This document shows positions 1 through 64,000 of a DNA stretch of 64,000 bases, piece by piece. The notes under the pieces are model-generated. The model had not been told where the DNA came from. It did not search any database and saw nothing but the letters and a program-made list of their open reading frames with translations. Positions within the stretch are counted from its first letter, which is position 1, and every line of letters starts with the position of its first letter. The position numbers and the translations under genes were made by a program. This DNA comes from Lachnospiraceae bacterium (GTDB taxonomy: Bacteria > Bacillota > Clostridia > Lachnospirales > Lachnospiraceae), in contig JAILHT010000003.1 in assembly GCA_024695665.1 (NCBI GenBank), positions 10,870-74,869 of the forward strand, given 5' to 3'.

Positions 1-2280
1 GTTTTCTCTCGCCCCTACCACGGCATTTGCCGTGAGTGCAATAACCGGATAAGCCCGCTCCGGATATCGCTTATTTATCTCCTCCAATGTCTGTATACCG
101 TCCATCTCCGGCATCATATGATCCAAAAGAATGAGATCAAAATTTTCCTTCTCCAACTTTTCAAGAGTCTCCTGCCCGCTCATAGCGGTCGTTACCTGAA
201 CCTTTGTCTTTTTCAACAAAAGTTCTGCCAATTTCAGGTTCGTCTTGTTATCATCAACCACAAGAATTTTGACGTCCGGCGCGGTGAAGCTTTCTCTGTA
301 AGCCTCCCTTCCCTTAAATGATTTTTCAACACGCTTCTCAAAATCACCTATGGCTTCCTTCCTTACTACTCTCTGAGGAACTGTAACCGTAAAGCAGCTT
401 CCTTTTGTATACTCGCTCTCAACGGTTATTTTTCCGTTCATCAATTCCGCAAACTTTGCAGATATTGCAAGTCCCAGCCCGGTTCCTTCTATGTGAGCAT
501 TTGCTCTCTCATCAACCCTAGTGAAGGCATCAAAAAGATATGGAATATCTTCCTTTTTTATTCCCTTTCCGGTATCCGTCACTTTTATTATCAAGTCTAT
601 TTTTCTATGCTCTGTAAATACTTTATCCACGGACATGGTGATGCTTCCTTTTTCCGTGTATTTGATGGCATTATTTACAATATTAATTATTATCTGCCTT
701 AGCCTGATTTCATCCCCGTAAAGATATTCCGGTATCTCTTCATCAACCTCAACCTTGAAATCAAGATGTTTTTCAAGTGCCTTCGGTCTGAGCGTGGAGA
801 TTACTCCGTCCAGAGTGGAGCTTAACTCATACTCCACAGGCATAATTTCCATCTTTCCTTCCTCAATCTTTGAAAAATCCAAAAGATCGTTTATAAGTGC
901 CAAAAGCAGGTTGCCGAGGTTCTCGATATCATATGCATAATTCTTTATATTTTCTTCGCCGGACTCTCTGAGTATCATCTCATTCATTCCGAGCACACCA
1001 TTTATCGGGGTTCTGATCTCGTGTGACACCTGTGCTAGGAAGTTGCTCTTCTGCTCTCCCACTTTTATCTTGTTCGAGCGGTCAACCTCTGTCTGGATGA
1101 ATCTTATCGTACCATCATAGACGGACATCAAAACATAGACAGACAATCCGCATGCCATGACAACTCCTGTGTGATTTGCCATTCTGGTAAACATAAAAGC
1201 AACCTCAAGAAGACATGAGATAAAATAAATCACAAAACCTATCGCCGCAAATGAATACTCCTCTATAAACCCGTTTTTAAACTCAATCGCAAAAGTAATC
1301 AAAATACAAACTCCACCAAGAAGCGCGACTGTGTATATTAAAGGCATAGCCTGGATAATGTCCACAATTCCCGCGAAGTGGAAAATATACACACCAAAAA
1401 GCACCAGCATAAGTATTGCTATGCAATAACTGAAGAAATATTGATGTCTCATCTTTTGTACTTCATTTATAAATATGATCTGAGAATATGCGATCATCAA
1501 AAGAAGCGTGATGGCCAAATATGACACCCATGACACATTCTTGAATAAAAACTGTCTTAAAATTGCCTCGAACAGAATAAAGGATCCCGTGTTTGTAAGT
1601 GTCCAGCCAAGGTTTGCTATGGACAAATGTCTCCTGAAAACGAATTTTCCAAGGACCTCACATATCATTGTTATTCCCAATCCGATAACATTTAACAATA
1701 CAGCTATTATCACTGTCGGGGCTTCTTTAGCCATTATTGCGGCCCAGACCTGAAGCGAATTTCCGTAGAAAAACTCTCCGACTATTCCGGTGTATACGGA
1801 ATCGCTGGACATCTCAAAAACCAACGTCTGGCCTCGCATCTCCTCATTAAGTGCAATGGCGTGATATCTGCTCGTCACATTGTTTCCAAGCCACTTGCTG
1901 TCGGATGTCTCATAGGAATACAATTGTTCTCCTGTATTCTTGTTATGAACATGTACAACCTGCCAGGCAGTCCAAAAAACAATTGTATCCGACCTGTTTG
2001 CTTCATCCGGAACATCAAGTTCCAACGTATATGTCTCACCACGATCGATGTCATCAAGAATATACGGGGTGAAAATCTCTGTCTTCTCCCCATCCGCATC
2101 TACATAATAAATACTGTCAGAGTATCTGATATCTTCCAGACTTAAGGTCTTATTCTCGTTAGGCAGAAGTGATTCTCCTATTGCATACATTATTATCAAA
2201 AACAATGTAAGACCAAAAAAACAATATCTGAACCATTTTGCCTGACGTTCAAGGTTTATCTCTCTTTTCATTAAATTCAT
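1..2280 (-). CDS. hybrid sensor histidine kinase / response regulator; the C-terminus runs off the window
   Basis: Absent from the ORF track because no stop lies in the window. My translation of the minus strand from ATG 2280 stays open for 760 codons. It shows a ~170-aa extracytoplasmic region, about 7 hydrophobic helices (7TMR-DISM-like layout), H-box SHEIRTPINGVLGM, N-box NNAIKYT, G-box GTGLGLAIS, then a receiver domain (ILVVDDNKTN...DLILLDHMMPEMDG). In-frame alternative starts lie at 2352, 2295 and 2271. Confidence 0.85.
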   Translation of the reverse strand, partial: MNLMKREINLERQAKWFRYCFFGLTLFLIIMYAIGESLLPNENKTLSLEDIRYSDSIYYVDADGEKTEIFTPYILDDIDRGETYTLELDVPDEANRSDTIVFWTAWQVVHVHNKNTGEQLYSYETSDSKWLGNNVTSRYHAIALNEEMRGQTLVFEMSSDSVYTGIVGEFFYGNSLQVWAAIMAKEAPTVIIAVLLNVIGLGITMICEVLGKFVFRRHLSIANLGWTLTNTGSFILFEAILRQFLFKNVSWVSYLAITLLLMIAYSQIIFINEVQKMRHQYFFSYCIAILMLVLFGVYIFHFAGIVDIIQAMPLIYTVALLGGVCILITFAIEFKNGFIEEYSFAAIGFVIYFISCLLEVAFMFTRMANHTGVVMACGLSVYVLMSVYDGTIRFIQTEVDRSNKIKVGEQKSNFLAQVSHEIRTPINGVLGMNEMILRESGEENIKNYAYDIENLGNLLLALINDLLDFSKIEEGKMEIMPVEYELSSTLDGVISTLRPKALEKHLDFKVEVDEEIPEYLYGDEIRLRQIIINIVNNAIKYTEKGSITMSVDKVFTEHRKIDLIIKVTDTGKGIKKEDIPYLFDAFTRVDERANAHIEGTGLGLAISAKFAELMNGKITVESEYTKGSCFTVTVPQRVVRKEAIGDFEKRVEKSFKGREAYRESFTAPDVKILVVDDNKTNLKLAELLLKKTKVQVTTAMSGQETLEKLEKENFDLILLDHMMPEMDGIQTLEEINKRYPERAYPVIALTANAVVGAREN

Positions 2281-2441
2281 ATGGCCGTTGTCCATCCTCA
2301 GTATTTCGGCATCATACTGCCTGCGTATCAACAATCCGTTATTTGCAGGCATAATTTGTCGTCTCAAATCAAAAAAATTCTGCTATAATAAAAAAGCTCA
2401 TAATCAAGAGTAATTTTACCATATTATTAAGGGGAACTACA

Positions 2442-3683
2442 ATGAATAAAAAAGAGGTTTTAGAGATTAAGCGAAGACTCACAAAGGACGGTTGTACATT
2501 CACTAGAATGTGCGGTTGTTATGTCAACTCTTCCAAAGAGATGGTTGTAAAAATAAACCAGAACTTTCTCAATCTCGAAGAAGAAGAATTCTATAAATAT
2601 CTTGAGATATCCAAAAAAGTATTATCGGGTACCGTTGGAAACAACATCCTAACTCTCCCGTTTCCTACCGATGAAGAACAACCGGGAGGAAGACAGCAGT
2701 TTTTACTTGGATTAAGACAGTCTGAGCTCAAAAATGACGATCTTTTGGACAGATTCTATGAGCTTATCATCGAAAACTTCGACTATGTCGGCAATTATCT
2801 CATTCTTTTGTTTCATGACAATTATGATGTTATGACAAAAACCTCCGACAACAACAAACTCGATGAATCTGAGGAAGTATTTGAATATTTACTCTGTGCA
2901 ATATGTCCTGTAACACTTTCAAAGCCCGGACTGGGCTACAGAGAAGATGAGAATACCATCGGTCTTCGCGTTCGTGACTGGGTGGTAGGGCTTCCTGAAA
3001 ACGGTTTTGTATTCCCTGCTTTCAATGACAGAAGCACGGATATTCACTCAATCATGTACTACTGCAAGAATCCTAAAGATCCGAATGCCGCATTTATGGA
3101 AGCCGGATTGGGATGCGAATCACAGAGGACGGCGACCGAGAAAAAGAACGCATTCACCGATATAGTTCGCTCATCCTTCTCCGACGAGGAAAAAGCAGAT
3201 GTCGCTTTGACCGACCTCACCCAGGCTATAAAAGATTATGTAGATGAAAATACCGATGAAACCGACTCCGAGGCAGCCCCTGTGGTTTTGGACACGCAGA
3301 CCTTCAAAGCTCTTATGTCAGAGTCCGGTTTCGAGGAAAGTGTAAGCGAAAAAATAGAGAAAAAACTAGAGGAGGAATTTACAGACAATCCTCCGGAAGG
3401 TGAATACCTCGTTGATTCAAAAATACTCGCCATAGGCGAGCAAAAGAGACGTGAGCGTGAGCTCAGAGAAGAAGTTGCCGAACTCAAGCAGGAGGTTGAA
3501 GAAAAAACCATAGCACTTGAAGACGCAACTCTCACCTCTAAAACTTATGATGTTATTGTCCGTGTAAAACCGGAAAAAGTCGTTGAAATAAAATCCGACA
3601 CAATTGACGGGCGAAAATGCCTTATCATACCTATGGACGAAGACGAATTCCTTAATGTAAACGGAAAAAATACTACATTTTGA
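2442..3683 (+). CDS. conserved hypothetical protein, probably DUF4317 family
   Basis: 413-aa ORF. The N-terminus (MNKKEVLEIKRRLTKDGCTFTRMCGCYVN) and ~400-aa size with an acidic C-terminal half match my recollection of clostridial DUF4317 proteins. GGGGA RBS upstream and an extended -10 (TGcTATAAT) near 2383. Confidence 0.5.
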   Translation: MNKKEVLEIKRRLTKDGCTFTRMCGCYVNSSKEMVVKINQNFLNLEEEEFYKYLEISKKVLSGTVGNNILTLPFPTDEEQPGGRQQFLLGLRQSELKNDDLLDRFYELIIENFDYVGNYLILLFHDNYDVMTKTSDNNKLDESEEVFEYLLCAICPVTLSKPGLGYREDENTIGLRVRDWVVGLPENGFVFPAFNDRSTDIHSIMYYCKNPKDPNAAFMEAGLGCESQRTATEKKNAFTDIVRSSFSDEEKADVALTDLTQAIKDYVDENTDETDSEAAPVVLDTQTFKALMSESGFEESVSEKIEKKLEEEFTDNPPEGEYLVDSKILAIGEQKRRERELREEVAELKQEVEEKTIALEDATLTSKTYDVIVRVKPEKVVEIKSDTIDGRKCLIIPMDEDEFLNVNGKNTTF

Positions 3684-4428
3684 TATCAAGTTCCACAGGG
3701 CAATGATCGGATCCGAAAACCTCCGTATGGATTTTCGAATCTTCCAATTTGTCAGTGAGCCTCTCTGACGTAATAAAATAATCAATACGCCAGCCGGCAT
3801 TCTTTTCACGCGCCTTAAATCTGTAAGACCACCATGAATAGATATCCGTCGCATCCGGATAAAAATATCTGAATGTGTCTACAAAGCCGGCTGCGAGAAG
3901 CTCAGTCATCTTCTGTCTCTCCTCATCAGTAAAACCGGCATTTTTTCTGTTGGTCTTAGGATTCTTGAGATCGATCTCCTCATGTGCCACATTCATATCT
4001 CCGCATACAATGACAGGTTTCTTTTTGTCCAGCGATATGAGATACTCTCTGAATGCATCTTCCCATACCATTCTGTAATCGAGACGTTTAAGCTCATTCT
4101 GAGAATTCGGAGTGTAGACGACCACAAAGAAAAACTCATCAAACTCTAAAGTGATAACTCTTCCTTCCTTGTCATGTTCCTCTATACCTATACCATAAAA
4201 TACATCTTTTGGCTCTTTTTTTGAAAAGACTGCCGTTCCCGAATATCCCTTTTTCTCGGCATAATTCCAATACTGATGGTATCCCGGCAGATCAAGTTCT
4301 AGCTGTCCCGCCTGCATTTTTGACTCCTGTATACAGAAAATATCTGCATCGGCTTCGTTCACATAATCAAGAAATCCTTTTCCGACACAGGCTCTTATTC
4401 CGTTTACATTCCATGATATAAGTTTCAT
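3673..4428 (-). CDS. xth: exodeoxyribonuclease III (Xth/ExoA family AP endonuclease)
   Basis: 251 aa. MKLISWNVNGIRA N-terminus, ...QESK..., ...DMNVAHEEIDL..., and C-terminal SDHCPV are typical of the ExoIII/EEP fold. Confidence 0.93.
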   Translation of the reverse strand: MKLISWNVNGIRACVGKGFLDYVNEADADIFCIQESKMQAGQLELDLPGYHQYWNYAEKKGYSGTAVFSKKEPKDVFYGIGIEEHDKEGRVITLEFDEFFFVVVYTPNSQNELKRLDYRMVWEDAFREYLISLDKKKPVIVCGDMNVAHEEIDLKNPKTNRKNAGFTDEERQKMTELLAAGFVDTFRYFYPDATDIYSWWSYRFKAREKNAGWRIDYFITSERLTDKLEDSKIHTEVFGSDHCPVELDIKM

Positions 4429-4443
4429 ATATATTTCTCTCCG

Positions 4444-6345
4444 CTAAATATTTAATGATTTTTTCTTGTTCTTTTTCATCTCATACATAGTGTCATCTGC
4501 AAGTTTTATACATTTCTCAATGTCGAATACCTCATCCGGATATACTATGGTTCCTCCGGTTGATATCGTAAGAGGAAAATCTATTTTGTCACTCTCAATG
4601 ATTTCCGAAAGTGACTCCTGCAGTTTCAATTCTATCTCGAGCATCTCCGCTTCGCTCTCACATTTTCCGGTAAGAATAAACTCATCTCCGCCGTATCGTA
4701 TCCCTAACCAATTTTCCGGCAATGTGTTTTTCACGACTTTACCTATAGTCTGGATAGCTTTATCACCCATAAGATGGCCGTATCTGTCATTTATTAGCTT
4801 CATCCTGTCTATATCCATCATAACAAGAGCGCTCAATCCTTTGTTTGTACTGTTTTCAACTATTTTAGGAACCGCCAGATCATTGAATCCGGTTCTGTTA
4901 TATAAACCGGAGACGACATCCGTGTACAGAGCCTCTCTTATCTGTCTGTTCATAAGTTCGATTTTTAAACTCTCATGAACTCTTCCCAACACCTGATTTA
5001 TGGTTCCGTCCCATGATATAAGTTTTCCGTTCATCACAAGATCTATGGAATCGATATACACAGCATAACCGTATATTTTTTCCATGTCGTGTAACGGTGT
5101 AAAAAGGTATGAATGTGGTCTTTTCGATGCCTTTTCATCAAACGGCAACAACTCATATCTGCCTATTTTTTTGACGGTCGGCTCCTGAGTATATTTGTCT
5201 ATATATATGCATGTATAACTGTCATATCCCAATGTTGTATCCAAAAACTCATGAGCTCCGATAGAAGTGAAATACTCGTCGGCAATGCAAATAAACTGCT
5301 TCTCGGATGTGACTTCGACGGTATTTGCAACAGTGTACTTCAGATAATCCAGAAAGTCTTCCATAGTGGCTACTTTTCGCACACTTCTGTTCATCTTCCA
5401 AATCTGCCTATCAAATTCCATCCTCTTCATGGAGGACATAAAATTGTTTTTCACAGCCTCATTTCTCTTAGTTTCGAATAAAGTTTTGTGCTTACATCCG
5501 CAACTCTCAGCTATTCGCATACAGCTGTCAAGTTTTTCTCTGAACGGTACTTCCTCGCCATCCATGATTTTGATGAGTTTTTCCATCCCGGCCATTCCAA
5601 GTTCTTTTCCCTTTCTGTCGACCGTTGTAATCGCCGGCATATACTCATCACTGGACTTTATTCTGTCATATCCTGTGACGATACAGTCGTCCGGAACCTT
5701 GAGTCCGAATGCCTCTATAGCACCGCATGCTCCAAAAGCCATCAAATCACTTCCCGCCATGATAGCATCGGGAACCTCACTATGATTTTTCAGGTACATA
5801 GAAACCATATCAAAAGCTTTGTAGTATGACCAAAGACATTGAACTACATCCTGCTCATCCACTCTCTCTCCGACTTCTGCCAATGCTTTATTTATTCCAC
5901 CCAATCTCTGAGTGTTCTCATCTCCGTCAAAACCGGCAAGATAAATAACTTTTCTCACACCATGTACTTCGATAAGATGCTTTGTCAGATTGTACATTCC
6001 TATTTCATTGTCCGTCTCAATCCCGGGGATTCCATCCAGATTCAGGTCCAAGGTAATCGCTTTTGAATTTGTCTCAAGGACCTCTCTTCTTAATTTTTCG
6101 CAAAGATAATCAGAATTTAAAGAAAATGAAAGGATATATACACCGTCAAAATCTTCAAGCTTCGGAAGATTGTATATAGCCCTCTCCCCGATATTTTCCA
6201 TATCGGTATTCTCCCAAAATGCAAAACTGGCAAAATAATACAAATCTATATCATTTTCCCAGGCAACCTTCTCTATTCCTTCCATTATTCCTGATATAAG
6301 TTCATTTCCGGAATAATCTGCAAATACCGCAACTTTTCTTCTCAT
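4444..6345 (-). CDS. diguanylate cyclase: cytoplasmic PBP-type-I (LacI-like sugar-binding fold) sensor domain fused to a canonical GGDEF domain
   Basis: 633 aa with no signal peptide or TM segment. The N-terminal ~290 aa resemble periplasmic-binding-protein-like I folds. The C-terminus carries DIDRMKLINDRYGH and RYGGDEF. Confidence 0.8.
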   Translation of the reverse strand: MRRKVAVFADYSGNELISGIMEGIEKVAWENDIDLYYFASFAFWENTDMENIGERAIYNLPKLEDFDGVYILSFSLNSDYLCEKLRREVLETNSKAITLDLNLDGIPGIETDNEIGMYNLTKHLIEVHGVRKVIYLAGFDGDENTQRLGGINKALAEVGERVDEQDVVQCLWSYYKAFDMVSMYLKNHSEVPDAIMAGSDLMAFGACGAIEAFGLKVPDDCIVTGYDRIKSSDEYMPAITTVDRKGKELGMAGMEKLIKIMDGEEVPFREKLDSCMRIAESCGCKHKTLFETKRNEAVKNNFMSSMKRMEFDRQIWKMNRSVRKVATMEDFLDYLKYTVANTVEVTSEKQFICIADEYFTSIGAHEFLDTTLGYDSYTCIYIDKYTQEPTVKKIGRYELLPFDEKASKRPHSYLFTPLHDMEKIYGYAVYIDSIDLVMNGKLISWDGTINQVLGRVHESLKIELMNRQIREALYTDVVSGLYNRTGFNDLAVPKIVENSTNKGLSALVMMDIDRMKLINDRYGHLMGDKAIQTIGKVVKNTLPENWLGIRYGGDEFILTGKCESEAEMLEIELKLQESLSEIIESDKIDFPLTISTGGTIVYPDEVFDIEKCIKLADDTMYEMKKNKKKSLNI

Positions 6346-6386
6346 TGTAACCCCGCCCCCACTGGATTATATTGTGTTTTTATTAT

Positions 6387-6433
6387 AAAAAAAGAACCAA
6401 AACATACTAATTAATGTTAGCATGTTTTGGTTC
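6387..6433 (-). terminator. rho-independent terminator downstream of htrA
   Basis: 12-bp perfect stem GAACCAAAACAT / ATGTTTTGGTTC followed on the minus strand by a 7-nt U run (A run 6387-6393 on plus). Confidence 0.75.
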
Positions 6434-6462
6434 TTTATGCAATTTTTATGAGCCATTTTAAT

Positions 6463-7875
6463 CTAATTATTAAATGCTCCAAAAGGATCTGTCTCTGTGC
6501 TTCCACCATTGTTGGCTTCACCGTTGTCATCGGAATCATCCTCTCCGGGTTTTCCCCCTTCTGGTTCACTTCCCGACCAAGGCTGTTCCTTATCACTTGA
6601 AGGTCCCTCTGCCTGCGATGATGAATCATCGTCGGAGTCTTCTGACTCTTCTGTCGTCTCTGACTCAGAATCGGTAGAGCTGGTCAAAGTTACACTGTAT
6701 TCACTTGACTCGTATGTACCGTTATTGTTGACCCATACTGTGAGTGTGACAACATCTCCCACTGCGTGAGCTGTAACTTTCTCTTTCAATTCCTCCATTG
6801 TAGAGACATCCTCACCGTCTATCTGAGAGATAACCATTCCGGATGTAAGTCCGGCTGCCTCAGCACCGCTTCCCTCGACAATGTTTGCAATATATACACC
6901 CTCCGGCATATTATAAGTAACTGCAACATCTGAAGATACCGCAACACCATAGATTCCAAGGTATGCTGTAGGTGTTTCCTCTACATATCCGTTCTGGATA
7001 AGTTCTTCAAGAATAGGTTTCGCTGTTGAGATAGGTATTGCAAATCCCATTCCTTCAACCGAAGTATCCGAATACTTTGATGAGTTGATACCGATAACCT
7101 CACCGGTCTCATTCAAAAGCGCTCCACCACTGTTTCCCGGATTTATCGCTGCATCTGTCTGAATGAGATAACTTGTGGTTTGCTCTCCGGTTGTCTCATC
7201 TGTAGATGTGACTTCACGATTGAGTGCGCTTATTACTCCTGTTGTAACCGACTGTCCGTATCCTAAGGCATTTCCGATTGCTATAGCCGAATCTCCTACG
7301 GAAAGCGAATCCGAATCACCCAAAGTAGCTACTGCTATAGCATTCAATGTATCCTCGCTCAAATCTTCGAGTTTTACCATTATTACAGCAAGATCTGTGC
7401 TTGCATCAGTTCCTCTGACCTCAGCTGTCGCAGTCGACTCGTCGTTGAACTGAACCGTAACTGTCTGTGCGCCTTCAACAACATGATTGTTTGTTGCAAT
7501 GTAGAGATATGTGTCGTCCTGCTTTATTATGATTCCGCTTCCAGCACCTTCCGACTCATATTCCATCGTCTGGCCGAAAAAGCTCTGCACCTCCTCGATG
7601 CTCATTGTTGTGATTGCAACTATACTTGGCATTACACTGTCCACTACATCAGATATATTTGTCGATGTGACAGTGGCACTTGTTGTAGTAGCCTGTATTG
7701 TATTTGATGAAGATGTTGTATCTTCTGCCTCGCTCTCTGCAGTCTGCGTCGTGCTTCCCGTAAGTTTCGATAATGCGTAGGAACTTCCTTCAAATCCGAC
7801 TCCTGCCACAAGACCAAAAACCAAAGCTAAAGCCGCACACTTCGTGAGCTTTGAACCGAAACTTGTTTTACTCAT
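6463..7875 (-). CDS. htrA: HtrA/DegP-family serine protease with PDZ domain and a long acidic C-terminal tail
   Basis: 470 aa. N-terminal TM anchor, catalytic motifs TNNHVV / DLAVI / GNSGGAL, a PDZ region, then ~75 aa of D/E/S-rich low complexity. Confidence 0.9.
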   Translation of the reverse strand: MSKTSFGSKLTKCAALALVFGLVAGVGFEGSSYALSKLTGSTTQTAESEAEDTTSSSNTIQATTTSATVTSTNISDVVDSVMPSIVAITTMSIEEVQSFFGQTMEYESEGAGSGIIIKQDDTYLYIATNNHVVEGAQTVTVQFNDESTATAEVRGTDASTDLAVIMVKLEDLSEDTLNAIAVATLGDSDSLSVGDSAIAIGNALGYGQSVTTGVISALNREVTSTDETTGEQTTSYLIQTDAAINPGNSGGALLNETGEVIGINSSKYSDTSVEGMGFAIPISTAKPILEELIQNGYVEETPTAYLGIYGVAVSSDVAVTYNMPEGVYIANIVEGSGAEAAGLTSGMVISQIDGEDVSTMEELKEKVTAHAVGDVVTLTVWVNNNGTYESSEYSVTLTSSTDSESETTEESEDSDDDSSSQAEGPSSDKEQPWSGSEPEGGKPGEDDSDDNGEANNGGSTETDPFGAFNN

Positions 7876-7991
7876 TTTTATTCTCCTTTCAACTCAGGAT
7901 TTATTTCCCCTTGAGTTATTCCCTTGTATACTAAGAAGTATATTGAGTAATTATGTTAATTTTGTCTCAAAAATGTGTTTTAATTGTGAAA

Positions 7992-8525
7992 TCATTTTCT
8001 GTCCAAATAAACATCACTGACACAGGCTTTTTTCTCTTGCAGACTTTTTTTAACATCGAGAATTCTCTGATTGCTTGACCCTCTGAATTTGAGCATCAAT
8101 TCCTTCTTATCCTCCTCGAATTCACCGTCCACAAGGATATCTAAAAGAGACAGCATCTCCTCTGTAACTTCACAATGAGCTCTGCTGTCTCCATTGATTT
8201 CTTCCCATGTATATCCGGAATAACACCATATGTTTTTGTCCGGGAGTTCATTTCTCACACGTCTTAAAAGGCCTACCAAAACCCTCTCATTCTCAGGTTC
8301 GAACGGCTCTCCCCCGAGCAGTGTCAAACCGTTTATATATGAAGGTTTCAGGGCCTCTATTATAGAATCCTCTGTCTCTTTTGTATATAAAAGACCATAA
8401 TTGAAATCCCATGTCATGTAATTGAAACACCCTTTACAATGATGGGTACAGCCGGACACAAAGAGGCTTACTCTCACTCCCGGTCCGTCTGCAATATCAT
8501 GTTTTTTAATTTCACCGTAATTCAT
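7992..8525 (-). CDS. nrdG: anaerobic ribonucleoside-triphosphate reductase activating protein (radical SAM)
   Basis: 177 aa. CTHHCKGC radical-SAM cluster motif, DGPGVRVSLFVSGC, typical NrdG length. The start lies 2 nt after the aspS stop. Confidence 0.92.
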   Translation of the reverse strand: MNYGEIKKHDIADGPGVRVSLFVSGCTHHCKGCFNYMTWDFNYGLLYTKETEDSIIEALKPSYINGLTLLGGEPFEPENERVLVGLLRRVRNELPDKNIWCYSGYTWEEINGDSRAHCEVTEEMLSLLDILVDGEFEEDKKELMLKFRGSSNQRILDVKKSLQEKKACVSDVYLDRK

Positions 8526-8527
8526 AA

Positions 8528-10291
8528 TCAGTCATCTGTTTTTGGCATATCAATTTTGATATGAACATCTGCGAGCTGTTTTGGATCAACCGTTGCAGGT
8601 GCTCCCATCATAATATCCTGTGCATTCTTATTCATAGGGAACGGAATTATCTCCCTGATACTCTCTTCTCCGGCTATGAGCATAACCATTCTATCAACTC
8701 CCGGTGCAATTCCTGCATGTGGCGGTGCACCGTAGCAGAACGCATTGTACATTGCAGGGAATTTTGCCTTAACATCATCTTCTTTAAGACCTACAATCTC
8801 AAAAGCTCTCACCATGATTTCAGGATCATGATTTCTAACAGCTCCTGAAGAAAGCTCAACACCGTTACATACAAGATCGTACTGGTATGCAAGTATGCTT
8901 AATGGATCGTCTTCATTCAATGCCTTCATTCCACCCTGCGGCATTGAGAAAGGATTGTGACAAAATTCGAGTTCGCCTGACTCTTCTCCAATCTCATACA
9001 TAGGGAAGTCAACTATCCAACAGAACTCAAAGCATTCCTTCTTCATATATCCTTCAAAAGTGTTTCCTATAAGTTTTCTTATAACACCTGAAGTCTTCTG
9101 CGCCGTTCTCAAATCTCCGGCACAAAGGCATACAAAATCATTGTTCTTAAGATTGAGCGCCTTTACGACAGCTTCCTTTCTGTCCTGAACAAACTTTGCA
9201 ATTCCTCCGACTATCTCTCCGTTTTCATCAAGTCTGAACCAATATGCCTTCTGTCCGCTTGTAACCTCAACCTCGGCGCACATCTTGTCAATCTGTTTTC
9301 TTGTTCCCTTGAAGTCTCCGGCAACAACCGCCTTAACCTTGTTTCCTTCAAAAGGTCCGAATCCGCAATCGGATAATACATCTGTCGCATCGCTTACCAA
9401 GAGATTGATTCTAAGGTCCGGTTTGTCCGTACCATATTTATCCATTGCCTCAAGATATGGTATTCTCTTGAAAGGTGGCTTTGATGCCTCCTTATATACT
9501 CCGTATTTTGCAAATACCGGTGGAAGGACATCTTCAAATATTTCAAATACATCCTCCTGGTTTGCAAATGCCATCTCCATATCAAGCTGGTAAAACTCTC
9601 CCGGAGATCTGTCTGCTCTCGCATCCTCGTCTCTGAAACATGGCGCTATCTGGAAATATCTGTCAAATCCCGAAGCCATCAAAAGCTGTTTGAACTGCTG
9701 TGGTGCCTGTGGAAGCGCATAGAATTTTCCCGGATGATTTCTTGCAGGTACAAGATAATCTCTCGCGCCCTCAGGTGATGAACAAGTGAGTATCGGTGTG
9801 GTTATCTCCATGAAGTCATGAGCTATCATTGCTGCTCTCAAATCGGCAACAACCTTGCTTCTGAGTACCATACGTGATTTTACCTCAGGATTTCTGAGAT
9901 CGAGATATCTGTACTTGAGACGTGTATTCTCGTCTGCTTCCTTAGATCTGTTAATCTGGAACGGAAGCTCGTTGTATCTGCATTTTCCGAGAACATTGAG
10001 TTCGCTCGGAACAACTTCTATCTCACCTGTTGCGATATCGTTGTTCTTTGAACTTCTCTCTCTTACAACACCTTTTACTTCAAGTGTCGACTCATAGTTT
10101 ATCCCGGACAACTGCTCCATCATATCCTCAGTCTCAACCACAACCTGGGTTGTTCCGTAGAAATCTCTGAGGATCATGAAACCTAAATTTTTACTTACCT
10201 TTCTCAGATTCTCGTACCAGCCAACTAAAGTTACTTCTTTTCCTGCGTCTGCGAGTCTGAGTTCATTACAATTATGGGTTCTTCCTTGCAT
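8528..10291 (-). CDS. aspS: aspartate--tRNA ligase (bacterial type)
   Basis: 587 aa. N-terminal OB fold (RTHNCNELR...VTLVGW), class II motifs (FRDEDARADR, GGMKAL...), C-terminal GIAPGVDRMVM. Confidence 0.95.
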   Translation of the reverse strand: MQGRTHNCNELRLADAGKEVTLVGWYENLRKVSKNLGFMILRDFYGTTQVVVETEDMMEQLSGINYESTLEVKGVVRERSSKNNDIATGEIEVVPSELNVLGKCRYNELPFQINRSKEADENTRLKYRYLDLRNPEVKSRMVLRSKVVADLRAAMIAHDFMEITTPILTCSSPEGARDYLVPARNHPGKFYALPQAPQQFKQLLMASGFDRYFQIAPCFRDEDARADRSPGEFYQLDMEMAFANQEDVFEIFEDVLPPVFAKYGVYKEASKPPFKRIPYLEAMDKYGTDKPDLRINLLVSDATDVLSDCGFGPFEGNKVKAVVAGDFKGTRKQIDKMCAEVEVTSGQKAYWFRLDENGEIVGGIAKFVQDRKEAVVKALNLKNNDFVCLCAGDLRTAQKTSGVIRKLIGNTFEGYMKKECFEFCWIVDFPMYEIGEESGELEFCHNPFSMPQGGMKALNEDDPLSILAYQYDLVCNGVELSSGAVRNHDPEIMVRAFEIVGLKEDDVKAKFPAMYNAFCYGAPPHAGIAPGVDRMVMLIAGEESIREIIPFPMNKNAQDIMMGAPATVDPKQLADVHIKIDMPKTDD

Positions 10292-10331
10292 TTTTATAAA
10301 CCTCGAATCTTAATTAGAATTAACCTCATAA

Positions 10332-10360
10332 AATATACTAAAATCGGGCGCATATTTCAA
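10332..10360 (-). promoter_or_regulatory. sigma-A-type promoter for aspS-nrdG
   Basis: Minus strand reads TTGAAA (10360-10355), a 17-nt spacer, then TATATT (10337-10332), about 40 nt upstream of the aspS ATG. No T-box-like leader fits in the 150-bp gap. Confidence 0.5.
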
Positions 10361-10364
10361 GGCT

Positions 10365-10400
10365 AAAAAAGCCGAATAGGAGTTTTGTCTCCTTTTCGGC
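10365..10400 (-). terminator. rho-independent terminator of the flagellin-like gene
   Basis: Stem GCCGAA..GGAG / CTCC..TTCGGC followed on the minus strand by UUUUUU (A run 10365-10370 on plus). Confidence 0.7.
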
Positions 10401-10441
10401 CCTAAATAATACATGAATCCGTATGTATAAGATTATGTGTG

Positions 10442-11212
10442 TTAAATTAACATTGAAAAAGTTTTTCTTGCCTTTTCCTCTTCGTCTTTCTGCTCTTGTC
10501 TCTGCTGCATAAGGGAATATGCCATAAGAACTTCCTGCTTCTTCCTCTCCTCCACAGCCTGAGGATAATCCAAATCCTCAATCTGAGAGATTGCCGCTGT
10601 CGAATAATACGCCGAAGAACTATTTACATTCATTGCATATTCAAGTGCATTGTACTGAGCTCCCATAGAGGCTCTGCTGCTTGTTACCATCTCAAGCGCA
10701 TCATCTATCGTAGATATATCAAAATCTCCTGTAACATCAAAATCTGCTATGCCAAGAGCTTCCAAAGTAGCATCTGCGGTTGAAACGGTTGTTGTAGAAC
10801 CTTCCGCATCGGTTGCAATCTCGTAATCCGTATCTGTTCCGTCAAGCAATGTGTGAGTATTGTAGGTGGTCTGAGATGCCACATCTGCTATGCCCTGCTT
10901 GAGCTGATCTATCTCATCCTGTATAGCCTGAAGATCGGAATCACTGAGCAGTGCAGAATTTGATGCCTGAAGTGCAAGCTCTCTGATTCTCTGAAGATAC
11001 TCTGTTATTGAAGCTGCCGCAGAATCCGAAATATTAAGCATATCCTGCGCTGAAGCCATATTGTCCGTTCCGACATTTAGACCGTTTACATATGCGTTTT
11101 CTTCTTCTACGATTGAAAGTCCTGCAGCATCATCCGCTGCCGAATTGATACGACTTCCGCTTGCTAAAGATGCGTAACTTCCGTATGAACTTATGCTCGA
11201 TATTCCACTCAT
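10442..11212 (-). CDS. short flagellin-like protein with conserved D1 segments and shortened/divergent D0 termini
   Basis: 256 aa. SRINSAADDAAGLSI, LQRIRELALQASN and DEIDQLKQGI match the flagellin N-domain. SSRASMGAQYNALEYA matches the C-domain. The N-terminus is ~15-20 aa shorter than usual flagellins, and the C-terminal helix is highly charged (QQRQEQKDEEEKARK). Confidence 0.75.
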   Translation of the reverse strand: MSGISSISSYGSYASLASGSRINSAADDAAGLSIVEEENAYVNGLNVGTDNMASAQDMLNISDSAAASITEYLQRIRELALQASNSALLSDSDLQAIQDEIDQLKQGIADVASQTTYNTHTLLDGTDTDYEIATDAEGSTTTVSTADATLEALGIADFDVTGDFDISTIDDALEMVTSSRASMGAQYNALEYAMNVNSSSAYYSTAAISQIEDLDYPQAVEERKKQEVLMAYSLMQQRQEQKDEEEKARKTFSMLI

Positions 11213-11255
11213 AATAATCCTTTCTTAATTGTTGCAGACTATAACCATGATAGGT

Positions 11256-11287
11256 AAAAAAGGAAGCATCTCTGCCGTGATGCTCCC
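11256..11287 (-). terminator. intrinsic terminator acting as the riboswitch expression platform
   Basis: Minus strand reads GGGAGCAUC-ACGGCAGA-GAUGCUUCC-UUUUUU: a 9-bp stem with one G-U pair plus U6. It lies 18 nt after the aptamer and 43 nt before the flagellin-like ATG. Confidence 0.75.
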
Positions 11288-11305
11288 TTACAATTCTTGT
11301 CTAAA

Positions 11306-11369
11306 CTGCAACTGGCTGCCATCATCAGGCCCTATAGCTTTGCGTCACAAGCTTTCGCTTGCTTTGCCG
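11306..11369 (-). promoter_or_regulatory. c-di-GMP-I (GEMM-I) riboswitch aptamer
   Basis: Minus strand reads CGGCAAAGCAAGCGAAAGCUUGUGACGCAAAGCUAUAGGGCCUGAUGAUGGCAGCCAGUUGCAG. It shows P1 CGGCAA/UUGCAG, a hairpin capped by a GAAA tetraloop, the hallmark GACGCAAAGC junction, and a second helix ending AGCCAGUUGC. The order and spacing match Vc2 (GGCAAACC..GAAA..GGGACGCAAAGCC..). Confidence 0.8.
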
Positions 11370-11390
11370 ATTAACATTTATTTCTCCTTT

Positions 11391-11419
11391 AAAATATAAT
11401 GCAAATCCCTATAAGTCAA
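11391..11419 (-). promoter_or_regulatory. sigma-A-type promoter of the riboswitch/flagellin-like unit
   Basis: Minus strand reads TTGACT (11419-11414), a 15-17 nt spacer, then a TATATT/TATTTT block (11398-11391). No sigma-28 (TAAA-N15-GCCGATAA) motif appears in this orientation. Confidence 0.5.
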
Positions 11420-11494
11420 GCCAGTTCGCAGAATTTTCACAATTTCGTTATTAGTCTTTTTCAAAATCGTCTTCCCAGACCGATAAAAACGCTT

Positions 11495-13702
11495 TTACAA
11501 ATGAAGTACTCTATCCTGTATCTCCTGCGTTCTTCCTTGGTTCCAGAACTGTGTTCCTATGTAACCACAGGTTCTTCTGGCAACATTCATCTTGTTCTCA
11601 TCTCTGTTTTTGCAATTCGGACACTCCCAAATCAGTTTTCCGTGGTCATCCTTTACAATAGTTATCTCTCCGTCATATCCGCAGACCTGACAGTAATCAC
11701 TCTTTGTATTGAGTTCGGCATACATAATATTGTCATAGATGAACTGCATAACAGAAAGAACGGCGTCTATATTGTCCTTCATGTCCGGTACTTCTATATA
11801 ACTGATAGCTCCTCCCGGGGAAAGCTTCTGGAACTGTGACTCAAAAGCAAGCTTCTCAAAAGCGTCTATCTCCTCGGTGACATGTACATGATAACTGTTT
11901 GTTATATAATTCTTGTCTGTGACATGAGGAATAACACCAAATCTCTTCTGAAGTGACTTTGCAAATTTGTATGTTGTAGACTCAAGCGGCGTTCCATACA
12001 CACTGAAATCTATATCTGTATCTGCTTTCCACTTTGCACATGCATCATTTAATTTCTGCATTACTGCGAGAGCAAACTCAGTTCCCTCCTTCTCTGTATG
12101 AGACTTTCCTGTCATATAATATGTACATTCCGAAAGGCCTGCGTATCCGAGAGATATTGTCGAATATCCACCAAATAAAAGCTTGTCGATAGTCTCTCCC
12201 TTTTTGAGTCTGGCTAGTGCTCCGTACTGCCAAAGTATAGGAGCAACATCTGAAGGAGTTCCCATAAGTCTGTTGTGTCTTGCCATCAACGCTCTGTAGC
12301 AAAGATCCAGCCTCTCATCAAATATCTTCCAGAACTCTTTTTCATCTTTTCGTGAACTGCATGCTATATCCACAAGGTTCAATGTGACAACACCCTGGTT
12401 GAATCTTCCGTAATATTTTCCTTTGTTCGGATCCCAATTCAGCGCTCCTGCAAGGTTCTCGGTTGTACGATCCGGTGTGAGGAACGAACGACATCCCATA
12501 CAAGCGTATACTGTACCCTTTCCGGTCTTGTCTACCTTAAGTTCCTTCATGACCTTCTCTGAGATATAGTCCGGAACCATTCTCTTTGCAGTGCATTTTG
12601 CGGCAAGTTTTGTGAGTTCCCAATACTCGCTTCCCTCTGTGATATTGTCCTCCTCGAGAACATATATAAGCTTAGGGAATGCAGGTGTTATATAAACACC
12701 GGCCTCGTTCTTTACACCTTTTATTCTCTGATGAAGAACTTCCTCTATAACCATTGCAAGATCTTTCCTTGTCTGTGGATCCTCAGCCTCGTTGAGATAC
12801 ATGAAAACAGTTACGAAAGGAGCCTGTCCGTTTGTTGTCATAAGTGTTATAACCTGGTACTGAATCATCTGTACGCCGCGGTTTATCTCATCTCTTACTC
12901 TCTCCTCGGCAATCTCGTTTATCTGCTCCTCGGTGAGAGTGATTCCGGCTTCCTCGTGCTCCTCCTTTACCTCTCTTCTGAATTTGTGTCTGCTGACATC
13001 AACAAATGGTGCGAGATCGGCAAGTGAAATACTCTGTCCTCCGTACTGTGAGCTGGCTATCTGAGCAATAATCTGTGTGGCAATATTGCAGGCTGTCGAG
13101 AAGCTGTGCGGTCTCTCAATCATAGTTCCGCTTATTACCGTACCGTTTTCAAGCATATCGGAAAGATTTACAAGACAACAGTTGTGCATATGCTGAGCAT
13201 AATAATCCGAATCATGAAAATGTATGATTCCCTGCTCATGTGCCTCAACAATATCCGGTGGCAACAAAAATCTCTTGGTGATATCTTTGCTGACCTCTCC
13301 GGCCATATAATCTCTCTGTACACTGTTTACAGTCGGATTCTTGTTCGAATTCTCCTGTTTTACTTCCTCATTATCAAACTCAAGAAGGCTTAATATCTGC
13401 TGATCTGTAGAATTTGCCTTACGTAGAAGTTCATGTTTATATCTGTATGTTATATATTTTCTGGCAACGGCATAAGCCTGCTGTCTCATTATCTCATTCT
13501 CAACCATATCCTGGATTTCTTCCACGTTCATGGCTCTGTGCATATGACTGCATATATCATGTATATTATCAAGAATCTCTTTTATCTGAGCTTCACTGAG
13601 TCGTTCTGTAGCAACAACCGTATCGTTGGCTTTTTCAATGGCGCTCTTGATTTTTCCCAAATCGTAATCAACTTCCGCACCGCTTCGCTTTATAATCTTC
13701 AT
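11495..13702 (-). CDS. nrdD: anaerobic ribonucleoside-triphosphate reductase (class III)
   Basis: ATP-cone N-terminus (MKIIKRSGAEVDYDLGKIKSAIEKA), C-terminal Zn-ribbon CQVCGY...CPNCKN and glycyl-radical motif RRTCGYIG. I place the start at ATG 13702 (GGGAAAGG RBS). The track start at 13765 lies inside the promoter/NrdR boxes. Confidence 0.93.
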   Translation of the reverse strand: MKIIKRSGAEVDYDLGKIKSAIEKANDTVVATERLSEAQIKEILDNIHDICSHMHRAMNVEEIQDMVENEIMRQQAYAVARKYITYRYKHELLRKANSTDQQILSLLEFDNEEVKQENSNKNPTVNSVQRDYMAGEVSKDITKRFLLPPDIVEAHEQGIIHFHDSDYYAQHMHNCCLVNLSDMLENGTVISGTMIERPHSFSTACNIATQIIAQIASSQYGGQSISLADLAPFVDVSRHKFRREVKEEHEEAGITLTEEQINEIAEERVRDEINRGVQMIQYQVITLMTTNGQAPFVTVFMYLNEAEDPQTRKDLAMVIEEVLHQRIKGVKNEAGVYITPAFPKLIYVLEEDNITEGSEYWELTKLAAKCTAKRMVPDYISEKVMKELKVDKTGKGTVYACMGCRSFLTPDRTTENLAGALNWDPNKGKYYGRFNQGVVTLNLVDIACSSRKDEKEFWKIFDERLDLCYRALMARHNRLMGTPSDVAPILWQYGALARLKKGETIDKLLFGGYSTISLGYAGLSECTYYMTGKSHTEKEGTEFALAVMQKLNDACAKWKADTDIDFSVYGTPLESTTYKFAKSLQKRFGVIPHVTDKNYITNSYHVHVTEEIDAFEKLAFESQFQKLSPGGAISYIEVPDMKDNIDAVLSVMQFIYDNIMYAELNTKSDYCQVCGYDGEITIVKDDHGKLIWECPNCKNRDENKMNVARRTCGYIGTQFWNQGRTQEIQDRVLHL

Positions 13703-13753
13703 AATACTTAAACCTTTCCCTAAAAGACTCTCTTTATTATTTCCACGAAAGAT

Positions 13754-13804
13754 ATAATACCACATATAGTATGTATGGTCAATCTTAAAAACTAGATATG
13801 GTAC
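13754..13804 (-). promoter_or_regulatory. nrdD promoter overlapped by two tandem NrdR boxes
   Basis: Minus strand reads TTGACC (13782-13777), 17 nt, TATTAT (13759-13754). Box B ATACTATATGTGGTAT (13772-13757) matches 12/16 positions of acaCwAtATaTwGtgt. Box A GTACCATATCTAGTTT (13804-13789) matches about 10/16. Box centres are 32 bp apart, the classic NrdR tandem spacing. Confidence 0.6.
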
Positions 13805-13805
13805 A

Positions 13806-15008
13806 TTATTTGGTATATTTTGTATTTAGGCCCAATATTTCTCCTATAAAATACAAAGATCCGAACACAATCGTATCCTCTGTTATCCCATTTAAGATAC
13901 TCTCTATCGGCTCGTTGGATGCAGTTGCATTCATTCCGAGCTTTCTGCACAATGACGCAATATTCTCAGCGGATTCCGCTCTGCCGTAATCGACTGTGAC
14001 TGCAGTGAGTCTCTTTACACACGGCTTTATAATCTCAAGCATCTTCTCATAATCTTTGTCCGCCATGACTCCCATAACAAAATCGAACTTTCTTTCTCCG
14101 AATTTTTTTGTCAGCGTCTCTTTGAGCGCATCGACGCCGTCGGAATTGTGTGCTCCGTCTATAAGTATAAGCGGGTTCTTCGAAAGTAGCTGCATTCTTC
14201 CCGGCCAGAAAGCTTTCTTTAAACCTTCTTTGATATCCTCATCGCTTATAGGATAACCTTTTGTATTCAAATACTTGGCACAAGCTACGGCGCATCCCGC
14301 ATTCCTTTTTTGGAATTCTCCAAACAAAGATAAATCAAGCTCTGTCGCTTTCGCCACTTCAAGTGGTATATCTCTTTTTAAGGCTTCCTTCCTTATGACA
14401 GACATTGCTTCCGGAGTTTGTTCCTCCGTGACGAGGTATGTTCCTTTTTTCAATATTCCGCATTTTTCATATGCTATCTCACTCAATGTATTGCCAAGTA
14501 TAGCCATATGGTCGTATCCGATATGAGTTATAATGCTTACAATCGGTGTCTGTATAATATTTGTGGAGTCAAGCCTCCCTCCTAGTCCGGTCTCCAAGAT
14601 GACTAGCTTTACGCCTTGCTCCTTGAACCATATCAGAGCCATCATGAGACAATAATCAAACATCGTGGGATATACATTTTCGCCGAAATCCATCTCAAGG
14701 AGCATATTGCCGATTCTTGTTACATCATCTTCGGGGATATATTCATCGCCTATACGTATCCTCTCCCTGAAACTTACAAGATGAGGACTTGTAAAAAGGC
14801 CTGTCCTCACTTCTGTATTTTTTAATATTTCACATAAAAAAGCTGCAGTGCTTCCCTTGCCGTTTGTGCCTGCTATATGTACAAACTCTAACGACCTCTC
14901 AGGATTTCCCACTGCAGCTGACATTATTTTGCTAACCTCTGCCCCGGGAAGTTCTCCGAATCTCCTCTTCCCCTGTATGGCATCGATAACCTCATTGTAT
15001 GACAACAT
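13806..15008 (-). CDS. folC: folylpolyglutamate synthase / dihydrofolate synthase (Mur-ligase fold), paralogue 1
   Basis: 400 aa. P-loop HIAGTNGKGST, TSPHLVSFRERI, LETGLGGRLDSTN. Confidence 0.88.
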   Translation of the reverse strand: MLSYNEVIDAIQGKRRFGELPGAEVSKIMSAAVGNPERSLEFVHIAGTNGKGSTAAFLCEILKNTEVRTGLFTSPHLVSFRERIRIGDEYIPEDDVTRIGNMLLEMDFGENVYPTMFDYCLMMALIWFKEQGVKLVILETGLGGRLDSTNIIQTPIVSIITHIGYDHMAILGNTLSEIAYEKCGILKKGTYLVTEEQTPEAMSVIRKEALKRDIPLEVAKATELDLSLFGEFQKRNAGCAVACAKYLNTKGYPISDEDIKEGLKKAFWPGRMQLLSKNPLILIDGAHNSDGVDALKETLTKKFGERKFDFVMGVMADKDYEKMLEIIKPCVKRLTAVTVDYGRAESAENIASLCRKLGMNATASNEPIESILNGITEDTIVFGSLYFIGEILGLNTKYTK

Positions 15009-15077
15009 TTATATGCACCTCTTTATCGCAGTAGTTCATACCACACAATAAACGATAAAAGGTAAAACATCAAGCAT

Positions 15078-15914
15078 TTATACGGCTACTATAACTCCAC
15101 CGTCACTTGCATACATACTGCTCACACCCTGTGTATCAAGTATGATGATGTCTTTGAATTTACAATACTTTTCAATCTCATTCTTTACAACAAGTGCCTT
15201 TTCAGGCGCATTGCAATGTGCGATTGCGAGAATCTTGTTCTCGGTATTCACCGTGGCCTTATTCACTTCTTCGGCCATCTTTTTTAAAGCTTTTGCCATT
15301 CCCCTGCTCTGTCCGAGCTGTTGAATATTTCCTTCGTCCGTGGAACCCATTACAGGTTTTATATTCAAAGCTCCTGCAACGAACGCTTTCAAATGGCTCA
15401 ATCTTCCGTTCTTTCTTAAGGTTTCAAGGGTCTCAAGCACGAAAAAAGTGTGCATCTCTGCTATATAATCCTCGACGGTCTTTACAACTTCATCGAAATC
15501 CATCCCGGCATCCTCGCACTCTTTTATCTTAACAGCAATAAGTGTCTGTCCTATCGAAGCCGATTTTGAGTTGAATACATAGATTTTTTTGTCATCATGT
15601 TTCTCCTCATACATATGCTTCGCAACCATTGCACTGTTGTATGATCCCGAAAGAATTGCGGAAAGTGTAATCATGTATATTCTGTCAGCGTCATCTTCAA
15701 ATCTGTTAAGATATGCCTCAGGTGAAGGACAGCTTGACTTTGGTCCTACCGGGCTCTCTTTTACTTTTCTTAAAAACTCTGCCTGATTGAATGTCTCATC
15801 ATCGATTATATGCTCACCATTTACTTCGAGTGTGAGCGGAACATTTTCAAAACGTGGATCGTCCTTCAATTCTTTTGTGAATTCTCCACAGCTGTCAACT
15901 AGTATTTTAAACAT
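15078..15914 (-). CDS. degV: DegV-family fatty-acid-binding protein
   Basis: 278 aa. MFKILVDSCGEF N-terminus, SSCPSPEAY, and overall DegV/EDD-fold length and pattern. Confidence 0.85.
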   Translation of the reverse strand: MFKILVDSCGEFTKELKDDPRFENVPLTLEVNGEHIIDDETFNQAEFLRKVKESPVGPKSSCPSPEAYLNRFEDDADRIYMITLSAILSGSYNSAMVAKHMYEEKHDDKKIYVFNSKSASIGQTLIAVKIKECEDAGMDFDEVVKTVEDYIAEMHTFFVLETLETLRKNGRLSHLKAFVAGALNIKPVMGSTDEGNIQQLGQSRGMAKALKKMAEEVNKATVNTENKILAIAHCNAPEKALVVKNEIEKYCKFKDIIILDTQGVSSMYASDGGVIVAV

Positions 15915-15930
15915 AATAATTTTCCTCTCT

Positions 15931-15961
15931 ATTACATGTAGTTTTGAAAACTACATGTAAT
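15931..15961. promoter_or_regulatory. perfect 31-bp palindrome (candidate operator or 5' stem-loop) at the degV promoter
   Basis: ATTACATGTAGTTTT-G-AAAACTACATGTAAT has 15-bp perfect arms. It abuts and overlaps a candidate -10 (TACATT, 15964-15959; -35 TTTACA 15987-82, 17-nt spacer) and ends just before the degV RBS (AGAGAGGAAA). Confidence 0.55.
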
Positions 15962-16025
15962 GTATCATGCTTACCGCATTTTGTAAATATGAAAACTATT
16001 ATTTTTTAAAATATTTATTCTTTTT

Positions 16026-17246
16026 TTATAAAAGTCTTATCGTTAAGATCAGCTTATCCAAATCTTCGTAATAATATGCTTTTGTCATATCCGGGCAAAA
16101 ATCCTTTATATGAAATTCCACAAGAAGATAATTGACCGCAGCATCATATGCCTCCTGCGTCATAAATTTCAATGAAACACTCTCATCTTGGTTTGTCACG
16201 GCCTCGTTTAACACACTGCCCAAAATGCCTTCATCAAAAGTATCAAAGCAACGGTTTTCGTGAACAAAATAGGTATATGTTGTATCTTCCGCTATAGGTA
16301 TATCGAAGGTGCTCGTTATTGTGTAATCGGCAGAAATATCAGAATCCGTCATACATAGGTAACTATAATTTATTATCGAGGCGCTGTTCTCCGTCTCGGT
16401 GTCGGTAAAAGTTGTATTTGCCCAGGTGACATCAACATGATAAAAACTTCCTTCTATATTTATCATATTCCATGCGTGCAGTTCCTCCATTCCCATACCG
16501 GTAACAACTATAGATTGAATACCGCATTTTGTTGCAAGATACTGCAGCGCATTCGCAAATCCCTGGCAGACTGTGGACCTGTTTAAAAACACACTCACTA
16601 TGGTCTGATTGTCCTTGGCATTCTTGTCATAGGTGACATTCGATGCCAACAGTGTGTAAAGTATTTTTAGTTTTGTATAATCATCGGCCTCTGCAGGTAC
16701 GGCATCAGTATAACCGCTCACAGCCGAATCTATCTGTTCCTGAATAGAATCCCTCTCGGTCTTCGTCATACTGTATCCCGGTGTGAACTCTATTCCTACA
16801 ACCATTCCTCCTATTGTATACTCAGTATAACTGTATCCCGATACCCAAAAAAGCTCCCCGTGATCGGCCAGCACCCGATTGAATACATCATCCAGTTTTT
16901 CCGGACTTCTCGTCTGAATGGCCACATTTGAATCATGATTCATTATCGTTGTCAGTATTTCATTGTAAATAGTTCTGTCATCATCTCCGAGCATCGAATA
17001 CTCGTAACAACCATCTGAAATGCTCTCTGTCTCTTTAAAATCGAGAAACGGTGCAACTTCGCTTTCGCTCTCCTCCTCCGAAGCGCTTTCGCTCTCCCCT
17101 TCCGATTCTTGAAATTTTCCCTCTTCCAAAGCGTCAAGATAGCTTTCCATATCCGGTTTCCTGCAACCATTCACAAACAGAAGTGCGATTAAGATTGCTG
17201 CGGAGATTCTCACCGGCTTTGATCTAAGGATTGCTTTTATTATCAT
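16026..17246 (-). CDS. transglutaminase-like (Cys-His-Asp core) putative lipoprotein
   Basis: 406 aa. Signal peptide ending LFVNGC (lipobox-like), an acidic linker (ESEGESESASEEESESE), and core motifs CQGFANALQY...HAWNMI...VDVTW. Confidence 0.75.
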   Translation of the reverse strand: MIIKAILRSKPVRISAAILIALLFVNGCRKPDMESYLDALEEGKFQESEGESESASEEESESEVAPFLDFKETESISDGCYEYSMLGDDDRTIYNEILTTIMNHDSNVAIQTRSPEKLDDVFNRVLADHGELFWVSGYSYTEYTIGGMVVGIEFTPGYSMTKTERDSIQEQIDSAVSGYTDAVPAEADDYTKLKILYTLLASNVTYDKNAKDNQTIVSVFLNRSTVCQGFANALQYLATKCGIQSIVVTGMGMEELHAWNMINIEGSFYHVDVTWANTTFTDTETENSASIINYSYLCMTDSDISADYTITSTFDIPIAEDTTYTYFVHENRCFDTFDEGILGSVLNEAVTNQDESVSLKFMTQEAYDAAVNYLLVEFHIKDFCPDMTKAYYYEDLDKLILTIRLL

Positions 17247-17351
17247 TGAGTTTTAACCCCTTAACTGTTATTCTTATATTTGATTTCAAAAACACTTTTT
17301 GCTTTTGTATATTCAATTATAAATATAAACCAGCATAAAAAAAGGAGCAAT

Positions 17352-17858
17352 ATGCTGTCACTTCAAATAAAAAATGTTAAACAATTTATGATCGATCTGC
17401 TAAAGAGCGAATATTTTGACAATTTCCTGCTGGATGAGGCTTATATAAACACAAATGCCTCATTTTATATCGACGGAACAATACAAAACGGTTTCTACAC
17501 TGATGAGGACAAAGAGGAGCTCTCTTTATCGGGGTTAAAAAAGCTTCCGTATTCCTATTTAAAGAACAACTGCTTTGAACTCATAAAAGGAAAACGCACC
17601 CCCGTATCGTTTAAATTTGTATTTCTTCTGCCGAAACAGACGGTCGACGAGATAAAAAAATCCACCGCCATAAGTTTTGATGATGCATCCGTCACAAATA
17701 TGTATTTTATATGCAGTTATAACGATGGAAAGCTGTTCCTTACAGACGGTATTTCATACCAAACTTTCGTACCGGGACATGAATTGGACAAGGCGCTTGA
17801 CAACTACTTGAAAACCTTTCTTAATAAACTGCAAATAGACTATGATGAGGCCATTTAA
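17352..17858 (+). CDS. conserved hypothetical cytoplasmic protein (possibly DUF5721-like)
   Basis: ATG 17352 is preceded by AAAGGAG, whereas the track start at 17280 is a TTG without an RBS. 168 aa with no recognisable catalytic motif. The family assignment is from memory only. Confidence 0.4.
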   Translation: MLSLQIKNVKQFMIDLLKSEYFDNFLLDEAYINTNASFYIDGTIQNGFYTDEDKEELSLSGLKKLPYSYLKNNCFELIKGKRTPVSFKFVFLLPKQTVDEIKKSTAISFDDASVTNMYFICSYNDGKLFLTDGISYQTFVPGHELDKALDNYLKTFLNKLQIDYDEAI

Positions 17859-17862
17859 ATGC

Positions 17863-17891
17863 TTTACTTTCAAATTTAGGTATGCTAAAAT
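17863..17891 (+). promoter_or_regulatory. sigma-A-type promoter of the cold-shock gene
   Basis: TTTACT (17863-17868), 17 nt, TAAAAT (17886-17891). Confidence 0.5.
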
Positions 17892-17936
17892 TTTTTTGTG
17901 CAAATTGTACGCACATTAATTTTTTGGAGGTACGTT

Positions 17937-18140
17937 ATGAGTAAGGGTACTGTTAAATGGTTCAACAATCAGAAGGGCTTTGGTTTCATCTCAGATGAGG
18001 CAGGAAATGACATTTTCGTTCATTTCTCAGGCATCACAATGGATGGATTTAAGACGCTTGAGCAGGGGGCTCCGGTAGAGTATGAAGTTGTTGACGGAAC
18101 AAAAGGTCCTCAGGCCGTAAATGTAAGCGTAGTTAGATAA
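17937..18140 (+). CDS. cold-shock protein (CspA family)
   Basis: [18 protein letters not shown]...DIFVHFS contains the RNP1 and RNP2 motifs. 67 aa. GGAGG RBS. The track start at 17898 is a GTG extension. Confidence 0.95.
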
Positions 18141-18161
18141 TTGAACTACAAAAACAAAACT

Positions 18162-18198
18162 AGGCTGTCGTCGGTATATCCGAACGGCAGCCTTTTTA
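18162..18198 (+). terminator. rho-independent terminator of csp
   Basis: AGGCTGTCG...CGGCAGCCT stem followed by TTTTT. Confidence 0.7.
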
Positions 18199-18269
18199 TG
18201 TACACATTTTATGTCAATATTCGAGTGTTTTAACTATAGTCGAAGTTCTTGCCCCCGGCCGAGCTAAAA

Positions 18270-20540
18270 CTATTCATTTAAATACATATCTTCAAAACGC
18301 GCTATTTCCATTGACTTTGAGAAGAAGTTTCCCGAGAAGATATCACATCCCACTCGTTTTAAAAATTTCATCTGATCATAAGTCTCGACGCCCTTACATG
18401 CAACGGTTATGCCCAGCTCTTTTGACATTTGTATCATTGCGGTAAGAATACTTCTCGCTCTCTCATCATCTGCATTTCCCAAAAATCCGATATCGAGTTT
18501 TAATACGTTTAATGTTGCATATTTTAATAGTCTAAGTGAGGACTCTCCCGTTCCAAAATCTGACATTGCAACATCTATTCCATATCCCTGAAAACGCTTA
18601 ATTACATCTGCCTGTCTGTCAACCTCAGTCATGACAGAGTCCTCGGAAATGGTTACCTTTATATTCTTGGAAGGTATCTCGTATTTTTCACAAAGTTCGG
18701 TTATGACCTCAAACGAATCCATCATATACAAATCCTTGGTGGAAATCTTTAATGCCAAAAACAAATCGTCTCTTCCCATATCGATCCATCTTCTCAGATA
18801 GACACAGGCCTTTTCCCACACATATCGGTCAAGCCTGTATGTGAGTCCTTTTTCCTCAAGTACCGGGACAAATCCCGATTCCGTTATGAGCCCCTTTTCC
18901 GGATGCATCCAACATGCGGATATCTCGCCACCCTTGATATCTCCTGCGGAGTCGGTCTGCGGTTCGACAATCAGACCAATCTGTCCGGTCTCAATCGCAT
19001 CATAAATCTCTGTTTCAATGTTCTGAGCCTGAAGCATGTCTTCTGTGACAGTCTCATCATAAAATGCCACTACTCTGTCTCTGGACCCTTTTATTGTCTG
19101 TATTGCAGCAAAAGCATTGTCACACATTACCTGAGGGTTTACATTTTTGTCATTGATCCTGTAAATACCGGCATAAAATCTTATATTATACGCATACTCT
19201 TTGGCAAGCTTTATCTCATTTACCCTCTCTTTGTTAAACATATTCATAGAGAATCGTTCAGCAGGCATAAGAAGCGCAAAACGATCTGCCCCGAGATATC
19301 CGTATACGTAACCTTTTATCGCATATTCTTTAAAAAGGGATGCGACAAAACGGAGAACCTCATCACCGGCCTCCTGGCCAAACAGTTTATTTATCAACCT
19401 GAATCTGTAAATATCAATTCCAAGCAAAAGATAATCTTTGTCCGGGAACGCCTCAAGCTCCTCTTTCACCCTGATATAGAAATAGTCTTTTCTGTATAAC
19501 CCTGTAAGTGGGTCATGCATCGTATTATATCTTTCCTGCTCACGCTTGATAACATCTTTTGTCTCATCCTTAAGCATATAGAGATTACCGATATAATTGC
19601 CTTCTTTATCGGTTATACGATTGAATTTCATATCATAATAGATTCTCTCGCCGTCTTCCGTGTCGAGATAATTGTGAATCTGGCGTACATCCATCTTCTC
19701 GTACTGGTTTGATATTCTCCAGTTCTCAATGATCATATTGAGTTCCGGTGTCTTTGCCAGAAAATTCTTTGCGCTGGCATTTGAGAAAATCCTTCTTCCG
19801 TCATCTTCCTCTATAACAATACCGTATACCGACTTGTCAACAACCAGTCCCATCGTGTTGTTTATAAGCCCTTTCGGGATATATCTTATACAGAAATAAT
19901 AAAGTACGGCAGCGACTACTGTATAAAGCGGAACTGACAGATTAAACTCCCATCCGTAGAAAATATAACATCCGTCAAAGAAGCCCACCGCGGTCATAAC
20001 AACCAGCATAAAGAAAAACTTTTTTCTGTATATTGCAGCGGAAAGAAAAGTCTTATAAACCATACAGAACACGCTCATGAGTATAATTATATACGCCCAG
20101 GTAAGATGCGTGAAAAATGCAGGTTTAAGTTCCATTACGTACCAGAAAAAATCTCCACCCTCAATGCATTTTTTCAGTGTAAACAGATGTCCCGTAAACA
20201 TATTTAAGACAAGCGATGCCGAATCCAGCATGATAAGGCTTATCATAATATTCTTTTTTAGGAGCGGATGATCGGGTTCTCCGATATAATCCAGACTGAA
20301 CAATAACAGATAATATCCCAGCCATTCCGTGGCTACAAGATACAGGCAATATGCAACGGACGACAAATAGATCTGCGTGCTCAAAGCTATGATGACATGG
20401 CAGATCTCAACTATAAGTCCGGCACCCATCAATTTGAGCACACTATTTGGAAAATATTGTCTTCGGTTTTTGATGCTGCTTACAAGTCCGATTAAGACGG
20501 ATATGGCAACAATAAGTAATATAAGAAAAGATACTCTCAA
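18270..20540 (-). CDS. polytopic membrane protein with degenerate GGDEF and degenerate EAL domains
   Basis: 756 aa with an N-terminal ~230 aa multi-TM region. The GGDEF position reads GADRF (YGYLGADRFALL). In the EAL domain, EAL reads EIS, DDFGTG reads SDFGTG, EGVE reads KGVE and QG reads SG, while the KxD (KLD) motif is kept. TTG start 20540 overlaps the clpX stop and is preceded by GAGGG. Confidence 0.8.
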   Translation of the reverse strand: MRVSFLILLIVAISVLIGLVSSIKNRRQYFPNSVLKLMGAGLIVEICHVIIALSTQIYLSSVAYCLYLVATEWLGYYLLLFSLDYIGEPDHPLLKKNIMISLIMLDSASLVLNMFTGHLFTLKKCIEGGDFFWYVMELKPAFFTHLTWAYIIILMSVFCMVYKTFLSAAIYRKKFFFMLVVMTAVGFFDGCYIFYGWEFNLSVPLYTVVAAVLYYFCIRYIPKGLINNTMGLVVDKSVYGIVIEEDDGRRIFSNASAKNFLAKTPELNMIIENWRISNQYEKMDVRQIHNYLDTEDGERIYYDMKFNRITDKEGNYIGNLYMLKDETKDVIKREQERYNTMHDPLTGLYRKDYFYIRVKEELEAFPDKDYLLLGIDIYRFRLINKLFGQEAGDEVLRFVASLFKEYAIKGYVYGYLGADRFALLMPAERFSMNMFNKERVNEIKLAKEYAYNIRFYAGIYRINDKNVNPQVMCDNAFAAIQTIKGSRDRVVAFYDETVTEDMLQAQNIETEIYDAIETGQIGLIVEPQTDSAGDIKGGEISACWMHPEKGLITESGFVPVLEEKGLTYRLDRYVWEKACVYLRRWIDMGRDDLFLALKISTKDLYMMDSFEVITELCEKYEIPSKNIKVTISEDSVMTEVDRQADVIKRFQGYGIDVAMSDFGTGESSLRLLKYATLNVLKLDIGFLGNADDERARSILTAMIQMSKELGITVACKGVETYDQMKFLKRVGCDIFSGNFFSKSMEIARFEDMYLNE

Positions 20541-22063
20541 CTTACGCCCTCTATCTGAGGCACACCTCTCATCTGTATAAGAGGTGACCCGGTTCCCTCT
20601 ATGTATTCTTTCGTAATAGTTACTGTTCCTATATTATCATCCTTTGGAATCTCGTACATGATATCCAACATGTACTCTTCCAATATAGCCCTGAGTGCTC
20701 GGGCTCCAACCTTCTTCTCCTTGGCCTTTGCGGCTATAACATGAAGAGCCTCCTCATCAAATCTGAGTTCCACCTCGTCCATTGCGAGAAGTTTTTTATA
20801 CTGACTTAATATAGCATTTTTTGGCTTTGAAAGAATCTCAACCAGCATATCTTCCGTGAGTTCTTCGAGTGCAAAAAGAACAGGCAGTCTTCCCAAAAAT
20901 TCAGGAATCATTCCGTACTTTCTGACATCCTCAACAACGACCTTTGTCTGCAAATTCGGCTCGTCATCGTATTTATCCTTCAAATCCGCTCTGAAACCTA
21001 TAGAAGCCTCCTTGTTGAGTCTCTCTTTTATAATCTCCTCCAGATCAGGAAATGCTCCTCCGCAGATAAACAGTATATTCTTTGTATCTACAGTAACCAT
21101 CGGAACCATGGCATTCTTGCTACTGGCTCCCACAGGAACCTCAACAAGGGAACCTTCAAGGAGTTTTAACATTCCCTGCTGAACAGACTCTCCGCTCACA
21201 TCCCTCTGGTTTGTATTCTTCTTTTTGGCAATCTTATCTATCTCATCGATAAATATGATTCCCTGCTCAGCTTTCTCAACATCATTGTCTGCGGCAGCCA
21301 AAAGCTTGCTGACAACACTTTCTATATCATCACCGATATATCCGGCTTCCGTGAGTGAAGTGGCATCCGTTATCGCAAGCGGAACATTGAGAATTCTCGC
21401 AAGTGTCTTTACCAAATATGTCTTTCCCGAACCGGTCGGTCCTATCATAAGCATATTGGATTTCTCAATCTCTATTCCGTCTTCATCCCTGCTGCTTGCA
21501 ATTCTCTTGTAATGATTGTATACGGCAACAGACATTACCTTCTTTGCCTGCTCCTGTCCGATGACATACTCGTCCAAAGCTGCTTTAATCTTGTGTGGTG
21601 CCGGCATATCTTTAAGCTCAATGATAGGATGAATAGGTTCATCTTTTTTATGTGTCTTAACCTTCGGACGGTTCGGCATAAGTCCCTGAAGATCACTCAG
21701 GTTTATCATGCTGATATTTGGCATTCTTCTGTGGGAATCCGACTTTTTGTCCTTGTCGTTATCCTTCTTGTCCGGTGTGTCCTCCCCGGAATCTGAGGCC
21801 GTTTCAATCTCGGTGCTCTCATTATTTTCTTTTTTTGAGTAATCTGATGCACTGCCCGTTGGCTCCGTGTTCGCAAATCCCATAGTTTGCGGATCCATTC
21901 CGAATCCCATTCCCGGGAAGCCCGCTGACTGCATTGTATCAAGTGTTGACTGCATACAATCACTGCATATGCATATATTTCCGGGTATCTTTATAAGCTT
22001 GCCACACTGGCTCTCCGGTCTACGGCAGATGTAGCAAAACTCCTCATTATCTATTTCTGACAT
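20537..22063 (-). CDS. clpX: ATP-dependent Clp protease ATP-binding subunit ClpX (paralogue with ~85-aa low-complexity insert after the zinc-binding domain)
   Basis: 508 aa. C4 zinc-binding domain (CYIC...CSDC), Walker A GPTGSGKT, Walker B IFIDEIDK, pore loop GYIG, IGF ClpP-docking loop (ASIGFRA). The insert (GMGFGMDPQ...KKDNDKDKKSD...) sits between the zinc-binding domain and ...LDEYVIGQ. AAGGAG RBS. Confidence 0.9.
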   Translation of the reverse strand: MSEIDNEEFCYICRRPESQCGKLIKIPGNICICSDCMQSTLDTMQSAGFPGMGFGMDPQTMGFANTEPTGSASDYSKKENNESTEIETASDSGEDTPDKKDNDKDKKSDSHRRMPNISMINLSDLQGLMPNRPKVKTHKKDEPIHPIIELKDMPAPHKIKAALDEYVIGQEQAKKVMSVAVYNHYKRIASSRDEDGIEIEKSNMLMIGPTGSGKTYLVKTLARILNVPLAITDATSLTEAGYIGDDIESVVSKLLAAADNDVEKAEQGIIFIDEIDKIAKKKNTNQRDVSGESVQQGMLKLLEGSLVEVPVGASSKNAMVPMVTVDTKNILFICGGAFPDLEEIIKERLNKEASIGFRADLKDKYDDEPNLQTKVVVEDVRKYGMIPEFLGRLPVLFALEELTEDMLVEILSKPKNAILSQYKKLLAMDEVELRFDEEALHVIAAKAKEKKVGARALRAILEEYMLDIMYEIPKDDNIGTVTITKEYIEGTGSPLIQMRGVPQIEGVS

Positions 22064-22152
22064 AATAACTCCTTAATTCACTCTTAATGTTTCTATTATG
22101 AACAAGAATTATTCAATTGGCAAGTTTTTGAAAATTAAAAAATTATTAAAGT

Positions 22153-23076
22153 TTAAATTCTGTACAAAGCCACAATAATAGGCATTGTTATGATACATCC
22201 CAGAGTTGTAAAGACATTGATTGCGCCCGCATAATCCGCATCTTTTTCATATACCACGGACATCTGGGTTATTGTCGAAGCAGACGGTGTTGTGGTCGCC
22301 AAAAGTGTTATGAGAAGAACTGTCTCACCCTCCGGAATAAGTGACGCGACATTGGTAAACTTTATAATTGAAAGAACTATCAACGGTACAACTATAAGCC
22401 TTAGTGCGACAATAAGCGGTAACCTCTTGTATATAAGCATATTCTTAAGCGGTTTTGATCCTATTATCATACCTGTGACAAGCATAGCTGTAGGTCCGAT
22501 CATAGAACTCAACGATTCCATCGTATCCTGCAGAGGCCCCGGGAATCTGAATCCTGTCAAAAATATGATTATACCCAGGAAAACTGATATCATATTGACG
22601 TTTAAGAGAATCTTTTTTATGTCTATTCCCTTCTCCTCCCTAATCGTGGATTTTGCATGACTCCACAGGAAGAAAAGTTGGACGGAAACATATGCGCAGG
22701 AATAGACAACCCACTCGCTTCCCAGTACAGCGGAAACTATCGGAATGATAAGATTTGCCGCGTTTGAATATATTACGGAAAGAATCTCAACCGAGTCCAT
22801 CTTCAATACTTTTCTCATCGGAATAGTAAGCAACAACAGAATCGCATGTATCGCAAGCGCCGCCGAAAAAGCCATAAGCAGTCCGCTCACAACCTCATCC
22901 GTCACATCCACCTCAAAAGAGGTGATTATTGCGCACGGTGTAGCTATATAGAGTACAATAGCAGACAGAACCTTGCTGTCCTCCGATTTCAGCACACCGA
23001 CTTTCACTATGACCGCCCCTAAAAAAAGGATAAGAAACAGCGAAAATATTTTTTCAATCAACAAAAGTGTTATCAT
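22153..23076 (-). CDS. AEC (auxin efflux carrier) family transporter
   Basis: 307 aa with ~10 predicted TM helices. The N-terminus (IFSLFLILFLGAVIVKVGVL...) is typical of the AEC/MalP-like family. Confidence 0.7.
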   Translation of the reverse strand: MITLLLIEKIFSLFLILFLGAVIVKVGVLKSEDSKVLSAIVLYIATPCAIITSFEVDVTDEVVSGLLMAFSAALAIHAILLLLTIPMRKVLKMDSVEILSVIYSNAANLIIPIVSAVLGSEWVVYSCAYVSVQLFFLWSHAKSTIREEKGIDIKKILLNVNMISVFLGIIIFLTGFRFPGPLQDTMESLSSMIGPTAMLVTGMIIGSKPLKNMLIYKRLPLIVALRLIVVPLIVLSIIKFTNVASLIPEGETVLLITLLATTTPSASTITQMSVVYEKDADYAGAINVFTTLGCIITMPIIVALYRI

Positions 23077-23202
23077 TCATAAACCCCCACAAAAACCCTT
23101 TTTATCCCGGGAGAAACGTATATCTAAACAGCAGATACTTATCCCGGCTGAGATAAAATATACCTCGAAAATTGATAACAATCTCCGAGGTAATAAATGT
23201 AT

Positions 23203-24843
23203 CTAGTTGTCGTTCTCGTCGTCCTCAGACATAAGATATACAGATCTCTTTCTGGCCATCTCATCGCTCTCAAGATACTCATCATAAGTTGTAACCTTAT
23301 CGATTATGGAACCGTCCGGCATAAACTCTATTATTCTGTTTGCGGTTGTCTGTACAACCTGGTGATCTCTCGACGCAAAAAGGAGTACGCCCGGGAACTT
23401 TATAAGTCCGTTGTTGAGTGCTGTTATAGACTCCATGTCGAGGTGGTCGGTAGGCTCATCTAAGATGAGAACATTAGAAGCCTCTATCATCATTCTTGAG
23501 AGAAGCACTCTGACCTTCTCTCCTCCGGAGAGAACTCTCATCTTCTTCACACCGTCTTCTCCCGCAAAAAGCATACGTCCTAGGAATCCTCTTACATATG
23601 TCGCATCCTTTATCTCAGAGAACTGTGTAAGCCAGTCTACAATTGTAAGACCGTTGTCAAAGATTGCTGTGTTATCCTTCGGGAAATATGACTGTGATGT
23701 GGTTACTCCCCATTTGTAAGTTCCCTCATCAGGTTCCATCTCCCCTGCAAGAATCTTAAAAAGTGTTGTCTTTGCAAACTCGTTTCCGCCTACAAAGCCC
23801 ACCTTGTCATCATGTCCAAGAATAAACGAAACATTGTTTAATACTTTTACCCCGTCGATTGTCTTTGATATCCCGTCAACGGTGAGTACCTCATTTCCTA
23901 TCTCTCTTCCCGGTCTGAAATCAATATACGGATATTTTCTGCTTGAAGGTCTAATCTCTTCAAGCTCTATTTTTTCAAGCGCTTTCTTTCTCGAAGTAGC
24001 CTGTTTTGATTTTGAAGCATTTGCGGAGAATCTTGAAATAAAGTCCTGAAGTTCCTTTATCTTCTCCTCTTTCTTCTTGTTTGCCTCCTTCATCTGACGA
24101 ACCATGAGCTGTGAACTCTCATACCAGAAATCATAATTTCCTGCATAGAGCTGTATCTTTCCATAGTCAATGTCCGCAATGTTTGTACAAACCTTATTTA
24201 AGAAATATCTGTCATGGCTGACAACGATGACTGTATTGTCAAAATTTATAAGGAATTCCTCAAGCCAACCGATTGCATCGAGATCGAGGTGGTTGGTAGG
24301 CTCATCCAAAAGAAGAATATCCGGATTTCCAAAAAGTGCCTGCGCGAGAAGGACTTTGACCTTGAGCGCTGAAGGCATATCTGACATAAGCGTGTAATGG
24401 TCTTCCTGCGGAACTCCAAGTCCGTTCAAAAGAGTTGCGGCATCGGCCTCTGCATTCCATCCGTCCATCTCTGCGAACTCTGCCTCGAGTTCTGAAGCAC
24501 GGATTCCGTCTTCATCAGAGAAATCTTCCTTCATGTAGATGGCTTCCTTTTCCTTCATGACATCATAGAGTCTCTTATTTCCCATTATAACGGTGTCAAG
24601 AACCGGATAAGCATCATATTTGAAATGGTCCTGCTGCAGGAAGGACATTCTCTGTCCCGGAGTGATAATGACATCTCCGCTTGTAGGTTCAAGCTGTCCG
24701 GAAAGAATCTTAAGGAAGGTAGATTTTCCCGCACCGTTTGCTCCGATCATTCCGTAGCAGTTTCCCTCTGTGAATTTTATGTTTACATCCTCAAAAAGAG
24801 CTTTTTTACCAAGTCTAAGTGTAATATTGCTGGCTTGTATCAT
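23203..24843 (-). CDS. ABC-F family ATPase (YbiT-like; two NBDs, no TMD)
   Basis: 546 aa. NBD1 has Walker A GANGAGKST and a non-canonical signature (MPSALKVKVLLAQALF) as in YbiT-type proteins. NBD2 has an atypical Walker A (GGNEFAKTT), signature LSGGEK and Walker B LILDEPTDHLD. Confidence 0.85.
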   Translation of the reverse strand: MIQASNITLRLGKKALFEDVNIKFTEGNCYGMIGANGAGKSTFLKILSGQLEPTSGDVIITPGQRMSFLQQDHFKYDAYPVLDTVIMGNKRLYDVMKEKEAIYMKEDFSDEDGIRASELEAEFAEMDGWNAEADAATLLNGLGVPQEDHYTLMSDMPSALKVKVLLAQALFGNPDILLLDEPTNHLDLDAIGWLEEFLINFDNTVIVVSHDRYFLNKVCTNIADIDYGKIQLYAGNYDFWYESSQLMVRQMKEANKKKEEKIKELQDFISRFSANASKSKQATSRKKALEKIELEEIRPSSRKYPYIDFRPGREIGNEVLTVDGISKTIDGVKVLNNVSFILGHDDKVGFVGGNEFAKTTLFKILAGEMEPDEGTYKWGVTTSQSYFPKDNTAIFDNGLTIVDWLTQFSEIKDATYVRGFLGRMLFAGEDGVKKMRVLSGGEKVRVLLSRMMIEASNVLILDEPTDHLDMESITALNNGLIKFPGVLLFASRDHQVVQTTANRIIEFMPDGSIIDKVTTYDEYLESDEMARKRSVYLMSEDDENDN

Positions 24844-24970
24844 TTTTATAAATCCTCATTCAACATAATAATACCGTCCGGGCATACTCCTCGGACAGCA
24901 TAACATTTAGTCAACGTTTCATATTTTACATTAAATTTATTATTTTGCAAGTATTACCTTTATATCCAAT

Positions 24971-25633
24971 CTACAGGAATACCTGAGCCGACGGGCAACA
25001 CTGTGCCAAAACACATCTGTCACAGTATGGTTTTGTCCTCGCGGTACACACCTCTCGTCCGTGATCGACCAGTCTGTGGCAAAAATCATTTCCCTCCTCC
25101 GGAGGAACAATCTTCCACAAAGCATCTTCCACTTTTTTAGGATCCTTTTCATCTTTCACAAGTCCAAGTCTGTTCGAAAGTCTTATGCAATGAGTATCAG
25201 TGACTATGGCTGGTTTTCCGTACACATCACCCAATATCAGATTTGCACTCTTTCTACCGACTCCCGGAAGTTTCAAAAGTTCTTCCATACTGTCCGGAAC
25301 AATGCCCTCAAAATCTGTGAGAAGCATTTTCATACAGGCATTTATGTCCCTGGCCTTACTCTTCCCGAGACCGCAAGGTTTTACTATCGCTTCTATCTCC
25401 TCAGGGGAAGCAAATGCAAGATCCTCCATCGTAGGAAACACTTTGTAAAGATCTTTTACGACAACATTGACCCTTGCATCCGTGCACTGTGCGGCAAGTC
25501 TCACACTCACAAGCAGCTTCCATGCATCATCAAAATCCAATGTGCAGTCTGTCTTTGGATATTCTTCTTTTAACAGATCTATGATTTTATGTACCCGTTC
25601 TTTTTTCGCCTTCAGTGATTCCCTCATACGCAC
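24971..25633 (-). CDS. nth: endonuclease III (DNA glycosylase/AP lyase)
   Basis: 220 aa. HhH-GPD motif (LLKLPGVGRKSANLILG), catalytic DTH, and 4Fe-4S cluster C-x6-C-x2-C-x5-C (CTARTKPYCDRCVLAQCC). Confidence 0.92.
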   Translation of the reverse strand: MRMRESLKAKKERVHKIIDLLKEEYPKTDCTLDFDDAWKLLVSVRLAAQCTDARVNVVVKDLYKVFPTMEDLAFASPEEIEAIVKPCGLGKSKARDINACMKMLLTDFEGIVPDSMEELLKLPGVGRKSANLILGDVYGKPAIVTDTHCIRLSNRLGLVKDEKDPKKVEDALWKIVPPEEGNDFCHRLVDHGREVCTARTKPYCDRCVLAQCCPSAQVFL

Positions 25634-25732
25634 TCCCTGTTCTTATATTTTAATTGCTTCTCTTATATTATAATAAATTTATGATATAATACACTTGTGT
25701 ATTTATATTTTTATTGTTGGGGGGATAGCATT

Positions 25733-26785
25733 ATGAAAAAAATTGTCTTTTCCATGTTTTTGTTTTTTTCAATACTGTTTATACCGTATCAAACCTACGC
25801 TTCAGACTCTGACTGGCGGATAACGGATTTAAGTTGCGACTCATTGGATGACGATGGTTGTATTTATTTATCCTGGACTGCATGCAGTGCTAACGGACAT
25901 GAATGGAGTGTTGATGATTACGGTTATGCACTGATCTATCGTTCCACAAAAAAATCCTCAGGTTACAAGCAAATAGATTCAGTCGATATTTTTGACGAAT
26001 CATATTACGATTATAGCGTCAAAAATAACAAAACATATTATTACTATATCATAGCTGATGGAACGATATTCTATGCTGATGATGAAGACAACGAAAGCTA
26101 TTACGATGTTTTATCGACAAAATCCAATATAGTTCACGGCAAAGTAATAAAGACACTTGATCCTCCAAAACTAAAAGGTAACGTCCAGGGTAATTCAAAG
26201 TATAGTATCAAACTATCTTGGAATAAAATAAAAGAAGCCAAGGGATACAAAATTTACCGAAAATCTCCCGGTTCCGGTAAATATAAGCTCATTAAAACAA
26301 TCAAAAAAAATACTACGCTTTCATATACCGATAAAAATCTAAAGCTAAAAAAAAGATATAAGTATTATATTGTTTCTTATAACGACTATACAACGAGCAA
26401 AAAAAGTTCCGTACTATCACGTAAAATTACAGCCAACTGCATAAAATACCGTGTAGATAAAGATCTTTCAAATTACGATTTTTATAATATTTATCTTAGA
26501 CCATATAAGATTTATTATAAGAATAAAAAAATCACTGCCGAGTTCTATGTTTTTAATAAATACTCCTATAAACTTAAACGATTTAAATCTATACAGGTGA
26601 ATCTGTATGATGAAAACAAAAAACTCATAGCCAGACAACGTTTCAAAAATATTGAGTTGAATCTCTCCGGCAATAATTATAAAAAGGTCAAGTTTACATT
26701 TACAAAAGGTACAAAGAAGAAGAAAGTTAATTTTAGAGATTTTGACGGCTATTACTCATGGTCATCTTCCAATAGCTGGGAATAA
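25733..26785 (+). CDS. secreted K/Y/N-rich protein with two FN3-like modules
   Basis: ATG 25733 after a GGGGGGA RBS. Signal peptide MKKIVFSMFLFFSILFIPYQTYASD. Two modules follow the pattern LSW...GY.IYR(S/K)...YK.I....Y.D....K.Y.YYI. The DNA is visibly AT-rich. Confidence 0.6.
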   Translation: MKKIVFSMFLFFSILFIPYQTYASDSDWRITDLSCDSLDDDGCIYLSWTACSANGHEWSVDDYGYALIYRSTKKSSGYKQIDSVDIFDESYYDYSVKNNKTYYYYIIADGTIFYADDEDNESYYDVLSTKSNIVHGKVIKTLDPPKLKGNVQGNSKYSIKLSWNKIKEAKGYKIYRKSPGSGKYKLIKTIKKNTTLSYTDKNLKLKKRYKYYIVSYNDYTTSKKSSVLSRKITANCIKYRVDKDLSNYDFYNIYLRPYKIYYKNKKITAEFYVFNKYSYKLKRFKSIQVNLYDENKKLIARQRFKNIELNLSGNNYKKVKFTFTKGTKKKKVNFRDFDGYYSWSSSNSWE

Positions 26786-26789
26786 AACG

Positions 26790-26848
26790 AAAGGGGCCTC
26801 GCCCGGATGATGATTTAATCATCATCTAAAGCGACAGCCCCTTTTTTA
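26790..26848. terminator. bidirectional terminator between convergent genes
   Basis: Compound hairpin (GGGGC..CGC..GATGATGAT tta ATCATCATC..GCG..GCCCC) flanked by an A-rich run on the left and TTTTTT on the right. Confidence 0.7.
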
Positions 26849-28033
26849 TTACACATGTAAAATTTCTGTTATATCTTTCTTTAAAGCCGAAGTAGCTCCC
26901 TGTATCATTGCACTGCTGCCTCCGCCCTTGGCTCCTGTTTTTTCTCTTAACATACCGGCCACATCTTTCATGTCTATGTTTTTGCTTGCCAGTATAAAAC
27001 TGTATCCTTCTTCATCGGAGCCGTTAAATATGCCACATATACCCTCGTGAATTTCGACCATCTCATTTACAAGATTTCTGATTGTAGCTGTCTCAAGTCC
27101 GTCCTCAAAAAGGATTACATTTTTTTCATCCGCGCCTATTTCCTCAAGTTCACGTCTCACATTTTTCAGGCACGCCATTGAAAACTTGTGCTTATAGCTT
27201 AACCCTTTTTCTTTTATTTTCTGTATTGAGTCGACAAGCGTATCCTCACTGCTGGAAAGTTCACCTGTTATCGATGCGACAACTTCATTCTTTTTTCTAA
27301 AAGCATAAAGTGCTCTTTTTCCGCATAAGATGGAGAGTCTGACACCGCCTTTGTAGTTTTGGACTGACATAACCTTCAATATGCCTATCTCACCGGTTCT
27401 TTTAACATGCGGTGCACAGCAGGCGCATACATCAACACCCGGTATCGTAACGATACGTATCTGTCCGTCTATCTCCTTCTTGCTTCTGTATTCAATATTT
27501 TTTATCTCATCATCGGAAGGAAACGAAGGGATTATCTCTATGTTACGAAAGATGACATCATTTGCTTTTTCTTCTATAAGATAGACATCTTCCATAGAAA
27601 GAACACCATTATAATCCATGGTTACGACGTTATCACTCAGATGAAAACCCACGTTGTCATATCCGAAGGTTGAGTGTACAAGACCGGAAAAAATATGCTC
27701 ACCGCTATGCTGCTGCATATTGGAAAATCTGTGTTCCCAGTCAATCATACCCTTCACCTGTGTTCCTTCCTCTAGCGGCTTGTCAACATAATGTGTTATA
27801 ATTCCGTTTTTCGTCTGAACATCAAGCACATCTATATCATTCAGTTTTCCCTTGTCAGGTGTCTGTCCGCCTTCTTCCGGAAAAAAACATGTTTCATCGA
27901 GTATAACCTTATATCTTCCGTCGTCACTCTCTTTGCAGCTTATAACCGTCGCTTCAAATTCTTTGAGGTAGGCATCGCCGTCATACAGTTTTTTTGTAAT
28001 ATTTATATTTGTATCATCATTCATATGATTCAA
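26849..28033 (-). CDS. alaX: alanyl-tRNA editing protein (AlaX-L type, tRNA_SAD + DHHA1)
   Basis: 394 aa. Zn motifs HSGEH..., CCAPHV; C-terminal GGGS...QG DHHA1-like region. Confidence 0.8.
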   Translation of the reverse strand: MNHMNDDTNINITKKLYDGDAYLKEFEATVISCKESDDGRYKVILDETCFFPEEGGQTPDKGKLNDIDVLDVQTKNGIITHYVDKPLEEGTQVKGMIDWEHRFSNMQQHSGEHIFSGLVHSTFGYDNVGFHLSDNVVTMDYNGVLSMEDVYLIEEKANDVIFRNIEIIPSFPSDDEIKNIEYRSKKEIDGQIRIVTIPGVDVCACCAPHVKRTGEIGILKVMSVQNYKGGVRLSILCGKRALYAFRKKNEVVASITGELSSSEDTLVDSIQKIKEKGLSYKHKFSMACLKNVRRELEEIGADEKNVILFEDGLETATIRNLVNEMVEIHEGICGIFNGSDEEGYSFILASKNIDMKDVAGMLREKTGAKGGGSSAMIQGATSALKKDITEILHV

Positions 28034-28048
28034 GCCTTAATTTAAAAT

Positions 28049-29332
28049 TTAAATTGCCTCCAACGCCTGCTTGAGATCTGCGATGAGATCCTCCTTGTCC
28101 TCAAGACCACATGACATACGCACAAGACCTGCAGGTATTCCGGCTGCCTCAAGCTGCTCATCCGACATCTGTCTGTGAGTTGATGTAGCAGGGTTCAAAC
28201 AACACGTTCTGGCATCCGCAACATGTGTCTCTATGGCTGCAAGCTTGAGATTCTTCATGAATGCCTCAGCTGCCTTTCTGCCGCCTTCAAGTTCAAATGA
28301 AACCACTCCGCATCCACCGTTTGGAAGATATTTCTTCGCGATCTCATAATACTTGTCCCCTTCAAGACCAGAATAGACAACTCTCTTAACCTTTGGCTGA
28401 GTCTGAAGGAACTCCGCTACAGCCTGTCCGTTTTCAACGTGACGCGCCATACGAACATGAAGTGACTCAAGTCCAAGATTTAAAAGAAATGCATTCTGCG
28501 GTGACTGGATGCTTCCGAAGTCCCTCATGAGCTGAGCTGTACATTTTGTAATGAATGCTCCCTCTTTTCCAAACTTCTCGGCATATGTTATTCCATGATA
28601 TGAATCATCCGGTGTACAAAGTCCCGGGAACTTGTCTGCATGAGCCATCCAATCGAATTTTCCTGAATCAACGATTGCTCCTCCGACTCCGGCACCGTGT
28701 CCGTCCATGTATTTTGTTGTTGAATGTGTAACTATATCTGCGCCCCACTCAATAGGTCTGCAATTTACAGGAGTTGGGAAGGTATTGTCAACGATAAGAG
28801 GAACTCCGTGCTCGTGTGCTACCTTTGCAAATCTCTCAATGTCAAGAACTGTGAGGGCCGGATTTGCGATTGTCTCACCAAATACAACTTTTGTGTTCTC
28901 TCTGAAAGCGGCATTAAGTTCCTCCTCAGTACTGTCCGGGGAAACAAATGTTGTTTCGATTCCCATCTTTGCCATTGTTACGGCGATCAGATTGAAAGTT
29001 CCTCCGTATATTGATGATGAAGCAACAATATGCGAACCACATTCACAAATGTTGAAAAGAGCAAAAAAGTTTGCAGCCTGTCCGGATGATGTGAGCATAG
29101 CTGCCGTTCCACCTTCAAGATCGGCTATCTTTGCCGCAACAAAATCATTTGTAGGATTCTGAAGTCTGGTGTAAAAATATCCGCTTGCCTCAAGATCGAA
29201 GAGTTTTCCCATATCTTCGCTCGTGTCATATTTGAAGGTCGTGGACTGAACTATAGGTATCTGTCTCGGCTCTCCGTTTCCCGGTCTGTACCCCGACTGT
29301 ACACATTTTGTGTTAATTTTGTAATCGCTCAT
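28049..29332 (-). CDS. metY: O-acetylhomoserine aminocarboxypropyltransferase/sulfhydrylase (Cys/Met PLP family)
   Basis: 427 aa. The PLP-lysine motif STTKYMDGHG and overall MetY/CysD-type pattern. Confidence 0.9.
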   Translation of the reverse strand: MSDYKINTKCVQSGYRPGNGEPRQIPIVQSTTFKYDTSEDMGKLFDLEASGYFYTRLQNPTNDFVAAKIADLEGGTAAMLTSSGQAANFFALFNICECGSHIVASSSIYGGTFNLIAVTMAKMGIETTFVSPDSTEEELNAAFRENTKVVFGETIANPALTVLDIERFAKVAHEHGVPLIVDNTFPTPVNCRPIEWGADIVTHSTTKYMDGHGAGVGGAIVDSGKFDWMAHADKFPGLCTPDDSYHGITYAEKFGKEGAFITKCTAQLMRDFGSIQSPQNAFLLNLGLESLHVRMARHVENGQAVAEFLQTQPKVKRVVYSGLEGDKYYEIAKKYLPNGGCGVVSFELEGGRKAAEAFMKNLKLAAIETHVADARTCCLNPATSTHRQMSDEQLEAAGIPAGLVRMSCGLEDKEDLIADLKQALEAI

Positions 29333-29369
29333 GTTTTTTCTCCTTCTATGATCAATTTTAATTTAAAAA

Positions 29370-30152
29370 TCATATCTTTTTGGCTTTCAGTATAATATAG
29401 CGGATTATAAATCCCGATGCAATCGCCAAACAGATTAAAATGCATAAATTTCCGAATAAATTTGAGGTCATCGTCAATATACCGTACTCCGAGGATGCCA
29501 CCGAAGTCACATTGGCCGCAGAATGAATAAGTATTGACGCCAATACGGTATCAAGTTTTTCCACAAATAAACATAAAAACATTCCGAATATAAATGCATA
29601 CAAAAACTGAACCAGATTCATATGTACAAAACCAAACAAAATTGCGCTTACAAGATAAGCCTCCATACGCTTTGAAAATCGATTTAGATATCCGAACAGC
29701 ACTCCTCTGTACATAAGCTCTTCGGCTAAAGGTGTAACTATTCCAAGGGCCAGAAGTTCAAAGAATACATCACCCAAAAAGAAACTCTGCTGAACACTCA
29801 CATATCCTGTAGCCGCTTTAGTAAGTCCGGTTAGATTGAAAAGGTTGTTCAAAAAAACAGCCATCATAATTCCGAACAGTACACATAAAAAGTAATCTAA
29901 AACTTTCGAGTTGTTTTTTTTAAAAAAAGAATCCCTGTGTATCCACATATATACCGTATCTTTTTTATAAAGATAGATAAGATAAGGGATAACGGCAAGA
30001 CCAGCAAAGAATTGCAAAGCCAGACTCATATCGTTCAAATCGCCCACTATAAATGCAATAATATAATAGACAACCAGCTGTATGAGATAAAACATAAAGA
30101 TAGGATAAATAACCTTCCCCAATTTATTTTTTATACCTGAAAGATCCGACAT
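29370..30152 (-). CDS. CPBP-family intramembrane glutamic endopeptidase (CAAX protease/Abi-like)
   Basis: 260 aa, polytopic. Motifs EELMYRG, FGFVHMN and HSAANV. Confidence 0.8.
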   Translation of the reverse strand: MSDLSGIKNKLGKVIYPIFMFYLIQLVVYYIIAFIVGDLNDMSLALQFFAGLAVIPYLIYLYKKDTVYMWIHRDSFFKKNNSKVLDYFLCVLFGIMMAVFLNNLFNLTGLTKAATGYVSVQQSFFLGDVFFELLALGIVTPLAEELMYRGVLFGYLNRFSKRMEAYLVSAILFGFVHMNLVQFLYAFIFGMFLCLFVEKLDTVLASILIHSAANVTSVASSEYGILTMTSNLFGNLCILICLAIASGFIIRYIILKAKKI

Positions 30153-30153
30153 T

Positions 30154-31458
30154 TTATATTTCTCCGTTCTTTATGGCACGCTTTACATATTTCAAATAAT
30201 AAAACGAACCAAAAGCCAAAACGCACGTATCACTCCCCAAAGCCTCATCGAGTGCGGCATCCACTGCCTCCTCTATGTTCTCGTGAACAACTGCCTTGGT
30301 ATTTCTTTTTAAAACTTCTTTTTTTATAATATCCGCATCCAACGCTCTGGGATTTGGAACCGTTATGATATGAAAAGTCTCTGCAAGCGGACACATTTCA
30401 TCTAAAACGGTTTTATAATCCTTGTCCTTCAATATTCCAAAGATAAACACCCATTTTTTATTCTGCTCTCTTTCGAGTCGTAAAACTGTCTGAGCAACTT
30501 CTTTCACTGCCTGCGCATTGTGACCCCCGTCGATATAAACCAAAGGTTTGTCACTTATTCTCTCGAATCTGCCCGGAAAATTGCATTCTTCTATCCCACG
30601 TCTTATGGTTTTTTCAATACCAAGAGAATTCATATTCGTCAGTCTCTCGAGAACAAAATGCGCCACAATCTCTGAAGTGTGGGCATTTCTCTTCTGGCAT
30701 TCAACCGGGGTTTTCAACTTATAGGACCTGTCGTTTGAAAGATTGTAACAAACCTTTAGATAATCTGCGCCAAGCTCTTTTGCCTTTTTTTCTATGACCG
30801 AGTTTGCCTTATCATCCGTCGCGGCATTGAAGATTGTACTGCCTTTTTTTATTATTCCGGCCTTAGCTTTTGCAATGTCCTCTATAGTATCTCCCAGGAT
30901 ATCCGTGTGGTCCATCCCAATCTCGGTTATTACAGAGCATATCGGTTTTCTTATAAAATTTGTGGCATCCAGACTTCCGCCCAACCCTGTCTCAAACACG
31001 ATGATGTCACATTTCATATCATGAAAATATTTGTATGCCAGTGCCGTCTTGACTTCAAAAGCCGTGGGATGCGATATTCCTCTTTCAACCACACCCTCAC
31101 AAGCCTTTTTGATTCGGATCATATAATCGTTATACACATCCTGCTCTATAGCCTGTCCGTTTATGGTGATAGACTCATAGGTATAAAATACCGCAGGAGA
31201 TGTATAAAGTCCGCATTTGAGATTTGCCTCTTTCATTATGCCCGAAAGCATAAGGCAAACAGAGCCTTTTCCATTTGTTCCGGCAACATGGATTACAGGT
31301 ATGTCCTCTTTTATTTTCAGTTCTTCCACCAGAGCTGATACCGAATCAAGGCCAAATACCCATCCGAGTTTTTCTATCTCATTCTCAAACTCATTGACAT
31401 TCTTTGTTTCTTTAATTTTTGAATTTTTTGTTTCAGTTAAACTGTTGTTTTCCGTCAC
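30154..31458 (-). CDS. folylpolyglutamate synthase / dihydrofolate synthase family, paralogue 2
   Basis: 434 aa. P-loop HVAGTNGKGSV, TSPAVF..., ETGLGGSLDATN. It has a ~30-aa N-terminal extension relative to paralogue 1. Confidence 0.8.
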   Translation of the reverse strand: MTENNSLTETKNSKIKETKNVNEFENEIEKLGWVFGLDSVSALVEELKIKEDIPVIHVAGTNGKGSVCLMLSGIMKEANLKCGLYTSPAVFYTYESITINGQAIEQDVYNDYMIRIKKACEGVVERGISHPTAFEVKTALAYKYFHDMKCDIIVFETGLGGSLDATNFIRKPICSVITEIGMDHTDILGDTIEDIAKAKAGIIKKGSTIFNAATDDKANSVIEKKAKELGADYLKVCYNLSNDRSYKLKTPVECQKRNAHTSEIVAHFVLERLTNMNSLGIEKTIRRGIEECNFPGRFERISDKPLVYIDGGHNAQAVKEVAQTVLRLEREQNKKWVFIFGILKDKDYKTVLDEMCPLAETFHIITVPNPRALDADIIKKEVLKRNTKAVVHENIEEAVDAALDEALGSDTCVLAFGSFYYLKYVKRAIKNGEI

Positions 31459-31485
31459 AATTGTTATTTACATCAGCTTTTTTGG

Positions 31486-33723
31486 CTAATGCTTATTTCC
31501 CTTCGTTCCTCGACCGGCTGTTTTAAGCCTGTTGAGTTCTAAGTTTTTGCCGGATCTCTCGACAACTATATTCTCACCTGATTTGAGATGATAAATATTG
31601 GTGACAAAATCACCCGTTCCAAGTTTTATACCTCGAACACCGGCCGCATTCTTCTTTTGCTCCGGTATATCTTCCTGGTTGAGTCTTAAGAACATACCCT
31701 TTGAAGTCTGCAATACTATCGTCTCTTTTTCATTGTAGACATCAATGCTTACCACCTCATCGTCATCGGCAAGTTTCGTCGATGCGATGGTTTTTCTGGT
31801 GACATCAAATTCTGTTGAATCAACCACTTTGATAAGACCGTTCTTTGTTCCGAATACAAGCTTCCTGTCTTTGAGATTTGAAAGGGCCTGTATATAAACA
31901 TAAGTCTCCACACTGCTGTCATAATTGCTCATGTTGTCTATAGGTGTTCCTTTATCCCTGAATTTACCCATAGGAATATTGAGCACATTTATTGTATGCA
32001 TTCTTCCCTTGTCTGTGAATATACATATCTTGTCAAGATTACTGCAGTTAAATATAATCTTGTTCTCTGCATCGGCCGCCTCTTTATTTCTCTCATATAC
32101 AGAGAGATCCACAACCTTTGCGTATCCGAATCTGTCCATGAGGAAGGTTACTTCCGTCTCCTCTATAGGCGCATCCTCTATAACAATCTCCTCAGCATTT
32201 GTAAGAAGAGTCTTTCTGTCTGTGGCATATTCTTTCTTGAGGTTTTTGATATCCTTTAAGATAGTTCTTGCCATAGTTGCACGATTGTTCAATATATCCG
32301 TGTACTCTGCTATCTTTTTCAAGGTCTCTTCATGCTCTTTTTCAAGCGCATCTATCTCGAGTCCGATAAGTCTGTAGAGACGCATCTCAAGGATGGCTGA
32401 AGCCTGCTTCTCGGTAAATTTGAGTTTCTTTGCATCAGCTTCTGACTTTGCACTCTTGAACTTGATCGCGTCGGTCTTTCCCTCTGTGAGACAGGCTTTC
32501 GCATCTTTTACATTCTTACTTCCGCGAAGTATCTCAATTATGAGATCTATGACATTTACCGCTTTTATGAGACCTTCCTGTACCTCCTGCTTCTCTTTTT
32601 CTTTTGCAAGAAGTGTAGTGTACTTTCTGGTACAAAGCTCATACTGAAACTCGACATTGTGTCTTATCAACGGTACAAGTCCCAACGTCTCAGGTCTTCC
32701 GTCAGCCACGCAGAGCATGTTTACTCCAAATGTATCTTCAAGCTTTGTCTTCTTGTACAAAAGATTCATAAGCTTTGTGGCATCAGCGCCTTTTTTTAAT
32801 TCTATAACAATGCGGATTCCCTCTTTTGACGACTGGTTTGAGATATCTGTTATATCATTTGTCTTTCTGTCCTCGACAAGTCCTTTTATATCATTCAAAA
32901 ACTTCTCGATTCCGGCTCCTATCATGGTATAAGGTATCTCGGTTATGACAAGCTGCTCCTTGCCACCCTTCACCTTCTCAATTTCAACTTTACCGCGGAC
33001 TTTTATCTTTCCGCTTCCGGTTGAATAGATGGCTTTTAATTCATCCTGATTTACGACAATACCTCCGGTCGGAAAATCCGGTCCCTTTATGTATTTCATC
33101 ATCTCTTCAGTATTTATGTCCGGATTCTTTATATAAGCCTCGACACCGTCAAGCACCTCTCCGAGATTGTGAGGAGGAATGCTTGTGGCCATACCTACGG
33201 CTATACCCTCCGAACCGTTTATTAGTATGTTTGGAATTCTAACCGGCAAAACAACCGGCTCCTTCTCAGTCTCATCAAAGTTCGGCATAAAATCGACAAC
33301 GTTCTTGTCAAGGTCGCCCAAATATGCCTCCTGTGTAATCTTTTCAAGTCTCGCCTCGGTGTATCGCATCGCGGCAGCTCCGTCTCCCTCTATAGATCCG
33401 AAGTTTCCGTGTCCGTCTACAAGCGGCAATCCCTTTTTGAACTCCTGCGCCATAACAACAAGCGCATCATAGATACTTGAGTCTCCATGCGGATGGTACT
33501 TACCCATGGTATCTCCGACGATACGGGCGCATTTTCTGTATGGTCTGTCGTATCTGATACCGAGTTCATACATATCATATAGTGTTCTTCTCTGAACAGG
33601 TTTGAGGCCATCCCTGACATCCGGTATGGCTCTCGATATAATAACGCTCATCGCATAATCGATATATGATTTCTGCAGATGATCGGAATATTCTGTCTGT
33701 ATAATACGTTCTGTTTCGCTCAT
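31486..33723 (-). CDS. parC: type IIA topoisomerase subunit A (ParC/GyrA family; ParC-like)
   Basis: 745 aa. AIPDVRDGLKPVQRR, with catalytic Tyr context AAMRYTE. The short C-terminal domain has no recognisable GyrA box (QRRGGKG), and the locus is not next to dnaA/recF. Confidence 0.75.
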   Translation of the reverse strand: MSETERIIQTEYSDHLQKSYIDYAMSVIISRAIPDVRDGLKPVQRRTLYDMYELGIRYDRPYRKCARIVGDTMGKYHPHGDSSIYDALVVMAQEFKKGLPLVDGHGNFGSIEGDGAAAMRYTEARLEKITQEAYLGDLDKNVVDFMPNFDETEKEPVVLPVRIPNILINGSEGIAVGMATSIPPHNLGEVLDGVEAYIKNPDINTEEMMKYIKGPDFPTGGIVVNQDELKAIYSTGSGKIKVRGKVEIEKVKGGKEQLVITEIPYTMIGAGIEKFLNDIKGLVEDRKTNDITDISNQSSKEGIRIVIELKKGADATKLMNLLYKKTKLEDTFGVNMLCVADGRPETLGLVPLIRHNVEFQYELCTRKYTTLLAKEKEKQEVQEGLIKAVNVIDLIIEILRGSKNVKDAKACLTEGKTDAIKFKSAKSEADAKKLKFTEKQASAILEMRLYRLIGLEIDALEKEHEETLKKIAEYTDILNNRATMARTILKDIKNLKKEYATDRKTLLTNAEEIVIEDAPIEETEVTFLMDRFGYAKVVDLSVYERNKEAADAENKIIFNCSNLDKICIFTDKGRMHTINVLNIPMGKFRDKGTPIDNMSNYDSSVETYVYIQALSNLKDRKLVFGTKNGLIKVVDSTEFDVTRKTIASTKLADDDEVVSIDVYNEKETIVLQTSKGMFLRLNQEDIPEQKKNAAGVRGIKLGTGDFVTNIYHLKSGENIVVERSGKNLELNRLKTAGRGTKGNKH

Positions 33724-33752
33724 TACTAAATATAACCTCCGAACTTATAGAC

Positions 33753-35675
33753 TTAAATATCAAGCGCGGCATCGAGCGCATGCGAATAGATAAATGCTTT
33801 TCTTGGCGGTACATCATTTCCCATAAGCATCTCTGTGACTCTTGATGCCTGGCTGGCATCATCTATCTCTATTCTTTTAAGCATTCTTCTCTCAGGATCT
33901 AATGTCGTCTCCCAAAGCTGTTCGGCATCCATCTCACCGAGACCTTTATATCTCTGTAAGGTGAAAGGTCCCTTGTGTGTCTTTCTGTATTTTTCAAGTG
34001 CGACATCATCATAGAGATACTCTTCCTCCCCTTTGGAAGGAATAGCTTTATAGAGAGGCGGCATTGCAATATACACATGTCCCTCCCTGATAAGATCTGG
34101 CATAAATCTGTAGAACAATGTCAAAAGAAGCGTCGATATATGCGCTCCGTCGACATCGGCATCGGCCATTATAATTATCTTGTCATATCTGAGCTTTGTT
34201 ATGTCGAAATCGTTTCCGTAACCCTCAGAAAAACCACATCCGAAGGCATTTATCATAGTCTTTATCTCGGCGTTTGCCAAAACCTTGTCCATGCTGGCCT
34301 TCTCGACGTTCAATATCTTTCCTCTTATCGGAAGTATAGCCTGGTAATTTCTGTTTCTTGCGGTCTTTGCAGAACCCCCGGCAGAATCACCCTCTACTAT
34401 AAAAATCTCGCATTTTGAAGCATCTCTGCTCTCGCAGTTTGCAAGCTTTCCGTTTGATTCAAATGAGAATTTTGGCTTTGTGAGAAGATTGCTCTTTGCT
34501 TTTTCCTCCGACTTTCTGATCTTTGCAGCTTTCTCGGCACAACCGATAACAGCTTTCAAAACCTCAAGATGCTTGTCAAAGTAAAGAACTATCTCATCTC
34601 CTATGACCTTCTTGGTGACACGTTCCGCATCAGGATTGTCAAGTTTTGTCTTCGTCTGTCCCTCAAATCTCGGGTCCGGATGTTTTATGGATACAACTGC
34701 CGTCATGCCGTTACGAATATCTGCTCCGGTAAAATTTGCATCCTTCTCTTTAAGAATTCCAAGTTCTCTGGCATAGTTGTTTATAACCGTTGTAAAGACA
34801 GTCTTAAATCCCGTTATATGAGTTCCGCCTTCCTGGTTGAATATATTATTACAAAAACCTATCACGTTCTCATGGAACTCGTTTGTGTACTGAAGTGCAA
34901 GCTCCACCTCGATTCCGTCCTGCTCGCCTTTTATGTATATAGGCTCATGCACGACTTCCTCCTCTTTGTTCATATAATTGATATATCCGATAAGTCCGTC
35001 AGCCTCATGATAAGTTATCACCTCCGGTTCATCCCCGGTCAAATCTCTGTAAATCAGGGTCAGATTCGGATTGAGATATGCTGTCTCATGAAGTCTGTTT
35101 TTTACGTCATCTTTTTTGAAGATTATTCTGTCAAATATCTCCGCATCAGGGAGAAAATTGATTTTTGTTCCCGTAGCTTTTGTCTTTCCGATTGTAGGAA
35201 GAAGACCTTTTTCAAGCTTTACCGTAGGTTTTCCTTTTTCATATCTGTCGTGGTGTATGAAACCGTCCCTGCTTATCTCTATGTCCATATATTCAGAGAG
35301 TGCATTTACTACAGAAGAACCGACACCATGCAGACCACCGCTGGTCTTATATGCGTTGTTGTCAAATTTTCCTCCGGCATGCAGAGTCGAAAAAACAACT
35401 CTTGCTGCAGAGACACCCTTTGCATGCATTCCTACAGGGATGCCTCGTCCGTTATCTTCTATAGTGGCAGAACCGTCTTTTTCAAGTGTTACGGTAATAG
35501 TATTACATGCGCCTGCAAGATGCTCATCCACAGAGTTGTCAACTATCTCATATATAAGATGATTCAAACCTTTCTGACCGACACTTCCGATATACATTCC
35601 CGGTCTTTTTCTGACAGCATCAAGTCCCTCCAGCACTGCGATGCTGGACTCATCATAGCTGCTTTGTTTCGCCAT
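33753..35675 (-). CDS. parE: type IIA topoisomerase subunit B (ParE/GyrB family)
   Basis: 640 aa. GHKL ATPase motifs (VDNSVDE, GGLHGVG), Toprim EGDSAGG, and PLRGKILNV-type motif (PIRGKILNV). Confidence 0.8.
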   Translation of the reverse strand: MAKQSSYDESSIAVLEGLDAVRKRPGMYIGSVGQKGLNHLIYEIVDNSVDEHLAGACNTITVTLEKDGSATIEDNGRGIPVGMHAKGVSAARVVFSTLHAGGKFDNNAYKTSGGLHGVGSSVVNALSEYMDIEISRDGFIHHDRYEKGKPTVKLEKGLLPTIGKTKATGTKINFLPDAEIFDRIIFKKDDVKNRLHETAYLNPNLTLIYRDLTGDEPEVITYHEADGLIGYINYMNKEEEVVHEPIYIKGEQDGIEVELALQYTNEFHENVIGFCNNIFNQEGGTHITGFKTVFTTVINNYARELGILKEKDANFTGADIRNGMTAVVSIKHPDPRFEGQTKTKLDNPDAERVTKKVIGDEIVLYFDKHLEVLKAVIGCAEKAAKIRKSEEKAKSNLLTKPKFSFESNGKLANCESRDASKCEIFIVEGDSAGGSAKTARNRNYQAILPIRGKILNVEKASMDKVLANAEIKTMINAFGCGFSEGYGNDFDITKLRYDKIIIMADADVDGAHISTLLLTLFYRFMPDLIREGHVYIAMPPLYKAIPSKGEEEYLYDDVALEKYRKTHKGPFTLQRYKGLGEMDAEQLWETTLDPERRMLKRIEIDDASQASRVTEMLMGNDVPPRKAFIYSHALDAALDI

Positions 35676-35694
35676 TTTTCATACCTCACAATAA

Positions 35695-36837
35695 CTATTT
35701 TGTATCTTTTCTTGAAAATTCCTTTATCTTTTGAGCCAACGGTATCTTCTCCTGATCGGCCATATGGGATAATACCATATACGCAATCTGGAAAGTCATG
35801 GCATCGTCAAATTTCCTTATATCAAGCCCCATCGTCTTTTCAAGGCGTTCAAGTCTGTACACAAGTGTATTCCTGTGCACGTAAAGCTGTCTTGCCGTCT
35901 CAGAAATATTGAGATTATTGTCAAAAAACTTCTGAATGGTACTGAGGTTCTCCTCCTCAAAAATCTCCGGAATATCATCCCCGAAGACCTCTCTTATGAA
36001 CATTTCACACAGACTTGTCGGAAGCTGATAGATCAGTCGTCCTATGCCAAGTCTCGCATAGGAGATCGTTTCCCTCTCAACATAGAAGATTCTTCCTACC
36101 TCAAGTGCCATTTTTGCCTCGTGATACGATCTTTGAATATCAGAGAAAGTATCCACACAGTTTCCGTAGCCGATGCGCACGTTGCTTAATGTCTCAGTAT
36201 GAATAGCATCCTTTATAACCTCCGCTGTCTGGTCAAGATACTCCTCTTTCTCCATAGCATCTGCATTATCAGGAATATCTGTAGCCTCGTGAACAAAGAC
36301 TATGTTGTTTCTCTCCAGTTCTGCGCAGATATCATTGCTGTCTGCAAAAAGGCTCTCCAAAAGTTCTTTTATCTCACTTCTGTCTTTCTCATCTATCTCT
36401 ATGACATAAACGATGCGTTTCTTTTCTTCTATTCCAAGCTGTCCGGCCTTGTTATAAACATCAACCAAAAGCATATTTCCAAGGAGAAGATTCTGCATAA
36501 ATGCCGACTTGTCCGAATTCACATCGGATGCCTCTGTCAGATTTCTCATCTGGCATACAGCCAGCTTACCGACCATATATGCCTCTTCCGAAGATGAGTT
36601 GACCACCAGAATATGTTCAACTTTTTCATCAACAACAACCTTAAAAAAGCATCTTCCGCCGATGGATTGATTGTCAGCCATTGATGTGGCAAACGAAGTC
36701 AACATCTCATCGATATCGATGTCTTCCTTTATCGTCGTTGCCTCCAGCTTTCCTTCAGCCGTGTACAAGGACATCTCAAGTCTTGATATGTCTCTGATCT
36801 CTTTTAACGTATCTTTGAGTTTCTGCTCCGAAATCAT
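35695..36837 (-). CDS. PucR/CdaR-family transcriptional regulator
   Basis: 380 aa. C-terminal HTH ISETARQLYVHRNTLVYRLERLEK is typical of PucR_C. The stop lies 19 nt before the parE start. Confidence 0.8.
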   Translation of the reverse strand: MISEQKLKDTLKEIRDISRLEMSLYTAEGKLEATTIKEDIDIDEMLTSFATSMADNQSIGGRCFFKVVVDEKVEHILVVNSSSEEAYMVGKLAVCQMRNLTEASDVNSDKSAFMQNLLLGNMLLVDVYNKAGQLGIEEKKRIVYVIEIDEKDRSEIKELLESLFADSNDICAELERNNIVFVHEATDIPDNADAMEKEEYLDQTAEVIKDAIHTETLSNVRIGYGNCVDTFSDIQRSYHEAKMALEVGRIFYVERETISYARLGIGRLIYQLPTSLCEMFIREVFGDDIPEIFEEENLSTIQKFFDNNLNISETARQLYVHRNTLVYRLERLEKTMGLDIRKFDDAMTFQIAYMVLSHMADQEKIPLAQKIKEFSRKDTK

Positions 36838-36870
36838 ATCTCTTTTCCTTTCAAAATAACGCTAAAACAT

Positions 36871-36898
36871 AAAAAGCACGGAGCCTACAGCTCCGTGC
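36871..36898 (-). terminator. rho-independent terminator of the MsmK-like gene
   Basis: 9-bp stem GCACGGAGC / GCTCCGTGC followed by a U5 run on the minus strand. Confidence 0.8.
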
Positions 36899-36923
36899 AT
36901 AAAGCCCATTAAATTTTAATGGA

Positions 36924-38036
36924 TTAGTTTGTTATTGTCAATTCGGTTTCCTTGTCGAATACGTGAATCTTAGAAGGATCGATAGCGATCTTAACTGCAT
37001 CACCGTATCTTGCATTTGTTGTAGAATCAACCTTTGCAGTGAACTGTACACCTGCAACTGTAAAGTAAAGGAGAACTTCCGATCCAAGAAGCTCGTATCC
37101 TGTTACTGTAGAAGATACAACGCTGTCAGAGAACTTCTCAAGCATTTCAGCAGAATCTCCCATTGCCTCAGGTCTTACACCGAGAACAACAGTCTTTCCA
37201 TCATATCCGCCATCTTTAAGCTTCTTAGACTTGTCAGCCGGAAGCTCGATTGTATTTCCATCAAATGAAAGTGTAGCAACATCTCCGCTGATCTTGCAAA
37301 CAGCATCTGCAAAGTTCATCTGAGGTGATCCGATGAATCCTGCAACAAAGAGGTTCTGTGGCTCATTGTAAAGCTTCTGTGGTGAATCAACCTGCATGAT
37401 AACACCATCTTTAAGAACAACGATACGTGTTCCAAGTGTCATAGCCTCTGTCTGATCATGTGTAACATAGATGATTGTTGCTCCGAGTCTCTGATGAAGT
37501 GAAGAAATCTCAGAACGCATCTGTACACGAAGTTTTGCATCAAGGTTTGAAAGTGGCTCGTCCATAAGGAATACCTTTGGATTTCTTACGATTGCACGTC
37601 CCATGGCAACTCTCTGTCTCTGTCCACCTGAAAGAGCCTTTGGCTTACGATCGAGAAGTTTGTCAAGATCAAGGATTCTAGCTGCTTCCTCAACTTTTCT
37701 CTTTATTTCATCCTTCGGTACCTTTCTGAGTTTAAGTCCGAAAGCCATGTTGTCAAATACTGTCATATGTGGGTAGAGAGCGTAGTTCTGGAATACCATT
37801 GCGATATCTCTGTCCTTAGGCTCTACATCATTTACAAGCTTTCCGTCGATTGTAAGCTCTCCTGAAGAAATCTCCTCAAGACCTGCAATCATACGAAGTG
37901 TTGTTGACTTTCCACATCCTGAAGGTCCTACGAAGATGATGAACTCTTTGTCTTCTACTTCAAGATTGAAGTCCTTAACTGCTTCAAATCCGTTCGGATA
38001 AACTTTGCAAATGTTCTTTAATGATAAACTTGCCAT
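36924..38036 (-). CDS. stand-alone sugar ABC-transporter ATPase (MsmK/MalK/UgpC type)
   Basis: 370 aa. Walker A GPSGCGKST, signature LSGGQRQR, Walker B FLMDEPLSNLD, and a C-terminal TOBE-like regulatory domain. No permease or binding-protein genes are adjacent. Confidence 0.9.
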   Translation of the reverse strand: MASLSLKNICKVYPNGFEAVKDFNLEVEDKEFIIFVGPSGCGKSTTLRMIAGLEEISSGELTIDGKLVNDVEPKDRDIAMVFQNYALYPHMTVFDNMAFGLKLRKVPKDEIKRKVEEAARILDLDKLLDRKPKALSGGQRQRVAMGRAIVRNPKVFLMDEPLSNLDAKLRVQMRSEISSLHQRLGATIIYVTHDQTEAMTLGTRIVVLKDGVIMQVDSPQKLYNEPQNLFVAGFIGSPQMNFADAVCKISGDVATLSFDGNTIELPADKSKKLKDGGYDGKTVVLGVRPEAMGDSAEMLEKFSDSVVSSTVTGYELLGSEVLLYFTVAGVQFTAKVDSTTNARYGDAVKIAIDPSKIHVFDKETELTITN

Positions 38037-38465
38037 TTTTATATTCCCCCTTGGAATTTATTAACTGTTTTTTGGGCCAAGGTCATCCGCCCTGCCACTC
38101 ATTTTTGAATGCGGTTATATGTATGCCTCATTCAAATTACTTTGTAATTGTAACAAAGCATTTCCGATTATTCTATTCATTTTCTGTTCAAACATTTTTG
38201 CGAATTTCTGTCATGATGACGAAATCTCGTTATAAATTTAACACGCATTTTCATTTTTCGTCATATTGACGGAAATGTTTGTTTATTTACGTTTTTTTCA
38301 CAAGAACATCGGTGCAATACAACTGTTTTTGCCAAATTGTATTTATTTGCGTACAATCATACACAATAGTTCAAAGTGTTTCTTATCTACTTATTTTCAG
38401 AGTTTTGACCGTGTTTTGGCATCTTACTAATGGACTCACAACATAATGATTGCGTATTCTTTTAT

Positions 38466-38495
38466 AAAAAAAAGGATGCGTCATAAAACGCATCC
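38466..38495 (-). terminator. rho-independent terminator after the dut / PRT-like pair
   Basis: Stem GGATGCG / CGCATCC followed by a U8 run on the minus strand. Confidence 0.75.
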
Positions 38496-38518
38496 TTAAC
38501 ACAAATCCTATATACATA

Positions 38519-39157
38519 CTAAAGCATCGAATAGCCAAAACCGTTGACCATAGCTTCAATCTTCATTCCCCTCTTGCAATACGGACATTCAGATACCGGA
38601 TATGCGGCATATCCGATTATATCATTCTCATCGAATATATGATTCACAGGGAAACCGCTCACCTGGTTTACCGTACTGAATATAGAGCATACTGCCTCAA
38701 CCTCTCCACCATAATATCTTATAGCTTCAAGTGAATTGAATACAGAGTTTCCCGTAGTGGTTGTAGCCATAAGAAGAATGACATGTTTTCCGGTTATGGC
38801 GCCTTTGTTATTGTCTCTGAAAATTATCTGATTTCCATTTGATTCAGGAGATATGACATATATGGTATCATGCTGGTTCATTGTCTGATAGTCTGATTTT
38901 ACAAACTCCTCAGCAAGAAAAGCACCTATCATCTCCGTTCCGTCAAGGCAAACGATGGTATCTACGTAAATACCTGTTATTATCTTTGACGCAAGGAGTT
39001 TTGCAGCATCTTTCGCCTCACTCAGACGAGTCTTAAGGCTGGTAATATCAATGTAGTAATTGATATGTGAGTTGGTGGTCGCAAAATGTCCTGACGCCGC
39101 ATGAATCGCAACTTTGTTGCTCTCCTTTGAAAAGTATTTTACCATCCTGTTCTCCAT
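38519..39157 (-). CDS. phosphoribosyltransferase-fold protein with a degenerate PRPP loop
   Basis: 212 aa. The PRT-type loop HVILLMATTTTGNS lacks the usual acidic pair (xxDDxxTTG). C-terminal CPYC. Strong GGAGGG RBS 17 nt after the dut stop. Confidence 0.5.
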   Translation of the reverse strand: MENRMVKYFSKESNKVAIHAASGHFATTNSHINYYIDITSLKTRLSEAKDAAKLLASKIITGIYVDTIVCLDGTEMIGAFLAEEFVKSDYQTMNQHDTIYVISPESNGNQIIFRDNNKGAITGKHVILLMATTTTGNSVFNSLEAIRYYGGEVEAVCSIFSTVNQVSGFPVNHIFDENDIIGYAAYPVSECPYCKRGMKIEAMVNGFGYSML

Positions 39158-39174
39158 AGTATTACCCTCCGCAA

Positions 39175-39612
39175 TTAGTTTTTACCTGTAGATCCAAATC
39201 CCCCTCTATCTGTATCCTCAAGATGTTCGGCGATCTCAAAAGTAATCTCAGGCTGATTCTTAAAGATTCTGAACTGGCAGATTCTGTCATTCTTCTCCAC
39301 GATAACATCCCTGGTGGCAAACATTGGAACCATCCACATATCGTTATCTCCACAGTAACTGCCGTCGATGATGCCACAACTGTTGGCCTGCAACAAACCG
39401 TAATTTTTGAAAGTTGAGCTCCTAGGAACAACATGAGCTTCATAACCTTTCGGAAGTTTCATTCCAACTCCCAAAGGGATAAGCCTGAAATCTCCTTTTT
39501 TCATCTCAACTCTCTCTGATGCTCTCAAATCTATCCAATCCGATTTGCCGTCGATATACTCAAGTTTGTCTATCTCATCATCGAAATACTTAATCTTTAT
39601 AATCTCACCCAT
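39175..39612 (-). CDS. dut: dUTP diphosphatase
   Basis: 145 aa. Motifs DLRA, PRSS, GIIDGSYCGD and DRGGFGSTG. Confidence 0.92.
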   Translation of the reverse strand: MGEIIKIKYFDDEIDKLEYIDGKSDWIDLRASERVEMKKGDFRLIPLGVGMKLPKGYEAHVVPRSSTFKNYGLLQANSCGIIDGSYCGDNDMWMVPMFATRDVIVEKNDRICQFRIFKNQPEITFEIAEHLEDTDRGGFGSTGKN

Positions 39613-39649
39613 ATTATACTCCTATTCACATATGATTAGCACACTTTTT

Positions 39650-40657
39650 TTACCAACCCGGTCTTTCTATCTCGCTCTTTTTCTCACGCATCATAAGACT
39701 TCTCACCGCTTCTTTTGCACTGAGATCTTCAAAGAGAACTTTATTTACCTGCTCTATGATAGGCATTGAAACTTCGTATTTTTTTGCAAGTCCCATCGCC
39801 GCCTTTGCCGAATACACTCCCTCGACAACCATTTTCACTTCATCCATGGCCTGCTGCATAGTGTAACCCTGTCCAATAAGCATACCGGCTTTTCTGTTTC
39901 TTGAATGCTTACTCTCACATGTTACTATGAGATCTCCCACGCCCGTAAGTCCGCTTAAAGTCTCATATGATGCTCCCATCTTTATGGCCAGTCTTCCAAT
40001 CTCGGTGATTCCTCTGGTTATAAGAGCTGCCTTGGAATTGTCTCCGTATCCGAGTCCGTCTGCCATACCGGCTGCTAGTGCTATGACATTTTTCAACGCG
40101 CCTCCAAGCTCCATTCCAAGAATGTCCGGGCTTGTGTAAACTCTGAAAAAGTCATTCATAAAAACCGACTGAATATACTCCGCCGTCTTTCTTGTCTTTG
40201 CTCCGGCAACAACTGTGGTAGGAAGTCCGATTCCGACCTCCTCCGCATGACTTGGTCCGCAGAGTACAGCGACATCCGCATTCGGTATCTCTTCTTCTAT
40301 TATATCCGTGAGAGTCATAAGGGTGTTTTCCTCTATACCCTTAGCCACGGATACTATTATCTGAGAATCCTTTACATATTCACGCATCTGTTTTGCCGTG
40401 CTTCTCGTAAATACAGAAGGTACAGCAAGGACAACTATATCTTTGTCGCATACAGCTTTGCCAAGATCCGTCGTGAAGGTTATGTCTCCCTCAAGCTTTA
40501 CTCCGGGAAGTTTGTCGACATGTTCATGATTTTCATTCAACATATCTATCTCATCCGAGAGCGCTGACCATACACATACACTGCACCCATTTTTCAACAA
40601 TGTACTGCTTAATGCTATTCCCCAGCTTCCTGCTCCGACTACTCCTATACTTTGCAT
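39650..40657 (-). CDS. gpsA: NAD(P)H-dependent glycerol-3-phosphate dehydrogenase
   Basis: 335 aa. GAGSWG Rossmann motif, LKNV, SRNRKAG. Confidence 0.93.
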   Translation of the reverse strand: MQSIGVVGAGSWGIALSSTLLKNGCSVCVWSALSDEIDMLNENHEHVDKLPGVKLEGDITFTTDLGKAVCDKDIVVLAVPSVFTRSTAKQMREYVKDSQIIVSVAKGIEENTLMTLTDIIEEEIPNADVAVLCGPSHAEEVGIGLPTTVVAGAKTRKTAEYIQSVFMNDFFRVYTSPDILGMELGGALKNVIALAAGMADGLGYGDNSKAALITRGITEIGRLAIKMGASYETLSGLTGVGDLIVTCESKHSRNRKAGMLIGQGYTMQQAMDEVKMVVEGVYSAKAAMGLAKKYEVSMPIIEQVNKVLFEDLSAKEAVRSLMMREKKSEIERPGW

Positions 40658-40662
40658 TTGAC

Positions 40663-41310
40663 CTACCTCCGAAACTCAAATTTGTTTTCGGTTTTGCTCA
40701 TCAGTCTCTTGATATTCTCCCTGTGGCGAACAATTCCGGAAATCATTATTATTGCTGCGAGAATGTACACTTCCATACTGTAATTCTCAGTGACATCCAG
40801 CAATCCAATCTCTCCGAAAACAACCGTCTGTACAAAAAATGAGATGCAAACCAATATCGAGCCAACCGAAACATATCTTGTAAACGCAACGATTAAAACA
40901 AAGACTGCCAAACATATCGGAATCTCTATCGGACAGAATCCGACTATGATACCGGCAGTGCAGGCAATACCTTTTCCGCCTTTAAAATCCTTCATATAAA
41001 ATGGATGATTGTGTCCGACAACTGCGCCAAGTCCGGCATACAGTTTCAAAAGTCTGACAGACTCCGGATACATATCTTTAAAAATAAAATATACAATACC
41101 CATTGCGACAACAACTTTAAAAAGGTCTCCTAAAAGCGTCATAAGTGCCGCCTTCCAGCCGAAGTTTCTCATCACATTTGTCGTTCCCGCATTGCCGCTT
41201 CCCATGCTTGTTATGTCTTCATGTCTTTTTTTCGAATACAAATATCCGAAAAGAACACATCCGCAAAAATATCCGATTACCAGTGAGATAACTCTGGATA
41301 ATACTGCCAT
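40663..41310 (-). CDS. plsY: glycerol-3-phosphate acyltransferase PlsY
   Basis: 215 aa membrane protein with GSGNAGTTN and FKGGKG motifs. Confidence 0.92.
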   Translation of the reverse strand: MAVLSRVISLVIGYFCGCVLFGYLYSKKRHEDITSMGSGNAGTTNVMRNFGWKAALMTLLGDLFKVVVAMGIVYFIFKDMYPESVRLLKLYAGLGAVVGHNHPFYMKDFKGGKGIACTAGIIVGFCPIEIPICLAVFVLIVAFTRYVSVGSILVCISFFVQTVVFGEIGLLDVTENYSMEVYILAAIIMISGIVRHRENIKRLMSKTENKFEFRR

Positions 41311-41331
41311 TATTACGAACCTCTCTATCTC

Positions 41332-42657
41332 TTATTTATCTTCTTTTCTCTCTCGTATAATGAATTTGAGGGAGGTGCCTCTGAATCCAAAGGTCTCTCT
41401 TATTCGATTCTCTATATATCTGGTATATGAAAAATGCATAAGTTCCTTGTCATTGACGAAAAGAACAAATGTAGGTGGTTTTACAGCAACTTCTGTAATG
41501 TAATATATCTTGAGCCTCTTTCCTTTGTCCGAAGGTGGCTGCTGCATCGCTACCGCCTCTGCAAGAATCTCATTAAGTACTCCTGTTCCCACTCTCATGG
41601 CATTGTTCTCAAGTACCATATCTATCATCTCATATATCTTGCCTATCCTCTGACCGCTCTTTACGGAAATAAAAAGAATCTCGGCATACGGCATAAAGCT
41701 CAAAACTTCTCTGATATTTTTTGTATGCTCGTTGAGCGTCTTATCATTCTTCTCTACTGCATCCCACTTGTTCACAAGGATGATTATACCCTTTCCTCTG
41801 TCATGAGCTATACCTGCAATCTTTGCATCCTGCTCCGTGACACCTTCAGTGGCATCTATCATGATAAGAACAACATCCGCCTTCTCTACCGCTGTCACGG
41901 CTCTGATTATGGAATATCTCTCAAGTTCCTCTTTGACTTTATTCTTTCTTCTAAGCCCCGCAGTGTCGATAAAAACATATTCTTTCCCATTACATTTTAC
42001 GACAGAATCTATTGCATCTCTTGTCGTTCCCGCAATATCGGATACTATTGCTCTGTTTTCTCCTGCGAGTTTGTTTATAAGCGATGACTTTCCAACATTC
42101 GGTTTTCCTATGATGGCAATCCTTGGTCTCTCATCCTCTTTCTCCTCGTCATTTGGATTTGGAAAATGTTTTACCACCTCGTCGAGCATATCTCCGATTC
42201 CAAGCATTGAGGAAGCTGATATTGCCACAGGTTCCCCGATTCCGAGATTATAAAATTCGTACGTGTCAGCCATCTGCTTCTCGAAACTGTCCACCTTGTT
42301 CACGACAAGAACAACAGGTTTTTTTGACTTTCTAAGCATCAGGGCAACCTTGTCATCGGCATCCTGAAGCCCCTGCTTCACATCGACCAGAAAAATGATA
42401 ACATCTGCTGTATCGATAGCTATCTGCGCCTGCTCCCTCATCTGCGAAAGGATGACATCGTTGCTGTCAGGCTCGATTCCGCCAGTGTCTATAAGTGTAA
42501 AATTGTAATTGAGCCAGCTGGCGTCAGCATATATTCTGTCTCTTGTGACACCCGGAGTATCTTTTACTATAGATATTCTCTCCCCGGCTAATGTATTAAA
42601 CAATGTTGATTTTCCAACGTTTGGCCTTCCGACTATGGCTACGATTGGTTTACTCAT
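41332..42657 (-). CDS. der: ribosome-associated GTPase Der/EngA (tandem G domains + KH-like)
   Basis: Two P-loops, GRPNVGKST and GKPNVGKSS. The start is moved to ATG 42657 ([10 protein letters not shown]), 2 nt after the upstream stop. Confidence 0.93.
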
Positions 42658-42658
42658 C

Positions 42659-43975
42659 TTATACCTCTTTTCTAATAAGTGCCTCAAGTAGGCTGTATCC
42701 ACTAGATTTTACAATATCGATTGGTACTTGTAAACTCGTTTTGAGGTCCGTCAGAGTCAGGTCATCCAGAAGTACCTCCTCACCGGAACGCAAAACATTG
42801 ACCGGCAACAGCAGTCTTGTTTTTATACCTGCCTCCTTTATCTGGGCTATGATATCCTGCCCTGTCAAAAGCCCCGAAACCGTGATTCTCTCACCGAAAA
42901 AATCATTTCTTATGACAAAAACCTTCGCCCTTAGATTCGGGAATTTGTTCTTTGCCAACACAAGCATTTTTTCAAGTGTAGGAGCCGCAAGTTTTCCTGT
43001 GACAAGCGTAACCTCATTTTCTACAGTATCATCAAACTCTGCTTCATTTAATGCATCCTTGAACTCCTCCTCGAGAAGTCTAAGCATTCCGACCCCGTTC
43101 TCAAGCTGTATATATCCGTCATAATTGTCCTCAGGCGGCATATCCCTCTCCGCCAGAAGATACAGTTCATCACTCGCATGTACAAAATGTATACCATACT
43201 TTTCCATACACACATCCTGCCATTTGTGAATGATATCAAGTACCTTTATTGCATCTTCCTTATCAAAAGGTTCAAGCGGGAAAAGTCCCTCCCTAAACTT
43301 TGACAAACCTACGGGTACGACAGAGACACTCTGCATACAAGGGATATACTTTATCAGCTCCCCTATCGAAAAATCAAGTTCATCCCCGTCATTTATATTT
43401 TTGCAGAGAACTATCTGCCCGTTCATCTCAATACCGCCCTCATAGAGAGTATCGATCTTTTTTAGCGCCTCACCGGCAAACCTGTTGTGAAGCATCTTAA
43501 CCCTAAGTTTAGGATTCATTGTCTGAACCGATATGTTGATCGGTCCCATGTGATATCTTATTATACGGTCTAAATCAGCCTGTTTCATATTTGTCAGAGT
43601 GACATAGTTCCCCTGCAAAAATGACAATCTCGAATCATCATCCTTAAAATACAATGTCTCCCTCATACCGGGAGGCATCTGATCTATAAAGCAAAATATA
43701 CATTTGTTGGAGCAGGATTTGTAATCATCCATGAGGCCATTTTCAAACTCTATTCCCAAGTCCTCATCGAGATCTTTCTCTATATCGAGTTCCCATTCCT
43801 CGCCGTCGGCCTTTCGTATAAGAAGAGTTATCTCCTCATCATTTACAAAATAATGATAATCAAAGATATCCTCCATCTCTTTTCCGTTTACCGTAAGAAG
43901 CATGTCCCCCGGTTCTATCTCGAGTTCCTCCGCTATGCTTCCTGCAAGAACTCTTGAAATCTTGTGTTCCTTCAA
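42659..43975 (-). CDS. DUF512 protein (PDZ + radical-SAM-like + DUF512)
   Basis: 438 aa. N-terminal PDZ-like segment ([13 protein letters not shown]), a CxxxCxFC cluster (CSNKCIFC), and the conserved position upstream of der in Clostridia. Confidence 0.7.
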
Positions 43976-43988
43976 ACTTGTATCCTTT

Positions 43989-44819
43989 CTATTTCAGTGC
44001 CAAAAAGGCTCCGAGAAGACCTCGCTTCCCCTTGCTCGCCCTATGTGAAAACAAAAGCTTCGAGTTGCAACATGTGCAAATATTCGTTGTCGCTATATTC
44101 TCTTCTTTCACGCCTGCATCGATAAGAACAATCTCATTTGCCCTCCACAAATCAAGCATGTATTTTGAATTTTCTTTTTTTTCAAAAAGTTCATCCGTCC
44201 TGCCGCCGAACGACTCCTTAAAACTGTGATATAGTTCCTCTCCGACTTCATAACAATCCTTGCATATGGAAGGTCCGATGGCACAAACCAAATCCTTCGG
44301 GTCGGTTCCGTACTCCGAAATCATTTTTTCTATGGTACACCTACCCATACGGTTTACGGTTCCTCTCCATCCGGAGTGTGAGAGACCGATTGCCTTGTGA
44401 ACCGGATCTACAAAGAATAATGGAACACAATCGGCAAAGTGCGTGGATAAGGTGATATTTTTCTCATTAGTAACCATTCCGTCCACATCCGTAAAAGTAT
44501 TCTCCCTCACAGTTCCGTTTCCGGCATCCTCTTTTGTTATGACTCTGACATTTGTGGTATGTGTCTGCTTTGACAATACCATCGTCTCAACTCCCACACC
44601 AAGGATATTTCCGACTCTTCTGTAGTTTTCTTTTACATTTTTAAGATCATCGTCAAGCCTGGGTCCCAAATTCATCGACTCATATATCCCGGTGCTCACG
44701 CCACCCAATCTGGTCGTAAAACAATGTTTTACAATTCCGGTATTCTCCAGTTTTTTAAACTTTAAAACCGGCTCTTCATATAAAAATATATCATCGTTGT
44801 TTTTTAATTTAAAAACCAT
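43989..44819 (-). CDS. pgeF: peptidoglycan editing factor PgeF (YfiH/DUF152, laccase-domain protein)
   Basis: 276 aa. Motifs HSGWRGT and C...H typical of YfiH. Confidence 0.85.
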   Translation of the reverse strand: MVFKLKNNDDIFLYEEPVLKFKKLENTGIVKHCFTTRLGGVSTGIYESMNLGPRLDDDLKNVKENYRRVGNILGVGVETMVLSKQTHTTNVRVITKEDAGNGTVRENTFTDVDGMVTNEKNITLSTHFADCVPLFFVDPVHKAIGLSHSGWRGTVNRMGRCTIEKMISEYGTDPKDLVCAIGPSICKDCYEVGEELYHSFKESFGGRTDELFEKKENSKYMLDLWRANEIVLIDAGVKEENIATTNICTCCNSKLLFSHRASKGKRGLLGAFLALK

Positions 44820-44882
44820 GAATCTCCAATTTCAAATCAACAATCACTCCCGCATCAACCGTTGCAGGAGTGTCATTTAACC

Positions 44883-45254
44883 TTACATATATCTTCTTCC
44901 GACATAGGAGAAAGCATCCTTCACATGCTCCATATTTTCTCCGTCGAAAGCTACAACATCAAATCTTGCAGATATATCCGCATAGCCTTTGTTTCTCATA
45001 ATAAAAGAATCTGCAGTCATAGATATTCTCTTTTGCTTTGATGCTGTTACAGCTTCAAGCGCCATCCCCTGTCCAACACGTTTTCTGTATTTTACCTCGG
45101 TAAAAACAATGCATTTTCCTTTTGTGTCAAAAGAGACTATATCAATCTCGCCAAATTTGTCCCTGAAATTTCTGGCAAGAATTTTGTGCCCACTATCCTC
45201 CAAATACTTTGCGGCACGAATCTCATAGTCTTCCCCCCTGGCTCTGTTGTTCAT
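44883..45254 (-). CDS. yraN: YraN-family (UPF0102) endonuclease-like protein
   Basis: 123 aa. GEIDIV...EVK motif of the restriction-endonuclease-like fold. Confidence 0.85.
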   Translation of the reverse strand: MNNRARGEDYEIRAAKYLEDSGHKILARNFRDKFGEIDIVSFDTKGKCIVFTEVKYRKRVGQGMALEAVTASKQKRISMTADSFIMRNKGYADISARFDVVAFDGENMEHVKDAFSYVGRRYM

Positions 45255-45278
45255 ATCCTTCTCCCCAGCTTGCCTTCT

Positions 45279-46304
45279 TTAGAGTATATCTCTAAGAGAA
45301 AGCACATCCTCCTCGGTGGTCGACCAGCTGGTCACAAATCTTATCACTGTATGATTACTATCCGCCTTCTCCCAAAAACTGAATGCAACCTTTTTCTCAA
45401 GTTCTTTTAACTTATCATCCTCAACCAGGACGAACTGCTGGTTTGTAGGTGAGTCGAAAGCAATCTTGTAGCCTTTCTCCTCAAATATATCCACCATCAG
45501 CTTCGCAAGCCTGTTGGCATGTCGTCCAATCTCAAAGTAGAGATTGTCCGTAAATAGCGTATCAAACTGTATTCCAAGAAGTTTTCCCTTCGCAAGGAGG
45601 GCACCTCTCTGCTTTATAAAAGCATCAAAATGTTTCGGCATAGCAACGCCCCTGAATACTACAGCCTCTCCAAACATTGCCCCGTCTTTTGTTCCGCCTA
45701 TATAAAAAACATCACAAAGATTTGCAAGTTCCTTCATTGTAACATCGCACTCATCACTCATAAGCCCGTATGCAAGTCTTGCCCCGTCAATATAGAGAGG
45801 TATCTCGTAATTTTTGCAAACCGAATAAATATCCTCAAGTTCATTTTTCTTGTACAAACTACCTGATTCTGTAGGAAAGGTAATGTAGACCATTCCCGGG
45901 AAAACCATATGCTCATGAGTCTCATCCTCATAAAAGCTCTCCAGACAACTTTTTAGCTGTCCTGCATTTATTTTTCCGTCATTTGCCTCAAGTTGAATCA
46001 CCTTGTGGCCACCATGCTCAATCGCACCGGCTTCATGCACACTTACATGTCCTGTAGTCGGAGCTATAACTCCTTCATAGCTCTTTAAAAGTGCATCACA
46101 TACCACCTGATTTGTCTGTGTTCCTCCGACAAGAAAACAAATCTCTGCATCCGGGCAACCTATTGCATCTTTTATCTTCTCCTTGGCCGAAATTGAATAT
46201 TTATCATATCCGTACCCCGTAGCCGGCTCAAGATTTATCTCAAGAAGTCTCTCCATAACCTTTGGATGAGCTCCGCATATATAATCGTTTTCAAAAGATA
46301 TCAT
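45279..46304 (-). CDS. threonine aldolase / beta-eliminating lyase family PLP enzyme
   Basis: 341 aa. GGTQTN and the PLP-lysine context GGTKDG. Confidence 0.75.
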   Translation of the reverse strand: MISFENDYICGAHPKVMERLLEINLEPATGYGYDKYSISAKEKIKDAIGCPDAEICFLVGGTQTNQVVCDALLKSYEGVIAPTTGHVSVHEAGAIEHGGHKVIQLEANDGKINAGQLKSCLESFYEDETHEHMVFPGMVYITFPTESGSLYKKNELEDIYSVCKNYEIPLYIDGARLAYGLMSDECDVTMKELANLCDVFYIGGTKDGAMFGEAVVFRGVAMPKHFDAFIKQRGALLAKGKLLGIQFDTLFTDNLYFEIGRHANRLAKLMVDIFEEKGYKIAFDSPTNQQFVLVEDDKLKELEKKVAFSFWEKADSNHTVIRFVTSWSTTEEDVLSLRDIL

Positions 46305-46477
46305 TTTTCCACCTCCATATGGTGGTATATTACTCTAAATTAAAGGCTTTTACAACAAACATTATCTTTTGCTTATGGTAAATGGTCGGTTTCCGTGTTA
46401 TATTTTGCTTTATGAAAACAAAAATATCATTTCCATATTATAAGGAAAATACAAAACGAATAAAAAGAGGATAAAAC

Positions 46478-47122
46478 ATGAGACTTAGAAATATACCGGC
46501 AGCTGCCGGCGCAATAGAAAACAGCGAATTTTGCATAAACGATCCTTTAGCCCACAAGGGATTGTGGCATGACCTTTTTTCAAACAGCAATCCCATTCAT
46601 ATTGAGATTGGCATGGGGAAAGGTCGATTTCTGTGTGATCTCGCCAGAGAAAATCCAAATATCAATTACATAGGTGTCGAAAGATATCAGAGTGTGCTCT
46701 ACCGTGCTGTGCAGAAAATGGATGCGGATCCTATAGAGAACGTTCTCTTCATCTGCGTTGATGCCGCTACTCTACCTGAGATATTTGAGATGGGCGAAGT
46801 GGACAGGATTTATCTGAACTTCTCGGACCCGTGGCCAAAAGACCGTCATGCAAGAAGGAGGCTCACTTCAAGAGAATTTCTTCATAGATACTCTCAGATT
46901 CTCTCCGAGACCGGAAGAATCGAATTCAAGACGGACAACAAAGATCTCTTTGATTTCTCTCTCGAGGAGGTCAAAGAAAGCGAATATTTCAAGACGGACG
47001 CCTTCACCTATGACCTTCACAATGACGAGAGCATGAATGTCGGAAATATCATGACCGAGTATGAAGAAAAATTTTCATCAAAAGGCAATCCGATCTGCAA
47101 AATGATAATTTCCAGACAATAA
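46478..47122 (+). CDS. trmB: tRNA (guanine46-N7)-methyltransferase
   Basis: 214 aa. IEIGMGKG SAM motif and FSDPWPKDRH. Confidence 0.92.
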   Translation: MRLRNIPAAAGAIENSEFCINDPLAHKGLWHDLFSNSNPIHIEIGMGKGRFLCDLARENPNINYIGVERYQSVLYRAVQKMDADPIENVLFICVDAATLPEIFEMGEVDRIYLNFSDPWPKDRHARRRLTSREFLHRYSQILSETGRIEFKTDNKDLFDFSLEEVKESEYFKTDAFTYDLHNDESMNVGNIMTEYEEKFSSKGNPICKMIISRQ

Positions 47123-47236
47123 TACTAATAAATATGCATCTATTTATTAGTATATTAAACAAGACTAATTGAAAAAAACAATGTATAATAAACTTTGTGT
47201 GTCAATGCAACCTATATTAGGAGGTATTAATATTAA

Positions 47237-48619
47237 ATGGAAGCAAAAAGATATGACGTTGTTATAATAGGAGCAGGTCCGGGAGGCGTATTCTCCGCAT
47301 ATGAACTTCTTCAGAAAAGTTCGGACTTAAAAATTGCCGTATTCGATGCCGGCAATTCTCTGGAAAAAAGAAAATGTCCTATAGACGGTGTCAAAATAAA
47401 GAGCTGTATCAACTGCAAAACTTGTGCTATCATGAACGGTTTCGGCGGTGCCGGTGCTTTCTCCGACGGAAAGTACAACATAACCAACGATTTCGGTGGA
47501 ACACTCTATGCCCACATTGGCAAGAAACAGGCTCTTGATTTGATGGAATATGTTGACAAGATCAATATGTCCCACGGCGGAGAAGGAACAAAAAAATACT
47601 CCACCACCGGAACAAATCTCAAGAAAGTCTGCATGCAGAACAAACTCAAGCTTCTCGACGCATCTGTAAGACATTTGGGAACCGATGTAAATTATGTTGT
47701 TCTCGAAAACCTTTACAATGAAATGAAAGACTCAATCGACTTCTACTTCAACACTCCGGTGAGAAAAATAGAAGTTGAGAATGATGAATATATTACAAAG
47801 ACCGATGACAGTTCTTTTATCTCAAAGCACTGCATCATTTCTGTAGGACGAAGCGGAAGCAAATGGATGGAGTCCGTATGCGAGGATCTCGACATCCCTA
47901 CAAAATCAAACCGTGTAGATATCGGAGTACGTGTTGAGCTCCCTGCCGTAATCTTCTCTCACCTCACAGATGAGCTTTACGAGAGCAAGATCGTATACAG
48001 AACAGAAAAATTTGAAGATGCCGTGAGAACCTTCTGTATGAACCCTTACGGAATCGTCGTAAATGAGAACACAAACGGAATCGTAACTGTAAACGGTCAC
48101 AGCTATGACAGTGAAGAGCTTCAGACCGAAAATACAAACTTTGCTCTCCTTGTATCAAAGCATTTTACGGAGCCTTTCAAGGACAGCAACGGATACGGTG
48201 AAAACATCGCCAAACTTTCAAACATGTTGGGTGGCGGAGTCATCGTACAGAGATTCGGAGACCTCGTAAGAGGAAGACGAAGCAACGAAAAGCGTATCGA
48301 AGAAGGAATGGTTACCCCTACTCTCTCGGCAACACCGGGTGACTTAAGTCTCGTTCTTCCGAAGCGTATCCTTGATGGAATCATCGAAATGATTTACGCA
48401 CTCGACAAAATCGCTCCGGGAACTGCAAATGATGACACACTTCTCTATGGTGTAGAAGTAAAATTCTACAATATGGAAGTGGATATAGATGAAAATCTTG
48501 AGACCCCACACAAAAATCTCTATATTATCGGAGACGGAAGCGGAGTTACTCACTCACTATCACATGCTTCCGCAAGCGGTGTATATGTGGCGAGACATAT
48601 TCTTGGACAGAACAACTAA
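47237..48619 (+). CDS. FAD-dependent oxidoreductase (COG2509-like)
   Basis: 460 aa. GAGPGG dinucleotide-binding motif at the N-terminus, a CxxC..C cluster (CPIDGVKIKSCINCKTC), and C-terminal GDGSG. Confidence 0.7.
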   Translation: MEAKRYDVVIIGAGPGGVFSAYELLQKSSDLKIAVFDAGNSLEKRKCPIDGVKIKSCINCKTCAIMNGFGGAGAFSDGKYNITNDFGGTLYAHIGKKQALDLMEYVDKINMSHGGEGTKKYSTTGTNLKKVCMQNKLKLLDASVRHLGTDVNYVVLENLYNEMKDSIDFYFNTPVRKIEVENDEYITKTDDSSFISKHCIISVGRSGSKWMESVCEDLDIPTKSNRVDIGVRVELPAVIFSHLTDELYESKIVYRTEKFEDAVRTFCMNPYGIVVNENTNGIVTVNGHSYDSEELQTENTNFALLVSKHFTEPFKDSNGYGENIAKLSNMLGGGVIVQRFGDLVRGRRSNEKRIEEGMVTPTLSATPGDLSLVLPKRILDGIIEMIYALDKIAPGTANDDTLLYGVEVKFYNMEVDIDENLETPHKNLYIIGDGSGVTHSLSHASASGVYVARHILGQNN

Positions 48620-48638
48620 TATATGAAATATATAAAAA

Positions 48639-48672
48639 CAGGGCTGTGAGAAAACTCACAACCCTGTTTTTT
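48639..48672. terminator. bidirectional terminator between convergent genes
   Basis: CAGGGCTGTGAG aaaa CTCACAACCCTG followed by TTTTTT, with an A run on the left for the opposite strand. Confidence 0.75.
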
Positions 48673-48684
48673 GCTTTTATTGTT

Positions 48685-49152
48685 TTATAAACTTTTTGCT
48701 CTGTCTGCAATATTCTTTCCAAAATCGATAACCTCGTGATCGTATTCCTTGTCCATGAGATCTGATGACAACATAAAATCTGCAGATGCTTTGTTTACCG
48801 CCATTGGTATATCATACACCTGTGCGATTCTCATAAGAGCCTTCACATCCGGATCATGCGGCTGTGCAGTCAGCGGATCCGAAAAGAATACTATGAAATC
48901 AATTCTTCCTTCAACTATCTTAGCTCCTATCTGCTGATCTCCTCCGAGAGGGCCTGAATTGTATCCTTTTACAGGAAGTCCTGTCTTGTCGCAGATCATT
49001 CTTGCGGTAGTCCCCGTTCCGCAGAGAAAATGATGTTTAAGTATATCTTTATTTCTTTCACACCAATCTATAAGTTCTGCTTTTTTGCCATCATGGGCTA
49101 TAAGTGCAATATTTTTCTGTCTTCCTATTGTAAGTGTAATTCTGTCTTCCAT
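48685..49152 (-). CDS. mgsA: methylglyoxal synthase
   Basis: 155 aa. ALIAHDGKK and the DPL...HDPDV motifs. Confidence 0.92.
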   Translation of the reverse strand: MEDRITLTIGRQKNIALIAHDGKKAELIDWCERNKDILKHHFLCGTGTTARMICDKTGLPVKGYNSGPLGGDQQIGAKIVEGRIDFIVFFSDPLTAQPHDPDVKALMRIAQVYDIPMAVNKASADFMLSSDLMDKEYDHEVIDFGKNIADRAKSL

Positions 49153-49194
49153 TTATACCTCCTAATAATACTTATATATTTAAAGAAAAAGTCT

Positions 49195-50487
49195 TTATGA
49201 CAATTCCTTAAAATCAAAATTTTTTCTTCCTTCCGCGTAATCGGAAACAATCTGACCTTCACCGTACAGCTTATATTTGTAAGTAGTAAGCCCGGCAAGT
49301 CCAACAGGTCCTCTGGCATGTATTTTTCCGGTACTTATCCCAACCTCTGCGCCAAATCCATATCTGAATCCGTCAGCAAATCTTGTTGAACAATTTTGAT
49401 AAGTCCCCGCCGAATCCACAAGTTGCATAAAATGCTCTGCTGTCGCCTTGTTCTCGGTTATAATACAGTCCGTGTGATGAGAACCGAATCTGTTTATATG
49501 AGTTATCGCCTCATCCACTCCGTCAACGAGTTTCAAAGAGATTACCATATCAAGATACTCTGTGCAATACTCTTTTTCTTCCATCTCCTCGCAGCCGAGC
49601 AAATTTGCGACCTCTTTGTTTCCTCTTATTTTCACCTTTGCGTCCTTAAGAGCCGTCGCAATAGTCTTTATATTTTCATCACCGACCGCTCTGTCTATAA
49701 GAAGTGTCTCCGTAGCATTGCAGGCCGCAGTATACTGAGTCTTCGCATCAACCGCAATGGCGCATGCCTTTTTGATATCGGCATCCCTGTCTATATAAGT
49801 GTGGCATACCCCATCGGCATGTCCCATGACAGGTATCTTTGTGTTGTTCATAATATATGATACAAATGCATTTGATCCTCTCGGAATAATAAGATCGACC
49901 GATTTGTGACACTTAAGGAGCTCATCGATTTCACTGTGTCCCTCAGCCTGATGCATACAGCCTTCAGGTGCTCCTGCTTTTACAGCCGCATTATATATAA
50001 TATCAAATAATACTTTATTTGTGTTTGCAGTCTCTTTCCCGCCTTTTAAAATGGCACAGTTTCCACTCTTTATACAGAGTGAAGATATCTGAACAAGCGC
50101 ATCCGGTCTTGCTTCAAATATTATCCCTATAACCCCTATCGGACATGTGACCTGCTCAAGAATGAGTCCCTCATCGAGCTGTCTCCTAAAATTTATCTTG
50201 TTGATAGGATCAGTAAGTCCTATCAGCTGATCGATACCACGTAAGACATCATCAAGCTTATGCTCATCGAATTTCAAGCGCTTGATGACCGCCTCAGAGA
50301 TATTATCTCTCTTTGCATTGAAAAGATCTTTCTCATTTGCTTCAAAAATTTTCGCCTTCGAATCTTTAAGTTCTTTCTTAACCGCATCAAGTATTCGGTT
50401 TCTCGCCTCCGCAGAAAGTGAAGCCATCCTATAGCTGTCAGCTTTCATCCCCATTGTGATTTCTTCTATACTTCTATTGTCACCCAT
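49195..50487 (-). CDS. proA: glutamate-5-semialdehyde dehydrogenase
   Basis: 430 aa aldehyde-dehydrogenase fold; catalytic Cys context ACNATETLL. No proB is adjacent. Confidence 0.9.
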   Translation of the reverse strand: MGDNRSIEEITMGMKADSYRMASLSAEARNRILDAVKKELKDSKAKIFEANEKDLFNAKRDNISEAVIKRLKFDEHKLDDVLRGIDQLIGLTDPINKINFRRQLDEGLILEQVTCPIGVIGIIFEARPDALVQISSLCIKSGNCAILKGGKETANTNKVLFDIIYNAAVKAGAPEGCMHQAEGHSEIDELLKCHKSVDLIIPRGSNAFVSYIMNNTKIPVMGHADGVCHTYIDRDADIKKACAIAVDAKTQYTAACNATETLLIDRAVGDENIKTIATALKDAKVKIRGNKEVANLLGCEEMEEKEYCTEYLDMVISLKLVDGVDEAITHINRFGSHHTDCIITENKATAEHFMQLVDSAGTYQNCSTRFADGFRYGFGAEVGISTGKIHARGPVGLAGLTTYKYKLYGEGQIVSDYAEGRKNFDFKELS

Positions 50488-50537
50488 TTTTACGATTTCC
50501 TTTTATTTTTCTTTTGTTGATTATAAGGTTTACCCAC

Positions 50538-50565
50538 AAAAAAAGCCACACATTTTTTGTGCGGC
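50538..50565 (-). terminator. rho-independent terminator after the FapA-like gene
   Basis: Minus strand reads GCCGCACA aaaaa TGTGTGGC UUUUUUU. Confidence 0.7.
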
Positions 50566-50568
50566 TTA

Positions 50569-51951
50569 TTAATCTGATTCATAGACGATAACATTGTCCG
50601 AAAGTCTTAATCTGTAGACAACTCCGGCTATAGCTCTGTCAACGATATAATTTATTCCATTTATATGTATATTGACACCCGGATGGATAACTCCTGTGAT
50701 ATGAACCTTGCTCTCTCTTTTAGCATGTTCCATAAGAAGTTTTATCGGATCCATCTCCTCGTGAAGTCTCGCCTGCTCGGAGCTCACGACAACCTTTGCC
50801 CTCATAACCTTCGCTCTGACGTCCACAATTTCTTTAGCAGGGTTTGATACCCCATCCAACGTCCTCTGATGCTGCTCTAAGGTTCTTAATTTCTCCTCAA
50901 GTTCCTTAAGCTGAAGCTCCATATCATGGACTCTTCTTATCTCTTCTCTAGGAACTCCGGACTGTAGAATAGTAGGCATCTCACTGTCATTTCCGGCCTC
51001 TTTAACCGTCACTCCCAACATACCACATATATTAGACCCTATAACAACACCCCTGCTGGCATTTACTACCACATGTCCCCTTGCTATAACCGTTGAATGC
51101 AGTATGGAATCAGCATATACATTCTCATTTGCTTCAATCCTGCATCTTTCAACGAACTTACAAGTCACAGTTCCGTTAGCTTTCAGTATTCCCTGGTCTT
51201 TACTCTGAACGCCCTTTGAAATTGTAATATTTTTCTTCGATAAGACTTTAGCGGCTCCGACATGGCCATGTATAAAAACATCTCCGTCGGCATCTATCAT
51301 CATACCACTTCTGACATCGCCGGTAACTATAACATCACCATTGAAAACAATATTTCCGCTCTCAATATCAACATCCCCGTTGATCTGAAAGAGCTTTTCT
51401 ATCTTGTAGGATGATCCGCTTTCAACGACATGTCCTGCATACTCCGCTGTATATTCGCCGCTTTCTGCATCAAAGAGTATTCCCTTGCCATGCAAAGTAC
51501 GAAGCTCTTTACCGGGTTTTGGGGCTACCATCTGTGTATATACATCAAAACCATACTGTCCGGAAGTAGGTTTTGTATATGTAGCCAAAAGATCCCCCTC
51601 TTTAACTATAGCTAATTGCAGAGAATTCTTATAGTCAACCGTACCATCCTCACGAATGATAGGTTTCTTTTTTGTGTCATTGACATCAATTTTAAAATCT
51701 ATAATACCATCAAGACCATCTATTGGTGCTTTTCCTCTGGCAACCACAACTTCTTCATTGTAATTTGCCCCATCAATAAGGTATTTTATAGCATCACAAT
51801 CAGGATTTACCTTTACACCTTCTGCAAAAAGCAAATCCTTTACCATTCCTTCAGTAATATTGAAAACAACACCTACAGGAGGCTCTTTTTTTGATATGGT
51901 TGCAGTCATTTTATCAGCCGATACAGACACAACACCCCATTCGCTTTCCAT
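50569..51951 (-). CDS. FapA-family (DUF342) protein
   Basis: Beta-helix-like repeats (GNIVFNGDVIVTGDV..., GDVFIHGHVG...) and a C-terminal coiled coil. The start is moved to ATG 51951 (AGAGGGAG RBS); the track start at 52011 lacks an RBS. Confidence 0.75.
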   Translation of the reverse strand: MESEWGVVSVSADKMTATISKKEPPVGVVFNITEGMVKDLLFAEGVKVNPDCDAIKYLIDGANYNEEVVVARGKAPIDGLDGIIDFKIDVNDTKKKPIIREDGTVDYKNSLQLAIVKEGDLLATYTKPTSGQYGFDVYTQMVAPKPGKELRTLHGKGILFDAESGEYTAEYAGHVVESGSSYKIEKLFQINGDVDIESGNIVFNGDVIVTGDVRSGMMIDADGDVFIHGHVGAAKVLSKKNITISKGVQSKDQGILKANGTVTCKFVERCRIEANENVYADSILHSTVIARGHVVVNASRGVVIGSNICGMLGVTVKEAGNDSEMPTILQSGVPREEIRRVHDMELQLKELEEKLRTLEQHQRTLDGVSNPAKEIVDVRAKVMRAKVVVSSEQARLHEEMDPIKLLMEHAKRESKVHITGVIHPGVNIHINGINYIVDRAIAGVVYRLRLSDNVIVYESD

Positions 51952-52048
51952 ACTCTTGCTCCCTCTTGTAGAACAAATACTAGGATAATTGTACCATATA
52001 TAAATATCCATGTAAAACCATTTTGCTTCAAGTTCCTTTCAAGATTTC

Positions 52049-52336
52049 TCAACTGATTTTTGAGCGAATCTTATCCATTCCATCGACAAAAACAAGTATT
52101 TCCGCAACTACTTCATACAGTTCCGGTGGAATCATATCACCTATTTCAAGTTTTGACAGAGTTTCTGCAAGTTTGTCATCCTTGTATAAAGGGACATCGG
52201 CCTCCCGGCCTTTTTCTATTATTTTTTCCGCTATATGTCCTTTTCCGGTTGCCAGAATCTTCGGAGCCTGTTCTCCCGGATTGTAAACGAGGGCAACGGC
52301 GGTCTTTACTTTTTTGTTATCATCTTCTTTTCCCAA
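52049..52336 (-). CDS. stand-alone FlhB C-terminal-domain-like protein (EscU/YscU/HrcU family; YlqH-like)
   Basis: 95 aa. AVALVYNPGEQAPKILATGKGHIAEKII...VPLYKDDKLAE matches the FlhB-CC subdomain that follows the NPTH cleavage site. There is no TM region and no NPTH motif. Confidence 0.8.
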   Translation of the reverse strand: MGKEDDNKKVKTAVALVYNPGEQAPKILATGKGHIAEKIIEKGREADVPLYKDDKLAETLSKLEIGDMIPPELYEVVAEILVFVDGMDKIRSKIS

Positions 52337-52338
52337 AT

Positions 52339-54342
52339 CTATGCCCTCACATCAAAAGAATACCTGTGAACTCTTGTCGATGACGTCCCTTCTTCGTTCT
52401 TCAAAAAATCGTCAACAAAACTGATATCCTTTTTATCATTTTTTATATTTATAATCGTATTATATCCGAGGCTTTCCAATCTATCCTGCAAAAGAGGAAG
52501 ATTCTTTTCTATTAGATCATAGGACTTGTCATCCTCCAAATAGAAATTTGTGGTGACATTCTTTTTTAACATCTTAATAAATACATCGGTTGACCCCAAA
52601 TGCTCCATATCAAGATGAAGATAAGCCGTAACCTCATTCTCAGGATTCATAAGATTTTTCTTGTTTGTCATGACATAAAGCTCACTGTTCACATTTTGCC
52701 CGGACATTTTTAAAGGTATCTGAACAAAACTGTAAGCCTGGTTGACATCATTCATAAAACTTATGTTGGCCCTGGTCTCCTGAACCATCTGATTCATCTC
52801 TTTTGTCACAGGGGATTTGTCGGCCAAAAGCTCCTCAAGTTTGCCGAGCTGCTTGTCCATTCTGTTGTATAGCTCACCGACCTTGTCCTTCTCTTTTAGT
52901 TCCTCCGGCTTTACTGTCCAGGATTTGTCCAAAGTCTCGGCAAATAGTTTTCTGAACTCCTTGCCGGATACAAGCTTTGCAAGTTTTTCAATCGACGCAT
53001 CCGACTCGAATGCATTCTTAATTTCACTCATCAGTCTATCAGAGGTCATAAGAGAAGCATCATTTTTTCCGGAAGTGAAATCTTTTCCGGTTATCTCTGT
53101 CAACATTCGTCCGATAGCAGCCTTGTCCTCCAACGTCAACTCTGATGTACCGGTGCTGTTTGCAGCGTTTGTACTATTTGTATTACCAGACTCATCTATG
53201 GCTCTTGCGTCGTTCTTTCCTGCCAAGTTGTCGGCATTTAACGCCTGTTCCTCAACAACAGACTCCGTGTTTGCATTCTGAATGGCATTTAATGCAGCAC
53301 TTATCTTATCATTTACAGAATCTCCTGCATTGCCTACTGATGTCATGCTTTCTTTTTGACCGGCGGATGCTATTTCATCCGACATATCCGTGATTACAAC
53401 TTTTTCGTTACCGGTCTCCTTAATTGTATCTGTCATACCCGTGGTAGCACCTTCCAATGTGCTTCCCGATACATTTTCAGAAACGCCTCCTGATGCACTT
53501 TCCGATGCACTCCCAGATACAGTTTCAGATACACTTTGAGGTAAATTTTCGACAGTCGTCTCTGTCAACACTCCAATCTCTCCCTCGACAACCGCAGCCT
53601 GCATTCCTTCTGGATTTTGTTCCGCAGCACCTGCTACAACCTCATCCGGATAAAAAATATCAAGCATTCCTTTCGAGAGATTTACCATCTCCTCCATAGA
53701 CATATTTCCGGATTCAAAAGCTTTAGGAAGATTTTCTATAAGAGAATTCAATTGATTTGTTATTTCGAATTTATCTGCCGAATAATTGATAAACTGAGCG
53801 ATATTTGTCTCATTTACCGGAATCCCAAGTTTTTGCATAGATACAGCAGTAGCCACCTGTGTGTCAGGCAGATTTGCGATTGTAGATGCCATCTGCTGTA
53901 AAGAATTTTTGTCTATCGACATAGATTCGTTCATCATGCTGTAAACCATGGTGAGATTTTTTCCGTTCACAGTAAGGCCCGCTGACTCCAATGCATTTTC
54001 AAGCATAGGGTTTCCCATAATATTGCCGGTATATGGCCTTATTGCTATCTGTCCTGAAGAGTTTGCCTTCACTTCAAAAAATATACTCTCGCCCTGAACA
54101 AGAGTAATATCTGAGTCAAGTCTGGCATTGACAGTCTGGCCATTGCTCAATCCAAGTGTTACAACACCATCTTTTATACTGTTTATGCTGCCTTCAAAAA
54201 CACTTCCGACAGGAAGGTTGGACAAGCTGTTAACGGCTGCTCTCACCGTCTGGCCGACATTTGACGTGTCCGCCGTCTGCGGTGTGTTCACAGACTTATT
54301 CCCGCTGTATGTATTGAGCATGTCATTAATCTGCATTGTCAA
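52339..54342 (-). CDS. FliK-like (flagellar hook-length control C-terminal domain) protein, YlqG-position
   Basis: 667 aa. Low-complexity centre and a C-terminal region (VQIPLKMSGQNVNSELYVM...AYLHLDMEHLGSTDVFIKM...LQDRLESLGY) resembling the Flg_hook domain. GAGGGGGA RBS. The stop lies 2 nt before the FlhB-C-like start. Confidence 0.6.
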   Translation of the reverse strand: MTMQINDMLNTYSGNKSVNTPQTADTSNVGQTVRAAVNSLSNLPVGSVFEGSINSIKDGVVTLGLSNGQTVNARLDSDITLVQGESIFFEVKANSSGQIAIRPYTGNIMGNPMLENALESAGLTVNGKNLTMVYSMMNESMSIDKNSLQQMASTIANLPDTQVATAVSMQKLGIPVNETNIAQFINYSADKFEITNQLNSLIENLPKAFESGNMSMEEMVNLSKGMLDIFYPDEVVAGAAEQNPEGMQAAVVEGEIGVLTETTVENLPQSVSETVSGSASESASGGVSENVSGSTLEGATTGMTDTIKETGNEKVVITDMSDEIASAGQKESMTSVGNAGDSVNDKISAALNAIQNANTESVVEEQALNADNLAGKNDARAIDESGNTNSTNAANSTGTSELTLEDKAAIGRMLTEITGKDFTSGKNDASLMTSDRLMSEIKNAFESDASIEKLAKLVSGKEFRKLFAETLDKSWTVKPEELKEKDKVGELYNRMDKQLGKLEELLADKSPVTKEMNQMVQETRANISFMNDVNQAYSFVQIPLKMSGQNVNSELYVMTNKKNLMNPENEVTAYLHLDMEHLGSTDVFIKMLKKNVTTNFYLEDDKSYDLIEKNLPLLQDRLESLGYNTIINIKNDKKDISFVDDFLKNEEGTSSTRVHRYSFDVRA

Positions 54343-54364
54343 TCCCCCTCAAATAACAGAATAT

Positions 54365-55135
54365 TTAATCACAAAAGTTTTTTATGAAAGTTCTTCTGTG
54401 TATAGGCGTAGGTCCCAATCTCTTTATCGCCTCTATATGCTCGGCCGAACCGTATCCCTTGTTGCTCGCAAATCCGTATCCCGGATAATACGAATCTAAT
54501 TCTTCCATCATTCTGTCCCTTGTGACCTTGGCAATTATACTTGCGGCCCCAATGGATATGCTTTTTGCATCCCCTTTGATTATGGGAACCTGTTTTATGT
54601 CAACCTCCGGTATATCAACTGCATCATTTAATAATATATCGGGTTTTATCTTTAGATTCTTTATCGAATCTCTCATAGCTTCAAAAGTTGCCTGAAGAAT
54701 GTTTATTTCATCTATTCTTCTGTGATCTCTGATTCCGATACCTATAGCCAATGCTTTTTCGGTAATCTCGTCATATAGTTCTTCCCTCTTTTTTGCGGAG
54801 ATTTTTTTTGAATCATTTATATAGAGGATATCGCAATCCTTTGGGAGGATTACAGCACATGTGACAACAGGTCCCGCCAAAGGACCTCTGCCGACCTCGT
54901 CTATACCGGCTATGTATTTGTATCCCATATCATAATATTTGTTCTCGAAAAACTTTAACTTCTCGATTCTTTCCTTCTCGACCTCAAGCTTCTCGATTCG
55001 TTTTTTGGCTTTTTGTATAGCAGCACAGACGCCGGATCTTGTATCATCCTCGTATTCTTTTATGAGATTATCCAACTCGTTTATATCTGCTGAATCAAAC
55101 TCCGCTTTTATCTCGCTGATTTTTTTCTCACTCAA
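54365..55135 (-). CDS. rnhB: ribonuclease HII
   Basis: 256 aa. GIDEVGRGPLAGPVV and DSK motifs. Confidence 0.93.
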   Translation of the reverse strand: MSEKKISEIKAEFDSADINELDNLIKEYEDDTRSGVCAAIQKAKKRIEKLEVEKERIEKLKFFENKYYDMGYKYIAGIDEVGRGPLAGPVVTCAVILPKDCDILYINDSKKISAKKREELYDEITEKALAIGIGIRDHRRIDEINILQATFEAMRDSIKNLKIKPDILLNDAVDIPEVDIKQVPIIKGDAKSISIGAASIIAKVTRDRMMEELDSYYPGYGFASNKGYGSAEHIEAIKRLGPTPIHRRTFIKNFCD

Positions 55136-55155
55136 AATCTTTCTCCTGCCTTTTT

Positions 55156-55998
55156 CTACATCGGAACTTCCATAGTAAATTTACAGATTTTCCCTGCTCG
55201 AAACTCATCTATAATAAGTGCCGCCGCCTTCGAATAGTCAAGTTCTCCGCCTTTTGATATACAGTTTCTAACCCTTGCTATACTCATTAAAAGCGCCGTC
55301 ATATCATCTGTTTCCTCGACATCAAACCTCTCGGCAACCTTACCTGTATATTCCTTGTGCAAAAACTTAAGTATTTCAACCGCTAGTTCGTCTTTGTTCA
55401 ATATCTCATCGTTCATTGAACCCACAGAAGCAAGTTTGAGTCCTACCTCCTGGTCCTCGAATTTTGGCCAGAGTATTCCCGGTGTATCCAAAAGTTCCAC
55501 CTGCTTATTCAGTCTGATCCACTGTTTGCCCTTTGTAACTCCCGGCTTATTACCGGTCTTTGCTGCGGCTTTTCCTGCAAAACTATTTATAAATGTAGAT
55601 TTTCCTACATTCGGAATGCCCACAACCATCGCTCTTATAGGTCTGTTTTTTATTCCTCTTTTTCTATCTCTCTCAATCTTCTCGCTGCAGGCACTCAATA
55701 TTACATCCTGAATATTTTTCATGCCTTTGTTTACCCTCGCATCGAGTTCGACAACATAATATCCTTTGTTTTTATAGTATTCGTTCCACAATGAAGTCTT
55801 TTTTCTGTCAGCGAGATCCGCCTTGTTTAACAGAATAAGACGATATTTGTTTTTTGCCAAATTGTCTATGTCTGGATTTCTGCTGGACATAGGAATTCTT
55901 GCATCAGTAACCTCTATAACAAGGTCAATAAGCTTTATATCTTCCTGCATCTCCCTTTTTGTCTTGGTCATATGACCCGGATACCATTGAAATTGCAT
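55156..55998 (-). CDS. rbgA: ribosome biogenesis GTPase A (YlqF/RbgA, circularly permuted GTPase)
   Basis: 280 aa. WYPGHM, NKADL, and P-loop GIPNVGKST in permuted order. Confidence 0.93.
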   Translation of the reverse strand: MQFQWYPGHMTKTKREMQEDIKLIDLVIEVTDARIPMSSRNPDIDNLAKNKYRLILLNKADLADRKKTSLWNEYYKNKGYYVVELDARVNKGMKNIQDVILSACSEKIERDRKRGIKNRPIRAMVVGIPNVGKSTFINSFAGKAAAKTGNKPGVTKGKQWIRLNKQVELLDTPGILWPKFEDQEVGLKLASVGSMNDEILNKDELAVEILKFLHKEYTGKVAERFDVEETDDMTALLMSIARVRNCISKGGELDYSKAAALIIDEFRAGKICKFTMEVPM

Positions 55999-56009
55999 TT
56001 TTTACCTCT

Positions 56010-56639
56010 CTATTCTTCCGTCGTCTCGGTCTCTGTCTCGGTTGAGTCATCCCCGTGTCCAATAAAGCCTATATCACTCCACGGCGATACTATAAACCAT
56101 GCTTTTCCGTTTATATATTCCTTCTTTACATTTCCTATATTGGCATAACGGCTGTCCTCAGAATTGTTTCTGTTATCTCCTAAAACAAAGTATTCATCAT
56201 CGCCGACCGTTATTTCTTCCTCTGCTATACCTGCATCGGCGATAGCCTGTGCATCAAGCTCGTCCTCGTAGACCTCTCCGTTTACATATACCACGCCGTC
56301 TTTTATCTGAACCGTATCCCCCGGGACGCCTATTACTCTCTTGATATAGTAATGTGATTTTTCATTTCCGTTTGGCAAAAATACTATGACATCATCACGT
56401 TTTGGTTCCGAGACAATATATATAAATCTGTTTACAATAACTTCCTCTCCGCTCTCTAAAGTCGGTGACATAGACTGACCCAAAACTGTGGTTCTCATTC
56501 CGATAAATGTAACCAAAACGAATGCTATTAGAAGCACTATAAAAATCTCCACTGTCCATATCGCAATCTCCTTGATAAGAGATATATTCATCTTTTTCTT
56601 TTCTCTGCCAAAGTGCAGTCCTTTTCTTCTTCCCGGCAT
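56010..56639 (-). CDS. lepB: signal peptidase I
   Basis: 209 aa. TM anchor, SMSPTL (catalytic Ser box), RVIGVPGD, GDNRNNSEDSR. GGAGG RBS 5 nt upstream of ATG 56639. Short acidic tail (TETETETTEE). Confidence 0.9.
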   Translation of the reverse strand: MPGRRKGLHFGREKKKMNISLIKEIAIWTVEIFIVLLIAFVLVTFIGMRTTVLGQSMSPTLESGEEVIVNRFIYIVSEPKRDDVIVFLPNGNEKSHYYIKRVIGVPGDTVQIKDGVVYVNGEVYEDELDAQAIADAGIAEEEITVGDDEYFVLGDNRNNSEDSRYANIGNVKKEYINGKAWFIVSPWSDIGFIGHGDDSTETETETTEE

Positions 56640-56715
56640 ACCGGCCTCCAGATTTTCCTATAAATTCTCAAATCATTATACTTTATTTACAACAAGGCAA
56701 ACAACCCAAATGAGC

Positions 56716-56747
56716 TAAAAAATACGCCGGGAGAAATCTCCCGGCGC
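56716..56747 (-). terminator. rho-independent terminator after rplS
   Basis: 9-bp GC-rich stem CGCCGGGAG / CTCCCGGCG followed by a U-rich run on the minus strand. Confidence 0.8.
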
Positions 56748-56761
56748 ATATTTTCGCAAAA

Positions 56762-57115
56762 TTACTTTACAAGTTCTTTTACCTTTGCGGCTTTTCCTAC
56801 ACGGTCTCTTAAGTAGTTGAGTTTTGCTCTTCTTACTTTACCTCTACGAACTACTTCGATCTTCTCTACGTTCGGAGAGTGGAGTGGCCATGTCTTCTCT
56901 ACACCGACACCATTTGAAAGCTTACGTACTGTAAATGTAGCACGGTTGCTTCCGCCCTGTCTCTTAAGAACAGTTCCCTCGAAAACCTGAATTCTTTCAC
57001 GGTTTCCCTCACGGATCTTTGCGTAAACTTTTACTGTGTCTCCTACACGGAACTCATCAACTTCAGCTTTAAGCTGCTCGTTCTCAATGTTCTTGATGAT
57101 TTCACTTGCGTTCAT
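56762..57115 (-). CDS. rplS: 50S ribosomal protein L19
   Basis: 117 aa. FRVGDTVKV...[10 protein letters not shown]...TFTVRK is a classic L19 sequence. Confidence 0.97.
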
Positions 57116-57263
57116 TGTAATTTCCTCCTGATATCTTCGATGTTCTTAATACCCCATCTGCGACACATTTTACTCACCATCTACTGGTGAAACGCCTTGG
57201 TAACAGAGGACCATCGCATTCTCACAACTTGCATATTTTATCATGTATAGTACATTTTTGCAA
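57116..57263 (-). promoter_or_regulatory. rplS-specific promoter plus ~110-nt structured leader (candidate L19 leader)
   Basis: Minus strand reads TTGCAA (57263-57258), 17 nt, TAAAAT (57240-57235), 23 nt after the trmD stop. The leader contains the hairpin CACCA-guaga-UGGUG and ends at the AGGAGG RBS. Confidence 0.45.
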
Positions 57264-57285
57264 GCTAGTTTTTTCTATTTCTATT

Positions 57286-57963
57286 TTATTTCAAAAGCTC
57301 AGGTCTGAACTTTTTCGTTCTCTCGACCGACTTCTCATAATGCCACTCATCAACCTTCTTGTGATCGCCGGACAACAATATATCGGGCACTTTTTTCCCC
57401 ATCCACTCCGCCGGTCTCGAATACTGTGGATGTTCAAGAAGATTGTCCTCAAAAGACTCCGTATTTTTTGACTCACAATTTGTGAGAACGCCGGGAACCA
57501 TTCTCGATATGGCATCTATCATAACCATGGCAGGAAGTTCTCCACCTGTCAAAACATAATCACCGATAGTCACATAATCCGTAACTATCTCCTCAAGTAC
57601 TCTCTCGTCAACACCTTCATAATGTCCGCAGAGAAAAATAATATTTTCCTCTTTTGAGAGGTCTTTTGCCATCTGCTGTTTAAAAGGATGCCCCCATGGT
57701 GTCAAATACACTGTCCTTGGCCTGTATCCTATCTCCTCAACAATATGGATATAGCAATCATAGATAGGCTGTGCCTGCATCACCATACCGGCTCCACCGC
57801 CATATGGATAATCATCAACTTTTTTATGTTTATCCGTAGTATAATCCCTGATATTTACCGCTTCAAAATCAATCAAACCGTTGTTCTTAGCCCGGGCCAG
57901 GATACTTGTATTTAATGTCTGTTCCACCATCTCCGGAAACAGTGTCATAATATAGTATTTCAT
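57286..57963 (-). CDS. trmD: tRNA (guanine37-N1)-methyltransferase
   Basis: 225 aa. DDYPYGGGAGMVM and GHYEGVDERV motifs. Confidence 0.95.
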   Translation of the reverse strand: MKYYIMTLFPEMVEQTLNTSILARAKNNGLIDFEAVNIRDYTTDKHKKVDDYPYGGGAGMVMQAQPIYDCYIHIVEEIGYRPRTVYLTPWGHPFKQQMAKDLSKEENIIFLCGHYEGVDERVLEEIVTDYVTIGDYVLTGGELPAMVMIDAISRMVPGVLTNCESKNTESFEDNLLEHPQYSRPAEWMGKKVPDILLSGDHKKVDEWHYEKSVERTKKFRPELLK

Positions 57964-57964
57964 C

Positions 57965-58513
57965 TTATTTGCTTTCGTTCAATTCTCTCAGTCCCGGCAA
58001 AAGATGAACCGTCACCTTTCCACCGTCAATATCAACGTCCAGTATACATTCTTTTATAACGGGTATCAGAATGTCTGCGCCATGTTCCTGTTTGACAACA
58101 TAAACATCATTCGCTGCTGTCTGAAGCACATCATAAAGTTCCCCGAGTTTCTCTCCTGTATCCTCATATACGGTCAATCCAATGAGATCGGCAATAAAAT
58201 ATTCACCTTCCTCAAGTTTTACAGCATTTTTTCTGGTTACATAGAGTTCGTATTTTCTCCATGTCTCGACCGTATTTCTGTCATCCACTCCTACAAACCT
58301 CAAAATGACAAGGTTCTTTTGAAACTTAACACTTGCTATTTTTACGGTTTCCATGGAATGCTTTGTCTTTATGATAACTTCCTTCAAATCCTTAAATCTG
58401 TTCGGATCGTCGGTGGTAGGAAAAACCTTAACTTCCCCTCTCACTCCGTGAGGGCTTGTTATTACACCAACTTTAAATAAATCGTCGTCACTTCTTTTCA
58501 TTCTTTTTCCCAT
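57965..58513 (-). CDS. rimM: 16S rRNA processing protein RimM
   Basis: 182 aa. GVITSPHGVRGEVKV and PRC-barrel C-terminus. Confidence 0.9.
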   Translation of the reverse strand: MGKRMKRSDDDLFKVGVITSPHGVRGEVKVFPTTDDPNRFKDLKEVIIKTKHSMETVKIASVKFQKNLVILRFVGVDDRNTVETWRKYELYVTRKNAVKLEEGEYFIADLIGLTVYEDTGEKLGELYDVLQTAANDVYVVKQEHGADILIPVIKECILDVDIDGGKVTVHLLPGLRELNESK

Positions 58514-58569
58514 TCATTAATTTAAGTACAAAAAATCCCCGAAACATATATGCTCCGGGGACCTCTCAA

Positions 58570-58800
58570 CTACTGTACTATATCTACAATAACCTTTTTA
58601 TCCTCTTTAGAGGATGCTGCCTTGACAACGGCACGGATAGCCTTTGCTATACGTCCCTGTTTTCCAATGACCTTTCCCATATCTGAAGGTGCTACATGCA
58701 GCTCAAGCCGGATGGTCTTCTCGGTCTCTGTCTGAGTAACAACGACTTCTTCCGGATAATCCACCAGCGCTTTTGCGATTACTTCAATCAATTCTTTCAT
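58570..58800 (-). CDS. KH-domain RNA-binding protein (YlqC-like)
   Basis: 76 aa. The GKVIGKQGRIAKAIR GXXG loop. Confidence 0.9.
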   Translation of the reverse strand: MKELIEVIAKALVDYPEEVVVTQTETEKTIRLELHVAPSDMGKVIGKQGRIAKAIRAVVKAASSKEDKKVIVDIVQ

Positions 58801-58827
58801 CTGGCACTCCTTGGTGACTTAGTCGTA

Positions 58828-59070
58828 TTATTTCTCGATTCCTGCTGCCTTAAAGATTCTTGCTACAGTCTCTGTAGGCTGTGCTCCGTCTGCAAGCCAT
58901 TTCTTTGCTGCTTCAGCATCTACATTGTATACTGATGGATCCTTTGTCGGATCGTATGTTCCGATCTCCTCGATGAAACGTCCGTCTCTTGGTGAACGTG
59001 CATCTGAAACAACGATTCTATAGAAAGGTGCTTTCTTCTGTCCCATTCTTCTCAATCTGATCTTTACCAT
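58828..59070 (-). CDS. rpsP: 30S ribosomal protein S16
   Basis: 80 aa. [21 protein letters not shown]. Confidence 0.97.
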
Positions 59071-59157
59071 TTTTTGTTCCTCCTTGTTTTTTGAACATGT
59101 TTTTATTTTTATATTTCAAATTCATAACAATCTATTTTTATGAATCTGTTTGCTTTT

Positions 59158-60522
59158 TTAAAACGGCATTTTTCCGCCGCCGAACATTCCCGGGAATCCA
59201 CCGCGCATTCCGCGTTTTCCTCCCATCATGCCGCCCATCTGCTTCATCATCTTCTTTGCCTGCTCAAACTGCTTTATCAGTCTGTTTACCTCGGATACAT
59301 CAACTCCGGCTCCGGCGGCTATTCGACGTTTTCTGCTTGGATTTATCACCGATGGATTCAATCTCTCCTGCTTTGTCATCGAAAAGATGATGGCCTCAGT
59401 TCTCTTCATACCCTTTTCAGCCGCATCCTGGTCAATATCTCCCATTTTTCCCATACCAGGCATCATCGAAAGAAGGCTTCCAAGCCCTCCCATCTTTCTC
59501 ATCTGCGCAAGTGAAGAAAGATAATCCTCAAAGTCAAAATCGGCTTTCTTTACCTTCTTCTCAAGTCTTCTGGCCTCATCCTCATCTATAGCATCCTGTG
59601 CTTTTTCAATCATTGTGAGCACATCGCCCATACCAAGGATTCTAGAAGCCATTCGGTCAGGGTAAAACTGTTCCAAATCGGAAAGTTTTTCTCCCATACC
59701 TATATAAAGAATAGGCTTTCCAGTTACTGCTCTTATCGAAAGTGCGGCACCGCCTCTTGTATCACCATCGAGTTTCGTGAGGATGACCCCGTCAACACCT
59801 ATCTTCTCATCAAATGTACTTGCTACATTTACCGCATCCTGACCGGTCATTGCGTCAACAACAAGTACCGTCTGCGTTATCTCAATGTTCTCTTTTATCT
59901 CAACAAGTTCAGCCATCATGTCCTCATCGACATGCAGACGTCCTGCGGTATCGATTATAACCACATTGAATCCTTTTTTTGAGGCATGCTCGCATGCAGC
60001 TTTTGCAATATCCACAGGCTTGTTCTTGTCTCCCATAGAGAAGACCTCAACCTCCTGTTTTGCACCATTGACTTTCAACTGTTCAATAGCAGCCGGTCTG
60101 TAAACATCGCAGGCTACCAACAATGGTTTTCTACCTTTGAGTTTCACCTTGCCTGCAATCTTTGCAGCTGTGGTTGTTTTACCTGCACCCTGAAGTCCGA
60201 CCATCATTATGACTGTTATAGAATTGCTGTTCTTAAGCTTAATCTCGGTTGTCTCCGATCCCATAAGCTTGATCATCTCTTCATTAACAATCTTTATGAC
60301 CATCTGTCCCGGATTGAGGCCGTTCATGACATCCTGGCCTATGGCTCTCTCCTGTACAGCCTTTACAAACTGTTTAACGACCTTAAAGTTTACATCAGCT
60401 TCCAAAAGAGCAAGCTTTACTTCCTTAAGAGCCGCTTTAACATCATCCTCACTAAGACGACCTTTACTTCTTAAATTTTTAAATACATTCTGAAGCTTAT
60501 CAGACAAACTCTCAAATGCCAT
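59158..60522 (-). CDS. ffh: signal recognition particle protein Ffh
   Basis: 454 aa. NG domain with GLQGAGKTT and DTAGR; Met-rich M domain; Gly/Met tail. Confidence 0.97.
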   Translation of the reverse strand: MAFESLSDKLQNVFKNLRSKGRLSEDDVKAALKEVKLALLEADVNFKVVKQFVKAVQERAIGQDVMNGLNPGQMVIKIVNEEMIKLMGSETTEIKLKNSNSITVIMMVGLQGAGKTTTAAKIAGKVKLKGRKPLLVACDVYRPAAIEQLKVNGAKQEVEVFSMGDKNKPVDIAKAACEHASKKGFNVVIIDTAGRLHVDEDMMAELVEIKENIEITQTVLVVDAMTGQDAVNVASTFDEKIGVDGVILTKLDGDTRGGAALSIRAVTGKPILYIGMGEKLSDLEQFYPDRMASRILGMGDVLTMIEKAQDAIDEDEARRLEKKVKKADFDFEDYLSSLAQMRKMGGLGSLLSMMPGMGKMGDIDQDAAEKGMKRTEAIIFSMTKQERLNPSVINPSRKRRIAAGAGVDVSEVNRLIKQFEQAKKMMKQMGGMMGGKRGMRGGFPGMFGGGKMPF

Positions 60523-60524
60523 TC

Positions 60525-60926
60525 TTACAGTTCCTCTATAATCTGATTGGATATATCTTCTATCTTAGTTATCTTATTCAAGGTTTCTATGTCATCCGTC
60601 CCTTTTATATCGGTTTTCAGTCTCTCTGCAATACCGTATATCTGTTCAACATCATGTCTTATCTTCATAAACTTCTCAACCAAATGAAGTTTTTTCTCGT
60701 ACCCTTCAAGCTTGCCATCACATCTTTTAAGCATATCGGATACTCCCTGTCTTGAAATTCCCTCTTCCTCGGCAATCTCACCTAAAGACATATCATTGAA
60801 AACAAAATCCGAATATACCTGACGCTGATGTTCATTTAAAAGTTCTCCGTAGAAATCATACAGATATGCTTTTCTTGCACGTCCTTCTATAACGCTTTCG
60901 TTTGAAATAAGTTCCGGCATAGTCAC
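60525..60926 (-). CDS. ylxM: YlxM/UPF0122 putative DNA-binding protein
   Basis: 133 aa. Sigma-70-region-4-like HTH ([23 protein letters not shown]). The stop lies 2 nt before ffh, the canonical ylxM-ffh pair. Confidence 0.88.
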
Positions 60927-60969
60927 CTCTTTATGCTTTATCGCACAATGGATAATCTATCACAAATGC

Positions 60970-61000
60970 AAAAAGGTGTCAAGCATTTTTGCTTGACACC
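60970..61000 (-). terminator. rho-independent terminator after the surface-protein gene
   Basis: 10-bp perfect stem GGTGTCAAGC / GCTTGACACC with U runs on both sides. Confidence 0.8.
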
Positions 61001-61031
61001 TTTTCTATGATGATTAAAAAGAGTAATTTAA

Positions 61032-64000
61032 TTATTTCTCGTCCTTCTTAACACTTTCTGAAGCATTTGCTTTCTTTGTGTTCTGAACTTTGTAAGTCTC
61101 AAATCCCATTGCTCCAAGAATTGCAAGTATAAGCAACCACCACCATGAGAAGTGCACTCCCTCTTCTTCTTCTTCTAATGCTCCAAGAGGAACACCTTCT
61201 TCTTTAACAGTTGTAGTTTTCTCAGCTGAGTCTGCAAGTGGAACACCCTCGTCAGCTACTTTCGATACAGTTGATGTACTACTTGCAGTAGCTCCTGCAT
61301 TATCTGCATCGTCATCATCCGCTGTAGTAGCTGTTGTTGTCGTTCTACCTGTGCTAAGAGTGATAACACCGTTTGTTGTCTGGCTCGGATTTACAACGAC
61401 ATCCGGGTCGGTTACATAATTCTGTGATCCGGAATTGCTGTTGTCTGTCTTTTCTTTCTTATCAGTCTTATCCTTCTTATCAGTCTTATCCTTCTTGTCA
61501 GTCTTATCTTTCTTATCTGACTTGTTCTCAGATTCAGATTCTGACTCTGATTCTGATTCTGACTCTGATTCTGATTCTGACTCTGATTCTGACTCTGATT
61601 CAGTCTCGCTCTCGGTCTCTTTCTCAGCAGCCTTCTCATTGATAGCTTCTACAACTTCTTCATAAACCTCTTTAGCATCCTCAAGAGTTTCCTCTAATGA
61701 CTGTAAAGTGCTCTTTGCTGCTTCGTAATTTGCCTCAGCAACCTTAAGTGCTTCTGCAAGCTCTGCTAGAGAAGCCTCTGTAGTTCTATCCTGATCGTAA
61801 AGAGCCTTTATAGCTGCCTTGAGATCATTTACTGTCTGAGCTGCATTCTCAACACGTCTGCTTGCCTCCTCAGCCGCATCAGCTATCTCCTGATACTTAT
61901 CCTTAGCTGCATCAGCATCTTCCTGCTCTTTAATCTGCTTGAGAAGTTCCTCTGCTGTATCAGTTACATCGATATTGTGCTCATAATTGTAGTTAGCATA
62001 TCTGGTCTCAGTAACTGCATCAGCTGCTTCAGTATGATTAACATTCGATACACTGGATGTTGAAGTTGAAACTGCAACATTTTCGGTCTGTGTATCTGTT
62101 GTTGTCTCTGTAGTTGTAGTAACTGTTGTTACCTCAACATTCTTAGTATATGTATAGTTGTAGGTATGCGACTCAGAAGTAATGCTTGTTGTAGTTTTTA
62201 CATTTGTAGCTCCTGCCGTAACCTGTGCCTCTGCAGCTGCTTTTGCTGCTGCTTCTGCTTCAGTTGCACTGTTTGCTGTAGATGAAGCGGTTGTAGTGTC
62301 GGCTGCAACATAGTAATATGTATACTTTCCTACCAACCAGTCATTTATATCTATGCCGATATAAATTCCTCCCTGAGCTTCAACAGCTGCTTTTAATGCA
62401 GCTTCTATCTTAGCTTTATCATCGGTATTTCCACCGAACCAGCCTTTTATTGTGGTCCAAATATCTTTATACCACTTTGTATCTGCCGTTCCGCTTGATA
62501 CCTTAGAATAAGTAACTGTGATGGTTCCGGTAACTCTGTATCTGTCATAGTCACCCCACATATTCTTATTCTTTTCAGCACTCAAATTGTCTGTTCCGGA
62601 ATTGGTATATACATAATACTCTTTCCAGTTGTCATACTTGTCTGTCTTATCCTCAGCAACCTCTTCTTTTGCATCAGATCCACTCCAATCCCAATTATCT
62701 TCATTTACCGATATAGTCTCTGTAAATGTCTTAACATATGTGGTTGTAGCTGTAGCTGTGTAAGAATCAGATACTGATGAAGTACCGTCTGTGTATGTTG
62801 TAACTGTTGTGGTTGTAGTATCTCCGTCCGTAGTCGTCTCTGTTGTATCAGTAAGTGCATCAAGAGCTGACTGAGCTGCAGCTGCTGCGGCATCATGTGA
62901 TGCAGCGGTTCCGTTTCCGGACTCTTCTGTGCTTGTCTCTGTAACAGTTGTGTCGGTTGTAAGTGTATTTACAACAGTAACTGTTGTCACATCACCGGTT
63001 ACAGTCTTAACAACATTGCCGTCTTCATCATATGCATATGAGGTGTCATATGAGTCCTCATCAACATCTGTTGTGATGGTAGTTGTTGTCTCTGTAACAG
63101 TTGTTGTATTTCCGTCAGTGGTTGTCTCACTTGAAGTCTCTGTAGATGTACCGTCTGATACAAGTGTTGCATCTGTAGTATTGTAGAGATATACATACTC
63201 AGGAACTTCTTCTGTTCCGACATTTGTGAGTGTACCATTCTCAATAGCTGCCGCATACTCATCAGCAGTCATTTTAACTGTAACTGTCTCACCGTCTTCA
63301 TCTGTATAGCTGTATGAATAGCTCTCCTCAACGGCGTCTTTTACAACATATGAAACTTCATTCTTCTCGAAGATATCAAATCCGTAAACCGTATTTCCAT
63401 TCTCATCGGTAGTAGATGTTATCTTATAGTTTATATACTTTGTAGCAGTCTGAGTTTCACCGTTCTCATCTGTGTAGCTGTATGTAACTTTTACATAATT
63501 GTACTGATCCTGTCCGCTGTACTTTTTGAAGTTGCTGACCTCAATTGAATCAGCATCAACTGTGGTATCTCCTGAAAGAACATACTCAACATAGTAGTCT
63601 TCTACTACTGTATAGAATACTGTATCAAGTTTTGACCAGTTTTTATTCTTGAATGCAGACTGTGTATCCTCTGAGAGAAGTGTATCCTTAAGATCAATAA
63701 GTCCTGATACGTCTTCAACATTCGCTTTTGCAGCATCTGCTGCTGCTTTGAGTTCCTCAACATTCTTGTTGGCATCCTCAAGTTCTTTTTCTGCTGCTTC
63801 TGCATCTGCCGAAGCATTTGCAAGTGCATCCTTGTATTCCTTCTCAGCTGCATTTGCCGCTGCTACAGCATCTTCATATGCCTTCTTTGCAGCCTCATAT
63901 TTATCAGCCGCATCGTTGTATGTCTGCTCAGCGTTTGTTACTACTGTAGAAAGATTTGAAAGTGCATCTGTTGCTTCCTGCTCTGTAGTAGCATTCTTGA
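61032..64000 (-). CDS. very large Thr/Ala/Glu-rich cell-surface protein with a C-terminal TM anchor; the N-terminus lies beyond the window
   Basis: The track ORF starts at the first in-window Met (63272). My codon-by-codon check shows the same frame stays open, with no stop and no Met, up to position 64000 (...KNATTEQEATDALSNLSTVVTNAEQ...TDEDGETVTVK-MTADEY...). Contents: coiled-coil A/E/K segments, Thr-rich beta-like segments, (SE)n and (DKKDKT)4 repeats, a duplicated EEGVPL[A/G] motif, a W-rich TM helix, and a K-rich tail. No LPXTG. Confidence 0.8.
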   Translation of the reverse strand, partial: KNATTEQEATDALSNLSTVVTNAEQTYNDAADKYEAAKKAYEDAVAAANAAEKEYKDALANASADAEAAEKELEDANKNVEELKAAADAAKANVEDVSGLIDLKDTLLSEDTQSAFKNKNWSKLDTVFYTVVEDYYVEYVLSGDTTVDADSIEVSNFKKYSGQDQYNYVKVTYSYTDENGETQTATKYINYKITSTTDENGNTVYGFDIFEKNEVSYVVKDAVEESYSYSYTDEDGETVTVKMTADEYAAAIENGTLTNVGTEEVPEYVYLYNTTDATLVSDGTSTETSSETTTDGNTTTVTETTTTITTDVDEDSYDTSYAYDEDGNVVKTVTGDVTTVTVVNTLTTDTTVTETSTEESGNGTAASHDAAAAAAQSALDALTDTTETTTDGDTTTTTVTTYTDGTSSVSDSYTATATTTYVKTFTETISVNEDNWDWSGSDAKEEVAEDKTDKYDNWKEYYVYTNSGTDNLSAEKNKNMWGDYDRYRVTGTITVTYSKVSSGTADTKWYKDIWTTIKGWFGGNTDDKAKIEAALKAAVEAQGGIYIGIDINDWLVGKYTYYYVAADTTTASSTANSATEAEAAAKAAAEAQVTAGATNVKTTTSITSESHTYNYTYTKNVEVTTVTTTTETTTDTQTENVAVSTSTSSVSNVNHTEAADAVTETRYANYNYEHNIDVTDTAEELLKQIKEQEDADAAKDKYQEIADAAEEASRRVENAAQTVNDLKAAIKALYDQDRTTEASLAELAEALKVAEANYEAAKSTLQSLEETLEDAKEVYEEVVEAINEKAAEKETESETESESESESESESESESESESESESENKSDKKDKTDKKDKTDKKDKTDKKEKTDNSNSGSQNYVTDPDVVVNPSQTTNGVITLSTGRTTTTATTADDDDADNAGATASSTSTVSKVADEGVPLADSAEKTTTVKEEGVPLGALEEEEEGVHFSWWWLLILAILGAMGFETYKVQNTKKANASESVKKDEK
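61446..61517 (-). repeat. 4 x 18-nt in-frame tandem repeat encoding DKK(D/E)KT
   Basis: Plus-strand units agtcttatc(c/t)ttctt(a/g)tc repeat head to tail, and the reading frame was verified codon by codon. Confidence 0.9.
61527..61619 (-). repeat. imperfect hexanucleotide (GAnTCn) tandem repeat encoding (Ser-Glu)n
   Basis: About 13 consecutive SE dipeptides (ctc/ttc + tga/aga codon complements) plus degenerate TE/SE units. This repeat also creates the spurious repeat ORFs in the other frames (61412-61665). Confidence 0.9.

Follow-up and report, generated by a model that had tools for sequence, protein, structure and literature searches.

A short flagellin-like gene from a Lachnospiraceae bacterium belongs, as judged by sequence comparison, to a conserved, single-copy and monophyletic family of proteins of 246-270 residues, which we refer to as the short flagellin family. 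We show that the protein is conserved and flagellin-derived, and that its occurrence depends on a flagellar apparatus. An accessory role is probable, and we tentatively favour the view that the flagellar apparatus may export it as a flagellin-like protein that does not polymerise. In the genome studied here the gene is also headed by a c-di-GMP riboswitch; the predicted gating is real at this locus but is not what defines the protein.

The gene lies in a stretch of 64,000 nucleotides, referred to as the window, which covers positions 10,870 to 74,869 of the forward strand of contig JAILHT010000003.1. This contig is part of the Lachnospiraceae bacterium assembly GCA_024695665.1, a draft of 2.59 Mb in 161 contigs with 90.8% completeness. 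For comparison we used the canonical flagellins of the window genome, including one on contig C90, and those of 12 sister genomes. In the sister genomes 32 canonical genes were examined; 27 full-length ones served for the C-terminal ends and 28 entered the tree. A second reference was the syntenic orthologous locus of a Lachnospiraceae MAG (L033), whose protein is 77% identical to the window protein. Promoter and CsrA-site calls are pattern matches throughout.

A flagellin fold without the usual ends

The 256-residue product had been described in the initial annotation as keeping the signature blocks of flagellin domain D1, such as DEIDQLKQGI, and every one of the listed motifs was found in the translation. 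Both Pfam flagellin domains score above their gathering thresholds, which places the protein in the flagellin superfamily. Flagellin_N (PF00669) aligns residues 15-128 with profile positions 27-139 of 139 (88.9 bits, cut-off 26.6) and Flagellin_C (PF00700) aligns residues 167-241 with positions 2-78 of 86 (30.9 bits, cut-off 23). For the canonical flagellins, represented by the C90 protein and a 270-residue one from a sister genome, the matches cover positions 1-138 of Flagellin_N with 144-152 bits and 2-86 of Flagellin_C with 87-101 bits. In each of the 12 sister genomes exactly one match begins at Flagellin_N position 5-38, with a lower score, and in relatives the Flagellin_C match ends at position 68-81.

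The N-terminus had been estimated to be about 15-20 residues short, and the Pfam, phmmer and alignment offsets give 14-18 residues relative to canonical flagellins, with a Ser/Gly/Tyr-rich stretch at this end. In phmmer alignments to flagellins of the PDB, query residue i corresponds to i+14 in Bacillus subtilis Hag and in the R. hominis flagellin, and to about i+16 in Gram-negative flagellins. Around 33 residues precede the LSSG motif in the canonical paralogues and 15 in the short protein. The paralogues of the window genome begin MKINHN... or MVVQHN..., and the canonical flagellins of the 12 sister genomes all start M(V/K/R)(V/I)(Q/N)HN.... Upstream of the ATG the frame stays open for only four codons (a 260-residue frame) before an in-frame stop, so the short N-terminus is not an artefact of start codon choice.

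At the other end, the claim of an unusually charged last helix also held. Homology to the PDB flagellins ends near query residue 235, and the last ~20 residues are charged and rich in Lys and Glu, with the tail QRQEQKDEEEKARKTFSMLI, in place of the canonical QANQ..VLSLLQ. Nearly all of the 27 full-length canonical proteins finish in ...VLSLL(Q/G), ...LQLLQ or a close variant. The short protein has neither the complete N-terminal D0 helix of a filament flagellin (profile positions 1-26) nor its hydrophobic C-terminal D0 end of the QANQ.PQ.VLSLLQ type. HMM searches and alignment to other flagellins, which had been proposed as a check, place its ends outside the variation of the canonical ones in the same and sister genomes.

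AlphaFold had been suggested as a further check for D0, and we compared monomer models of the short protein and of a control. In the AlphaFold2 model of the short protein, built from a 61-sequence family alignment, most of residues 40-200 in D1 have a pLDDT above 90. Residues 1-26 are predicted to be disordered (pLDDT below 50) with no N-terminal D0 helix, and the C-terminal helix, residues 218-255, is predicted with moderate confidence (pLDDT 51-72). The control, a canonical 270-residue flagellin, was taken from a genome in which a short member occurs as well; its model, although based on only 19 aligned sequences, contains the N-terminal D0 helix at residues 2-31. In the alignment the first half of the C-terminal helix of the short protein retains the canonical hydrophobic pattern. 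A Foldseek search with the model returned flagellins only, headed by the filament flagellins of R. hominis (9hpz), Kurthia and B. subtilis, and we conclude from these best matches that the short protein has a true flagellin fold. As modelled, the D1 fold is canonical and the D0 pair is not. Lacking the N-terminal D0 helix and carrying a charged C-terminal end, the protein would form no D0 coiled coil to lock the inner tube of a filament, and we infer that it does not polymerise.

Table 1. The short flagellin gene, its leader and its product. Positions are numbered from the first nucleotide of the window; protein regions are given in residues.
Feature	Position	Strand	Basis
Sigma-A-type promoter, TTGACT, 17-nt spacer, TATTTT	11391..11419	(-)	Consensus scan, 9/12 matches
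c-di-GMP-I (GEMM-I) aptamer	11304..11378	(-)	Rfam RF01051, full-length, 60.5 bits (gathering score 35)
Predicted antiterminator, 11330-11320 pairing with 11282-11274	11274..11330	(-)	ViennaRNA folds of the nascent leader
Attenuator, terminator hairpin and U-run (expression platform)	11253..11289	(-)	Terminator scan, hairpin 11289-11260
Shine-Dalgarno sequence AAAGGA, 5 nt before the ATG	11218..11223	(-)	Read from sequence
CDS of the 256-residue short flagellin-like protein	10442..11212	(-)	Translation, Pfam, AlphaFold, alignment, dN/dS
Protein regions: disordered S/G/Y-rich tail, 1-14; D1, ~15-212; C-terminal helix with charged end, 218-255			
Intrinsic terminator closing the monocistronic unit	10362..10403	(-)	RNA fold

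A conserved family in Lachnospiraceae

The initial annotation described the protein as a stand-alone paralogue with degenerate D0 segments. It proved to be no one-off: the conserved family to which it belongs is widespread and has more than 100 members. Among the best 120 of the thousands of matches in protein searches, all but two (271 and 316 residues) are 250-260 residues long, and they are 53-77% identical to the window protein. A scan of species-representative genomes provided 80 further loci. Most come from gut assemblies, including those of rumen, rabbit and mouse, and a few from cultured strains, for example Lachnospiraceae bacterium XBB2008, AC2012 and JLR.KK009. Removal of duplicates left 106 distinct members of 246-270 residues. 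Their N-terminus follows the pattern M-S-x-I-S-G-(S/G/N/Y-rich)-Y-x-x-L-A-S-G-K-R-I-N-S-A-A-D and their C-terminus the pattern E-D-L-D-Y-P-x-A-x-x-E-x-K-K-x-E-x-L-x-x-Y-x-L-x-M-Q-K-K-x-Q-E-x-E ... (L/F)F.

In a maximum likelihood tree of 53 short members and 28 canonical flagellins of the same genomes, the short side is monophyletic (support 100/100) and set apart by a long branch. The family is under strong purifying selection, with dN/dS between close pairs of 0.008-0.10, the window gene and its ortholog giving ~0.10. The motif ATLEALGIADFDVTGDFD is nearly invariant across the family. The most conserved segment, ASGKRINSAADDAAGL, lies in D1 and presumably corresponds to the export-gate recognition segment of Salmonella FliC. 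The central beta-hairpin region, which in canonical flagellins is normally the variable surface, has a mean top-residue frequency of 0.65, equal to that of the D1 helices.

The gene was present in 27 of the 201 Lachnospiraceae genera sampled, in one copy each, and the 399 Clostridia genomes sampled outside Lachnospiraceae contained one convincing member, in another family. All matches of the short protein to curated NCBIfam models fall below their cut-offs, and none of these models separates the family. The database name FliC5, followed up as a lead, traces back to Bdellovibrio gene names through automatic transfer.

Association with flagella and separate regulation

Carriers of the gene were FlhA-positive in 27 of 27 cases. 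FlhA was present in 108 of the 201 genera, and none of the 93 FlhA-negative genera is a carrier (Fisher p = 1.3e-8, a value that is uncorrected for shared ancestry and, like that of the promoter contrast below, ignores phylogenetic non-independence). The window genome encodes FlhA and FliW, has FlgK together with another FlgK-like gene that lies at the end of a contig, and carries two FliS genes and three or more canonical flagellin genes. A search for flagellar genes on the window contig found none; FlhA, FliW, FliS, FlgK and the other flagellins are on other contigs (C57, C53, C90, C42, C105 and C48). The short gene sits with nrdD upstream and aspS-nrdG downstream, as the initial annotation had it, and the same flanks are annotated in L033, where the order shared with the window runs nrdD-gene-aspS-nrdG-htrA.

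Across the family the loci stand alone in varied and mostly non-flagellar contexts. Besides nrdD/aspS, these include the rplL-rpoB interval in a Roseburia-labelled clade and places beside PFK, alginate lyase or an integrase. Clustering of the ORFs within +/-3 kb revealed no conserved partner, the commonest neighbour being clade-specific and present at 12 of 106 loci. A dedicated chaperone was considered and found no support, since no extra FliS accompanies the family: every genome tested has two FliS genes, carrier or not.

The promoters of the short genes are also unlike those of filament flagellins, in line with the separate regulation proposed at the outset. A SigD-type promoter, TAAA(G)-N-CCGATAT, precedes all three canonical flagellins of the window genome and 21 of the 32 in the 12 sister genomes (24/35 when pooled). 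The corresponding TAAA-N-CCGATA occurs in 0 of 102 upstream regions of the short family, with a bare CCGATA in seven (p ~1e-18 for the contrast, kinship ignored), and the SigD -10 element CCGATAT was not found upstream of the window gene. Exact TATAAT is present in 60 of these 102 regions, and in about half of the short genes a good TTGAxx-17-TATAAT promoter was recognised, mostly at a distance of 35-130 nt from the ATG. L033 has a promoter of the TTGACA/TAAATT type at the place equivalent to that of the window promoter.

We also looked for CsrA-type hairpins with a GGA loop. All three canonical flagellin leaders of the window genome carry them, and none was found in the leader of the window short gene. 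Over the larger sets, using a loose criterion, they occur in 24 of 32 canonical and 42 of 104 short leaders, a modest difference that is suggestive. The window short gene has neither the SigD promoter nor the CsrA-type leader of a filament flagellin gene, and the promoter patterns show that short genes are not expected to be expressed as late flagellar genes.

A local c-di-GMP riboswitch

The gene had been described as a monocistronic unit with its own regulatory elements, and promoter, c-di-GMP-I aptamer, attenuator terminator, CDS and terminator were all found in this order (Table 1). The 3' terminator (~10403-10362) is a 14-pair hairpin followed by UUUUUU, with an MFE of -22.7 kcal/mol (z = -3.8). 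The attenuator hairpin has 11 pairs, five of them G-C, and is followed by TTTTTACC; an equivalent hairpin and U-run are present in L033. An aptamer scoring above the gathering score, on the strand of the gene and with an expression platform, points to a riboswitch, and it is the sole copy of RF01051 in the 161 contigs of the 2.59-Mb assembly. L033 has an identical aptamer core; in its GAAA-capped hairpin one pair has changed in a compensatory way. The best score of the L033 aptamer was to the c-di-GMP-I-GGC variant model, below the threshold of that family. We considered a change of specificity and rejected it, reading the score as competition between related models of one clan, since the core is identical to that of the window.

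The predicted antiterminator appears when the nascent leader is folded as far as the terminator loop, before the 3' strand of the terminator has been made, and its downstream partner, 11282-11274, comprises the terminator 5' strand and loop. L033 is predicted to form the same pairing despite its different terminator stem and loop. With ligand bound, the aptamer would sequester 11330-11320 and thereby free the terminator, so that thermodynamic folding predicts an OFF switch, a polarity that we infer from the folds. Under this logic the window genome and its nearest relative would produce the protein only at low c-di-GMP, in the motile state. OFF logic is familiar from Cd1, in the flgB leader of Clostridioides difficile, where low c-di-GMP permits motility functions. 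Like the window leader, Cd1 consists of a class I c-di-GMP aptamer and then an intrinsic terminator before a flagellum-related gene in the Clostridia, but it serves an early flagellar operon, whereas the window riboswitch serves a single accessory flagellin-like gene in one small lineage.

Rfam scans detected no riboswitch at 26 family loci from other genera. A sensitive Rfam scan of five loci recovered the aptamer only in the syntenic relative L033, and a core-motif regular expression run over 132 family loci matched only the window and L033. A riboswitch as a family trait is rejected on these grounds, being missing from more than 100 other family loci. The initial annotation presented the protein as the output of the riboswitch; this stands in so far as a riboswitch heads this gene, and falls as a property of the family, since two genomes have it. 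Conservation of the riboswitch-gene pair in related genomes, which was to be checked, extends to one 77%-identical syntenic relative. This restriction to the window genome and L033 suggests that the 'riboswitch output' is a local rewiring.

Possible roles of the short flagellins

Our tentative preference for export rests on the dependence on flagella, the missing terminal helices, expression that is not that of a late gene, and the retained segment ASGKRINSAADDAAGL. On this model the protein would be made outside the SigD late-gene programme, handed to the flagellar type III export apparatus and would leave the cell in a soluble, non-polymerising form, like Campylobacter FlaC or the Vibrio flagellin-homologous proteins. 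With these it shares being a D1-only protein encoded apart, in carrier genera that are FlhA-positive in all 27 cases. FlaC of Campylobacter jejuni and other Campylobacterales is secreted, needs the flagellar apparatus and does not form part of the filament (PMC5466977, PMC4863622); it is bound by FliS, not by FliW, and its secretion is FliS-dependent (PMC5466977). Like the short family it is a stand-alone flagellin paralogue of ~250 residues without D2/D3. It is described with D0-D1, however, whereas the short family has no N-terminal D0 helix and no hydrophobic C-terminal end, and it comes from a different phylum. Secretion has been demonstrated for FlaC; for the short family it is a prediction. 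The Vibrio proteins FlaE and FlaF are produced by the cell and leave it through the flagellin channel; they do not belong to the filament, and they act outside the cell, in the biofilm matrix (PMC6692518). They resemble the short family in being encoded by extra flagellin-like genes, but unlike it they are full-size homologues in Gram-negative bacteria with sheathed flagella. We know of no report of D0 degeneration in the Vibrio proteins, which are described as keeping D0-D1.

Several points weigh against export of the short protein. No extra FliS accompanies the family, FlaC and the Vibrio proteins are, unlike it, described with D0-D1, and the sigma-A promoter fits a cytoplasmic role equally well, as the rplL-rpoB position in some clades does a cytoplasmic housekeeping or regulatory role. 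In B. subtilis Hag the last residues V299, L300 and R304 are required for FliS/FlhA-dependent secretion (PMC6070490). These residues belong to the part that is replaced in the short protein, and canonical chaperoned export may be impaired as a result.

That the window protein is an ordinary filament flagellin, varying within the usual limits, or else the product of a decaying pseudogene, is highly improbable. The former agrees with the two Pfam matches above threshold and with the names 'flagellin' or 'flagellin FliC5' that databases give to relatives, and filament flagellins consisting of D0-D1 only (Hag, R. hominis 9hpz, Kurthia 6t17) have the same fold, a similar length and shared D1 motifs including LQRIRELA.QA, and are the best matches. 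Compared with these three, though, the short protein starts 14-16 residues later and lacks the N-terminal D0 helix, its ~20 final residues are charged and bear no relation to theirs, its gene is single-copy with no SigD promoter, and its central region is conserved rather than variable. Its ends fall outside the range spanned by the 32 canonical flagellins examined, and the long, fully supported branch divides the family from the canonical ones. The pseudogene, which had been named in the initial annotation as an alternative, is ruled out together with drift by frames that are intact in more than 100 genomes and by the dN/dS values. Quite unlikely, too, is a minor structural subunit at the filament end, acting as a terminator or as a cap-proximal or junction-proximal piece and held in the lattice by D1 and the first half of the C-terminal helix, with no need of a full D0. 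The strict co-occurrence with flagella would suit such a subunit, as would strong conservation of D1 including the usually variable beta-hairpin and central region (0.65), the canonical hydrophobic pattern in the first half of the C-terminal helix, and a predicted OFF switch that would co-express the protein with motility. Yet the N-terminal D0 helix is missing and the C-terminal end is charged, and to our knowledge every axial flagellar protein described so far assembles by means of terminal D0 helices; the gene is outside the SigD regulon and away from flagellar genes. The specific case of FlgL (HAP3) was rejected: the two stretches matching TIGR02550 reach 53.5 and 44.4 bits, far below the cut-off of 127.2, flgK lies on another contig, C42, and the sister genomes already have separate FlgL-like Flagellin_N genes of ~500 residues with full N-termini.

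A cytoplasmic role, the main rival to export, deserves more weight, although we regard it as somewhat unlikely. Here the protein would be a flagellin mimic, neither exported nor polymerised, that binds FliW and/or FliS through D1 and titrates them, tuning the CsrA-controlled translation or export of flagellins. Put in terms of the checkpoint, with the same reserve, the mimic would act on FliW-CsrA and/or FliS-FlhA at a level set by a housekeeping sigma-A promoter and, in the window genome, also by c-di-GMP. The window genome has FliW, family promoters are not SigD-type, one strict copy per genome suits a regulator, and the altered C-terminal end may block hand-over to FliS/FlhA. In our own alignment most members have Asn at the position of Hag N255, which we take from earlier literature to be a FliW-relevant site, but the window protein has Tyr there. 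Canonical leaders have CsrA-type GGA hairpins and the window short-gene leader has none, although over the larger sets the difference is modest (24/32 vs 42/104). The Hag regions protected by FliW at residues 50-72 and 240-260 lie in D1 and are retained, and N-terminal Hag fragments suffice for FliW binding (PMC6070490); against this, the protected Hag region 11-34 is partly truncated or replaced in the short protein. The predicted OFF switch would also have the mimic made at low c-di-GMP, and a brake in the motile state is counter-intuitive.

Non-filament flagellin paralogues are already known. The literature searched contained no paper on a c-di-GMP riboswitch before a flagellin in Lachnospiraceae or on truncated-D0 flagellins, nor did we find in it a conserved Firmicute clade that combines sigma-A-type promoters with a charged C-terminal end and the loss of the N-terminal D0. 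Among the antigens and TLR5 ligands of the gut and rumen microbiota, the flagellins of Lachnospiraceae are major ones, and current flagellome surveys count every Flagellin_N/C protein as a filament subunit. The clade occurs in about a quarter of flagellated Lachnospiraceae genera. Its members would not build a normal D0 core and are not under the late flagellar sigma factor, and proteins of this kind deserve to be counted and tested separately. If exported, the short flagellins would give FlaC and the Vibrio flagellin-homologous proteins a Gram-positive equivalent; if they stay in the cytoplasm, the FliW-CsrA-FliS flagellin checkpoint would gain a new input.

The short protein contains the sequence LQRIRELALQ, which we take to be a TLR5-type D1 motif. 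With this motif intact and the D0 signalling site missing, the protein might act, if released, as a silent or competing TLR5 ligand. A flagellin turned regulator, as a mimic that reports to or titrates the FliW-CsrA and/or FliS-FlhA checkpoint, and, as a second idea, such a TLR5 ligand from gut commensals are speculative proposals that we would put forward as possible, though rather doubtful. From the local capture of the gene by a c-di-GMP riboswitch we take it that the amount of the protein has a bearing on whether the cell is motile or sessile.

Flagellin classes and filament genes of the source genome

Two FliS paralogues were present in every flagellated genome that we examined, comprising the source assembly of the window (GCA_024695665.1) and 24 other Lachnospiraceae genomes, and in each the pair consisted of one strong match (~120-145 bits) and one weak match (~38-81 bits). 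In the source assembly the two FliS genes lie on separate contigs beside flagellins of different classes, MVVQHN and MKINHN, which suggests that the flagellins fall into two classes served by separate FliS chaperones. No gene in this draft assembly reached the cut-off of the FlgL model. On contig C42 another FlgK-like gene comes after FlgK and is cut by the end of the contig. This truncated gene may be the FlgL equivalent; alternatively, that equivalent may be absent from the draft.

Features located in the source assembly and in the compared loci
Feature	Location	Strand	Remark
FliS	C53 3596-3934		beside MVVQHN-class flagellin
FliS	C90 3763-4077		directly downstream of MKINHN-class flagellin
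FlgK and second FlgK-like gene	C42:156-2547	-	FlgK is the 577-aa frame
Aptamer of the L033 orthologue	L033 5736-5810		core same as window aptamer
GGDEF or GGDEF-EAL gene	window 4444-6345		
GGDEF or GGDEF-EAL gene	L033 11813-12780		
GGDEF or GGDEF-EAL gene	L036 11026-12771		

Leader and genomic setting of the short flagellin gene

In L033, the syntenic locus of a close relative, the top model for the aptamer was the variant c-di-GMP-I-GGC, at 52.7 bits and under the gathering score of 59, with c-di-GMP-I ranked lower. L033 also contains an additional perfect hairpin, GTTGCATAGGAAATC...GATTTCCTATGCAAC, and the distance from the terminator to the ATG is ~130 nt. GGDEF or GGDEF-EAL genes were observed a few kb from the short flagellin gene in the window, in L033 and in L036, an unrelated locus of the short flagellin family. 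In the window lineage (window and L033) the gene encodes a periplasmic-binding-protein-like sensor fused to GGDEF.

Within a Roseburia-labelled clade (L038 6001-6771; also L060, L067 and L115) the short flagellin gene is embedded in the secE-nusG-rplKAJL-rpoBC cluster, with rplL on one side and rpoB on the other. It is unusual to find a flagellin-like gene at such a position, which is presumably highly transcribed. L038 also carries, near the short flagellin gene, a 431-aa gene with a weak FliD_C match. This gene may be related to a ~475-aa gene starting MATIDTAYHYYLSTYAK, which lies downstream on the opposite strand in L087 and 11 related loci, one clade of mouse-gut Lachnospiraceae. Upstream of the short flagellin gene the same clade has a GT2-type glycosyltransferase, and this neighbourhood may represent a link to flagellin glycosylation or to the cap region.

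A different atypical flagellin of ~270 aa was seen in L168 and L169, from another Clostridia family (f44). It starts MFVKSNGSLLNSFAKLTKNK... and ends ...NKSMLVSARLNNEGINMVINKWLL, and may be an independent instance of changed D0 termini.

Follow-up and report, generated by a model that had tools for sequence, protein, structure and literature searches.

The minus strand of the window (the whole 64 kb stretch of DNA analyzed here, from a Lachnospiraceae bacterium of the rumen or gut) most likely carries a canonical c-di-GMP-I riboswitch of the tetraloop type in the leader of a monocistronic short flagellin gene, where it would act as an attenuating OFF switch; we put the probability of this reading at about 0.7. 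Control of motility genes by c-di-GMP-I riboswitches is already established in Clostridia (PMC6200980, PMC9262584). The host organism clearly makes use of c-di-GMP: within 15 kb of the riboswitch are encoded two proteins of its turnover, one a GGDEF protein with a periplasmic-binding domain (4444-6345) and the other a 7TM-GGDEF-EAL protein (18270-20540).

An earlier note on this DNA had assigned the element to the GEMM-I (c-di-GMP-I) class, and a search with the Rfam models bore this out. In the cmscan analysis, the match of minus-strand positions 11378-11304 to RF01051 (c-di-GMP-I) scored 60.5 bits, where the gathering score is 35, with E = 2.4e-9 over the whole window; it spanned the full model (1-87). 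RF01051 was the sole family at or above its gathering score in the 64 kb when 4227 Rfam families were scanned, and a permissive rescan of 10200-11600 (E <= 1) returned no other RNA family, for example no aspS T-box. The aptamer core, minus strand 11369-11306, reads CGGCAAAGCAAGCGAAAGCUUGUGACGCAAAGCUAUAGGGCCUGAUGAUGGCAGCCAGUUGCAG; on the minus-strand sequence, these coordinates were exact, as were the U6 tract and the distances of 18 nt and 43 nt (see below) that had been given for this leader.

Alignment of the core to the family consensus placed a GAAA-capped first hairpin of six pairs at 11362-11347 (GAAA loop at 11356-11353) and an irregular second hairpin at 11339-11310. The junctions were conserved as well, with GGCAAA before the first hairpin and ACGCAAAGC between the two hairpins. 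The capped hairpin, the conserved junction, and the irregular second helix had all been recognized before, and the consensus agreed with them. It conflicted, however, with the "closing helix CGGCAA/UUGCAG" of the earlier note, which is not the P1 of the family because its nucleotides serve in the two hairpins: the GC within GGCAAA forms its pairs with that of GACGC, and the second hairpin takes up the UU of AGUU. A weak outer helix is possible, formed by UGUU/GACA in the window and by AUUUG/UAAAU in L081, the one syntenic relative of this locus.

The GNRA tetraloop on the first hairpin gives the aptamer the type I architecture, and the AUA and AG bulges of the second hairpin, the predicted docking receptor for the tetraloop, aligned with those of the consensus. 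In the structurally characterized Vc2 aptamer, the ligand is contacted by G20, A47, and C92 (PMC4744006); the consensus alignment identified G 11368, A 11341, and C 11308 as their equivalents. The spacing between the G and A contacts is 27 nt, as in Vc2 and Vc1 (PMC4744006), and the C92 equivalent (column 73) is a C in at least 90% of 41 related aptamers. Thus, every defining trait of the c-di-GMP-I family that can be tested on a sequence was present, and the element is best read as a canonical, ordinary class I riboswitch that is predicted to bind c-di-GMP. A candidate leader peptide, a 10-codon open reading frame at 11377-11345 with a Shine-Dalgarno-like AAAGGAG ahead of its AUG, overlies the 5' half of the aptamer; we dismissed it as a chance occurrence because it is not kept in L081.

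We then looked at the wider subtype to which this aptamer belongs. A metagenome scan with a pattern derived from the aptamer 3' half recovered at least 120 loci, the samples being from gut, rumen, and fermenters. When 41 distinct related aptamers were compared, the consensus structure had 97.6% of its cells paired, and all six pairs of the first (GNRA) hairpin changed on both sides. The covariation score was 0.384 versus 0.121 for shuffles, and none of 500 shuffles reached it. The second hairpin was invariant across the same 41 relatives, partly because of the search pattern. Among the matches listed, most subtype aptamers precede signal-peptide proteins and one precedes a FlgB-like protein, and no flagellin homolog was found behind the other subtype aptamers among the at least 120 metagenome loci listed.

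Upstream of the aptamer, the earlier note had proposed a TTGACT-N17-TATTTT promoter. The promoter scan did find this site at 11419-11391 of the minus strand with 9 of 12 consensus matches; its match to the consensus was not above chance, however, as promoter-like sites in this AT-rich region were not rarer than expected (7 found versus 4.3 expected in the scan of 10200-11800). What stood out was conservation: the -35 element TTGACT (11419-11414), together with an upstream block AAATTGTGAAA..TGCGAACTG (11414-11445 including the -35), is conserved in L081. The -10 region (11391-11398) may be TATTTT (11396-11391) with a 17-nt spacer or TATATT (11398-11393) with a 15-nt spacer, and L081 has TATAAA/TAAATT at this place. 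The consensus match by itself would not make a sigma-A-type promoter plausible, but the conservation does; transcription would start near 11384.

Downstream of the aptamer, the terminator scan agreed with the earlier proposal of a separate intrinsic terminator. We located this terminator at 11289-11256 of the minus strand, with an 11-bp stem (AAGGGAGCAUC / GAUGCUUCCUU), an 8-nt loop, and a U6 tract at 11261-11256; it was the only terminator-like site that the scan reported in 10200-11800. The stem GGGAGCAUC begins at 11287, 18 nt past 11306; counted from GGCAGCCAG, the terminator stem starts 22 nt downstream, and it has no nucleotide in common with the aptamer. Folded alone, the hairpin had a free energy of -15.7 kcal/mol. 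From the U tract to the ATG (11212-11210) there are 43 nt, and a Shine-Dalgarno sequence AAAGGA (11223-11218), conserved in L081, lies 5 nt before the ATG. The leader is compact: the U tract lies about 50 nt past the aptamer and about 130 nt past the putative start.

The gene itself (11212-10442, minus strand) is followed by a second intrinsic terminator, GCCGAAAAGGAG..CUCCUAUUCGGC and then U6 (10400-10365), which was read from the sequence and which the scan missed because its stem has an internal mismatch. The scan also reported a separate promoter-like site for aspS at 10360-10332. Given its own downstream terminator and this separate aspS site, the unit is monocistronic. In the scan of 10200-11800, no terminator was detected between nrdD and the leader, and no strong one follows nrdD; transcription may read through from nrdD into the leader.

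The same arrangement was found in only one other genome, L081, whose protein is 77% identical and whose locus is fully syntenic (degV-folC-nrdD-gene-aspS-nrdG-htrA-GGDEF), with the aptamer at the same place and the terminator at the same position. When the intergenic regions of the window and L081 were aligned, four islands were conserved and the remainder was unalignable. The first island comprises AAATTGTGAAA..TGCGAACTG..TTGAC and the -10 region. The second is the aptamer, where the sole internal difference is a compensatory change of an A-U to a G-C pair in the GAAA hairpin. The third is the terminator core, AGCATCACGG..GATGCTT, and the fourth is the ribosome-binding site with the start codon. 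These four islands support a dedicated promoter and a functional leader. A Logan contig (L084) provided a second source of the same locus and was identical save for a single 1-nt gap.

Beyond these two genomes, we collected 80 orthologous loci (44-64% identity) from species-representative genomes. None of the 80 carried a c-di-GMP-I aptamer when the 20 closest were searched with Rfam and all 80 with a core-motif regular expression, and none shared the nrdD/aspS neighborhood. A further locus with 64% identity (L082) had no aptamer even at E < 0.1. This distribution indicates that the pairing of riboswitch and gene is young and lineage specific.

To address how the aptamer and the terminator might communicate, we predicted, for the window and for L081, the structure of the nascent RNA ending at the terminator loop, at which point the 3' arm has yet to be made. 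In the window, the fold of minimum energy paired GCCUGAUGAUG (11330-11320), which spans the loop of the second aptamer hairpin and its 5' strand, with CAUCACGGC (11282-11274, the top of the terminator 5' arm and loop), and the same alternative structure formed in L081; in both, the 3' end of the aptamer paired with the spacer. At this transcript length, the nascent fold beat that of the apo aptamer by about 8 kcal/mol (-29.4 versus about -21 kcal/mol). The lower 7 bp of the terminator stem lie outside the core antiterminator, and only an extra weak, G-U-rich spacer helix covers them. Once the leader was full length, the terminator was favored (-36.9 versus about -27 kcal/mol), and overall it was 9-13 kcal/mol more stable than the antiterminator fold, so that switching must be kinetic. 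Within the switching-strand region, GCAUCACGG is identical in 9 of 9 positions in L081 amid a diverged spacer.

We compared the proposed pairing with dinucleotide shuffles. The window antiterminator duplex had an energy of -13.4 kcal/mol versus -12.4 kcal/mol for the shuffles (z = -0.43, with 33% of shuffles as good), and the L081 duplex gave z = -1.46; the locus with the riboswitch is known from only two genomes, and their aptamers are almost identical. Independent aptamers of this subtype showed alternative pairings of the same design with other sequences: CUGAUAAUG/CAUUAUCAG in L126, CCUGAUAAUG/CAUUAUCGGG in L167, and, again of the same design, GCAGCCAGU/ACUGGCUGC in L131/L189. In L126 and L167, the loop UGAUAAU pairs with CAUUAUC, the counterpart in the window being UGAUGAU with CAUCA. 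Across 27 leaders with separate terminators, the complementarity between the aptamer and the terminator 5' arm exceeded that of dinucleotide shuffles (mean z = -0.68, t test p = 0.004), and 6 of the 27 fell below a z of -1.64 (binomial p = 0.002). We regard GCCUGAUGAUG/CAUCACGGC as a plausible antiterminator, kept as a candidate only because the test at the window locus was not significant and only two genomes have the locus. The earlier note had seen no obvious antiterminator pairing and had left the direction of the switch open; folding has supplied a candidate that is conserved in L081, from which OFF can be reasoned as the probable direction.

The mechanism that we propose would run as follows. 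RNA polymerase would start at the sigma-A-type promoter near 11384. At low c-di-GMP, the emerging 5' arm and loop of the terminator would invade the weak second aptamer hairpin (GCCUGAUGAUG with CAUCACGGC) and the aptamer 3' end would pair with the spacer; this transient antiterminator would permit read-through, and the gene would be expressed. At high c-di-GMP, the ligand would lock both aptamer hairpins together and the terminator 5' arm would stay free, allowing the 11-bp terminator with its U6 tract to form and transcription to end at about 11256.

The same aptamer and terminator could instead form an ON switch, in which c-di-GMP would promote read-through and raise expression of the flagellin-like protein. 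Class I riboswitches of the ON type are known, with Cdi-1-1 of C. difficile induced 13- to 32-fold (PMC6200980), and in some other leaders (L101 and L164) the 3' end of the aptamer serves as the 5' arm of the terminator. At the window locus, however, the terminator starts 22 nt past the aptamer and shares no nucleotides with it, and therefore a ligand-locked aptamer would leave the terminator free, which, independently of the proposed antiterminator, favors OFF over ON. Constrained folds likewise gave no alternative structure that the bound aptamer would stabilize against the terminator, and the layout of an aptamer followed by a separate terminator fits the OFF switch Cd1 (PMC9262584). The lack of significance of the proposed antiterminator at the window locus (z = -0.43) speaks for the ON direction, as does the protein itself: it may not serve motility, in which case the rule that c-di-GMP represses motility need not hold. 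Weighing these points, we consider an ON switch distinctly unlikely.

Alternatively, the aptamer would bind c-di-GMP next to a largely constitutive terminator that doubles as the terminator of nrdD, and attenuation would not be the output; the leader would instead yield a short, stable RNA or affect mRNA stability or translation, the last through a long-range pairing of GUUGCAG (11312-11306) and CUGCAAC (11237-11231). In the minimum-energy fold of the whole leader, these two segments do pair, just ahead of the ribosome-binding site. The Shine-Dalgarno sequence was free in every predicted fold, however, and the sequence between the terminator and the ribosome-binding site is different and much longer in L081, so the long-range helix is not clearly conserved. 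Known aptamers lend this reading some precedent, as Bc1 appears locked OFF in vivo (PMC11218506) and Vc2 is reported to govern how stable an upstream small RNA is (bioRxiv 10.1101/617340). The gap in scan-detected terminators between nrdD and the leader would suit such a terminator, whereas the conserved block at the promoter speaks for a dedicated transcript. The terminator fold exceeds every antiterminator fold in stability by 9-13 kcal/mol, which fits this reading, but kinetic OFF switches normally have a terminator that wins at equilibrium (PMC9262584). Taken together, these outputs and the constitutive terminator appear improbable.

Aptamers selective for cGAMP have an A at the position equivalent to G20. 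That the ligand here is 3',3'-cGAMP or that of a variant class is highly improbable: Geobacter GEMM-I aptamers do sense cGAMP (Kellenberger 2015, as it appears in the references of PMC5473149), and the best clan match of L081 is RF03167 (c-di-GMP-I-GGC, 52.7 bits, under its cutoff of 59), but the G20 equivalent stays G in both the window and L081 and RF01051 wins the clan competition in the window with 60.5 bits. Membership in RF03167 needs a G at the A47 equivalent (ACGCGAA, the consensus of the GGC variant); we ruled it out because both sequences have the canonical ACGCAAA.

The gene downstream of the riboswitch encodes a 256-aa short flagellin homolog, here called FliC5-like, with Pfam matches to Flagellin_N (88.9 bits) and Flagellin_C (30.9 bits), both over their cutoffs. 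Upstream of it lies nrdD, and downstream come aspS, nrdG, and the genes of an HtrA-like protease and of a sensor diguanylate cyclase, in keeping with the earlier description of a single short flagellin paralog rather than a flagellar operon. No flagellar operon was found within the 64 kb window. The window also encodes FliK-like and FapA-like proteins, which hints weakly at a flagellated organism.

The best matches of the protein in both sequence and fold were the filament flagellins of Bacillus subtilis and Roseburia hominis. The D1 core is intact, and the D1 region was predicted by AlphaFold2 with a pLDDT above 90. About 14 N-terminal residues of D0 are absent, the match to Flagellin_N beginning at profile position 27 and residue 9 aligning to residue 23 of Hag, and the TAA found in frame 15 nt ahead of the ATG rules out an earlier start codon. 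Residues 1-26, in which Ser, Gly, and Tyr abound, are predicted to be disordered (pLDDT < 50). The C terminus is a charged, KKKQEEE-type tail in place of the Gln/Asn-rich D0 helix that is usual there. The protein stays below every NCBIfam flagellin cutoff, the best scores being 109 versus 352 bits (Hag subfamily) and, for FlgL, 93 versus 127. Compared with the R. hominis flagellin (PDB 9hpz), its best match in fold, the protein has 35% identity and a TM-score of 0.69, and both are minimal D0-D1 proteins of about 260-270 aa; unlike that filament flagellin, the protein of the window and its whole family start about 14 residues later, end in the KKKQEEE-type tail, occupy non-flagellar loci, and have sigma-A-like promoters.

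The protein belongs to a large family of about 256-aa proteins from gut and rumen Lachnospiraceae. The short N terminus is common to the whole family, as are its predicted disorder and its wealth of Ser, Gly, and Tyr, and most members have DGAAEL in place of DDAAGL. The orthologs have sigma-A-like promoters and short leaders, and no more than 3 of 37 carry the CCGATA motif of a sigma-D -10 element upstream. They sit among unrelated, non-flagellar genes, and the family was never seen in flagellar operons. Some members are labeled "flagellin FliC5" by NCBI, and we considered whether this name is a functional clue; it is uninformative here because its use in the literature is confined to Bdellovibrio and other unrelated flagellins. 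Two studies of Lachnospiraceae flagellins (PMC3720852; bioRxiv 10.1101/2025.07.18.665615) mention neither the short family nor a riboswitch.

The D1 core, the missing N-terminal D0 helix, the charged C-terminal tail, the housekeeping-type promoters, and the invariably stand-alone position of the genes raise the idea that the FliC5-like protein is not a filament subunit. It could then belong to a distinct, flagellin-derived Lachnospiraceae family with another role, as a secreted or surface protein or as a decoy or partner of flagellin chaperones or regulators, and one rumen lineage would recently have acquired the GEMM-I leader. We hold this as a doubtful possibility; if it were true, the riboswitch would be a clue tying the FliC5-like protein to the choice between a motile and a sessile lifestyle.

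As a riboswitch, the element adds one more example to a well-characterized class that is automatically detectable, and it changes little. Its predicted layout is a clean, compact, natural OFF arrangement of the Cd1 type, and its length of about 130 nt is convenient for co-transcriptional folding studies. The locus also appears to show a gene that came under a c-di-GMP riboswitch recently and in one lineage only, its orthologs elsewhere having plain promoters. The least ordinary element is the target protein family. Lachnospiraceae flagellins are of immunological interest, and the leader offers a regulatory hint on the uncharacterized, widespread truncated flagellin homologs of gut and rumen Lachnospiraceae.

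We lastly compared the element with the known systems of its class. The structural reference of the class, Vc2 from the tfoY leader of Vibrio cholerae, shares with it GGCAAA, the GNRA hairpin, ACGCAAAGC, and the contacts equivalent to G20, A47, and C92 (PMC4744006), but Vc2 has no such intrinsic terminator platform, comes from a different phylum, and precedes a different target gene. Bc1, from the Bacillus cereus group, is likewise a GEMM-I aptamer of type I that has a GAAA tetraloop and precedes a rho-independent terminator, and it represses its downstream gene (PMC11218506). Bc1, however, extends over a 220-nt platform with two terminators, is seemingly locked OFF in vivo, and is modulated by Zur, whereas the window element has one terminator on a short platform.

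The closest counterpart is Cd1 (Cdi-1-3), which lies before flgB in C. difficile, where most class I switches are negative, and which terminates transcription on c-di-GMP binding (PMC6200980, PMC9262584), a precedent in keeping with an OFF switch in the window. Cd1 is an experimentally established OFF switch built from an aptamer, a switching strand, and a terminator strand, and its antiterminator is only transiently stable (PMC9262584). The window element resembles it in aptamer class, Clostridia host, the order of aptamer, spacer, and separate terminator, and the flagella-related target (PMC6200980, PMC9262584), and also, as far as sequence and folding tell, in its predicted c-di-GMP-induced termination, its candidate transient antiterminator, and the thermodynamic preference for the terminator. 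The two differ in scale: the target of Cd1 is an early flagellar operon of 23 kb with sigD in it, and Cd1 works alongside an invertible DNA switch and reaches its decision point at about nt 148, whereas the window element serves one stand-alone gene from a much shorter platform, with about 50 nt between the aptamer and the U tract.

We examined the leader of the flagellin-like gene and observed that GUUGCAG at the 3' end of the aptamer (window 11306-11312) and CUGCAAC just 5' of the gene's ribosome-binding site (window 11231-11237), both read on the minus strand, form a perfect 7-nt complement flanking the terminator, and that the two segments are paired in the predicted minimum-energy fold of the whole leader. 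In L081, the only syntenic relative with the same arrangement of riboswitch and flagellin-like gene, the leader is ~115 nt longer, and the equivalent place (L081 5858-5900) is occupied by a perfect 17-bp palindromic hairpin, UUGUUGCAUAGGAAAUC-UUCG-GAUUUCCUAUGCAACAA. We also considered a small leader ORF: an AAAGGAG, resembling a Shine-Dalgarno sequence, lies 6 nt 5' of an AUG that begins the 10-codon ORF MLIGKASESL, which overlaps the 5' half of the aptamer (window 11345-11390, minus strand). This is probably a chance occurrence, because L081 lacks it.

Directly 5' of the -35 hexamer, an alignment of the two loci revealed a block, AAATTGTGAAA(N4)TGCGAACTG (window 11422-11445, minus strand), that is kept in L081; the intergenic DNA around the block showed no conservation between the two. 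Possible roles for the block are binding of a regulator or action as an UP-like element.

The riboswitch-flagellin unit and aspS (window 8528-10291) lie between the anaerobic ribonucleotide reductase gene nrdD (window 11495-13765) and its activase gene nrdG (window 7992-8525), with the end of aspS directly adjoining the start of nrdG. In two metagenome relatives (L173 and L088), whose nrdD is 71-86% identical, nrdG sits directly beside nrdD, and this adjacency points to an insertion of aspS and the flagellin-like gene between the two. The spacer from the flagellin-like gene to aspS measures 150 nt in the window versus 790 nt in L081 (L081 6780-7572).

Two c-di-GMP turnover proteins are encoded less than 15 kb from the riboswitch, both on the minus strand: a periplasmic-binding-protein-like sensor fused to GGDEF (window 4444-6345), which is syntenic in L081, and a 7TM-GGDEF-EAL protein (window 18270-20540). 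Apart from the riboswitch-linked flagellin-like gene, the window has just two genes related to the flagellum: one for a FapA-family protein (50569-52011, minus strand), the other for a protein of 667 aa whose C-terminal part is a FliK hook-length-control domain (52339-54342, minus strand); their neighbors are housekeeping genes (RNase HII, a ylqF-like GTPase, signal peptidase, trmD, rimM, and ffh). No Pfam match at E <= 1e-5 was found for three sizeable ORFs in the window, of 746 aa (61032-63272, minus strand), 362 aa (25697-26785, plus strand), and 212 aa (38519-39157, minus strand).

Elsewhere, among the matches listed, several aptamers of the same subtype (metagenome loci L126, L131/L189, and L167) are followed on their 3' side by a conserved glycine-rich protein of ~200-240 aa (MGFLKSLGSFAGKVVGG...); this protein appears to recur as part of the c-di-GMP regulon of these bacteria. 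In five Roseburia MAG loci (L002, L008, L010, L012, and L015), the FliC5-like orthologue of the flagellin-like gene lies 1.2-3.6 kb downstream of a ribosomal protein L10 leader in the rplJ-rplL region, a neighborhood that is locally conserved and differs from that in the window.

Follow-up and report, generated by a model that had tools for sequence, protein, structure and literature searches.

In the 64,000-nucleotide stretch of DNA analysed here (the window), from a gut bacterium of the Lachnospiraceae, the gene for a second ClpX, designated ClpX2, overlaps the start of a gene encoding a membrane protein with degenerate GGDEF and EAL domains. With a probability of roughly 0.58, we read the locus as a two-gene operon in which a family-wide ClpX2 is joined to a genus-level GGDEF-EAL partner, and not as a conserved ClpX/c-di-GMP module. 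Both genes and all features described below lie on the minus strand, with coordinates referring to the window. Both open reading frames were confirmed where the sequence-only reading, an earlier annotation of this DNA, had placed them. clpX2 (20537..22063 including the stop codon) encodes a 508-aa protein (P0001), as judged from its frame, Pfam matches, NCBIfam cut-offs and alignment. The partner gene (18270..20540 including the stop codon) encodes a 756-aa 7TM / PAS-like / GGDEF / EAL membrane protein (P0002), identified from its frame and profile searches.

ClpX2 is a second ClpX of the Lachnospiraceae

ClpX2 exceeds the cut-offs of the NCBIfam ClpX models NF003745 (546.2 bits, cut-off 359) and TIGR00382 (480.7 bits, cut-off 370.75) and matches the Pfam families zf-C4_ClpX, AAA_2 and ClpB_D2-small. 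In alignment it is 50% identical to the canonical ClpX of the same genome (ClpX1), whose gene adjoins clpP, tig and lon in a canonical tig-clpP-clpX-lon cluster on another contig (C16). ClpX2 is therefore a true second copy, and the paralogy proposed from the sequence alone, with a canonical clpX sought beside clpP and tig, is borne out. clpX2 itself is not adjacent to clpP, the tig-clpP-clpX position being occupied by ClpX1.

A second ClpX with 60-88% identity is present in 35 of 36 other genomes assigned to the Lachnospiraceae by their record titles, the single genome without a detected copy (G032) being 67% complete. Outside the family none was found, either in 24 genomes belonging to other families of the same order or in 116 from the class. 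Among the best 80 of 565 matches to genome contigs, most carry Lachnospiraceae-type titles (Blautia, Roseburia, Dorea), and some titles are generic or name other families. In a quick, unrooted tree a branch with an SH-aLRT of 100 separates 24 ClpX2 sequences from all 25 ClpX1 sequences. The subfamily seems to be undescribed in the literature searched.

Motifs, linker and subfamily signature of ClpX2

Alignment to canonical ClpX located every functional motif that had been listed for this protein (C4 zinc-binding domain, Walker A and B, GYIG and IGF). The C4 zinc-binding N-domain (residues 8-47, 21923..22042; PF06689 27.6 bits, cut-off 27; pLDDT 75-84) holds Cys10, Cys13, Cys33 and Cys36, and all four cysteines are invariant across 44 ClpX2 sequences. 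The AAA+ module (20540..21613) contains Walker A (GPTGSGKT, 208-215), the pore-1 motif GYIG (241-244), Walker B (IIFIDEIDK, 269-277), the IGF loop (355-357, within SIGFRA), the arginine finger (PEFLGR) and sensor II (GARALR). The order of zinc finger, AAA+ module and C-terminal small domain is that of canonical bacterial ClpX (Listeria 6sfw, E. coli 6wr2), which shares Walker A/B, the pore-1 aromatic residue, pore-2, the IGF loop, the arginine finger and sensor II with ClpX2; residues 144-499 match 6sfw with an E-value of 1.5e-113.

Between the two domains lies a disordered linker (residues 48-150, 21614..21922), G/M-rich at first, then acidic and K-rich low complexity, followed by a conserved PNISMINLSDL and a basic stretch; AlphaFold pLDDT values are below 50 at residues 48-134 and 138-145. 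With the last Cys and the LDxYVIGQ motif as end points, it measures 125 aa against 35 in ClpX1, i.e. about 90 extra residues, where an insert of about 85 aa had first been noted. By this count the median is 73 for ClpX2 and 35 for ClpX1. The linkers of the subfamily are predicted to be disordered, are 67-150 aa long and share the motif PN(I/V)S(M/F)INLSDL with KKKK and a polybasic stretch.

Comparison of 107 ClpX2 with 20 ClpX1 sequences reveals a subfamily signature. Pore-1 reads GYIGDD in 107/107 ClpX2 and GYVGED in 20/20 ClpX1, and the GGRKH of the RKH loop, present in all 20 ClpX1, occurs in none of the 107 ClpX2. The pore-2 loop is two residues shorter than the canonical one and lacks its Thr; the position equivalent to Thr199 is T in 20/20 ClpX1, and in ClpX2 it is Q (82), S (14), T (5), N (4), H (1) or A (1). 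The zinc finger likewise has a conserved sequence of its own. Walker motifs, IGF loop ((I/V/M)GF in all common variants listed) and arginine finger are retained across the 107 sequences, and sensor II GARALR in 106 of them. In the protein of the window the RKH loop gives way to PVGASSKNAMVP (residues 310-321, 21101..21136), where GGRKH becomes GASSKN. Loss of the RKH loop is a point absent from the sequence-only reading.

Thr199, Arg228 and His230 of ClpX have roles in ssrA recognition, as set out in an excerpt of PMC7652416. Since the residues with which E. coli ClpX reads C-terminal degrons of the ssrA type are replaced subfamily-wide, the N-domain has its own sequence and the tether is long, disordered and partly polybasic, the substrates of ClpX2 are probably private and differ from those of the housekeeping ClpX. 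Otherwise ClpX2 would most likely work like any ClpX, with a zinc-finger N-domain that docks adaptors or substrates and an ATP-driven hexameric pore; from the IGF loops we infer docking on ClpP.

The two genes overlap at a TTG start

The junction reads ...GAG GGC GTA AGT TGA, so that the TTG start of the partner gene (20540-20538) and the TGA stop of clpX2 (20539-20537) share the four nucleotides TTGA (20537..20540). A GAGGG Shine-Dalgarno sequence (20547..20551) lies within the clpX2 3' end, 6 nt before the TTG. This overlap and ribosome-binding site are as previously described, and contigs from two public DNA runs span the TTGA junction, with 0 and 1 differences. A stop/start overlap of 4 nt is by itself a common gene arrangement. 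Here it suggests that the two genes are co-translated.

The source's own gene call is a 719-aa form beginning MGAGL... (P0003), i.e. with translation starting at the ATG of Met38 (20429), which would leave neither an overlap nor translational coupling. We favour the TTG start because the 7TM profile alignment begins at residue 7, because the opening 37 residues share 21 identities with the protein from G001, a sister species and the one further member of the genus in the collection, which is the level seen in the remainder of the protein, and because the orthologues are recorded at 756 aa (G001) and 757 aa (P0004, a third orthologue with the same N-terminus). A GAGG Shine-Dalgarno sequence also stands 6 nt before the TTG in both genomes, and a start at Met38 appears highly improbable.

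Upstream, clpX2 is preceded by a strong AAGGAG Shine-Dalgarno sequence (22069..22074, read directly in the sequence) 5 nt before its ATG, and the 89-nt gap ahead of the gene holds a promoter-like site, TTGCCA and CATAAT with a 17-nt spacer (22095..22123), which is a consensus match alone (10/12) in a region with 21 such sites against 14.0 ± 3.7 in shuffles. Downstream, where the GGDEF-EAL gene and a cold-shock gene converge, the gap between them holds a terminator-like hairpin followed by a U-rich tract (18150..18193), with a minimum free energy of -18.3 kcal/mol and a z of -2.67. A simple consensus scan misses this hairpin. The junction itself leaves no room for signals, and together these features make co-expression of the two genes plausible.

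The partner has degenerate GGDEF and EAL domains

Pfam assigns HisKA_7TM, GGDEF and EAL domains to the 756-aa protein, with a weak PAS match. The HisKA_7TM-type membrane domain spans residues 7-220 (19881..20522; PF16927 44.3 bits, cut-off 28.6). In the GGDEF domain (residues 341-484, 19089..19520; PF00990 57.4 bits) the motif is GADRF (417-421) and not GG(D/E)EF, and the RxxD I-site is absent, IKGY standing at its position five residues before the motif. The EAL domain (residues 511-742, 18315..19010; PF00563 158.2 bits) has lost six of the ten conserved catalytic or metal-binding residues (E, R, N, E, E, D, D, K, E, Q) through R543C, N598K, E630T, D660S, E716K and Q736S. Aligned to MorA (4rnh), its motifs read EISAC for EALxR, LALKIS (N to K), TISE for ExxE, SDFGTG, KGVE, and SG for QG. 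Judged by these residues, the protein should neither make nor break c-di-GMP; two of the metal ligands are replaced by lysine (N598K, E716K), which might in principle allow a nucleotide to bind without metal.

The degeneracy that had been ascribed to both domains (GADRF; EIS, SDFGTG and KGVE) thus holds for this protein, but the loss in the EAL domain is confined to this genome. The orthologues from G001 and P0004 keep 9/10 of the EAL catalytic set, and they and 22 family relatives combine a kept EAL set with a degenerate GGDEF domain. In a comparison of 24 proteins, five catalytic columns deviate only in the genome of the window. The EAL domain of the window's protein is less similar to each of the 22 other proteins than that of G001 is (31.0% against 39.1% identity; 22 of 22 cases), a skew that the GGDEF domain lacks. 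The gene is not an obvious pseudogene, since it is a full-length open frame and its 7TM domain is 60% identical to that of G001.

The best structural and family matches are MorA (7.5e-41) and DibA (199.8 bits, below the cut-off of 980). MorA (4rnh), RbdA (5xgb), DosP and DibA-like proteins are phosphodiesterases with a degenerate GGDEF domain, which the orthologues in G001 and P0004 resemble; unlike these enzymes, the window's protein lacks 6/10 conserved EAL residues. In LapD and FimX both domains are non-catalytic, as here, and LapD is membrane-bound too (LapD model 66.2 bits, cut-off 1020). The membrane part of LapD consists of periplasmic and HAMP domains, whereas that of the window's protein is 7TM. 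The protein probably descends from EAL phosphodiesterases with a degenerate, presumably regulatory GGDEF domain and, in this species alone, has lost five more catalytic residues of the EAL domain. What is left would be a sensor or scaffold without enzymatic activity, or else a decaying enzyme.

The pairing is restricted to the genus

G001 has an identical TTGA overlap, with GAGGA at the position of the GAGGG, and the same downstream synteny, so that the pairing is conserved in 2/2 genomes of a genus represented by two genomes in the collection. The partner proteins are 58% identical between the two, and survival of the overlap at this divergence would fit selection for co-expression. A conserved neighbourhood, against which the sequence-only reading had proposed to test its functional link, is not seen outside the genus: a GGDEF or EAL gene lies downstream of clpX2 in 2/30 relatives' loci (the window's own and G001), i.e. 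in 0/28 others, and in 0/72 further loci. Across 80 loci searched by tblastn, just a single further GGDEF/EAL lay 6 kb or less from clpX2, and in the family member L074 a PAS-GGDEF-EAL gene lies 56 nt upstream of clpX2.

Elsewhere the usual neighbours of clpX2 encode an HtrA-like protease or a Csp-like subtilase, and signal peptidases too; HtrA-like proteases with long disordered cytoplasmic tails and Csp-like subtilases are encoded beside clpX2 in most Lachnospiraceae. In G002 a convergent DUF5721 gene directly follows clpX2. In the ancestor of the genus, the GGDEF-EAL gene would have come to its present place, with clpX2 on one side and the convergent csp and DUF5721 genes on the other. ClpX2 is nearly unchanged in the genus, where only 3 of the positions with 90% or higher conservation elsewhere differ, and it long predates its pairing with the GGDEF-EAL gene.

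Discussion

The sequence-only reading had proposed a membrane-localised, c-di-GMP-responsive proteolysis module. In such a module the degenerate protein would bind c-di-GMP and, serving ClpX2 as an adaptor, anchor or gate, recruit it to the membrane or regulate it there, making ClpX2-ClpP proteolysis responsive to c-di-GMP or to a 7TM signal. Translational coupling kept in both genomes of the genus, a long flexible tether whose polybasic stretch could reach a membrane partner, and two domains that are non-catalytic here speak for it. Known receptor-type GGDEF-EAL proteins are likewise non-catalytic in both domains. The precedent is PopA of Caulobacter, in which a degenerate GGDEF A-site like that of the window's protein goes together with delivery of CtrA to ClpXP under control of c-di-GMP; according to a review (PMC12564702), PopA is soluble, belongs to the response regulators as a paralogue of PleD, and binds c-di-GMP at its RxxD I-site. 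The analogy fails on this site, which is IKGY here, and the window's protein, unlike PopA, lies in the membrane with a 7TM domain, carries an EAL domain and lacks REC domains. Moreover, the pair is missing from the loci of 28 other relatives and from a further 72 loci with clpX2, the pairing is much younger than ClpX2, which has hardly changed in the genus, and the partner's orthologues have an apparently competent EAL site, so that a receptor role would be new to one species. Beyond genus-level synteny nothing supports the module, and we regard this reading as unlikely.

Less probable still, the membrane protein could be a substrate of ClpX2-ClpP, co-expression serving to check its level through membrane extraction and degradation. 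Expression of both genes from one operon would suit this, and the membrane or exported proteins encoded beside clpX2 elsewhere (HtrA-like proteases, signal peptidases, Csp-like subtilases) hint at a cell-envelope link, but neither terminus of the protein carries a recognisable ClpX degron (the sequences end in ...MYLNE and ...MYIND), and the pairing is not conserved outside the genus. A rather speculative combination, slightly ahead of the substrate reading, would make ClpX2 a family-wide unfoldase for cell envelope, secretion or spore, directed to the membrane by its polybasic tether and acting on disordered tails of HtrA-like proteases and perhaps on precursors of Csp-like subtilases, and in this genus rewired to a catalysis-less 7TM c-di-GMP-type sensor as membrane adaptor. 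We prefer the operon of a family-wide ClpX2 with a genus-level partner. Of the obligatory co-expression suggested earlier, co-expression stands as plausible, given the operon signals and the overlap kept in G001, whereas an obligatory joint function of the pair is probably absent.

The Lachnospiraceae count among the most abundant commensals of the gut, and a second ClpX in which the degron-reading loops are rewritten and the N-domain is distinct would, if the altered substrate choice is true, amount to a private regulated-proteolysis pathway in this family. Annotation pipelines would name both copies ClpX, as both exceed the equivalog cut-off, and so mask the paralogy. ClpX2 also offers a natural experiment on the roles of the RKH and pore-2 loops in substrate choice, and its genus-specific joining to a decaying c-di-GMP enzyme may be a small example of how an enzyme becomes a non-catalytic signalling part.

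ClpX2 departs from canonical ClpX in being a second copy away from clpP, without the RKH loop, with GYIGDD at pore-1, a shorter pore-2 loop, a distinct zinc finger and a linker 2-4 times longer. Human ClpX, according to the same excerpt of PMC7652416, also lacks the ssrA-recognition residues Thr199, Arg228 and His230. The insertion of mitochondrial ClpX lies within the AAA+ domain, whereas the extra residues of ClpX2 lie between zinc finger and AAA+ module. Multiple ClpX paralogues are also reported for Myxococcus xanthus DK1622, of a different phylum: one gene is transcribed together with clpP, and the others stand alone at separate places in the genome (PMC11423568).

A second ClpX in the genome

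The 508-aa protein encoded at 20537-22063(-) scores above both NCBIfam ClpX equivalog cut-offs (546.2 against 359 and 480.7 against 370.75) and contains the Pfam domains zf-C4_ClpX, AAA_2 and ClpB_D2-small. The sequence-only reading had called it a ClpX paralogue and had proposed a search for a canonical clpX next to clpP or tig; such a gene is indeed present on contig C16 of the same genome, where tig, clpP, a 426-aa clpX and lon are consecutive. The protein of the window is a true second ClpX of this genome (ClpX2), with 50% identity to the canonical copy (ClpX1). Based on the alignment of the two proteins, ClpX2 retains the four Cys, Walker A and B, the pore-1 aromatic residue, the IGF loop, the arginine finger and sensor II, and GASSKN replaces the GGRKH of ClpX1. 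ClpX2 is expected to dock on ClpP, of which the genome encodes one canonical copy (334.6 bits).

A divergent ClpP-like gene (235 aa) is located on contig C139 of the same genome (L008:1477-2184(-)). It scores 83.6 bits with the Pfam CLP_protease model and 54.5 bits with TIGR00493 (cut-off 308.6), and shares 14 nt with the gene upstream of it, which codes for 438 aa and is of no known family (L008:2171-3487(-)). Its product might serve as an alternative peptidase partner, or the gene may be part of a mobile-element cassette.

ClpX2 is a subfamily of the Lachnospiraceae

ClpX2 forms a conserved subfamily of ClpX that is specific to this family and recognizable by a defined signature. Searches with the ClpX2 of the window as query revealed a second ClpX (60-88% identity) beside the canonical copy (about 52-57%) in 35 of the 36 other genomes of the family; the only one without it, G032, is 67% complete. 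In the rest of the order, sampled by one genome from each of 24 families, no genome had two ClpX; at E <= 1e-60, 22 gave one match and two gave none. An even sample of the class yielded two matches in all three family genomes, one match in 115 of the 116 non-family genomes and none in the remaining one, with one further genome unscored. Among species-representative genomes there are 565 relatives of ClpX2, and the best 80 of these mostly carry Lachnospiraceae-type titles (Blautia, Roseburia, Dorea, Fusicatenibacter, Agathobacter), a few MAGs among the 80 having other names.

To define the signature we aligned the proteins with complete readable frames, 107 ClpX2 from 110 loci and 20 ClpX1 from 21 loci. 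The pore-1 loop reads GYIGDD in all ClpX2 and GYVGED in all ClpX1. GGRKH, present in 20/20 ClpX1, is absent from all 107 ClpX2, where the RKH loop is of the type G-x-x-S-K-N-A-M-V-P, and sensor II is GARALR (106/107) instead of GARGLR (19/20). The pore-2 loop of ClpX2 is two residues shorter, and the position equivalent to Thr199, invariably T in the 20 ClpX1, is occupied by Q (82), S (14), T (5), N (4), H (1) or A (1). According to PMC7652416, the contacts of E. coli ClpX with the ssrA degron involve Tyr153/Val154, Thr199/Val202 and Arg228/His230. The substrate range of ClpX2 probably differs from that of ClpX1.

Included in a quick, unrooted maximum-likelihood tree of the AAA+ part were 49 sequences that had both a complete frame and the anchor motif: ClpX2 from 24 of the 30 relatives' loci, ClpX1 from the family (13) and the order (seven), and ClpX from the class (five of eight). 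A long branch (0.83 + 0.81 changes per column) with an SH-aLRT of 100 separates every ClpX2 from the other sequences, and the family ClpX1 group with the remaining ClpX1. ClpX2 may have arisen by an old duplication or by transfer.

Multiple ClpX copies are known from Myxococcus xanthus, according to PMC11423568, and the wording 'Two ClpX' occurs in a paper on Actinoplanes missouriensis. The matches listed for 'ClpX2', 'two clpX' and 'second clpX' all concern other organisms. Our literature search found no paper on a second ClpX in Lachnospiraceae, and the subfamily seems undescribed in what was searched.

A third ClpX-like frame was observed in one relative (G006, contig C9:43291-44364(+)), 5.6 kb from clpX2; it has 38% identity to ClpX2 and lies in a 522-aa open frame.

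A long linker characterizes the subfamily

Between the last Cys of the zinc finger and the LDxYVIGQ motif, ClpX1 has a linker of 32-40 aa (median 35, n = 20) and ClpX2 one of 67-150 aa (median 73, n = 95; 12 of the 107 fell outside the search pattern). With its linker of 125 aa, the window's ClpX2 bears out the earlier estimate of about 85 additional residues. Long linkers belong to the subfamily as such and are not private to this gene. The ClpX2 linker consists of a low-complexity part of variable length, enlarged in this genus by an acidic and Lys-rich run, followed by a conserved PN(I/V)S(M/F)INLSDL motif and by a polybasic run that leads into PAPHKIK. An AlphaFold prediction of ClpX2 (44 sequences, mean pLDDT 72.3) is of good confidence for the zinc finger (75-84) and the AAA+ module, and falls below 50 at residues 48-134 and 138-145.

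clpX2 and a GGDEF-EAL gene form a bicistronic arrangement in the genus

The second gene, a membrane GGDEF-EAL protein of 756 aa (18270-20540(-)), overlaps clpX2 in a TTGA, its TTG start being at 20540-20538 and the TGA stop of clpX2 at 20539-20537, and a GAGGG at 20551-20547 lies 6 nt 5' of the TTG. Both reading frames, the overlap and the GAGGG agree with the initial description. The junction (GAG GGC GTA AGT TGA) is bridged by DNA contigs from two public runs with 0 and 1 differences, both runs being from one study that is possibly the assembly's own source. The source gene call begins the second protein at Met38 (719 aa, P0003); we favour the TTG as the probable start because of the 7TM profile, the conserved first 37 residues and the lengths of two orthologues. 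The two proteins are probably co-translated.

The 89-nt gap 5' of clpX2 contains a promoter-like match to consensus (TTGCCA-17-CATAAT) on the minus strand and, 5 nt before the clpX2 ATG, an AAGGAG. With 21 promoter-like sites in the region against 14.0 ± 3.7 in shuffles, the enrichment is not strong. On the 3' side of the second gene, between convergent genes, folding revealed a hairpin of 12 pairs (-18.3 kcal/mol, z -2.67) that runs into a U-rich tract; a simple terminator scan did not pick it up. In an animal-gut metatranscriptome run (X5), two contigs of 151 nt match clpX2 without differences at 20913-21186, and none matches the junction or the second gene; as contigs of an RNA library these show presence in that library only and do not demonstrate transcription or co-transcription. 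Farther 5' of clpX2, a strong terminator-like hairpin of 14 pairs (23161-23192(-)) is located between an ABC-F gene (23203-24843) and a Mem_trans gene (22153-23076).

The arrangement is shared by the only other genome of the genus (G001), where ClpX2 is 88% identical and the partner's orthologue, also of 756 aa, 58%; the two genes are joined by the same TTGA overlap preceded by GAGGA. The genes following the operon are also the same, namely a transglutaminase-like lipoprotein (16026-17246(-) in the window), DUF5721 (17280-17858(+)) and a cold-shock protein (17898-18140(+)); the upstream genes differ.

The pairing does not extend beyond the genus

The sequence-only reading had proposed that the ClpX paralogue and its neighbour form a membrane-localised, c-di-GMP-responsive proteolysis module with obligatory co-expression, and had named conservation of the pair in relatives as a check. 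This conservation fails. When the largest frame in the 1.5 kb following clpX2 was examined in 30 relatives' loci, GGDEF turned up in the window's own locus and in G001 but in none of the 28 others, which have Peptidase_S8 (13), other families (12) or none (3). Neither GGDEF nor EAL occurs among the immediate downstream genes in 72 further loci, which include nine Peptidase_S8, about ten small zinc-ribbon/DUF7575 proteins, five lspA, four rpoD-like genes and three Na/H exchangers. A tblastn search with the two domains over 882 kb around clpX2 in 80 loci gave one match, in L074, the only other GGDEF/EAL gene within 6 kb of clpX2 in these loci. As a genome may have up to 14 such genes, and that of the window has 13, roughly one chance neighbour per 100 loci is expected. 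This gene of L074, a Lachnospiraceae MAG, encodes a soluble PAS-GGDEF-EAL protein of 548 aa (4256-5899(+)) and ends 56 nt upstream of clpX2, which is followed by a Csp-like subtilase.

The pairing is genus-specific. In another relative (G002) a convergent DUF5721 gene directly follows clpX2, which suggests that the GGDEF-EAL and cold-shock genes came between clpX2 and DUF5721 in this genus. A transglutaminase-like gene adjoins clpX2 in L076, and these neighbours look like remnants of an older synteny. ClpX2 itself has only three genus-specific changes at positions at least 90% conserved elsewhere (K138H, E413K, K420S) and mild ones in the zinc finger (K39S, F41L), and a search for changes in ClpX2 that might mark a new partner gave no clear signal.

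The partner is probably a decayed phosphodiesterase

The partner comprises HisKA_7TM (7-220), a weak PAS match, GGDEF (341-484) and EAL (511-742). Alignment to the active GGDEF-EAL protein MorA (4rnh) bears out the degenerate motifs noted before, i.e. GADRF for GGDEF, EIS in EAL (EISAC for EALxR), SDFGTG and KGVE, and adds LALKIS (Asn to Lys), TISE for ExxE and SG for QG. We then scored ten conserved EAL positions in 24 GGDEF-EAL proteins of the family. All ten are kept in the 22 outgroup proteins, one having R for Q, and nine in the G001 orthologue (R543 to Q). The partner of the window keeps four (E539, E633, D661, K681); N598K, E630T, D660S, E716K and Q736S occur in this protein only, besides R543C. 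Its EAL domain has a mean identity of 31.0% to the 22 others against 39.1% for G001 and is lower in 22/22 comparisons, a skew without counterpart in the GGDEF domain (27.4% against 26.4%).

The GGDEF motif is degenerate in most of the 22 relatives, and the window's domain has in addition lost residues still present in G001 (DID to DIY, ND to NK). A third orthologue from a protein collection (P0004, 757 aa, 61% identity) is intact like G001, with GDDHF and EILVQ. Two distant full-length relatives (G033 and G010, 28-30% identity) do not adjoin clpX2, and that of G033 combines GGDRF with the canonical EAL set. Based on these relatives with intact EAL and degenerate GGDEF, the ancestral type is an EAL phosphodiesterase with a non-catalytic GGDEF domain. 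The alignments show lineage-specific loss of catalytic residues. Apart from this unusual and recent loss of function, the partner is an ordinary member of its family. Scans of metagenome_contigs with the single protein and with a 2-row alignment (A4) found no further orthologues.

The proposed module had been modelled on PopA, the degenerate-GGDEF protein that delivers CtrA to ClpXP in Caulobacter. PopA binds c-di-GMP via its I-site, as stated in a review (PMC12564702), whereas the partner lacks RxxD and has IKGY at this position in the alignment to MorA; the analogy is therefore lost. A complex prediction of ClpX2 1-150 with partner 330-756 (own alignments, without controls) gave a score of 0.00 and a mark of 0.32, the partner's own fold being uncertain, and counts neither for nor against a contact. 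We give a c-di-GMP-responsive proteolysis module in this genus about one chance in six, and clpX2 and its partner probably have no obligatory joint function.

Proteases as usual neighbours of clpX2

Lachnospiraceae usually have, upstream of clpX2, a gene for a membrane-anchored HtrA-like protease with Trypsin_2 and PDZ domains; it is present in 16/28 and 45/76 loci, many of which are from Blautia and hence not independent. Six of the seven such proteins read have a low-complexity cytoplasmic tail, roughly 50 to 190 aa long, ahead of their single transmembrane helix. The window also has an HtrA-like gene (6463-7875(-)), 12.7 kb from clpX2 and on the same strand. Signal peptidase I lies upstream of clpX2 in 4/76 loci and lspA downstream in 5/72. 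A subtilase of about 560 aa directly follows clpX2 in many genera (L041, L042, L045, L048, L052, L055, L058-L060, L064, L069, L074, L076, L097, L098, L127, L134, L135, L139); four that we tested score 257-309 bits with the NCBIfam models of the germination proteases CspBA and CspC, under the cut-offs.
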